This document shows positions 1 through 32,000 of a stretch of DNA of 32,000 nt, in pieces. The DNA is from Candidatus Saccharimonadota bacterium (lineage in GTDB: Bacteria; Patescibacteriota; Gracilibacteria; BD1-5; UBA6164). The stretch lies in contig OZ245768.1 of assembly GCA_965227835.1 (NCBI GenBank), positions 1 through 32,000 on the forward strand, read 5' to 3'. The translations under genes were made by a program, and so were the position numbers. Within the stretch, counting starts at the first letter, position 1. Each line of letters begins with the position of its first letter. The notes under the pieces are model-generated. The model did no database searches. It was given only the letters and a program-made list of their open reading frames with translations, and had not been told where the DNA came from.

Positions 1-2
1 AT

Positions 3-227
3 CAAGATAAATATTGAATTTATTCTTTCAATTTTGATGATGATTGAGGTTGATGTAATACTGCATTTGGTGCATGAAATGATAGCTGGGTAAATAGTAC
101 TTATAACTTATGAGTTAGTTCTTGAGAAAGCTCCAGTTTACCATATTGATGTAATTGGAATACTTCATTTACTGAAGAGTCCCACAGAAATTTAGAATGA
201 AGCTTTTTAGAGATGTATTTTAGATAA
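3..227 (+). CDS. 3' end of a gene entering from upstream; Gly/Ser/Asn-rich C-terminus of an uncharacterised protein
   Basis: Frame is open from the window edge to TAA 225-227 only if several in-frame TGA are read as Gly (..FDDDGGGCNTAFGAGNDSW..). No homolog recognised. Confidence 0.35.
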
Positions 228-271
228 ATCTTATTATATAAACTATCCCCCAATTATCATATTTCTTTGTG

Positions 272-291
272 CAGAGAGCTTTAGCTCTTTG
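272..291 (+). repeat. Hairpin motif copy 1 (cagagagctttagctctttg)
   Basis: AGAGC-TTTA-GCTCT stem-loop followed by CTTTG, 45 nt after the stop at 227. Same core at 4697, 17064 and 17476, all on the + strand. Confidence 0.6.
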
Positions 292-377
292 CCAAATTTA
301 CTCAACGGAGAAATTCAACATCTTTCTATATTATTCATCAAAGAATCTCAATATTTTCCACCTGATCCAAACAAAAC

Positions 378-422
378 CTCACCCTAGCCCTCTCCGGGGG
401 AACCTTCACCCTAACCTTCTCC
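378..422. repeat. GC-rich island with two 18-nt direct repeats (ctcaccctagccctctcc / ttcaccctaaccttctcc)
   Basis: Read directly. The two copies at 378-395 and 405-422 are separated by gggggaacc, and composition departs sharply from the AT-rich surroundings. Confidence 0.6.
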
Positions 423-584
423 TTTTGCAAGAATACGATATAGTACAGAAGAGATATAATAAATGTTATAAAATAGAGAGAATAGTATAAGGGGTTAAAT
501 ATCCTTTAATTAAATAACAAAAACTTGAAAGAAATATTTTTAAATAAAAGTATAAATACGATTGCAATACATCGTTTTTTTTGG

Positions 585-1676
585 ATGCTTGGTTGGCAAA
601 CCATGACATTTTTATGACCTGTTGTAATGTATAAAATTGGTATAAGCCTACCATTTATTTTTTTAGCTCTCTGACTTATATTTTTTTTAAGGCTTATAAT
701 ACGTCCTTTTGTTTCTATTTGTATCAACTATTACGGGCTTAAAACATTTTTAATCTTATGAATAATTTTAAGAATACTTTCCTACATACCATTTTTATTG
801 ATGGATTGAATAAATATATACTGGTTTCTTTTTGTATGATTAACAGCTCTTGCAGAGACAATATATTTTTTCGCTTATCATATATACTATTCAATATGCG
901 GGGATAATTCTATGAGATGAAGACATAATAGTATAATTGATTGATTACATATAATAGCTATAATACTATGACCTGTACTTGTCTGAGCAATGACATATTT
1001 TTATTGAATAAATACTTTTTTTATATCATGAATTATATTCCATATTTTAGCTCTTATTCCAATCTTTTTCTTGAAAGATATTGTATATAAAAAATCAGAA
1101 ATAAGCATAAAAAATATAAAAAAGGAGAAAAAAAGAGGTTTTTTTATAAGTGCTAGTAGTGCTTTTATGGAAGTATCCAATGAAACTCTCCGGGCTTTAA
1201 TATTATTTTTGATTTTTAAAGATATATTTACTATTTCTTGAATAATCTCTTGAGTACTATTCTTGTGAATTTTTATAAAATATATGGTTTGAAAAAGTGT
1301 TGATAAAAAAGAAAATAAAAAATGGTATTTGGTAGGTACACTCATAATTGTTGCTTGATTTATAGCAAGAATCTTTCTTTGATACACAACTTTAAATATA
1401 ATAATAATAGATTTATTTTTAATATTGTGAATTAGTCTCTACTGACCATATAGAAATATAGTTGTGTATAATGATATAAAATTATCTAAAAGACCATGAA
1501 TTTTTACTTTGATTTCAGAGACTTGATACGATTTAGCTGCTATTAGTATATGTTTACTTATTTCACTATATTGCTTTTTCCTTCCCGAACATTACCTAAA
1601 ATATACCCTTATTTTATGATTACTTTTACTCCCTATTGAAAACTATATTTATTATAAATATCAAAAGGATTGATAA
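585..1676 (+). CDS. Polytopic membrane protein, MFS-transporter-like
   Basis: Table-25 frame is open 510-1676 (TAA 1674-1676). About 10-11 hydrophobic helices, and an MFS-like loop ..CGDNSMRGRHNS.. followed by a Gly-rich helix. Many TGA fall in helix contexts. Start uncertain (ATG 585 or 603, or TTG 525). Confidence 0.6.
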
Positions 1677-1694
1677 ACCAAAATTTAGCCCATC

Positions 1695-2765
1695 CTACCT
1701 TATAAACATACAATCCCCCAAAGAAAAAAACCTAAATTTATTTTTTATAGCATATCTGTAAGCCTTATCAATATTATCTTTTCAAGCAAAACTAGAAACA
1801 AGCATCAAAAGAGTTGATTTAGGTAGATGAAAATTTGTTATCATACCGTCTATAAAACCCCAATTATATCAAGGATAAATAAATATATCTGTATCTTTTT
1901 TTCAATACCCCAGTACTCATTTTAGACTAACCATAGATTCAAGTACCCTGACAGAAGTAGTTCAAACAGCTATTATCCTTTTTCATTCAGATTTATACTT
2001 ATTAAGTCTTTTTGAAGTACTTTCATCTATTTCTATATACTCACTATGCATTTTATGTTTTTTTATATCTTCCTTTTCCACAGGCATAAAAGTTCAAATT
2101 CATACATGAAGTAATACCTTTTCTATCTTCACTCATTTTTTTTTCAACTTTTTTAAAATATCCTCTGTAAAATGTAAACTAGCAGTAGGAGAAGCCACAC
2201 TTCATTCTACCTCTGCCCATACTGTTTGATATCTATTTTTATCTTTTAGTTCCTCTTTTATATAAGGAGGTAACGGTACTTCTCAAAGTTTTTCAACTAC
2301 TTCTAAAAACTCCTTTCAAGATTTATTAAACTCTATTATCCTTCAAGAATCAGATATTTTTTTTACTTCAGCTTCAAGGATTTTTTCCTCTAATCTTCAT
2401 TTCTTTTTCAAATAAAAGGCTAGTTTTTTTCAAACCTTTATTTTTTTTCAAGGATAAACCAAGCAATCCCAAGTATTTTCAGATACTTGTTTGTGTAAAA
2501 ATATTTCTACTAAAAAATCACTTTTTTTGTTAGAAGATTCCAAGCCAACTATTTTAGCATAAAGTCTAGCATTTATAACTTTTGTTTTATTTAAAACCAA
2601 AACATCATCTTCTCAAAGTTCATCTAGTATCTCATAAAACTTTTTTTCTTCTATAACTCATGATTTTTTTCATAAAACTAAAAGTCTAGAATGATCCCTT
2701 GGTTCAGTTGGATTTTGTGCTATTAATTCTTTTGGTAGACTATAATCAAAATCAGAAAGCAACAT
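1695..2765 (-). CDS. queA: S-adenosylmethionine:tRNA ribosyltransferase-isomerase
   Basis: Translation [60 protein letters not shown] matches QueA end to end. 357 codons, with conserved Gly encoded by TGA. Confidence 0.93.
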
Positions 2766-2822
2766 ATTTCAAATTATATAAATATCTAAATTAGTTTTTG
2801 AATTATACAAATTTACAATTTT

Positions 2823-2851
2823 TTGCAATTGAGTTTAAATTGTGATAAAAT
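2823..2851 (+). promoter_or_regulatory. Sigma70-like promoter (TTGCAA-17 nt-TGaTAAAAT)
   Basis: -35 TTGCAA at 2823-2828, extended -10 with TAAAAT at 2846-2851, about 30 nt upstream of ATG 2883. Confidence 0.4.
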
Positions 2852-2882
2852 CTTAATATTAATTTCCTAAACAAAAACAAAT

Positions 2883-4619
2883 ATGTCTGAAGCATTTTGA
2901 TCAAATGAAAATTTCACAAATTCACCAGAAAATTCTCCCAATGAAATAGAAAATTTAAACACTATAACTAGTTTTGATGAGTTAGCTTGAAGTTTTGAAA
3001 ACAATGAATCAATGAGTAGCTTCCTAGATTTAATCTGAGACTATATAGATTTAAAACTTTATAAAAACAACTTCTCTAAAAAAGAAATTAGCAATATAAA
3101 ACTATCTATACTTAGTGAAATACAAAACAGCTTAAATTTATCATCTATAATATCATCTTTTACAGAAAAACTTATAAAACCTCTAAAACAACTATTAGCT
3201 GATTTAGAACTAGAAAATCAAACTAATCAAGAAAATGCCATTGAACCTAATTTATGAAAACTAAATGAAATAAGAGCAGGTTTCCAAAATGTTTTTTCTT
3301 GAATAGGACTTGACTTAAAAATGAATCAAATAGATCAGAAAATAGAAAAACTAAATAAAGAAAAAGCAGATAACCCACAAACAAAATTTGATACACTAGT
3401 TAGTGTATTTACGAGTATAAATTGAGATACACAAGGCAGAAGCGAACAAGAAATATTTAACTCTATAAAATCAGAAGCTCAAGCTTTAGCTCAGAAAATG
3501 TCTAGTGCAAGAAATATTTGAGAAGATTTACTGTCTTCTATAGATAAATTGCCAGATTGAGTCTGAAAAACTTTTATTGGATTCATAGAATCTCTTCTAA
3601 GTTCATTTCCAATACTTTGATTTATATTTAAAGCAATTTTTTGAAATGAGTTTTTAAATGATTCAAACGATAAAAGACAAAAAGCAAATAAGAATCTATT
3701 GGATTTTTATTCTACAGAAAATTCCCCTTTAAAAGAAACTAAAATAAAGCAAGAAGACTTAACAAATTTAAACCCAAAAACTCTAAAAACTTTTTATGAT
3801 TTTTTATGACAGCAAGATATAAAGATAGATTATAGTAGAGAAGATTTTTGGGAAAATTTTTTAATTATTTGAAAAACAAAAGATGAAAAAATTATATCCT
3901 TGCAAAACCTTATCAAGCAAGGTGATGGCTCTATATTTAGAGAAGATGACGAAATAGATGATTTTTTAAATAAACTAAATTCATTAGAAGATAAATATAG
4001 ATCTAAGCAAAATGAAATTAGTATACAGAGTCAACAGGAAGCCTTGACTAGAATTCAAGAAGTAAATGATACGAGAGATTCTGTATTTAGAGATTTAGAA
4101 TCTCTTAGAAGTGAACTTGAACTTGCTAGAGAAAATCCAAATTGAACTCAGGATGAAGGAAAAATTAGGGAATCTATAGATATTAAAGAACAAGAAATAA
4201 GGGATTTAGAAATGCAAGCTTTACAGGCAACGGAAAAAAAACAAGAAGAAGAATTTAGGAATTCTATACTAAATATAAAAAGTATACCAACCGATATAAT
4301 TTATAAGTGAGAGACTCTAAAATTGGATACCCAAAACAATCATTTAGTAATTTGAAATTGAAATGGAGAATCTAAATATGAAATAAGCATAATATATACT
4401 GGGGTTTCTGTGCCTTTCTTTTGACCTAAAAAATGAGAAAATGTATTTGAAAAAATAGGTTTTGGTTCAAATTTGGAACTAACTTATTTTGGTGATAGAG
4501 TAGAAACTGTAGAGAACCAAAAATTGATAGAGATTTTAAGAGAGATTTTAGAATCAGAATCTTATGATAAAGATATAGAATGAAAAGATGGAAGACTAGT
4601 TCTAAGAAAATTGAATTAA
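2883..4619 (+). CDS. Orphan 578-aa protein: acidic/polar N-terminus, one hydrophobic stretch, long coiled-coil-like region
   Basis: Uninterrupted table-25 ORF (ATG 2883, TAA 4617-4619). It contains the track ORF 3900-4145 in the same frame. No family recognised. Confidence 0.75.
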
Positions 4620-4695
4620 TATTCTGCAGGAAAAATAATTCTTTTATTCTTAATTAATTAAAGATCTTTAGTTTTTTGATCCCATATCTTCATCA

Positions 4696-4744
4696 ACAGA
4701 GAGCTTTAGTTCTTTGTTATATTGTGGGAAGTTCCTATTTTTGA
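4696..4744 (+). repeat. Hairpin motif copy 2, extended ~50-nt version
   Basis: acagagagctttagttctttgttatattgtgggaagttcctatttttga aligns with 17475-17522. The T in the 3' arm keeps pairing as G-U. Confidence 0.6.
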
Positions 4745-4987
4745 TATTTTTGAGAAAAAATCCCCTGCTTAAACTGAAGTTTTTTAAGTTTTATATTATT
4801 TATCTATCTAAAACCCTAAATTAAATCCACCATTTTATAAAATATGCTAAAATTTACTTACTAATATTTTTTCCAAAGCTTTCCATATCTCTCAGTAAAA
4901 ACAAAAAATAATAAAACTTTTATTTTTTGTTTTTTTTTAATCCAAACTGACTATATTTATACTTTTATAATTATAAAATACTTATAA

Positions 4988-5719
4988 ATGAAAAAAGTTT
5001 CAAAAGATAAAATAGTAAATATAAAAGGAAGTGATACATTTGATAATAAATTTTTATTTGAATTTTTAGATATTTCTAATTCTCTTCAAAATAAAGACTC
5101 TAATAAATATACTATTTCATCTTGAACACAAGTATTTTTTATCTCTGATTTACTAGAAAAAAGAAAAAACATTGGGATACTTGATATGATCAACAAAAAA
5201 CCAGCAATGTATAGTAATTTGTATTCTCCTAAAGATGAACTTGAAATTTTTGAAGAATTATTTGATTATTCAATTAAAAGCAAAAAAAAGATTCATATAA
5301 TTTGAATAACTTTGAAGCAAGAGCTTGAAATACTTGAAAAATATTATAGTGAACTTTGATTTTTCAGAGAAGAGATAAATTGTTTTGAAGTTGATTTTAA
5401 ATTTCCTCTTGTAAGTGTTTCTGTAAAAATAGAGAATCTATTATGGAAAGGTAGTGATTATAAAAAAATGTGAGAAAAGATATTTTTTAATCCTCCTGTT
5501 AGAGAGTCTGGTCAAACAAAAGCTATGTTTAAGTGAATAAACAGGGGAGTAATAGCATGAATACACATAGTTTCTTTAAATAAAGATATTGAAAAATTTC
5601 TTCAAACTCAAATTATATTAGAAAACATCTTACCTACTACTATGTCAAAGGTTTTAAACCATAATTTATCTGATATTTGATTTGAGTGAGTAAAAAAAGA
5701 TATTGTTTTTAGTTATTAA
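4988..5719 (+). CDS. Hypothetical 243-aa protein
   Basis: Table-25 ORF, ATG 4988 to TAA 5717-5719. Contains ..FFNPPVRESGQTKAMFKGINRGVIAGIH.., which only faintly recalls amidohydrolase-type PPxR motifs. Not assigned. Confidence 0.6.
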
Positions 5720-6114
5720 AAAATTAAATCCTCAAAACTGTCTATCTTTCCATCATTTAAATATTTATGTATTGCATTTCTGGTAGTTAGTAAAGCTAAT
5801 ACAGAAGCATTTTTTCTTCTGCTACTAACAGGTTCTCACAATTGTTCTTCCATAAAATTATAATCCCAACTTAGAACAGTTTCAATTTTTTCTCAAATGA
5901 TTATTTCTCAAAGTATGGAAGCTAGAGCTGTAGTAATAATAGCTGTATCTCAAGTAAAAGACCAGTTTTTTACTATATCTCATTCTATTTTTAAATATAT
6001 TGTTAAAGAGTCTCAACAAGTATCATTATCTTCATAATGTTTAATTGTATAGTCTTTCATTTCAAATTTATTGAAAGGATTTCTAAAGTAATATTGAATA
6101 GTTTCTCAATACAT
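5716..6114 (-). CDS. sufU: SufU/NifU-N-like Fe-S scaffold homolog with degenerate Cys ligands
   Basis: YYFRNPFNK..NDTCGDSLTIYLKIEGDIVKNWSFTGDTAIITTALASILGEIIIGEKIETVLSW aligns to the SufU core. It lies directly downstream of sufD. Confidence 0.65.
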
Positions 6115-6165
6115 ATCCTACATTTATTTTACCCGAATTTTTTAAAAAATACTTTTCAAAAAATT

Positions 6166-6849
6166 CTATATTTTTTCTAAAATATCTTCTCTTATACTTC
6201 AATAAAAATCCTTTTCTATAGCTTCTAATCATCAAAATAAATCATCTATTTTTGCTTCTAGAAGAACTTTTAATGCATTTGCTCTTCAAATACCTCTACT
6301 TCTCAAATAAAATAATTCTTCATCACTTATTTTTTCTATTTTACAAGCATGACTTGCCTCTACATCATTACTTCAAACTAAAAGAGTAGGAAGTCATCTT
6401 ATTCTTCAAGTTTCTCACAGAAATATATTATCTTCAACTAAATGTCCTTTAATTTTTTTAAATTTTTTTCAAATTTCTATAATTCAGTCTAAATCAATAA
6501 ATCAATCCTTTCATACTAAAGATATTATTTTTACATCAGAGCTTGAATCATCTGAAACTACTTTGGAGTGAATTTTTGATTTTACCGATATTTTATCTTT
6601 AGATAGAAGTAGGTAATTTACAGATAATACAGATCATTTTTTATCTTGTATAAACTCAATTTTATGATTATCTTTATTTTCAACTAATCAATATATGCTT
6701 AGTTTTGTATTTTCTCAAATTTTTATATCCCTAGAAATACTTCAATCATCAAAAATATTTATATCTAAGTTATCGTTTATATTTAATTCACTTTCATTAA
6801 TTTCAGAAAGTTTATAAAATCAGTTTTTTGTTATTTTTAAGTTTGACAT
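6166..6849 (-). CDS. sufD: Fe-S cluster assembly protein SufD (short form)
   Basis: C-terminal ..GRIRGLPTLLVGSNDVEASHACKIEKISDEELFYLRSRGIGRANALKVLLEA.. is the SufD/SufB-family signature. 228 codons. Confidence 0.85.
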
Positions 6850-6961
6850 AGTTATTTTTATTAATATGGTATAAATTGTCATTTGTCCCTAAATGAGAAA
6901 TTATTCTCAAAAAGGGTATATGATAGGTTAATTTTTTTAAACTTTCAAAAAGGAGATTAGA

Positions 6962-7396
6962 ATGAAAATTCTTGTTCTTTTATTTGCAACTTTTATTGGT
7001 ATTATCTTGGGAAAATATTTTCTCACAGACAATGATATTGTAAACAATAATACTACTAATTATAAGGGCATTCCCCAAATTATTACTTTAGATGTTGCTA
7101 ACATGCTTAATAACTACTTCAATTGTAAGTCTGATTCATATTCTAATGAATTTCACCTTGAAGGAAGTAAGTATGGCATGTTATACCCTAATGGTGAAAT
7201 TCAATATTCATTAATCCTTGTTCCTAAAAACTCATTAACTTCTTCTTTAAAAGAAAATAATGTTTCGATATTTTCTGATGATTATACTTTTACTGAAATA
7301 CACCCTTTAACAATGGTTGCAATTGATTATAATTATATCAAATATAAATTTTGGGTTTCAAATAGAAGTCATGAATTAATCTGTTCAGAAATTTAG
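6962..7396 (+). CDS. Small membrane-anchored/secreted protein, 144 aa, no TGA codons
   Basis: Intact in the standard-code track. SD aaaggag lies 6 nt upstream, with an N-terminal hydrophobic anchor MKILVLLFATFIGIILG. A GC-rich terminator follows. Confidence 0.75.
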   Translation: MKILVLLFATFIGIILGKYFLTDNDIVNNNTTNYKGIPQIITLDVANMLNNYFNCKSDSYSNEFHLEGSKYGMLYPNGEIQYSLILVPKNSLTSSLKENNVSIFSDDYTFTEIHPLTMVAIDYNYIKYKFWVSNRSHELICSEI

Positions 7397-7411
7397 CCCA
7401 AATATAGCTTT

Positions 7412-7436
7412 AAAGCCCGAGCTTAGCTCGGGCTTT
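7412..7436. terminator. Bidirectional intrinsic terminator (aaagcccgagc-tta-gctcgggcttt)
   Basis: Perfect 11-bp GC-rich stem flanked by A/T runs, between the convergent genes 6962-7396 (+) and 7440-7823 (-). Confidence 0.8.
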
Positions 7437-7439
7437 AAA

Positions 7440-7823
7440 TTACCCGATTTTTTTGAAACTACTTTTTAGGTTTTTGAGTTCATCAAAATTTATCTTTGGC
7501 ACTTTCTTGGAAAAAGAAAAACTAGAACCACAACCACATCTATCTTTTACTTCTTTTGAAGAAAATATATATCTGAGTTTCTCTTTTCATGTATGGTCAG
7601 CTATTACAACCCTTGTTATAATTGAGTTTTCAAATTTATCCTTTTCCTCTTTGTTTGTATAAATTTCAATTCAATCTTGGTCTTTTATAAAAACAAGCTC
7701 TTTAACATTAGGAGATTCTTCTATATCAACTTTGGTTCCAGAACATCAAGCATCATAAAAAAATATTTTAATACTTTTGGTTCATTTTTGTTTCAAAGAA
7801 TTTATAGTGTTTTTATCAAGCAT
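7440..7823 (-). CDS. sufA: A-type Fe-S carrier (SufA/IscA/ErpA, HesB family)
   Basis: ..FFYDAGCSGTKVD.. and C-terminal ..RCGCGSSFSF.. give the three conserved Cys of A-type carriers. 128 codons. Confidence 0.85.
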
Positions 7824-7834
7824 ATAAATTATAT

Positions 7835-9241
7835 TTAAAATCCTCATTCAAACTCCATAGCTATAAGCACATTCATTTCACTTGCATACTCCAAAGGTAG
7901 CTCTTTCATAATAGGAGATAAAAAACCATTTACTATCATGGCTATAGCCTTTTCTTCTTCTATACCTCTTGATTGAAGATAAAACAATTCTTCTTCACTT
8001 ATCTTTCAAGCAGAAGCTTCATGCCCGACTATAGAGTCACTATTTCAAACATCTATAATAGGAACTGTATCTGATACAGATTTTTCATCCAAAAGTAGAG
8101 CATCACAATCTATTTTTGCAAGGGCTCATTTAGCTTGTGGTTTTATATCTACAAGACCTCTGTAAGTAGAAATTCATCCTCATTTTGAAAGAGATTTTGA
8201 TAATATATTACTTGTAGTATTTTTTCAAATATGTATCACTTTAGAACCTATATCTTGGTTTTGTCTTGTATTTGCAAAAGCAAGTCAAAGCATATCTGTT
8301 TTACTATTATCTCATTTTAAAACAGAGCAAGGATAAAGCATGGTTATACCAGATCACATATTTCATCATACCCATTCCATGTAAGCATTTTCTTCTACTA
8401 TTGCTCTTTTAGTATTTAAATTATATGTATCTAAACTCCAATTTTCCACAGACGAATATCTCATCTTAGCATTTTTTCAAACATAAATTTCAACTCATCA
8501 AGCATGAAGAGAATTTTCGTCATATTTAGGTGCAGAACATCATTCTATATAATGTGCATCAGCTCCTTCTTCTACTATTATTATAGTATGTTCAAACTGA
8601 CCTCATTGTTTTTTGTTCATCCTAAAATATGATTGCAAAGGTTCTTCTACTTTAACTCATTTAGGAATATACATAAAAGTTCATCAACTCCATACTGCAT
8701 AGTGTAGGGAAGCGAATTTATGGTCTGTTATAGGAATTGATTTTGCAAAGTATTTTTTTACTAATTCGGGATACTTATGTAGTGCTATACTAGTATCTTC
8801 AAAAATTACTCAAGCATCCACCAATTCTTGTTTTAAAGAATGGTACACTACTTCACTATCATATTGGGCCCCTACTCAAGCTAAAGCTTTTTTCTCTGCT
8901 TCTGGTATACCTAATTTATCAAAAGTATTTTTTATATTTTCTGGTACATCATCCCAAGACTTTTTAGCTCCTGCTCATTCTGGTTTGGCATAATAATATA
9001 TTTCATCTAGATTTAGATTAGATAAATCAGGACCAAAAGAAGGCATATTTTTTTGTCTAAATGCTTCCAGCGCTTTTAATCTGAGATCAAGCATCCAGCT
9101 AGGTTCATTATTTGAGGAAGAGATTTGTCTTACAACTTCTTCGTTTATACCTTTTACTACTTTGTTTGAGTAAGATATATTTTCATCTTGGAAGTTCCAA
9201 GTATCTTTTATTGTAACTGATTGTTGTTTTATATTTGACAT
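7835..9241 (-). CDS. sufB: Fe-S cluster assembly protein SufB
   Basis: The N-terminus is track ORF 8975-9241. It continues through TGA as ..[39 protein letters not shown].. to the C-terminal ..[21 protein letters not shown]. 469 codons. Confidence 0.95.
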
Positions 9242-9294
9242 ATTAATTTATTTTAATATAATACTTTTAATAATTTTTTCCTGAATTAAACCCC

Positions 9295-10448
9295 GAAGTG
9301 CAATTTTTTAAATGAACTTAAAGAAGAAAATATAGCATTAAGAAATTTTTTATTTTTGAGATTATAAAAAATTTTATTATAATTCCAAATACAACATTAA
9401 GATTGTGAAAAGTGTGCTTGATTAGGGGAAATAAAACCAAGTATTTCTCTAGGAGTATTTGCTAATATATCGCAAATACTTTTTATTTTTTCATCACTTA
9501 CATAATCAAATATAGTTCATTTAGGAAAAAATCTCCTGATAATCCTATTTAAATTCTCAATACTTCACTTCTGCCAAGAAGAATAAGGCTCACAAAAGTA
9601 AGTATCTATTCATATATCATTTAATAAATAATGCTTAGCAAATTCCATTCAATTATCAAAAGTAACAGATTTAATTCATATATCATCTTTAACTCAAGCT
9701 ATTAGATTAATTATATTTTCACTTGATTTATCTTTTATTTTAAAGATTTTAGGTAACCTAGTCTTTCTATCAACCAATGTAAGTATAGCTCATTTAAATC
9801 ATTTTTTAGAAACAATTAAATCAGCTTCAATATGTCATTTTTCTTCTCTGTTATTTATTGTTTCAGGTCTATCTTTAATACTAACTCTATTTTTAATTTT
9901 CACTCTTTCTGTTTGTTGTTTTTTCTTTCTATAACCTTTATGTTTATATAATAATAGTTCTTTATATTTATTTCACATACCAGTTTCTAGCCAAGAATAT
10001 ATACTTGTATGGGAGATATGTTTCTTTTTATCTGTTTGAGTATTATTCCGTTTCTTAGCAATTGTTTTTGGGGACATTTGTATTTCTGTTATTGATAGTT
10101 GTTCTATTATGAAATTTTTCATATTAGTATTCATATTTATCTTCATTGATTGAGTTTTTGTTAGCCATCGTCTTTGATATGATTTGATTTCTGCTTCTAG
10201 TGCTAAATATACTTTTTTATTGTTTCATCGTTTTTTTACTGAATTTCTGTATATCTCTCTGCTTATTGTTGATTCTGATCTTTTTAGTATTGATGCTATA
10301 TCTTTTTTCTTTAATCATTTATTTAAATGAAATTCAATACTTTCTCTCTCTTGGAATATTAATTGTCAGTACATATCTTATTATATTAGAAAATAATGTT
10401 ATTACCCTACGGGGAATACTATATTTTCTTCTCTTTTAATTGCACTTC
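9295..10448 (-). mobile_element. IS30-family insertion sequence (~1.15 kb)
   Basis: Terminal inverted repeats gaagtgcaatt at 9295-9305 and 10438-10448. Subterminal repeats a(a/g)agaagaaaatatag(c/t)att sit inside both ends, enclosing one intact transposase gene. Confidence 0.85.
9397..10374 (-). CDS. IS30-family DDE transposase
   Basis: HTH ..SILKRSESTISREIYRN.., then ..GHIEADLIV.., ..VTFDNGMEF.. and ..PYSSWQKGSIENLNRIIRRFFPKGT... 326 codons, with catalytic-region Gly encoded by TGA. Confidence 0.92.
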
Positions 10449-10471
10449 ATTTCTTACTTTGGGGAGAGATT

Positions 10472-10633
10472 ATGTTAGAATTATTACTTTCTATTTTATG
10501 GGTGGTTGGAATTATTGTAGCTTATAAAAAAAACTATCCAGTTCTTTTCATACTTTCTATCCTTATACCTATTGTATCTATTGGATTATTATTATACGAA
10601 ATACTAAAAAGATACGGTGTTATAAAGGTTTAG
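10472..10633 (+). CDS. Small two-helix membrane protein, 53 aa
   Basis: ATG 10472 is preceded by ggggagag. MLELLLSILWVVGIIVAYKKNYPVLFILSILIPIVSIGLLLYEILKRYGVIKV, followed by a terminator. Confidence 0.45.
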   Translation: MLELLLSILWVVGIIVAYKKNYPVLFILSILIPIVSIGLLLYEILKRYGVIKV

Positions 10634-10638
10634 TATAG

Positions 10639-10661
10639 AGCCTGGAAACAGGCTTTTTTTT
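10639..10661. terminator. Bidirectional intrinsic terminator (agcctg-gaaa-caggct + T-run)
   Basis: Hairpin between the 53-aa ORF (+) and the sufC stop (-), overlapping the sufC stop codon. Confidence 0.7.
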
Positions 10662-11427
10662 ACTTCCCAAACCCCTTTTCACTAATCTCTCATGCTAAAT
10701 CCTTTTCTCATTGCCTTACAACCTTTCAATCTTCCAATAAATAAACTTTGTCTACATCTATATAATCTAAAATCTTAAAATAATGAGTTATAATTATAAA
10801 ACTATTATCTTTACTAGCTAAGTTTTTAAGCATAGAAGCTATAGTCCTAAATGCATCTAAATCAAGTCAGCTATCTATTTCATCAAGTATTATATATTTA
10901 GGTCATATAAGCTTCATTTGAAGAATCTCTATTTTCCTTTTTTCTCATCAAGAAAATCAAACATTTAATTCTCTATCAAGAAAACTCTCATCAATATGTA
11001 ATTCTTCTAGGTGATTTTTTATTATTCTATTAAACAAAAAAGGAGAAATCTCTCTTGTTTCTTGGTTATTATTTTTTAAGGATACATTGTATATAGTTCT
11101 CAAATATTCTCTAAGTTTGATTCATTTTATTTCAGGGACACTTTGAAATGATAAAAATATTCACTGTTTACTTCTATCCTCTGGACTCATTTCAATTAAA
11201 TCTAGTTTCTCTTGCTTGGATCAATCATCAGATGATGATGTTATATCTATCTCTCATGAAATATGATTATACTTAGGATGTCCCATCAAAAAAGCTGATA
11301 GGGTTGATTTACCACTACCATTTTTTCAAAGCAAACAATAATTTTTTCAAACTTCAAATTTCATACTAACTCATTTGAGTATTTCCTTATCTCAAACTCA
11401 TACTTTTAAATTTTTTATATCTATCAT
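10660..11427 (-). CDS. sufC: Fe-S cluster assembly ATPase SufC
   Basis: Walker A LLGKNGSGKSTL, ABC signature ..NVGFSGGEKRK.., Walker B ..YIILDEIDSGLD... 256 codons. Confidence 0.95.
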
Positions 11428-11507
11428 TATTTTGTTAAACTCAAAAATTAAATCATTACTATTTTAGTAATATTTAATCTTTGGCAAATTTTTTTAAATA
11501 AAAAAAC

Positions 11508-11535
11508 TTGACATAATTTTAAATATAAATATAAA
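11508..11535 (+). promoter_or_regulatory. Sigma70-like promoter (TTGACA-16 nt-TATAAA)
   Basis: TTGACA at 11508-11513 and TATAAA at 11530-11535, upstream of ATG 11582. Confidence 0.4.
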
Positions 11536-11581
11536 ATTAAAAACTTAAAGGAGAAAATTATTATTTTTTAAATAAGATACT

Positions 11582-12541
11582 ATGGAAAAATTAAGTAAAT
11601 ATGCTTGATATGAAGAAAATGAAAGAACTTCCCAGTTTTATGATAGATTAAAAGAATGAAATGAGGCTTTTGATTTATTTTTTAAAAACATTTTTGAATT
11701 TGATTATAGAGATAGTTCTGATTTTCGTTCTCTTGAAGCTATTATAAAACAAAAAATAGGTTATTTTCTTTTTGATTCTTTTGAATCTAGTGATAAAGAG
11801 AATTTAGGAGATTTACTATTAGAAAATAGGGAAGTTTTTTCTTATCGTCCTTACTTTGATATAGATGAGGTTTTAGATGAAATTTGAAAAGAAAATTTAC
11901 AGAAAAAAGAAGATTTTTTGGAAAGTGTAAGGGATAAAATTATTTATATGATATCAATTTCTTTTTATATAAATAAAAATTTCAGAGTAATTAAATATCA
12001 AGAATTACAGAACAGAGTTTCTTGTTGCTTAGATGGAACTTTTGATAAATTTACACCCGAAGAAGAAGGAGAAATACTATATATTTACGAGAAAGAAAGA
12101 AAAAGATATAAAAAGAAAAGATTGTACTATCTTGAGAAGCAAATGGATATAGATAAAGCTAAGGTGCAACTGGAAAGAATGTATTCTGATAATAATAATA
12201 ATGAAAATATTAGGGGGCATTTATTCAGAGCTTCTACATCTTCTAATCCTTATGAAATAGAAAATTGAAAATTTTGCGAAGAGGCAATTGGAGGTATTTA
12301 CGGAGAAGATAGTGATGAAAAAGTTTTCCTACCAGATTATTTGAACTCAAAAGTAATTTTAGAATATGTTATAAGTGGATTACCACAAGATGTGAAATCA
12401 GAAATAATAGGTAGGTATGAAAAAAGAATAAATGAGTTTCTATATAAATTACATGATATAGTTAGTGATGTTAAAAACAGAACATCAAATATAATAGATA
12501 TAAACAAGAATCAAGCTTTTTTTAGGACTATGTCCCATTAA
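11582..12541 (+). CDS. Hypothetical 319-aa cytoplasmic protein
   Basis: Table-25 ORF joining track ORFs 11918-12268 and 12341-12541 in one frame across TGA codons. No family recognised. Confidence 0.75.
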
Positions 12542-12555
12542 AAGATTTGTAAAAT

Positions 12556-12583
12556 AAAAACTCCATACTGGAGTTTTTATTTT
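12556..12583 (+). terminator. Intrinsic terminator (aaaaactcca-tac-tggagttttt)
   Basis: 10-bp stem followed by a T-run, 15 nt after the stop at 12541. Confidence 0.75.
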
Positions 12584-12717
12584 ATATAAAAGCATTTTTT
12601 TAAATATTTACTCGTGAGTTTCATTTTTTAATGTTTAGTTTGTTTTTCAAAAAATTTTGCTAAGATTTATCTTTTAAATATAATTTTTTATAGTTTATTT
12701 TAAGTAAATAAAAAAAT

Positions 12718-12942
12718 ATGCTTGATAAAATTCTTATAGGAGTCTGAGTACTTCTAAGTTCAATACTAATTATTGAAAATATAGTAACATCTTCATCATG
12801 ATATTTATTTCTAGATAAAAATGCTGGCACTTGATTAATTATTTTCGTTTCTATTATAATATGAATGGCAATGTGATATGGAGTCAAATGAATTATGTCA
12901 AAAAATAAAAATATAGAAGAAGATGATAGTTATAATTTTTAA
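12718..12942 (+). CDS. Small two-helix membrane protein, 74 aa
   Basis: MLDKILIGVGVLLSSILIIENIV..GTGLIIFVSIIIGMAMGYGVKG.. with TGA-Gly in helix contexts. Preferred over the antisense track ORF 12660-12887. Confidence 0.4.
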
Positions 12943-12989
12943 AATATTTAAATTATTAAATAACAACAAACTAATTATTTAAAAAACAA

Positions 12990-13017
12990 AAAAAGCTTCC
13001 TAAAGGAAGCTTTTTTA
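12990..13017. terminator. Bidirectional intrinsic terminator (aaaaagcttcc-taaa-ggaagcttttt)
   Basis: Perfect hairpin with flanking A and T runs, between convergent genes 12718-12942 (+) and 13054-13413 (-). Confidence 0.8.
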
Positions 13018-13053
13018 TTGGTAATTTAAATTTCAAAAAACTTATATATATTA

Positions 13054-13413
13054 CTATGCTACGAAAAGAGTAGTAATAACAAATTGTACTATAGAACTTG
13101 CTATAAATATAACCAGTAGTCAAACAACAGCTTGGATAACAATAGTTTTTCATTTTTTAGTTTTTTCCTCATCTCAAGCAGCAGTTAATATTTGAAAACC
13201 TGCCCAGAGTATTACTATTACGGCTATTATATATAGGAAAGTAGTTATAGTGGCAACCCAATTTTGAATTACAGTTACAGCATCATTTTCAGAACCTTTT
13301 AATTCAGCTTTAAGGTTGGTTTGTCCAGTATCAATAGCTGCATTGACTGAATTTAGCAATGGGAAAAATAATCAAGCTAACAGGTAAGCTATAAATCTAA
13401 TAGTATTTTTCAT
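13054..13413 (-). CDS. TrbC/VirB2-like type IV secretion pilin
   Basis: Signal-like N-terminus MKNTIRFIAYLLAGLFFPLL. Two hydrophobic helices flank ..WAGFQILTAAGDEEKTKKGKTIVIQAVVGLLVIF.., the typical VirB2/TrbC layout of CPR pilins. 120 codons. Confidence 0.65.
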
Positions 13414-13544
13414 AATTTTTAATTTATATAAAATAAGATGTAGATATTATAGGATAAAGCATATAAAAATGCAAATTTTTTCTTTAAAATTTTATTTACT
13501 TTATATAATAACTAAATTATCACACATTATATATAACTATAAAA

Positions 13545-14126
13545 ATGAATATAATCATAGCTTTGAAGCAGTTAAAAGAATTTTGAATAAAAAACAAAAT
13601 ACCTAATATTACACAAAATAATGCTAGATTTTTAAGAAGTTTAATCAAAATACAAAATACGAAAAATATGTTAGAGATAGGTTCTGCCAACTGATTTTCT
13701 ACCGTTAATTTTTGACTAGAATTAAAAAAAACTGGATGAAAACTAACAACAATAGAGCTTTCAGATAATAGCTATAAACAAACTCTAGAAAATATATCTT
13801 TATTTTCTCTGCAAAAAACTATAAGGGCTATAAAAGCAGATGCTATTTATGAAATTCCAAAACTAAAAGAAGTTTTTGATTTTGTTTTTATAGATGCTAT
13901 GAAAAGAAAAACTCTAGATTTTTTAAAGCTAGTTTATGATAAAACTGAGATTTGATGAATCATAGTTATAGATGATGTCATAAAATTTAAAGATAAGATG
14001 ATTGATCTTTGGGATTTTTTAGAAAAAAATAAACTAGATTATAATTTAATCCCAATAGATATAGATGATGGAATACTTTTTATGGTAAAACAAAAAGATA
14101 AACTGGATTATTGAGAAGATGCTTAG
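13545..14126 (+). CDS. Class I SAM-dependent O-methyltransferase (family 3, YrrM/caffeoyl-CoA OMT-like)
   Basis: ..MLEIGSANGFSTVNFGLEL..GGKLTTIE..FDFVFIDAMK..GGIIVIDDV.. matches the O-methyltransferase family 3 motifs. 193 aa. Confidence 0.85.
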
Positions 14127-14160
14127 AAAATTCACTTAAAAGAAAAAATAATAATTTAAA

Positions 14161-15246
14161 ATGATACTTTTAAAAATAAAAGAAAATGATTCTGCACAAA
14201 GACTGGATAGATTTTTGAAAAAGATTTTTCCAAAAGCAAAAAATAGCCTTATATACAAACTTAACAGAAAGTGAACAGTAAAACTAAAAACTAGTTTATC
14301 ACAAGATAAATTTATAAAAAAGGATAATGAGTATAAGCTTCAAAATGGAGATGAAGTAAAAATATTTTTAAGTGATAAAGAATTTAGAGAACTTTCTGAA
14401 AAAAAAGAAACTTTTTCAGATATCAAAATACAAAATAAGTTTGATAAGAAAGATATAGTTTATGAAGATAAAGATTTGCTTGTTGTAAACAAAAATCCTT
14501 GAATAAATGTACATCCATGAGATTATAAAACAAAAACTCTAAGTTTAATAACAATTGTACAGGATTATTTATGAAATAAAATTAGCAGTCTTACATTCAA
14601 ACCTAGTCTTATACATAGGCTTGATAGAGACACAAGTGGTATTGTTATGATATGAAAAACTAAAACAATGCTTACCAAACTTGTATATGATTTTAGAAGA
14701 ACTCCGGAAGAAGATAAAAGACCAAATTTGAAATGATGATTAAATAAAAATTTATGAAATAAAAAAATAGAAAAACCCTTAAAAAAGACATATTATGCCA
14801 TAGTTTTATGAAAAATGTCTAGAAAGAGTTGAACTATAAAAAAGAAAATATTGAGACTTAGTGATGCAAAAAATGAAAATAAAGTACAAATATCTGAAAA
14901 GTGATTAAATACTATTACCCATTATAAGCTACTGCAAGAAAGAGAGGTGATATATTTAAATGAAAAATTAATAATTTCAGAATTAGAGATAAATATAGAG
15001 ACTGGTAGAATGCATCAAATAAGGATACATATGTCTAGTATTTGAAATTCTATATTATGAGACAAGACTTATTGAGATAAAAAAATAAATGCTTTTTTTG
15101 AAAAAAATTATGGTTTGAGAAGACAAGCACTTCATGCTTGGAAAATAGAATTTTTTCATTATATAAAAAACAAACCTATGAAACTAGAAGCTAGAATAAA
15201 AAAAGATTTATTGGATTTTATAGAGAAAATAAAAAAAGCATATTAA
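14161..15246 (+). CDS. rluD: RluA-family pseudouridine synthase with N-terminal S4 domain (RluD/RluC type)
   Basis: S4-like ..RLDRFLKK..LIYKLNRKGTVKL.., catalytic ..HRLDRDTSGIVMIGK.., and ..ETGRMHQIRIHM... 361 aa. Confidence 0.9.
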
Positions 15247-15259
15247 ATATATGCTTTTT
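15232..15259 (+). terminator. Intrinsic terminator overlapping the rluD stop
   Basis: gcatat-taaat-atatgc stem followed by ttttt. Confidence 0.55.
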
Positions 15260-15435
15260 AAAATTTAATTTAAGATCAATGAACATCTGCAAAATTAATC
15301 TTTTTTGCTAATTTTCACCAGGGAAATTTTTGGCTTAGAATAACTAAACAAAAAAGTTTATTCGTAAAAATTACCTAAAAAATCTCTACTTTTTTCATAA
15401 CGAAGTAACTCTGCGGACGTTCCTCAATTTATTTT

Positions 15436-15801
15436 TTATCTGCTATATGCATATTTAACATTATCTCTTATAACTATGAAATCAGGAGAATCTGTTTCTT
15501 CCATCCTATTTTTAACTTCAGACTTATTTATAGTATCCAAACTTTCTATATCAGATATTTTTACCTCCAATGTTTCTTTTTGTAAAAGCAAATTTTGTTT
15601 TTCTCTTTCTAAATATCTTATTTCATATCATTGAGTTGCTCATGTATTTAGTGACCATATCAAATATATAAAAGATATTGATATAAAGGCTATTAAGTAG
15701 TTAAAAGTCGAGTTTATTCAAAAAACTATATCATCTTTTTTTTTCTTCCTATTTGAAAATACTTGTTTTCTAAGACTAGGAACTATTATTTTTTTATTCA
15801 T
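15436..15801 (-). CDS. ftsL: FtsL-like cell division protein
   Basis: Basic N-terminus, a single TM (FNYLIAFISISFIYLIWSL), then a coiled coil (YEIRYLEREKQNLLLQKETLEVKISDIE). Lies directly downstream of rsmH, as in dcw clusters. Confidence 0.55.
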
Positions 15802-15829
15802 ATTATTTAAAATAATTTTAATTCTTTAT

Positions 15830-16807
<978 letters not shown>

Positions 16808-17063
16808 TTTTGTTAAAATAATGTTAATTTCTTATTTTAATCCTGTAAAAATAGCAAAATCTTGTATATATTTAATGATTTTTGTTTTTGTGTCAAAAAT
16901 AAAATAAAATAAATATATAGACAAAATTTATTAAAATAGTTTAGCTTAAAATAAACTATAAAATTTTGTTTTTAACACTATTTTAACATTGCTGTTTTCA
17001 ATTAAGATCTGAAGAGTTCTCCTAACTTTGTAAAATAACAATCTGAATTCTATCCAAATAAAA

Positions 17064-17083
17064 AAGAGCTAGGAGCTCTTTGC
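17064..17083 (+). repeat. Hairpin motif copy 4 (aagagctaggagctctttgc)
   Basis: GAGCT-agg-AGCTC stem followed by TTTGC, the same core and 3' tail as copy 1. Lies in the rsmH upstream region. Confidence 0.45.
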
Positions 17084-17177
17084 TTTGGAATTTGTATGGT
17101 TAAGATAAAAAAATTAAATAAATTTACCTACTTTTTAGATGATTAAAATTAATTAATTTAATATGGATATTTTTATT

Positions 17178-17394
17178 ACTCAAAACTACCCACTTTTTAT
17201 AAAAAGTATACCTATATTTTACTTTAAATAAAGGGAAATTAAGCTATTTTTAGTGTTTTATCTTTAGTATTTTATAAATGACTTATTTAAGCTAACTTTA
17301 TCTTTATAAAATTCAATCAATATAAAATCTCTGTTTTTACTTATATAAAGGTAAAAAATAAAATATAAAATACAAAAAACTGAGTAGATTTGAG
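17178..17394 (+). mobile_element. MITE-like 217-bp element, copy L
   Basis: 214 bp match the reverse complement of 30739-30952 with 2 mismatches. The element has its own ~20-bp terminal inverted repeats (actcaaaactacccac.. / ..ctgagtagatttgagt). No ORF. Confidence 0.6.
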
Positions 17395-17398
17395 TTAT

Positions 17399-17549
17399 TA
17401 TAGTAAACTAACTTGTAAGTTAGACTATTTTAAAATGCAATTTTAATTGAAAAGGCAATTTTTATTTTTAGCAGACAGAGAGCTTTAGCCCTTTGATATT
17501 GTAAGAAGTTTCTATTTTTGAAAGGAGGATACCTAGTTAGTTTACTATA
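17399..17549 (+). other. Possible structured element: 15-bp inverted repeat enclosing hairpin motif copy 3
   Basis: tatagtaaactaact (17399-17413) is the exact reverse complement of agttagtttactata (17535-17549). The 121 nt between them hold motif copy 3 (17475-17522) and aaaggagg. Confidence 0.4.
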
Positions 17550-17629
17550 CTTCTGTTTTTTTAAATCACTTTTTTATTGTTTTTTCATCAATATTACAAA
17601 GACTGTATATTTTTAATAATCAAGAAATT

Positions 17630-18388
17630 TTAAAAATGTTTTTTGTAATAGTTTTTGAAATATTCTAGATTTTGTAATATTTTCTCGTTGGTTCATACTC
17701 ATAATTCTCTAGGAGAAATTTCAAGAGTTATAAATCATCCATAAGAACTAGCTTTTAGCTTCATTAAAAAACTTTCAAGAGGTAAATAAGATGTTCATCA
17801 TCATGCTTGTCATGGTAGTAATCCTTTTTTAGGACCACGAGTGTCAGAAAATGATATATTTTTTATACTGCTTCAAAGCACTTTTTGTACTTTCAAAATA
17901 TCACTTCAACTGGAAGGTGATACTGCAGAAATATTCAAAACAGTGTCTCATGTAACATTTTTGATCTGCATCAAAGTTGCATCTTTGTACTCTGGAATTA
18001 TAAAAAAAGCAAACTTAGGTTCTACATTTTCTATAGAAATAGACAAATGAGTATCTCTTTTTATTTTATTTAGATACCTTAAATACCATCCTACATTTCT
18101 GTCTCTATAATGAGGGGGAGTAAAGCTTATATTTTGAGTCCCTAATTTTATAGCTAGTCATACTATATCATCAACAACCTTTTCAGTTATTCATCTTTTT
18201 GGTGCTTTTATTGATAAAACAGGAATATTAAATTCTTTTGATAAAGAGTAAACATAATCTTTATCCCAATAATCATAGTTTTTCTTTGATAGAATTAATT
18301 CAATTCAGTCATATTTTGAATCTCTTGCAAACTGGAAAATTCTATGTAATCCATATCATTCAAAACTTATAGTTGATAGTAGTAACAT
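17630..18388 (-). CDS. Sugar phosphate isomerase/epimerase-like TIM-barrel protein (xylose isomerase-like fold)
   Basis: Codon-by-codon translation gives 252 aa: ..ARDSKYDGIELIL.., ..HLSISIENVEP.., ..SFSDTRG.., ..GFITLEISPREL.., the pattern of the AP-endonuclease-2/xylose-isomerase-like family. Confidence 0.7.
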
Positions 18389-18474
18389 TTTTATAAATCA
18401 TTAATTGATAAACCTTTATATAATATTAACATAAAAGATTTATATATGCAAAATAATTAAATAGTATTTTTACT

Positions 18475-19332
18475 TTAATATCATTTAATCTCAAAATATT
18501 CTCCATTTTTAAGTATTATATATACTTTTCAGGAGTTTAAATATATTTTTTCTATGGTATCTTTGCTACTTTTTATCAAGCTTTTTTTCTTAGTTTTTTT
18601 GTCGTATGATACTATCAAATCTCAATTAATATTTTCAAAAGAATGATTTATTTTTCTTTTTTTATCATCATTTTTTATTACTCAAATATAAAAATCTCAA
18701 ACATCTACATAATCATTAAAAATAGAAAAATAATCTATGTTTTTATTTATTAAATTAAATCTAAATGTTCAAAGATCAGATACTATTCATAATCTGTCTT
18801 CTCATAAACTTTTTATATATATTATCTTAGGTTTAAAAGATGTAGTGAAAATATTATTATTATATAAATTTTTTATATAAAGATTATCCTTTACCTTATA
18901 ATATATGTAGTTGTCTTTACCATATATTTCTTCAAAAACTAAATTTTTATTAGCTTTTTTTAATAAATTTTCTTCTATTTTGTTTTTTAAAGGTTTATTT
19001 GAAGTTTCTATTTTTATTTCTTTTTCTAAGTCTATTTTTATATTATCAATTTTTCTTAAATTTATATTTACTTTGTATTCTTTATATCCTTTCTTTTTTA
19101 TATAAAGCTTGTATTCAAAGGGAGGGATATTTTCTATTTCACATTTTTTTTCTCAGCAAAAAAACTCTTTTTTAAATTTATTATTTTCTAGATTTCAAAA
19201 AAAATTCTTCCTGTTAGATTCTATAACAAATGTTTTAAGTTTAATTTCAAAAAAGTATTTATAAAATCAAAATCAAAATATGATAAATCATAAAATTATT
19301 AAAATTCAAATAGTTCTGTTTGATAAGTTCAT
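18475..19332 (-). CDS. Membrane-anchored hypothetical protein, 285 aa (possible PEGA-like beta domain)
   Basis: N-terminal TM TIGILIILGFIIFGFGFYKYFF, then ..CEIENIPPFEYKLYIKKKGYKEYKVNINL.., which weakly resembles a PEGA domain. 286 codons. Confidence 0.65.
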
Positions 19333-19360
19333 TTGATTGTTTATTTATTATAAATAAAAT

Positions 19361-20188
19361 TTATTTTATTCATGCAGATTTTAGTACATTTTTCATAAGC
19401 ATTGCCACAGTTAATGCTCCTACACCTCATGGAACAGGGGTTATTTTTCATCATTTTTCGTGTATTTTTTTTGTTTGTGCATCTCAATAAATTTTTCAGT
19501 TTTTTACACTAAATCATACATCTATAACTATAGTGTTTTCCCTTATCATAGAGCTTTTTAATAAATTTGATTTTCAAACAGCTACTATTATTATATCTGA
19601 TTTTAGAGTTATTTCTTTTAGTTTTTTTGTCTTGCTGTTACAAATAGTAACTGTTGCTTGTCTATTTATAAGTAAACTAGATATTGGCTTTCAAACTATG
19701 TTGCTTCTTCAAATTACAGCTATATTCTTTCAGGCAATTTTAATTTTTTTTCTATTTAGTATTTCTACAATTCAAGCTGGGGTACAAGGTATAAATCAAG
19801 AATTATCTCACAAAACTAGTTTTCATTGGTTTATGGGGTGAAATCAGTCTATATCTTTCAAAGGATTTATGGAGTTTAGAATTTTTGTTGAGTCTATATT
19901 TTTTGGTAGAGGCATTTGTACTATAAATCAATTTATTTCGAGAGATTTATTGAGTTCATTTATTATTGATAATAACTCTTCTGTGCTAGTATTTTCTCAA
20001 AGTTTTTTTAATTTAAAATTTACTCATATATACTCTGCCCATTTTCTTTTTTGGTTTATATATCTTAAAGATTCTTGATTATCTCATACTAAAATTACTC
20101 ATATGCTTACTTTTCTCCTAGAATCCTTTAGTTTTTCTTTTAATTCCTCATATATATCTAGTGCTATTTTAGTTCAATTTAAAATCAT
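19361..20188 (-). CDS. folD: Bifunctional methylenetetrahydrofolate dehydrogenase/cyclohydrolase
   Basis: ..GVILVGDNQES..YINQKRK..GFIVQMPLP..DGFHPINQGKL..FIPCTPAGIVEIL..AVIGRSNIVGKP..PVPGGVGALTVAML... 276 codons. Confidence 0.95.
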
Positions 20189-20273
20189 TTTTTTTTACTA
20201 ATATTAATTTTATATAAATTTTAATGACTAAGTATTTTTTGCAAAATAATTTTTTGCATTACTTTTTTCAATT

Positions 20274-20304
20274 AAAAAAATGCCAGTTAATTAGGCATTT
20301 TTTT
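20274..20304. terminator. Bidirectional intrinsic terminator (aaaaaaatgcc..ggcattttttt)
   Basis: Stem aatgcc/ggcatt with A-run and T-run flanks, between the stop of the surface protein gene and the folD start. Confidence 0.6.
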
Positions 20305-20322
20305 AAGGAGGCTTATTTTTTC

Positions 20323-21225
20323 TTACGACTTTCTCTTCTTAAAATATATTAATGAAGAAAACAGGACAGCAGTTAATATTAGTATCCAAGTTTCAGTTCA
20401 AGTGTCTGGTACTTTAGCAGAATTTAAAGCTACCTCATCTATTTTTTCTCATATTTCTTCTTCCTCTAAACTAGGTATTTCAAGATCTTCTTCAGAGATA
20501 GTTTGTGTCATAAAATCATATATAGAGTTTGTAATTGAGTAGTTATTTCATTCTTGTGTAGAAAGACCAAACATCATAACTATATATTTTGAATTTTCAT
20601 TTAAACTATTTTCTAAATATACATTTAGCTCTTTTTTATTTTCATTATTTATTCTATATGCTGTTTCTTTTATTCATTTTAACAGTTTAACTTCAATAGA
20701 TTCTCAGTCCACCGGTTGTGTAAAATAAATATCTAAATTTTTTTCATCAAGTATTACTATTTTTTCTATTCCTTGTGAATAACCTCAAATTATTTCTAAT
20801 CAAGCAATTTCATCTTCTATTTCAAAATCTATTGTTCATTCTGCTCCTACTACTGATAATAAACTGTAAGAAGAGTAAGAGGATAAACTATTTTCTAATA
20901 CCAAATTTACTAATTTATTGTCTTCTAAGTCTAGGGATATATTTTTATTTTCTAAATCTTTAAATATTTTAATGTCTGGATAAACATCTTGATTTCCGGT
21001 TTCTATATCTTTATCAAAAAATATTTTCAGTAAGTTAGAATTTTGAGAATTTATATCAATTATTGATGCTTCTATATCATTTTTTTCTTCTTCATCTAAA
21101 TATTCTCCCTTTAGATTGTCTTCACTTATAATTTCATTTTCCGTTTCTTCATAAATATTTATATCATTTTCAGCTGATACTTGTAGTGTTAAAAGCATTA
21201 AAATACTTAGAAGTGCTAGTTTCAT
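20323..21225 (-). CDS. Acidic surface protein with signal peptide and LPXTG-like C-terminal sorting signal
   Basis: MKLALLSILMLLTLQVSAE signal peptide. C-terminus ..KVPDTGTETWILILTAVLFSSLIYFKKRKS has a sortase-type motif, a hydrophobic helix and a basic tail. Extends track ORF 20836-21255 through TGA. Confidence 0.75.
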
Positions 21226-21288
21226 AATTTTTAATTTAATTTTAATTTTTATCATTATATTTATATTAAAAAAATCTCAAAATTAACT

Positions 21289-22620
21289 TTATAAATTTTT
21301 TGTGAGAGAAACTATATTTTTTTCAAGGTCAGATACATTTTTCAGTTTTATAAGTTCTATATTACTTTTCAAGTTGCAGTCTGCTAGAAATATTTTTTTA
21401 AATCCCATTTTTTCAGCTTCTTTTATTCTTTTTTCTATTTGTATAACTTTTTTTATATTTCATGTTAGAGATATTTCTCATATAAATACTATATCTTTGG
21501 GAATTACTTTATTTAGTTTACTGGAAATTATAGATGCTGCTATTGCTAAATCAATTCAAGGTTCTGATATTTTTAATCATCTCGATATGTTTGTATATAC
21601 ATCATAAGATTCTAGAGATATTTTAGTATATTTTGATAAAACAGCTATTATCAAATCTAGTTTTGAGCTGTTTATTCATCTTGCACTTCTTTTGGGATAT
21701 CAAAACTTGGTATATGTTGTGAGTCATTCTGTTTCTACCACCAATGTTTTTGTTCATTCTACAGTTATGCTTAGACTTGATCATATAGTATTTTTGGAGT
21801 CACTTATAAACTCCAAACTTGGATTTTTTAAATCTTTTAATCACTCTTCTTCCATTTTGAATATTCATATTTCACTTGTATTACCAAATCTGTTTTTAAG
21901 TGTTTTGAGTATTCTTAGATTATCATATTTTTCTCATTCTAGATATAATACTGTATCAACCATATGTTCCAAAGTTTTTGGTCAGGCTATGTCTCAGTCT
22001 TTGTTTACGTGTCATATTATAAAAAGAGATGTATTTGTATTTTTGGCATATGTTACTAGTAGTTCTGTTATATATTTTATTTGACTTATGCTTCAAGATA
22101 TACTTGATATATTTGAAGAGTGCATTACTGAAATAGAGTCTATTATTGCTATATCACATTTATTTTTACTTAGAGTTTCTATTATGTTTTCTATATTTCT
22201 TTCAGATAGTAGTTCTATATTTTCTCAATATATGTTTAGTCTTTTTGCTCTTGAACTTACTTGATTTATAGTTTCTTCTCATGATATATATATTGTTTTT
22301 TTATCAGCTACCCAACTAGCTATTTGAAGGGTGATTGTGGATTTTCATATTCATGGTTCTCATGTTATAAAACTTACTCATCATGGTGTTATTCATCATC
22401 ACAACACATTATTTAATTCTTGAGAGCTTGTTTTTATTTTATAGTTTGTCTTTTCATTTTGTATTTCAGATATTTTTTTTAGTTCTTTTATTTCTGCCTT
22501 TTTTCAATTGCTTGTTACATCTGGTTTTTTAAATTCTTTTAGTGTAGACCAAGATTTACAAAATAGGCATTGTCATGACCATTTCAAGCTTTCATTTCAG
22601 CATTCACTGCATATATACAT
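21289..22620 (-). CDS. radA: DNA repair protein RadA/Sms
   Basis: Zn-finger CSECG..CLFC, Walker A ITGEPGIGKSTITLQ, KNRFG motif, and a Lon-protease-like C-terminal domain. 444 codons. Confidence 0.95.
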
Positions 22621-22788
22621 ACTAGATTTTTATTTATAAAATTTATTTTAGTGTATAAATAGTATATAAAAAGTAAAATTTTTTTTGACGGATAGTGAGA
22701 AAGCTCATTAACATATAATGCATTAGGAAATAAAATAAACATTATGTAATCAAATGTTTAATTCTCATGCTAAATACCAATAATTATT

Positions 22789-22900
22789 TTTTTTAATTTA
22801 TAAATATCAAAAAAGAGAGAAATAAATTTCTCTCTTTTTTTAAATTCATTGTTTCAAATGGCTAAAGCCATCTGTTGCCAAAAAGATTATTTTTTTCTGA
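22789..22900 (+). repeat. Direct repeat A (112 bp) containing a terminator hairpin
   Basis: Matches 27902-28012 with one T/C substitution and one T indel. Contains aaaaaagagagaaat..atttctctctttttt (22809-22841) and the small hairpin atggc-taaa-gccat. Confidence 0.9.
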
Positions 22901-22983
22901 TTTTTATTCAAGAATTTCCCTGGTTAAAATTTATAAAAAAGGTTATTTTTTCATAGAAGTTAATTTTCAAATATCTTTTTAAA

Positions 22984-23919
22984 CTAATCTCATCATAATA
23001 AATCACTAATTTTATCTAACATCCAGTTTTTTGTCTTTTCAACTTTCAGACTACTTGAAGCTTGTTCTCTAGTTTCTTTTTGATTTTGCAATAGAGTGTC
23101 TCTTTTTTCTATTGCTTTAATACATAGGTTGTAAATTTCTATAGTAATTAAAGGTTTTCATTCAGTAGGATTTAAATATTCGTCTAATTCTTGTTTTGTT
23201 ACTTCGAGTCACATTCTTACTCATTGGGCATTTTCATAAAATCTAGTATCTAAACATTGATTTGGTAGTTCTATTATAGCTCTTCTTAATAACATTCTCA
23301 CATCATCTTCTTCAGGAATATATCATTTTCAAGCAAAATACACTATGTCTTTTATTCTTATTGCTCAAGAAGCTATGGAAGCTTTTAAGGACATTATATC
23401 TATTGTAACTTTATCTCATTTTCATTCTTTTATAGATTTTATTACTCAATAATGAATCCATAAATTTTGATAAAAATTTATTTTGTTAATTGCTAAAATA
23501 AAATTTGGATTTATCTCTCAGTTCTCTAAATATACTTTTATTTCTTTTCAGTTTTTAAAAATAGATTTTCATTTTAATTCAAATCAAGCTTCTTTTGCAT
23601 GTGTACTAGCATGTTCATCTTCAAAAGCTGATAATAATCAATTTAAAAACTCTAATCAATTATTTTCTGAGTATATATATAAATTTCACCTCAGATTTTC
23701 ATTTAGTATTATTGCTATATCATCTACAACTCATATTTTTAATTCATTAAATTCTTCAATGCTTATATCTAAATCTCCTTTAATTAAACTTCTAATCTTA
23801 TTTTCTCTTTCTATTTTATTTTCTATAGCACTATCAAAAAAACCTTGAGCTGTTTTTTCTTCTCAAGATGTTCTTACTTCATAGTAAGTTTGATTATTTA
23901 ATTCTATTCAAGTATCCAT
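22984..23919 (-). CDS. Cassette gene C: orphan 311-aa protein
   Basis: Uninterrupted table-25 ORF (ATG 23919, TAG 22984-22986), 25 nt after gene B. No family recognised. Confidence 0.7.
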
Positions 23920-23944
23920 AAATATTATTTTATAATTAAATATT

Positions 23945-26494
23945 TTATTCTTGGTTTGTTTGTCTTTTAAATCCAGGAGTGTAATTAATAGAAGTTCTAT
24001 TTTGTATTGATTCTAGATATTTTTTTACCCCTTCAACATCTTTTATCTTTAATATCCAGTTAATATTTCATAAACTCATCTGTATTTCATCAATTCTTCC
24101 TCAAGATTCACTTATTTCAATAAGTTTATTAAATTCTGCCATTCTCTGTAGCTTATAATTTCTCACATATTTTATATCTTCTATAGTGTTTACTCTTATT
24201 CATAAAGCTTCCAGTTCAGTAATCCTTTGTTCTATTTTATCATTAATGAGTGATTCTGCTTCTAATTTTAAATTTAATATATTTTCGTTTGTAGAAATAA
24301 GACTTTGAAATTCAGAATCAATTTTGGAATCCAAACCTCAAAATCATTTCATTAAGTTTTCTATATTTCATGAAAGTACATCTTTAATTTCTAAATTAAC
24401 TCCTCACTCTGATTCAGGATAATTAGAAGATTTTGTATTTGTACTTTTGTTACCAACTTTGGTTCTTATAACACTAGAACTATTATTTATTAATAATAAT
24501 TCTTTAGGATTGTATCATAGTTTTACCAAAAATAAAAGCCCTAAATTGGATAATATATTTTCAGGAGCCTGTCAGTTTTCAAATATATTATCCCCATAGA
24601 ACATATTTTGTGATAAAAATTCTATACCAGTAAATGCTCATAATTCTACTGAATTGTTTATAGTCTTTCAAGAAAGTTTTGAACTATCTACTCACATTTT
24701 ATTTAAAAATGGGTATGTATGCTTCATAACACTAAATAAACCTGCTCATGCTATGGATCATGCAAGAAAATCTTTTAGTGTATATCATTCAAAAGTTCCT
24801 CTTGATTGTCTTGTTCTATTTATTAATTCAAAAGACGTTCATTCTAAAAAATCTACTCATAAAGCTCATTTAAAAGTAGCTTGTTTTATTCAAAAAATAA
24901 ATTTAGATATTCTTCATATTACAAAAGCTGTTAAAGGTATAGATATTACTTCTTCTAATAGTATATTCTTTGTATTTATGCTTAGGTTAAATACTTCATT
25001 TGTTGGATCAAATAAATCTTTATATTGTTCTATTAATTCTTTTTTTTCTCAGGTTATCTTTCATAGTTTAATTTTTGATTCAAGATTTTTGAATATGTCA
25101 TATTCAAGTTCTTGTTCTAATTCTAATTTAGTGAGTATTCTTGCTCTTATTTCTATTTCTTCTTCTGATATATCAGGCATCTTTTCTCTAATAATTTCTT
25201 TATTTTTACTTACTTTTTCCTCTATATCTATATTCCCTTTACTTATTATTTCTCACAGTACCATTTCATATTCTCAACTAAAAGTATTTGTGAGTTTATA
25301 TTTTAAGGAATAAAGAAAAGAAGGACTTTTAAATCTTAAATCAGGATTTGTTATTGGATTATCTGTACTTATGTCTACAAATCATTTAATTGCCTCAGTA
25401 TATATTTGTTCATTTGTTCATTCTATATTTACTGAACTCAACACTCTTGTAAAACTGTTAAATCTTTCAGTAATTCTTTTTATATGATTATTATTTAGTC
25501 TTATGATATTTTCATAGTTATCGGGTATTGGTCATCAATGCCTAGCTGGATTTTTTTTATTTACCCAGTCTTTGATTTTTCAATGAAATTTTTGAGATTT
25601 TTCTTCTAATTTATCAATTATTTGTTCTCCAGATAATTCTTTATTTTCAAAAATTTTTTCAATATTTCTTTTGAAACTATCATAAAGTTCTTTTTCTCAA
25701 TCAAGATAAGAAATACTGTCATCTAAGTTTATAACTTCAAAACTATCCAATACTATAAATACTGCTTGTTTTATTCTCAATGCTTTCATTTTTTCAGAGT
25801 CTTCTATTATTGAAGCAAATTCTATTGCATTTATCATAGCCTCTACTATTGGTTTTTTATCAGTAGGGATATCTAAATCTTGTATACTCTTATCTTCATC
25901 TCTTAAATATTTTAAAGCTCCTTTTAAATCTCCATTACTTAAATGTAATTTTAACCCTGGAAAGATTTGTAATAATAAATTAGAATTATCAGTTATTTGA
26001 TTAATATATTCTCTGTCAATTCATTCTTCTTCTAATTTTAGAGTAAGCATTTGAGCTATATTAATTCAAGTATTAATTGTTTCATATTCATTTTCGAGTA
26101 CAGTATGACCTATTCAATCTAAATATGTTGTTCTAAGTTGTCAGTCTCAACCTACTGATAATTTACTCCTTTCAGATTCACTAAAAGTACTAAGAAAAGC
26201 CTCTTGTGTTTTATCTCACCAGCTTCCATCTATCTCTCAATCATATCCTCACATTATTTTTATTATTATTTGAATACATTTAGTTTCAAAATAATTACTT
26301 CTATCTATTTCTCATTCTCTTATTATTACCTCTTTCATTTTAAGCGCAAATTCTTGATGACTCTCATCTGAATCTAATTCTTCTTTTATAATTTCTGGTG
26401 GAGTAATATCAAAATTAGCAGAACACTCATTTACTAGTTCTACTAATGATTTTTGTCATTCTTGCTGTTCATTTATTCTTTGTATTTCAGTCAT
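23945..26494 (-). CDS. Cassette gene B: orphan 849-aa protein with PG-binding-like motif, Gly-rich hydrophobic block and coiled coils
   Basis: 850 codons from ATG 26494 to TAA 23945-23947. Contains ..IQIIIKIMGGYDGEIDGSWGDKTQEAFLSTF..GGDGQLRTTYLDGI.. (PG_binding_1-like). About four hydrophobic Gly-rich helices lie near residues 560-700, with a heptad-like C-terminus. Confidence 0.75.
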
Positions 26495-26497
26495 ATT

Positions 26498-26782
26498 TTA
26501 TATATTATTTATTTCTAACTCAATATCTTTGAAATCTTTTTCTTTTTCTAATATTTCTTGTTTTTTTATGTTTATAATACTATTTCTAGCTTCAATTAAG
26601 TTATTTATACTGTTTTTATCTTTTGCACTTTTACTTGCTGTATTTAAAAAAGAAATTATGGTATCAACATAGCTTTCTTTAAATGATTTAGTATTGTATA
26701 ATCAAATAGCTAATTCTCACGCTAAATCCCATGAATTAGTTTCTTTTAATTTTATCAATATATTTAATAATTCCTGCTTCAT
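26498..26782 (-). CDS. Cassette gene A: small helical 94-aa protein
   Basis: Strong SD aaaggag lies 7 nt upstream of ATG 26782. The stop is 3 nt before the gene B start, suggesting translational coupling. Confidence 0.6.
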
Positions 26783-26818
26783 TTTCTTCTCCTTTGAATT
26801 AATTATTTGTTTTTTATA

Positions 26819-26848
26819 ATTTTAGCATATTTTTTGAAATTTTTGCAA
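26819..26848 (-). promoter_or_regulatory. Sigma70-like promoter for the cassette operon (TTGCAA-18 nt-TAAAAT)
   Basis: On the minus strand, TTGCAA is at 26843-26848 and TAAAAT at 26819-26824. It lies between the IS982 end and gene A. Confidence 0.4.
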
Positions 26849-26857
26849 ATATACTAC

Positions 26858-27872
26858 TAATGTGAATCTCGTTAGGCAAGAGATTTGTATTTAGAGGTAG
26901 AATCAAAGAATTTTTTTAGCTGATAAGCAGTTAAACATAATACATAATGAGAGAAATATCAAATTTCAGATCTAGCCAAAGAAGTTTCCATTCACATACG
27001 ATGTTTCAAAACAGAAAAAACAATCTCCACTCTCTGTCTCATTTTTAAAATTTGATGTTGAACCTTTGTCATTAATTTCTTCATATTTGCTTTTACTGCT
27101 GTAAATAAATGTTTTCCATTTTCTCTAGCCTTATCCTCCCAATTCTTTCATATGTATCAAGCATCAGCTACAATCATTCAAAATATATCTTTCCACATCA
27201 TTTCCATTCATCTTCTATCATCCATATTTCAAGATGTAATTCTAAAATTTAATATCTCCATATATTCATTACATATTATATGTAATTTAAATCAGTAAAA
27301 CCATCACATACTGCTTTTTCATTTATTAGATATCCTCTTAGATACTTTATGATTAAACTCTCTCTTTATTTTACATACTTCTAGTTTTGATGAGTCAACA
27401 AATTTTAACATATTCTCACCTGTATTTTCCTTGAAGATTTTCATAAAATATCATAATAACACAAGAGATAGAAAGGATATTTTATTTATTCACGATTTAA
27501 AGTTTTGATAATTTGGGAGATTTGGAAAATCTTTTTTATGGTATGTATTTATGAATTTGTAGTATGATTTCCAGTTGTCTTGTCATGAGAAAAATTTAAA
27601 TATTCATAGTGTTAGTAATTCTGCTAATTCTAGTTTAAATTTCTTACTTGGGGGTCTTTTGTTATTTGGTCTTTCTAAACAAAATTTTAAGTCTTTTAAT
27701 ATATTTTTTATAAAATCTGATACAAAGTCGTATATTGTTATTAAAATTATTATTAAATTTTCATCTTTCATATATAATTAATTTAAGATTATAAAGTATG
27801 TTAAAAAAATCACTCTATAATCTTATTTATTCCCTAGAATAAAACAGGTTTTGCCTAACGAGATTCACATTA
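26858..27872 (-). mobile_element. IS982-family insertion sequence (~1.0 kb)
   Basis: Perfect 22-bp terminal inverted repeats taatgtgaatctcgttaggcaa at 26858-26879 and 27851-27872 (reverse complement), enclosing one intact transposase gene. Confidence 0.9.
26872..27771 (-). CDS. IS982-family DDE transposase
   Basis: ..KFVDSSKLEVCK..GWFYGFKLHII..IVADAGYIG..RQRVEIVFSVLKHRMG.. are the IS982 signatures. 300 codons, with the stop inside the left IR. Confidence 0.92.
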
Positions 27873-27901
27873 ATAATATCAATTACATCATCTATTAACT
27901 G

Positions 27902-28012
27902 TTTTTTAATTTATAAATATCAAAAAAGAGAGAAATAAATTTCTCTCTTTTTTTAAATTCACTGTTTCAAATGGCTAAAGCCATCTGTTGCCAAAAAGAT
28001 TATTTTTTCTGA
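27902..28012 (+). repeat. Direct repeat B (111 bp)
   Basis: Partner of 22789-22900. The terminator hairpin is at 27922-27954. Confidence 0.9.
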
Positions 28013-28030
28013 AGAATGTTAATCTTTTAA

Positions 28031-28525
28031 GGCTCTCTTTTAGATTTTAATTTTCGGCATAATAGTAAAAAATGTGTGGCTAAAAATCCTATATTGGAAG
28101 CTAATAAAGAATTGAAGAAAATATGAGAATTACTTACTTGTACTGATAAAGAAACTTTTGAATATGAATTAGAAAAATATTATTTTAAATATGAGAGTTT
28201 TTTAAAAGAAAGAAAGTTAAATAAAAAATGAAAACTAGAATATATTCACAAGAGAACAAGATCTGCTTATTTTTCTTTAAAAAGAAATTTGAAATATTTA
28301 TTTACTTGGTATGATTATTATTGAAAGCTGGATATACCAAATACAACAAATGCTCTAGAATGAGTTTTTGGTCATTTAAAAGTTAAGGTTAGTCTTCATA
28401 GAGGATTAAAAAAACAGAGAAAAATTAAATTAATTTTAGCTCTCATACATGGGAAAAACTAACTTAACCAGCCACACACTTTTTACAATTAAACCTAATT
28501 TTCTAGTTTCTGCTTTATAACCTAA
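28031..28525 (+). pseudogene. Transposase C-terminal fragment (DDE family uncertain), no start codon
   Basis: Open frame ..IHKRTRSAYFSLKRNLKYLFTWYDYYGKLDIPNTTNALEGVFGHLKVKVSLHRGLKKQRK.. has a TNxxEG-type last catalytic motif. There is no in-frame ATG before the conserved part. Confidence 0.55.
28065..28485 (+). mobile_element. Internally deleted IS remnant (~420 bp) with 17-bp terminal inverted repeats
   Basis: gtaaaaaatgtgtggct (28065-28081) versus agccacacactttttac (28469-28485), one mismatch. The interior holds only the C-terminal part of a transposase. Confidence 0.6.
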
Positions 28526-28537
28526 CAAAAAAAGGTT

Positions 28538-28720
28538 TTACCCTTTTTTTATTTCTTTCATTTTTAGTACTTCGTGTTTTCTTGTTTTTTTATTGTATTT
28601 TCTCAAGTTTGGTCATTTTACTCAATTTTCAAAATTCTTTTTTTGTATATTTGTAGAATGTACCATATTTCCTGTATCTGTAGAATAAAATGCTACATAG
28701 GTTCTTTTTCCTTTTGCCAT
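28538..28720 (-). CDS. rpmG: 50S ribosomal protein L33 (Cys-less form)
   Basis: MAKGKRTYVAFYSTDTGNMVHSTNIQKKNFENGVKGPNLRKYNKKTRKHEVLKMKEIKKG follows the L33 pattern (..Y.T.KN..N....L.L.KY....RKH..HKE.K). Confidence 0.8.
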
Positions 28721-28814
28721 TTTTTGAATAATTAATTATATATATTTTTTACGATTTTGGATTATATAAAAAAACTATATGTAAGCAAATTTTTTCAATT
28801 TTATAAATTGTCAT

Positions 28815-30524
28815 CTATTCTACAATTGTTTTATCTAAATCCATTCATGCAGGAACCATGGGGAATACATTTTCTTCTTTTTTAACTTTGTACCATATAA
28901 GACTTGGTCATTTTTCTCAATAAATTTCTTTAGAATACCTTTCCATTTGCTCACTGCTTTCTATTTTATATCACTTTATTCAATAAGATTCAGCTATTTT
29001 CATATAATCCGGTGATGAAATATCAACATTACTTCTTGTATTTTCATCAAACATATCCTGCCATTGTCTAACCATTCATAAATAAGAGTTATCAATTATA
29101 ACTATTTTTATATTTAGTTTAGGATACTGTTTCAACAATACTGTTAATTCTGGTAAATTCATTTGAAATCATCAATCTCCAGATATAGAAATTACTTGTT
29201 TTCAAGGGTTAGCTATTGCTGCTCATATAGCACTTGGTAGAGAAAATCACATAGTTCATAATCACGAACTTGAAAGCCAGTTTTTAGGATCTTTTATATC
29301 AAGTATTTGAGCTGCCCACATTTGATGCTGTCAAACATCAACGGTGTATATACAATTTTTTTCAGCATATTTATTTATAGAATTTAGTACCTGTTTTGTT
29401 CAAAATATATTTTCTTCTATTATGTATGGCTTCTCTTTCTGCCATTTTTTTATTTGTTTAATCCAAGATTCTATATCCAGTTTAGGGTTTTCTCATAGAT
29501 TTTTAGAAAATATATCTATAAAATTTTCAGCATCAGATCTAATAGATAGATTTGTTGAAACAAGTCTTCAAAGTTCTTTGTCATCTATATCTATATGTAC
29601 CACTTTTTTGTTTTTTCAAAAATTTGTGTAGGTTCAAACTATACGATCATCAAATCTAGATCATATATTTATTAAAAGATCAGAATTATGTACTGCCATA
29701 TTTGCATGATAGAATCAGTGCATTCAAAGCATTCACAATATATTCTCATCTTTATCATCAACTACTCATTTTGCAAGTAAAGTATATACCGTGGGGATAT
29801 TTAGTTTTCCTATAAGCTTTTTTATTTTTTGTGGGGCTTTTCAGTATTTGGTTCATTGTCATATAAGAAGTATAGGTCTTTTCGATTCTCATATTAATTT
29901 TTTTAATTCCTCCATTTTTTCAGGAGATATTTCGTCATTTTTCGTATGTTCAAATTTATTTATATAGTATGAGTCTATACTTGGAAACTCAAAACTTTCT
30001 GGATGTTGTGTTAAAAGTACATCTTTGGGTATATCTAAGTGTACTGGTCAGGGCCTTCAGCTTACAAGTATATTTAAGGCTTTCACTACTTCATAAACTA
30101 CTTTGTTTGGGTCATCGATTAATTTAAAATATTTTGATATGTGTTTTGATATTCAAACGGCATTTATTTCTTGAAATGCATTCTTTCATATCATATGACG
30201 AGGTACTTGTCCTGAAACTACAAGCATAGGTATTGAATCCATATAAGCATCTCCTAGTGGTGTTACTACATTTGTGAATCAAGGTCATGATGTAACTAGA
30301 GTTAGTGCTTTTTTTCATGTTGATCTAGTATACCCTTGTGCCATAAACCCTGCTCATTGCTCACTTGCGGGGAGTATATGTTTTACTTTATCTTTAAATT
30401 TGTTTAAAGAGTTATACAGTGGTATAGCTGCTCATCAAGGATATCAGAAAATAGTATCTATGTTTCAATATTCTATTATCGTTTTCAATATTGCATCTGC
30501 GCATGTAAAATTTTTTTTGTTCAT
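28815..30524 (-). CDS. ilvB: Acetolactate synthase large subunit (ThDP/FAD-type AHAS)
   Basis: ..[109 protein letters not shown]... 570 codons. Confidence 0.93.
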
Positions 30525-30540
30525 TTTTTGTAAAATTTAA

Positions 30541-30584
30541 TAAATAAAAAACACTTCTCTTTTGTCAGCAAAAGAGAAGTGTTT
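30541..30584 (-). terminator. Strong intrinsic terminator/attenuator about 17 nt upstream of the ilvB start
   Basis: Perfect 16-bp stem aaacacttctcttttg-tcag-caaaagagaagtgttt. On the minus strand it is followed by tttttattta. Confidence 0.75.
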
Positions 30585-30599
30585 GAAAAAAATACCCTC

Positions 30600-30665
30600 T
30601 TAACTGACTCGCAAGAAGACTAATACCACCACATTAGAAAGGATTATAAACGATATTTTTGGCAT
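30600..30665 (-). CDS. 21-codon mini-ORF MPKISFIILSNVVVLVFLRVS: candidate branched-chain amino acid leader peptide, or small hydrophobic peptide
   Basis: ATG 30665, TAA 30600-30602. 12 of 21 residues are Ile/Leu/Val. Locally GC-richer than the surroundings, and ends 15 nt before the terminator stem. Confidence 0.4.
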   Translation of the reverse strand: MPKISFIILSNVVVLVFLRVS

Positions 30666-30698
30666 TTTTTAATTTTTTAAATTTCTTTTATGTTTTGG

Positions 30699-30726
30699 AT
30701 AATAATTGTAAAGTATTTATAGTCAA
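30699..30726 (-). promoter_or_regulatory. Sigma70-like promoter for the leader-ilvB transcript (TTGACT-16 nt-TATTAT)
   Basis: On the minus strand, TTGACT is at 30721-30726 and TATTAT at 30699-30704. It lies just inside the MITE-like copy R. Confidence 0.35.
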
Positions 30727-30735
30727 AGTTTTTTG

Positions 30736-30952
30736 CTTAAATCTACCCAGTTTTTTGTATTTTATAGTTTATTTTTTACCTTTATATAAGTAAAAACAGA
30801 GATTTTATATTGATTGAATTTTATAAAGATAAAGTTAGCTTAAATAAGTCATTTATAAAATACTAAAGATAAAACACTAAAAATAGCTTAATTTCCCTTT
30901 ATTTAAAGTAAAATATAGGTATACTTTTTATAAAAAGTGGGTAGTTTTGAGT
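30736..30952 (-). mobile_element. MITE-like 217-bp element, copy R (inverted relative to copy L)
   Basis: Reverse complement of 17178-17394. Flanked on both sides by ttttg, a possible 5-bp target duplication. Confidence 0.6.
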
Positions 30953-31033
30953 TTTTGGTCCTTTTTAGATGTGTTTTCTTTAAATTTAAAACATATCTAA
31001 ACTATTCATATTTTTTACATTTATTTTAATTTA

Positions 31034-31072
31034 TGCTAAAATTGTAAAATAAAGTTAATTTATGCTATAAAT
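31034..31072 (+). promoter_or_regulatory. Two tandem extended -10-like boxes (TGCTAAAAT, TGCTATAAAT)
   Basis: The repeated aatttatgcta(a/t)aa sequence lies upstream of ATG 31080. The second box ends 8 nt before the ATG, so a near-leaderless mRNA is possible. Confidence 0.3.
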
Positions 31073-31079
31073 TCAATAA

Positions 31080-32000
31080 ATGGTTGAAAAAATAGAAATA
31101 GGTGGAGGTTCTATTGAGTCAAATTCAAGCAATAGAGTTGACACTTCAGTTAAAAGCGATGTAGAAGGTATTTTATGAAATAAAAACGAAATAAATACTT
31201 GTCTTACAAGTTATAGATTAAATCAAAATTTAAATAAAAAAAATTTTGATTTAATTTTTGAATCATTTTTAGAAAAAGCAAAAAGTGATGATAATTTTGC
31301 AGAAAATATAGTCCCAGCATTAATAAATACCTGAAATATATCAGAAGAAAAACTGAACTCTAGCTTTGATTTAATTTTAAGAGAATCAAAAAATAGAGAT
31401 AGTTGGTCAAGATATATATTTCCAGTATTAATAAAAACCTGAAAGATATCAGAGGATAAATTAAACTCTAATTTTGAGTCAGTTCTACAAGAAGCAAAGC
31501 ATAATACATATTTAGCAATATATGTAGTACCAGAATTAATAAATACATGAAGAATATCGGAAGAAAAATTAAGATTTTTAGATAATTTTTTTGATTTTGC
31601 TTTAAAAGAAGCAAGAACTAATCAGGACTTTGCAATATATATAATTCCAGCACTAATAAATACCTGAAAGATACCAGAAGAAAAGTTAAACTCTATTTTT
31701 GAATCATCTTTAAAAGAAGCAAGAATTAATAAGGACTTTGCAATATATATAATTCCAGCATTACTAAAAACCTGAAAAATATCAGAAGAAAAATTAAAAC
31801 TTCTAGATGATTTTTTTGATTTTGTTTTAGAAGAAACAAAAACAGATTATTATTGGACAATCTATATAGTTCCAGTATTAATAAATACCTGAAAGATATC
31901 AGAAAAGAAATTAAATTCCATTTTTGAATCATCTTTGAAAGAAGCAAGAATTAATGAAGATTGGGCAAAATATATAATTCCAGTATTAATAAAAACCTGA
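31080..32000 (+). CDS. Tandem-repeat protein, 5' part (runs off the window)
   Basis: Table-25 ORF from ATG 31080. It has at least 7 repeats of the type ..F(E/D)xxL(K/E)EA(R/K)xNxD(F/W)AIYIIPALINTGKISEEKL... Confidence 0.75.
31290..32000 (+). repeat. Coding tandem repeats with mixed 108- and 117-bp periods
   Basis: The ccag(c/t)attaataaa(t/a)acctgaaa landmark recurs at 31314, 31422, 31530, 31647, 31755, 31872 and 31980. Confidence 0.85.

What the first reader, a model, noticed from the sequence alone, without database searches (positions are those of the whole stretch)
17178..30952. Two near-identical 217-bp MITE-like elements in inverted orientation bracket a 13.3-kb gene block
17178-17391 is the reverse complement of 30739-30952 with only 2 mismatches in 214 bp. 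Each copy has its own ~20-bp imperfect terminal inverted repeats (actcaaaactacccac / actcaaatctac(t/c)cag). There is no ORF. Copy R is flanked by ttttg on both sides, a possible 5-bp target duplication; copy L is flanked by tatt-like sequence, which is weak in AT-rich DNA. The TIRs do not match the IS30, IS982 or IS-remnant ends in this window, so the autonomous partner is unknown.

There are three consequences:
- This is a candidate new non-autonomous element family.
- Inverted copies 13 kb apart are a substrate for recombinational inversion of a block holding folD, radA, rpmG, ilvB and the accessory cassette.
- Both copies sit upstream of outward-facing genes (rsmH-ftsL on the left, the repeat protein on the right), and copy R also abuts the inward leader-ilvB promoter. 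The element may therefore contribute regulatory sequence.
Basis: seen in the sequence. Interest (0 to 1): 0.65.

Follow-up and report, generated by a model that had tools for sequence, protein, structure and literature searches.

The report
Small mobile element and its parent
The two 217-bp inverted repeats are real copies of a small non-coding jumping element (a MITE). Its parent transposon, previously undescribed, sits elsewhere in the same Gracilibacteria genome and can only be expressed by bacteria that read TGA as glycine.

Summary
There are two 216-bp cores (17179-17394 on +, 30736-30951 on -) with 3 mismatches, 15-bp terminal inverted repeats (CTCAAAWCTACYCAS) and perfect 6-bp target duplications (TTATTA and TTTTTG).

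The window is a Candidatus Gracilibacteria genome that reads TGA as Gly. A sister strain carries a third copy at a different site with its own duplication (ATACTA) and lacks the element at both window sites. A further copy interrupts a transposase gene in the window's own genome.

It is a 1284-1292-bp insertion sequence with a 392-aa DDE transposase, matching termini and 6-bp duplications. The sister-strain copy shares 26 of 26 terminal bases with the MITE. At least two intact copies lie in the window's 1.49-Mb genome.

The transposase has IS4 hallmarks: a complete YREK motif, CT ends and a single ORF. However, it makes short duplications, falls below every curated family cutoff, and carries 16-18 in-frame TGA codons.

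The inversion and regulatory ideas have no support. This is a new member of a known kind, of moderate interest.

The parts
17179..17394 (+). MITE copy L, 216-bp core. The A-end (17179-17193, CTCAAAACTACCCAC) faces rsmH. The B-end (17380-17394, reverse complement CTCAAATCTACTCAG) faces the 3' end of the 253-aa gene.
17173..17178 (.). Left copy of the 6-bp target-site duplication of copy L (TTATTA).
17395..17400 (.). Right copy of the 6-bp target-site duplication of copy L (TTATTA).
30736..30951 (-). MITE copy R, 216-bp core. The A-end (30937-30951) faces the repeat-protein gene. The B-end (30736-30750, CTTAAATCTACCCAG) lies 9 bp upstream of the -35-like hexamer of the ilvB leader promoter.
30730..30735 (.). 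ilvB-side copy of the 6-bp target-site duplication of copy R (TTTTTG on the + strand). Homology with sister-strain contig L011 ends here.
30952..30957 (.). Repeat-protein-side copy of the 6-bp target-site duplication of copy R (TTTTTG).
17401..30729 (.). The bracketed 13.3-kb block, which is not part of the element. It holds the 253-aa TIM-barrel-like protein, a 286-aa protein, folD, a 310-aa secreted-like protein, radA, a 5-kb orphan cassette with an IS982 transposase, an IS256-type fragment and ilvB. All but the IS256-type fragment are on the - strand, and there is no recombinase.

Best explanation

Its partner is a 1284-1292-bp insertion sequence found in code-25 Gracilibacteria, including the window's own 1,489,121-bp genome. 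That IS encodes a single 392-aa DDE transposase with invariant D96, D174 and E268 and a complete Y(2)R(3)E(6)K motif.

Inferred mechanism: the transposase binds the roughly 20-bp termini (CTCAAAWCTACYCAS followed by TTTTT), excises or copies the element, and joins it to a target cut with a 6-bp stagger. Repair of the stagger produces the 6-bp duplication.

Copies L and R are two separate simple insertions into AT-rich intergenic DNA. They were made recently, after this strain diverged from its sister strain.

Shown: the anatomy, the duplications, the site polymorphism, the shared termini, and co-residence of the MITE and intact transposase genes in one genome. Inferred: trans-mobilisation by that particular transposase, cut-and-paste chemistry (by analogy with the IS4 family), and present-day activity.
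For: - Anatomy: 216 bp, 15-bp TIRs, perfect 6-bp duplications that differ between copies, no ORF.
- Third copy in the sister strain: ENA ERZ25074195 contig, L011 8459-8674, 98.6-99.1% identical, with its own duplication ATACTA, between nifU and sufD where the window has none.
- Absence at the window's sites in the sister strain: no element upstream of ilvB in L011, none in the rsmH contig L041, and an approximate empty site for copy L at L041 ~5633-5655.
- Age: flanking DNA between the strains is 86-97% identical (one segment 99.7%), while the MITE copies are at least 98.6% identical.
- Nested copy in the window's genome: transposase P0013 equals the intact protein for 346 residues, then reads QNYPLFIKSIPIFYFK*. 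That is 16 of 16 residues of the MITE's A-end in frame +2, and the last 7 lie beyond the part the MITE shares with the IS.
- Partner IS: L015 is 1286 bp with TIR CTCAAATCTACCCAG and duplication TATTTG. L037-39 have duplication AATAAT, L043 TTTTTT and L046 ATTAAT.
- Terminal match: the sister strain's IS end is 26/26 identical to the MITE A-end, and its other end matches the B-end 18/21.
- Same genome: the window's proteins and transposases P0079 and P0082 (392 aa, intact) plus P0013, P0078, P0081 and P0020 all lie on a contig of 1,489,121 bp from NCBI and ENA.
- Transposase identity: Pfam DDE_Tnp_1 at 40.5 bits against a cutoff of 23; DDE and YREK invariant in 25 diverse members.
Against: - Only four copies are documented: two in the window, one inferred from a protein tail, and one in the sister strain. 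The genome-wide copy number is unknown because the full genome could not be read.
- No perfectly clean empty site was found. The sister strain is rearranged at or near all three sites.
- Apart from about 20-26 terminal bp and a weak in-register match at 53-96 bp from the A-end (2 of 300 shuffles), the interior is unrelated to the IS (63 of 200 shuffles score as well), so its origin is unknown.
- The B-end TIRs differ among copies. All 4 private substitutions lie in the last 32 bp, which may mean some copies are no longer mobile.
- Transposition was not observed directly.
Confidence: 0.88

Rival explanations
1. The pair of inverted copies works as an inversion switch or recombination substrate. 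Homologous recombination between L and R flips the 13.3-kb block, and this is the biologically relevant role of the repeats.
For: 217 bp at 99% identity in inverted orientation is long enough for RecA-type recombination (established knowledge). The lineage is heavily rearranged relative to its sister strain.
Against: - Each copy still has its own matching duplication on both sides. A single L x R inversion would swap the inner flanks and break both duplications (inference).
- The sister strain's arrangement (rluD directly next to ilvB; rsmH-ftsL and radA-p253 on other contigs) cannot be produced by an L x R inversion.
- No recombinase or invertase is encoded in the block.
- All block genes except the IS256-type fragment share one strand with their neighbours, so inversion would turn them against that orientation.
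Confidence: 0.05
2. The repeat is a conserved regulatory or RNA element, such as a promoter cassette, 5' UTR or small RNA, duplicated upstream of outward-facing genes, and is not a mobile element.
For: In all three copies the A-end faces the 5' end of a gene transcribed away from it: rsmH at 371 bp, the repeat protein at 128 bp, and nifU at 58 bp in L011. Copy R's B-end is 9 bp from the -35-like box of the ilvB leader promoter.
Against: - It is absent from the orthologous ilvB and rsmH upstream regions of the sister strain.
- No Rfam match, even at E<=1.
- Fold z-scores are only -1.7 and -1.9, and most of the stability comes from TIR pairing.
- Promoter-like sites are not enriched: 5 found against 8.1 expected, and 6 against 6.3. 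None reads out of the A-end.
- A terminator-like hairpin (17081-17063, -) separates copy L from rsmH.
- The three distances to the genes all differ.
- An A-end orientation bias of 3 out of 3 has p of about 0.25.
Confidence: 0.04
3. The two copies form the ends of a composite transposon that carried the 13.3-kb block here as a unit, or alternatively they are an assembly or duplication artefact.
For: The two outer ends are both A-ends in inverted orientation, the geometry of Tn10- or Tn5-type composites. Window 15268-28526 is missing between rluD and ilvB in the sister strain.
Against: - The outer flanks do not share a duplication (TTATTA against TTTTTG), while each copy has its own.
- The segment missing from the sister strain (15268-28526) does not coincide with the MITE-bounded segment (17179-30951).
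- The block holds core genes (folD, radA, ilvB) that sit in other contexts in the sister strain.
- Against an artefact: an independent assembly carries the same element at another site with its own duplication, and the source is a single 1.49-Mb contig. Reads could not be inspected.
Confidence: 0.03

Closest known systems
Bacterial MITEs that share only termini with a resident IS, for example the BrickBuilt, MITE239, MITE464 and MITE700 elements of Porphyromonas gingivalis (PMC4596501)
   Same: Short (50-1000 bp), AT-rich, with terminal inverted repeats and target duplications, no transposase, located in intergenic DNA. The TIRs match those of an autonomous IS in the same genome while the interior is unrelated.
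   Different: The sequence, the TIRs and the host phylum (Gracilibacteria, code 25) all differ. The duplication is uniformly 6 bp, whereas BrickBuilt's varies in length. The copy number here is not known (at least 3 in this genome, against a typical 10-20).
IS4 family, IS10 subgroup (IS10/Tn10), as defined in PMC2266710
   Same: The partner IS has a single-ORF DDE transposase with a complete Y(2)R(3)E(6)K motif, a length of 1284-1292 bp (the subgroup range is 1200-1350) and 5'-CT ends.
   Different: The duplication is 6 bp, not 9 bp (IS4 proper makes about 7-13 bp). The D-to-E spacer is 93 residues, just below the family's 100-150. All NCBIfam IS4 models score far below cutoff (24-29 bits against 115-250). 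There is no sequence match to any solved structure or to any of 72,556 plasmids.
IS1634 and IS701 'emerging families' (PMC2266710)
   Same: Short duplications (IS1634: 5-6 bp AT-rich tracts; IS701: 4 bp). Sub-threshold profile hits to IS701 and IS1634 models are as frequent as hits to IS4 models.
   Different: Those families lack a complete YREK motif, which is invariant here. IS1634 elements are 1500-2000 bp with long N3-C1 spacers. IS701 makes exactly 4-bp duplications.

Membership tests
MITE (non-autonomous TIR element; criteria as in PMC4596501) | Length 50-1000 bp and AT-rich | tested here: met
   216 bp, 19% GC
MITE (non-autonomous TIR element; criteria as in PMC4596501) | Terminal inverted repeats | tested here: met
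   15-bp TIRs, 12-13 of 15 matching within a copy, extended by TTTTT. Four occurrences in the window against 0.32 expected.
MITE (non-autonomous TIR element; criteria as in PMC4596501) | Target-site duplication that differs between copies | tested here: met
   TTATTA, TTTTTG and ATACTA, all perfect 6-mers. Chance is about 1e-3 each.
MITE (non-autonomous TIR element; criteria as in PMC4596501) | No transposase coding capacity | tested here: met
   Longest open stretch is 42 codons under code 25, with no start codon.
MITE (non-autonomous TIR element; criteria as in PMC4596501) | Termini shared with an autonomous element present in the same genome | tested here: met
   26/26 and 18/21 terminal matches to the sister strain's IS. 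Intact 392-aa transposases P0079 and P0082 lie on the same 1,489,121-bp contig as the window's proteins. The IS DNA of the window's own genome could not be read.
MITE (non-autonomous TIR element; criteria as in PMC4596501) | Insertion polymorphism between related genomes | tested here: met
   All three sequenced sites differ between the window and sister strain ERZ25074195. The empty sites are only approximate because of nearby rearrangements.
MITE (non-autonomous TIR element; criteria as in PMC4596501) | Multiple copies per genome (typically 10-20 in bacteria) | tested here: inconclusive
   At least 3 in the window's genome (L, R and the copy inside P0013's gene) and at least 1 in about 64 kb of the sister strain.
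IS4 family sensu PMC2266710 (for the partner IS) | Complete Y(2)R(3)E(6)K motif with E as the DDE glutamate | tested here: met
   YKQRREIETIFKTMK. Y261, R264, E268 and K275 are invariant in 25 diverse members.
IS4 family sensu PMC2266710 (for the partner IS) | D(60-110)D(100-150)E spacing | tested here: inconclusive
   The D-to-D spacer of 77 is within range. The D-to-E spacer of 93 (92-96 in most members) is just below range.
IS4 family sensu PMC2266710 (for the partner IS) | Single transposase ORF without programmed frameshift | tested here: met
   One 392-399-aa ORF in L015, L037, L040, L044 and L046.
IS4 family sensu PMC2266710 (for the partner IS) | Target duplication of about one helical turn (7-13 bp) | tested here: not met
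   6 bp in four IS insertions and three MITE insertions; two further IS copies have degraded 6-mers.
IS4 family sensu PMC2266710 (for the partner IS) | Score above a curated IS4 family model cutoff (NCBIfam) | tested here: not met
   For the two proteins whose scores were tabulated, the best hits are 24-29 bits against cutoffs of 115-250. The 25 aligned members hit IS4 and IS701 models about equally.
IS1634 family sensu PMC2266710 | 5-6-bp AT-rich duplication, incomplete YREK (arginine usually missing), length 1500-2000 bp | tested here: not met
   The duplication length fits, but YREK is complete and the length is 1284-1292 bp.
Composite transposon formed by the L/R pair | One shared target duplication on the two outer flanks | tested here: not met
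   The outer flanks are TTATTA and TTTTTG, and each copy has its own duplication.

The most novel reading that the evidence does not exclude
The IS and its MITE form a genetic-code-locked mobile system. The transposase gene has 16-18 in-frame TGA codons and almost no GGN glycine codons, so it can be expressed only in TGA=Gly hosts. All detected relatives that carry a source name are Gracilibacteria.

On this reading the system, together with the other IS families present, actively restructures an unusually IS-rich, reduced CPR genome. MITE ends would mark synteny breakpoints. One break coincides to the base with copy R's target duplication, and the element even inactivates copies of its own parent IS.
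Probability: 0.25. Interest if true: 0.55.

Novelty: new member of a known kind. Interest (0 to 1): 0.4.

Why it matters
MITEs and IS4-type elements are well-known kinds, so the finding is not conceptually new. It does add three things:
- A documented MITE and parent IS pair in the Candidate Phyla Radiation. Full-text searches found no description of MITEs or IS families in Gracilibacteria.
- A transposase group that combines the IS4 catalytic signature with the short duplications otherwise typical of the IS701, ISH3 and IS1634 families. This blurs the criterion used to separate those families.
- An example of a mobile element whose spread is limited by genetic-code reassignment.

In practice, knowing this repeat and its parent IS helps in assembling and comparing Gracilibacteria genomes, where such repeats break contigs and sit at rearrangement points.

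Tried and rejected
- **GTDB genome scan:** the TIR 20-mer gave 10 single hits in unrelated phyla, about the number expected by chance. The source genome is not in that set.
- **Viral contig scans:** both the TIR pattern and an interior 30-mer found nothing.
- **Metagenome scan:** 25 hits, of which 24 were chance. Only L015 was real. L026 shares about 24 bp of one end and nothing more.
I worked around this with code-4 translations and cluster membership.
- **DNA of the transposase loci in the window's own genome** could not be retrieved.
- **Search for other proteins with MITE-encoded tails:** a six-frame peptide concatenate returned nothing, not even the positive control P0013, because the tails are too short.
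- **Transposase against the PDB and against 72,556 plasmids:** no match.
- **Rfam** at gathering threshold and at E<=1: nothing in the element.
- **Deletion-derivative origin of the interior:** not supported overall. There is only a weak in-register signal near the A-end.
- **L011 as a clean empty site for copy R:** rejected because the right flanks are unrelated.
- **Composite-transposon and inversion-switch readings:** rejected on the duplication pattern.
Full report
**Observation.** The inverted repeat exists as described. The arms are 17178-17394 and 30736-30952, 217 nt, 99% complementary and 13,341 nt apart. Aligning the copies with 30 bp of flank shows three mismatches and a sharp loss of identity at both ends. 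The core is 216 bp: 17179-17394 on the + strand (copy L) and 30736-30951 on the - strand (copy R). Each copy starts with CTCAAAACTACCCAC (the A-end) and ends with the reverse complement of CTCAAATCTACYCAG (the B-end), both followed by TTTTT. This terminal pattern occurs four times in the window against 0.32 expected, and nowhere else. Both copies are flanked by perfect 6-bp direct repeats: TTATTA for L (17173-17178 and 17395-17400) and TTTTTG for R (30730-30735 and 30952-30957). At this base composition two 6-mers match by chance about once in a thousand. The element is 19% GC and has no ORF; the longest open stretch is 42 codons without a start.

**Context.** Table-11 ORFs are very short. Reading through TGA raises the total ORF length from 6.7 to 39.7 kb, and TGA falls at conserved glycines (the SufC Walker A motif and SufB), so the genome uses code 25. 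The closest named RadA relatives (59-69% identity) are all Candidatus Gracilibacteria. The gene order is as follows:
- ftsL and rsmH (-)
- copy L
- a 253-aa TIM-barrel-like protein, a 286-aa protein, folD, a 310-aa protein and radA (all -)
- a 5-kb cassette of orphan ORFs with an IS982 transposase
- an IS256-type fragment
- ilvB (-) with a leader
- copy R
- a repeat protein (+)

The window's proteins lie on a contig of 1,489,121 bp held by NCBI and ENA.

**Evidence that the unit transposes.**
- An exact-protein lookup recovered contigs of a sister strain (ENA ERZ25074195) that are 86-99.7% identical to the window.
- That strain has a third copy (L011 8459-8674, 98.6-99.1% identical) between nifU and sufD, flanked by its own 6-bp duplication ATACTA. 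The window has no element there.
- Conversely, the sister strain has no element upstream of ilvB and none in its rsmH contig.
- A segment next to copy L has a counterpart in L041 in which homology runs across the insertion point without the element. This is an approximate empty site.
- The copies are more alike (at least 98.6%) than most flanking DNA (86-97%), so the insertions postdate the split of the two strains.
- A truncated transposase in the window's own genome, P0013, is identical to the intact protein for 346 residues and then reads QNYPLFIKSIPIFYFK*. That is 16 of 16 residues of the MITE's A-end in frame +2. The last seven residues lie beyond the stretch the MITE shares with the IS. 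So at least one more copy exists in this genome, nested in its parent element.

**The autonomous partner.**
- A metagenome scan with the terminal 20-mer gave one real hit among 25. L015 is a 25%-GC, code-25 contig carrying a 1286-bp element with termini CTCAAATCTACCCAGTTTTT and CTCAAACCTCCCCAGTTTTT, a 6-bp duplication TATTTG, and one 392-aa ORF.
- The ORF is a DDE_Tnp_1 transposase at 40.5 bits against a cutoff of 23.
- It has 77 relatives at 90%-cluster level. Most lie on contigs of about 1.3 kb, as expected for collapsed IS copies, and the only named ones are Gracilibacteria transposases.
- Further copies have the same termini and 6-bp duplications: AATAAT (L037-39), TTTTTT (L043) and ATTAAT (L046, 52% identical protein, TIR CTTAGATTTCCCCAGTTTTT). 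Two have degraded duplications: L040, and L044 at 42% identity.
- The sister strain's copy (L043 9903-11186, 1284 bp, frameshifted) matches the MITE's A-end at 26 of 26 terminal bases, including the lineage-specific A at position 7. Its other end matches the B-end at 18 of 21. The A-end corresponds to the IS end that contains the transposase stop codon.
- Six members of this transposase family lie on the same 1,489,121-bp contig as the window's proteins: two intact at 392 aa (P0079, P0082) and four truncated. The MITE therefore co-resides with intact transposase genes.
- The interior of the MITE is not detectably derived from the IS (63 of 200 shuffles score as well). The exception is a weak in-register match 53-96 bp from the A-end (2 of 300 shuffles).

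**Classification of the partner.**
- Across 25 diverse members, D96, D174 and E268 and the Y261, R264, E268 and K275 residues are invariant, giving D(77)D(93)E and a complete Y(2)R(3)E(6)K motif.
- By the criteria of PMC2266710, this motif, the single ORF, the CT ends and the 1.3-kb length fit the IS4 family, IS10 subgroup.
- The 6-bp duplication does not fit. IS4 proper makes about 7-13 bp. Duplications of 4-6 bp characterise IS701, ISH3 and IS1634, which lack a complete YREK.
- All NCBIfam hits are far below cutoff, and IS4 and IS701 models are hit about equally.
- There is no sequence match in the PDB or in 72,556 plasmids.
- I therefore call it an unassigned IS4-like group. ISfinder could not be consulted.
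- The transposase genes carry 16-18 in-frame TGA codons against 1-6 GGN codons, so they are translatable only where TGA encodes glycine.

1. *New non-autonomous family:* supported, and the partner is no longer unknown.
2. *Inversion substrate:* physically possible, but nothing supports it.
   - Both copies retain matching duplications, which a single L x R inversion would separate.
   - The sister strain's arrangement has rluD next to ilvB, with rsmH-ftsL and radA-p253 on other contigs. That is not the inversion product.
   - The block encodes no recombinase.
   - The pair is also not a composite transposon, because the outer flanks do not share a duplication.
3. *Regulatory contribution:* unsupported.
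   - Promoter-like sites are not enriched (5 against 8.1 expected; 6 against 6.3), and none reads out of the A-end.
   - A terminator-like hairpin (17081-17063, -) lies between copy L and rsmH.
   - rsmH, the ilvB leader and the repeat protein each have promoter-like sites outside the element.
   - The one point of possible contact is that copy R ends 9 bp upstream of the -35-like hexamer of the ilvB leader promoter. The sister strain provides the allele without the element.
   - Rfam finds nothing in the element, and its fold is only marginally more stable than shuffles.

**Unexplained.**
- Homology with the sister strain upstream of ilvB stops exactly at copy R's target duplication, and the DNA beyond the element is unrelated in the two strains. 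Yet the duplication is perfect.
- All four private substitutions among the three sequenced copies lie in the last 32 bp at the B-end, three of them inside the TIR.

Both observations hint at events at the element's ends that simple insertion does not explain.

**Verdict.** This is a genuine MITE with an identified IS4-like parent in a code-25 Gracilibacteria genome. It is a new member of a known kind and of moderate interest. The copy number, current activity and any regulatory or recombinational role remain to be tested.

Noticed in passing
window 1-32000: The whole window uses TGA as a sense codon for glycine (code 25). Nearly every gene has 3-40 in-frame TGA codons, and table-11 ORF calls are fragmented.
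   Followed up: yes
window 30665-30524 (- strand): There is a candidate ilv attenuator upstream of ilvB. The 21-aa leader peptide MPKISFIILSNVVVLVFLRVS* (30665-30600) has 11 of 21 Ile/Leu/Val residues. It is followed by a terminator with a 16-bp stem (30584-30549) and then the ilvB start at 30524. Two promoter-like sites lie at 30726-30699 and 30672-30643.
   Followed up: partly
window 17399-17549; L041 5650-5783: A second short repeat of about 150 bp lies right next to copy L. It has a perfect 15-bp terminal inverted repeat (TATAGTAAACTAACT), TA on both flanks and a fold z-score of -3.7. An 80%-identical copy with an 18-bp indel sits in a different context (downstream of nusB) in the sister strain. 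It may be another MITE family or a small RNA. There is no Rfam match.
   Followed up: partly
window 30730-30735 vs L011 18342-18347: The synteny breakpoint with the sister strain coincides to the base with the ilvB-side target duplication of copy R. The right flanks are unrelated: a repeat protein in the window, and a 201-aa protein followed by groES and groEL in L011.
   Followed up: partly
MITE positions 185-214 (window 17363-17392; 30767-30738; L011 8643-8672): All four private substitutions among the three MITE copies cluster in the last 32 bp at the B-end, and three of them lie inside the 15-bp TIR. The rest of the element is identical in all copies.
   Followed up: no
window 22789-22895 and 27902-28008: 107-bp direct repeats, 99% identical and containing a terminator-like palindrome, bracket a 5-kb cassette. 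The cassette holds three ORFs with no Pfam match (311, 849 and 94 aa) plus an IS982 transposase. The sister strain's homology ends at 22685, just before the first repeat.
   Followed up: partly
window 9281-10469 and 11536-12577: An IS30-family element (transposase at 9397-10374, - strand) and a 319-aa gene (11582-12541) are present in the window. In sister-strain contig L011 they are replaced by about 25 bp and about 42 bp respectively.
   Followed up: partly
window 15268-28526 vs L011 16131-16141; L041; L042: The window is a mosaic relative to the sister strain. There, rluD abuts ilvB directly, while rsmH-ftsL (86% identical) and radA-folD-p253 (94% identical) lie on two other contigs among IS110, IS200/605 and DUF772-type transposases. 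The lineage is unusually IS-rich for a 1.5-Mb CPR genome.
   Followed up: partly
protein P0020 (window's genome); L041 13050-12988 and 495-430: The aberrant N-terminus of the 320-aa transposase fragment P0020 is encoded by the end of a different, DUF772/DDE_Tnp_1-type IS seen in the sister strain. So one IS is nested inside another.
   Followed up: partly
window 26798-26829 and 31032-31063: A shared promoter-like motif (TATGCTAAAAT, an extended -10 type) lies upstream of both the 94-aa cassette gene and the repeat-protein gene.
   Followed up: no
window 31238-32000: The repeat-protein gene has tandem periodicity of 108 and 225 nt, seen as repeated ...PALINTGKISEEKLNS... modules. It has no confident Pfam match and no counterpart in the available sister-strain contigs.
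   Followed up: no
window 6132-6161 and 8741-8770: A 30-nt inverted repeat (87% match, containing ACCCGAATTTTTT) has one arm at the nifU-sufD breakpoint and the other about 2.6 kb away. Its significance is unknown.
   Followed up: no

Follow-up and report, generated by a model that had tools for sequence, protein, structure and literature searches.

The interval between radA and rpmG in the 32-kb window (the whole stretch of DNA analyzed here) probably holds a copy of a hitherto undescribed operon family of three genes, which is found only in Gracilibacteria-type genomes, in which TGA encodes glycine, and which lies here in a stretch of chromosome recently reshuffled by insertion sequences (ISs) and recombination. 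A preliminary description of this DNA had regarded A, B, and C as three orphan genes. Instead, they belong to a conserved operon family, since a small gene followed by B and then C was found in 11 other distinct contigs of the Gracilibacteria type, giving 12 loci with the window. We infer that the module is accessory and not part of the core gene set, that its host can dispense with it, and that it is adapted to that host.

Genetic code and organization of the operon

The open reading frames of A, B, and C emerge only when TGA is read as a sense codon. The Walker A region of RadA reads GGG..GEPGIGKST only under translation table 25, and TGA is therefore taken to encode glycine; the ilvB-type enzyme likewise reads correctly only with this assignment. 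TGA makes up 57-100% of the glycine codons in most genes. Under table 25, the minus-strand operon has the layout that was first noted for it. Gene A (26498-26782; 94 aa) has a strong AGGAG Shine-Dalgarno sequence and carries a conserved WDLA..LA.G.YN motif, gene B (23945-26494; 849 aa) starts 3 nt past the stop codon of A, and gene C (22984-23919; 311 aa) completes the operon. A-B-C matches the housekeeping genes in GC and GC3, in codon usage, and in the share of glycine that TGA encodes.

The TTGCAA/TAAAAT promoter proposed for the operon was found at 26819-26849 on the minus strand, where TTGCAA and TGcTAAAAT are separated by a spacer of about 17-18 nt. Taken together, promoter-like sites are about as numerous in the region as expected, with no enrichment (56 versus 50 expected); this one is kept at 85% identity in L013, the closest relative. 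At the other end, the operon is closed by the repeat R(A), which lies 83 nt past the stop codon of C. The sigma-70-type promoter, the tightly packed genes, and the R(A) terminator together make up a single transcription unit, in keeping with the earlier view of a separate block that has a promoter and a terminator of its own.

The flanking genes had been described as housekeeping genes. This was confirmed for radA (21289-22620, minus strand; 443 aa) and for the ilvB-type TPP enzyme, but rpmG (28538-28720, minus strand, divergent; 60 aa) is weakly supported: the lone PDB match of its product is bL33, collinear over the full length at a weak E value of 0.12, and the product has no match in Pfam or NCBIfam.

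Direct repeats and insertion sequences

The two direct repeats, R(A) (22789-22900; 112 nt) and R(B) (27902-28012; 111 nt), both on the minus strand, are as nearly identical as originally stated. They share 99% identity across 107 ungapped nt, differ in total by one substitution and one single-base indel, and have sharp boundaries at both ends. Folding gives three hairpins per copy (z-scores of −4.7 and −5.9). Both copies contain the terminator hairpin attributed to them, with a 14-bp stem (3 G-C pairs) followed by TTTTTT on the minus strand, at 22809-22840 in R(A) and, in identical form, at 27922-27953 in R(B). These two hairpins are the only intrinsic-terminator-like sites in 22400-28900, where 0.7 would be expected. 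At R(A), the stem-loop and the T run follow C on the same strand, which is the arrangement of an intrinsic terminator. R(B) has no gene directly upstream and sits on a 173-nt island (27880-28052) with an IS982 element on one side and an IS256-type element on the other. Since the copies of R, of which there are two, were counted in the 32-kb window of a 1.49-Mb genome, R could be a dispersed element, two copies of which bracket the operon by chance.

The intact IS982 reported just upstream of the promoter is a 1029-bp element at 26851-27879 on the minus strand. It shares with the IS982 family a DDE transposase of the IS982 type (27771-26872; 184.1 bits for NCBIfam transpos_IS982 against a cutoff of 130, and 6.5e-43 for Pfam DDE_Tnp_1_3), 29-nt terminal inverted repeats (26851-26879 and 27851-27879, 93% complementary), and a length of ~1 kb. 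It may differ in the target-site duplication, of which none is clear: its flanks (...GCAAAT / CAATTAC...) show no evident multi-base duplication in this AT-rich sequence. The insertion point is 1-2 nt upstream of the −35 hexamer of the operon, and the element is a passenger beside the operon with no part in operon function.

The IS remnant seen just outside R(B) is an internally deleted element of the IS256 family (Zn-binding variant) at 28053-28498 on the plus strand. Its open reading frame (28076-28462) corresponds to the C-terminal ~40% of the transposase (model positions ~178-298 out of 304) and, at 129.9 bits, falls short of the cutoff of 150. The element retains both of its own matching 29-nt terminal inverted repeats. 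Because ~60% of the transposase is internally deleted, unlike in the family, the element is non-autonomous.

A 13.25-kb strain-specific block

The right end of the IS256-type element lies ~12 nt from a breakpoint with respect to strain L012, which is 93-99.7% identical to the genome studied here. In L012, rluD is joined directly to rpmG (from ~15273 to ~28512 of the window), as observed at this one site on a single metagenome contig of low coverage (4.73x). The stretch missing there is a 13.25-kb block (15274-28512) that contains ftsL, mraW, folD, radA, the cassette, and both IS elements, and not a 5.1-kb one. As judged from this alignment, the IS256-type element marks the junction of the block with rpmG. 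The layout had initially been taken to mean that the block was inserted into the rpmG terminator region or duplicates it, and a related site with a single repeat copy had been proposed as a check. The L012 junction contradicts this explanation, as rpmG abuts rluD there and R is absent.

Two relics in the block record earlier rearrangements. The A′ relic (22726-22797, minus strand), upstream of radA, is a decayed A-type 5′ fragment (..YWYLAGELNIGLHN..) that adjoins R(A) at the 3′ end of the repeat. It was recovered at an E value of 0.024, ranking second of 1211, by an HMM that excluded the window's own A, and at the nucleotide level it scored 28, compared with 14.5 ± 2.2 in shuffles. The s′ relic (15277-15359, plus strand), just inside the left breakpoint, is an inverted copy, now diverged, of the start of R and the spacer that follows C; its score of 36, compared with 11.7 ± 1.9 in shuffles, was reached by none of 1000 shuffles. 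The copies of R are 99% identical, yet A′ is ~77% identical to A, and a single duplication therefore does not explain both R and A′. R would have been duplicated recently, via recombination at the terminator element. Either Campbell-type integration or unequal crossing-over could account for this, with a later, microhomology-mediated deletion of a redundant older copy.

It is possible, if doubtful, that the interval is a discrete mobile cassette of 5.1 kb (IS982 plus A-B-C) that integrated at a resident R, in which case the R copies would be att-like and the cassette could be excised by recombination between them. The near identity and sharp edges of the repeats are consistent with this reading, as are the differing sites of the module between genomes and the lack of a clear target duplication at IS982. 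The abutment of R(A) on the diverged A′ relic would fit an older copy that resided here and has since been deleted, as would a 9-nt sequence, AAATTAAAA, that is common to the 3′ end of R and codons 11-13 of A. However, the IS982 transposase is the only recombinase in the block, the module has no flanking repeats at the other loci, and rpmG does not have R(B) as its native terminator: R(B) lies with an IS element on either side, at the margin of the 13.25-kb strain-specific block.

Two known types of element were considered and rejected. An integrative element with att repeats does not fit, as the block has no integrase or recombinase beyond the IS982 transposase and the L012 junction is not a single-repeat empty site. 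A composite transposon does not fit either, as the IS982 and IS256-type elements belong to different families and are both on the same side of A-B-C. The interval resembles small genomic islets (accessory operons in IS-rich rearrangement hot spots): the operon is complete in itself, from promoter to terminator, direct repeats and ISs lie at its flanks, its position varies between genomes, and its copies are often decayed. Unlike in such islets, the A-B-C cargo matches no known accessory function, its composition is fully host-like, and what is repeated at its flanks is a terminator element, not an att site or an IS.

Distribution and decay of the module

Relatives of B were found by an exhaustive HMMER search, and the A-B-C order was seen in L002, L003, L004, four GTDB MAGs, and metagenome contigs, which answers the earlier question of whether the three genes co-occur elsewhere. 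A, B, and C are the only genes that are co-conserved across the loci. The neighborhood of the module is different in every genome, and the relatives therefore do not hold it as a conserved core locus at the same position. The genes that often adjoin it encode serine recombinases, IS elements, Rep_trans, Replic_Relax, and a PemK toxin. The variable neighborhoods are weak evidence by themselves, because the genomes are so diverged (C is 37-69% identical) that low synteny could suffice to produce them. Of the 12 loci, three (L011, L013, and L014) carry a broken or truncated B, and A has collapsed in L013; C is intact at all loci with full coverage. These shifting neighborhoods, mobile and toxin gene neighbors, and decayed copies agree with the accessory behavior first suspected for the interval.

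A reading that we consider unlikely is that A-B-C is a vertically inherited, lineage-specific housekeeping membrane complex, such as an envelope or division scaffold, and that the repeats and ISs are incidental local damage. The gene order is kept across deep divergence, the codon usage is host-like, and in L007 the module stands alone between cysS and a PBP gene. In L005 and L006, the divergence of the module is about that of the flanking genes, which fits vertical descent. In addition, 4 of the 10 neighboring proteins tested in the window are likewise without a Pfam match, and missing annotation is therefore ordinary here. The breakage of B and the collapse of A argue against a housekeeping role, as do the recombinases, IS elements, or toxin genes near many copies. 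Moreover, only four GTDB species representatives matched the profile-derived patterns, and the small upstream protein is of two unrelated types among the loci.

Searches against known families

The first impression that A, B, and C belong to no recognized family was upheld. Searches of Pfam, NCBIfam, PHROGs, PADLOC, PDB, and phage, plasmid, and viral collections found no family for any of them, and none was assigned to a housekeeping family. The suggestion that the module is phage derived or a defense system gained no support from the PHROG, PADLOC, viral, and phage searches. It is improbable that A-B-C is an anti-phage or anti-MGE defense module of the abortive-infection type with B as a putative membrane effector. 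Such a role would be in line with the island-like, variable distribution beside recombinases, IS elements, and a toxin-antitoxin gene, with the frequent decay, and with a large protein that has a predicted membrane-inserting core. However, PADLOC-DB gave no significant defense-model match (best E values of 0.017, 0.0073, and 0.027, over short stretches), and no nuclease, ATPase, TIR, or other defense domain was found in A-B-C with Pfam or NCBIfam. A prophage remnant of chaperone, tape-measure-like, and distal-tail-like genes is highly improbable: in its protein sizes (~90, ~850, and ~310 aa) and in the hydrophobic, Gly-rich core of B, the module presumably resembles tail tape-measure modules, but PHROGs gave no match, the C family has no member in 2.9 million viral contigs, B and C have no tblastn match in 50,697 phage genomes, and no other phage gene adjoins the module at any of the 12 loci. 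At the loci other than the one in the window, the neighbors are genes for housekeeping functions or recombinases, or they lack annotation.

In Gracilibacteria and Absconditabacteria, small modules whose families are mostly hypothetical have been reported to be typical (Jaffe et al. 2021, PMC8406219), and A-B-C is likewise a small, lineage-restricted, co-occurring set of unannotated proteins in TGA-recoded CPR bacteria. As far as our searches show, this is the first description of the A-B-C gene order, promoter, and decay pattern, although an overlap with those modules is possible.

Predicted properties and possible role of A, B, and C

Secondary structure prediction indicates that B is all-alpha, with a Gly-rich hydrophobic core at about aa 505-665 and a conserved C-terminal domain of ~150 aa. 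C is soluble and is the best-conserved member, with 37-47% identity to its relatives and an invariant block, ELPxQCxDxRF...VTKxEL...PxI...Y..C...I..RD. The two AlphaFold models obtained had pLDDT values of 38-39. Because they were built from table-4 translations, with Trp in place of Gly, and from two-sequence alignments, a known fold could still be hidden. Two of eight B homologs matched the EF-hand model of Pfam (EF-hand_7, 1.7e-4), and a DxNxDxxxxxxE loop can be seen by eye in B of L002, L003, and L010; the window's own B lacks this canonical loop.

These predictions suggest that A-B-C forms a membrane-anchored alpha-helical complex. With low confidence for each part, B would be held in the cytoplasmic membrane by its Gly-rich helical bundle, with the variable N-terminal half and the conserved C-terminal domain both on the cytoplasmic side, and C, with its invariant Cys, Asp, Arg, Glu, and Lys residues, may be a candidate catalytic or ligand-binding partner. 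The small upstream protein might serve as an adaptor or a chaperone; it would be replaceable, because two unrelated types fill that position. The EF-hand in some B homologs hints at calcium control; the B studied here lacks that motif.

Gracilibacteria are episymbiotic or predatory CPR bacteria. We tentatively propose, as a reading in which we have little confidence so far, that A-B-C is a new membrane-associated system of the TGA-recoded Gracilibacteria, perhaps one for conflict or host interaction. In such a system, B would be a calcium-responsive membrane effector or scaffold, C would represent a new enzyme fold with a Cys/Asp/Arg/Glu/Lys cluster, and the module would be gained, moved, and lost by recombination at its flanks.

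Layout and genetic code of the interval

The cassette lies on the minus strand between the genes for an ilvB-type TPP enzyme (30524-28815) and RadA (22620-21289, 443 aa). In the direction of transcription, the TPP enzyme gene is followed by a 60-aa bL33-like gene, rpmG (28720-28538), a plus-strand IS256-type fragment (28076-28462), the repeat R(B) (28012-27902, 111 nt), an IS982 of 1029 bp (27879-26851), a promoter (26849-26819), genes A (26782-26498, 94 aa), B (26494-23945, 849 aa) and C (23919-22984, 311 aa), and finally the repeat R(A) (22900-22789, 112 nt); apart from the IS256-type fragment, all of these are on the minus strand. One substitution and an indel of a single base are the only differences between the two copies of the repeat R; both have sharp edges, and the window contains no further copy. 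Each forms three hairpins, with a folding far better than that of shuffled sequences, and each carries one of the two terminator-like hairpins detected in 22400-28900, both on the minus strand, where 0.7 would be expected by chance. The IS982 assignment is supported by an NCBIfam score of 184 bits (cutoff 130), a Pfam match and 29-nt inverted repeats. On rechecking the repeats, hairpins, gene coordinates and IS982, all sequence-level statements of the preliminary description proved correct. It had also called the flanking genes housekeeping, which Pfam confirmed for the ilvB-type enzyme; the annotation of rpmG is weak, consisting of a single PDB match to bL33 (E = 0.12) with no match in Pfam or NCBIfam.

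The window has a G+C content of 24%. ORF calling with table 11 gave short ORFs only, and the long genes reappeared when TGA was read as a sense codon. The P-loop region of RadA reads L-GGG-ITP-GG-V..T-G-EP-G-I-G-KST solely when TGA encodes Gly, and the organism therefore uses table 25. The public protein records P0001 and P0002 from the source genome were translated with table 4 and carry Trp at every TGA. Such Trp-for-Gly records mask homologs in word-based searches and impede structure prediction, which is a practical lesson.

A-B-C is a conserved family of Gracilibacteria

The preliminary description recognized no family for A and C, and this was borne out: searches with A, B, C and 8-10 family members found nothing significant in Pfam, PADLOC, PHROGs or NCBIfam. 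Sequence and profile searches of the PDB gave no match for B, C or the C-family profile, and insignificant matches alone for the C-terminal domain of B and the A family (best E-values 0.12-0.27). Proteins lacking Pfam domains are also found among the tested neighbors in the window (4 of 10).

A word-indexed protein search with B returned only P0001, which is the same gene, mistranslated, from a 1,489,121-bp NCBI/ENA contig. With a concatenated A+B+C profile, the same type of search returned two proteins, and low-complexity candidates swamped the list. An exhaustive HMMER search with B recovered a small family consisting of P0004 (871 aa, 40% identity, E = 9e-133), P0007 (844 aa) and several fragments. 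On the contigs of P0004 and P0007, B has a 93-aa gene ahead of it and one of 330-364 aa behind it, and translation with table 25 identified these neighbors as A and C homologs. A relative of C with 40-47% identity was found on the 1,252-bp Logan contig L001, where a partial upstream ORF encodes the C-terminus of a B homolog. This contig has an identical 30 nt at positions 1-30 and 1223-1252, which points to B and C arranged in tandem or else to a circular assembly artifact. A GTDB scan with a two-sequence profile gave no match. A C profile built from four sequences brought in three metagenome contigs and four MAGs from GTDB, which carry the labels Candidatus Gracilibacteria, Patescibacteria and "Peribacteria".

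According to local ORF calling, BLAST and HMM searches, the order of small gene, B (844-1046 aa) and C (304-364 aa) is kept in every sufficiently long locus. Co-conservation across the loci is limited to these three genes, and none of the other modules adjoins radA, rpmG or ilvB. The genes had been described as orphans, a label that no longer holds, since their homologs co-occur in other loci as a conserved Gracilibacteria family. We conclude that the A-B-C gene family is undescribed. These lineages have been reported to contain small modules made up of hypothetical families (PMC8406219). The A-B-C modules fall into two sub-types with small upstream proteins that are not detectably related: hhalign gave a probability of 0.6% for the type-1 A protein against the small protein of type 2, and homology of the two was rejected. 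The conserved core consists of the hydrophobic middle of B, its C-terminal domain of about 150 aa, and C.

The hydrophobic core of B is rich in Gly and includes one or two clear TM-like segments, and no hydrophobic TM-like segment was seen in A or C. AlphaFold runs on the table-4 (Trp) sequences with two-sequence alignments gave pLDDT values of 38 and 39; from this low-confidence model we take secondary structure alone, which suggests that B is all-α. A canonical EF-hand (Pfam EF-hand_7, 1.7e-4) stands at the beginning of some B homologs and is absent from the B of the window. The block of invariant residues in C includes C222, D224, R226, K242, E244, C266, R273 and D274. A PD-(D/E)xK-like reading of C (D224...E239-x-x-K242) has non-canonical spacing and gained no support from the tests, so that it serves as a lead only.

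Accessory behavior of the module

The preliminary description saw here a candidate for an undescribed accessory system, and the other loci agree with accessory-like behavior in their varied neighborhoods, recombinase and toxin neighbors, and damaged B genes. Large serine recombinases lie about 1 kb or less from the type-2 modules of three contigs, at 11096-18452 in L005, 3217-13360 in L006 and 4137-5933 in L008. L005 also carries a Rep_trans-like gene, and L006 Replic_Relax-like and HerA/DUF87 genes. These recombinase-containing regions may be small integrative elements adjoining the module. L005, a MAG contig labelled Patescibacteria, further encodes a 675-aa methyl-accepting chemotaxis protein (Cache, HAMP, MCPsignal; 3365-5392) about 1.2 kb upstream of the module; such a gene is unusual for the lineage and may reflect a chimeric contig or a transferred gene. 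In L007, the module stands alone, with cysS on one side and a PBP gene on the other. The B proteins of L007 and L008 are 80% identical, and the two loci have no flanking gene in common; those of L005 and L006 are 84% identical, and the flanking genes that these two loci share are rearranged and have diverged to about the same extent as the module.

The closest relative of the window cassette (71-85% nucleotide identity) is found on L013 (NCBI GCA_018654075.1), where the promoter is kept and C is intact, A is reduced to a 22-codon ORF, and B lacks residues ~288-463 and the C-terminal domain. The B of L014 is 5'-truncated and lies directly behind a PemK toxin gene; this PemK/MazF-type gene (440-796) overlaps the start of the truncated homolog. 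In L011, B contains an in-frame TAA stop. B is thus damaged in 3 of the 12 distinct loci, and C is intact in every locus that covers all of it. None of the other modules is flanked by direct repeats.

Comparison with a sister strain

The contig of a near-identical sister strain, L012 (52 kb, ENA; 93-99.7% nucleotide identity), was reached through an exact look-up of the window ORF 6962-7396, the only one in the window without a TGA codon. Its collinearity with the window is interrupted repeatedly, leaving collinear blocks of 0.4-3.2 kb. L012 joins window position ~15273, just past the rluD terminator, to ~28512, just past rpmG. The 13.25 kb in between, containing ftsL, mraW, folD, radA, R(A), C, B, A, IS982, R(B) and the IS256-type element, is missing from that site, and R has no match in L012. 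It had been proposed that the cassette was inserted into, or duplicated, the rpmG terminator region; this fails, because the sister strain joins rluD and rpmG directly, without R and the 13.25 kb. The IS256 "remnant" is an element that has kept both of its 29-nt ends (28053-28081 and 28470-28498) and lost internal sequence; the outer end is about 12 nt away from the right breakpoint. It follows from these ends and the breakpoint position that R(B) occupies an island of 173 nt with an IS element on either side, where a large strain-specific block ends, and that it is not the terminator native to rpmG.

The two strains also differ at other sites. An IS30-family element (9281-10469; transposase 9397-10374, minus strand; NCBIfam 223 bits) occupies the sufB-sufC interval of the window and is absent from L012, whose uninterrupted site at 12319/12345 is a clean empty site. 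The segment 11536-12577, with an unannotated 319-aa ORF (11582-12541), is missing from L012 (13410/13453) and is a strain-specific indel. Collinearity stops exactly at 30734, the edge of a 217-nt non-coding element present in the window as inverted copies, 99% identical and 13.3 kb apart (17178-17394 and 30736-30952). With a third site at 8454-8680 of L012, this is probably a MITE-like mobile repeat at rearrangement breakpoints. To the left of sufU, window 525-5716 and L012 1-8002 show no similarity: the window carries queA and unannotated genes, and L012 NAD-salvage genes. Near the right end of the window (31080-32000, plus strand), an ORF that runs off the end consists of tandem repeats of ~108 nt (36 aa; 60-78% identity) with units such as ..YIIPALINTGKISEEKLNS.FES.LKEA.., and has weak Pfam matches to DUF7650 and FF_PRPF40A below the gathering cutoffs.

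The comparison of the two strains shows that synteny in this organism is disrupted every few kilobases by IS and short repeated elements. What looks like an insertion beside housekeeping genes should therefore be compared with a sister strain before being interpreted as a cassette. The repeats, IS elements and rearrangements are ordinary.

Relics and origin of the bracket

Two relics were found in the window, where a search for B- or C-type relics gave none. A', an A-like 5' fragment on the minus strand directly past R(A) (22726-22797), reads ..KKNNYWYLAGELNIGLHN.. compared with ..KETNSWDLAGELAIGLYN.. in A. An A-family HMM built without the window's A placed it second among 1,211 peptides from the window, with E = 0.024 and a match at the corresponding profile positions, and its nucleotide alignment score was 28 against 14.5 ± 2.2 for shuffles. 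The second relic, s' (15277-15359), lies just inside the left breakpoint and is an inverted, diverged copy of the spacer downstream of C together with the first bases of R; it scored 36 against 11.7 ± 1.9, and none of 1,000 shuffles scored as high. Read by comparison, AAATTAAAA is common to the 3' end of R and codons 11-13 of A, which points to a microhomology-mediated junction. The copies of R are 99% identical and A' is ~77% identical to A, so that the duplication of R, or gene conversion between its copies, is much younger than the A' copy.

We suggest that an older module or part-module was formerly present at the locus, that the present bracket would have arisen recently by recombination at R, through either Campbell-type integration or an unequal exchange, and that the redundant copy may then have been deleted. 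Alternatively, R may be a dispersed element; it had no match in viral contigs or in any of the loci retrieved.

A phage or plasmid origin of A-B-C was rejected, as the C profile had no members among 2.9 million viral contigs and tblastn with C and the core of B gave no match in 50,697 phage genomes or 72,556 plasmids. A, B and C do not differ from the neighboring housekeeping genes in GC, GC3, codon usage or the fraction of Gly encoded by TGA. Together with the PADLOC, PHROGs, viral, phage and plasmid results, this host-like composition gives no sign of recent foreign origin, and the phage-derived or defense label offered earlier is unsupported.

Implications

The observation made in the preliminary description is confirmed and its interpretation is partly supported; we rate the cassette as an IS-scarred accessory operon islet. 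That its cargo is a truly new membrane system seems to us rather unlikely. Should the operon prove to be a real functional system, it would represent a conserved, dispensable membrane module confined to a recoded, largely uncultured lineage with a poorly understood lifestyle (attachment to other cells or predation on them), and it would offer a defined target for structure prediction and expression studies.
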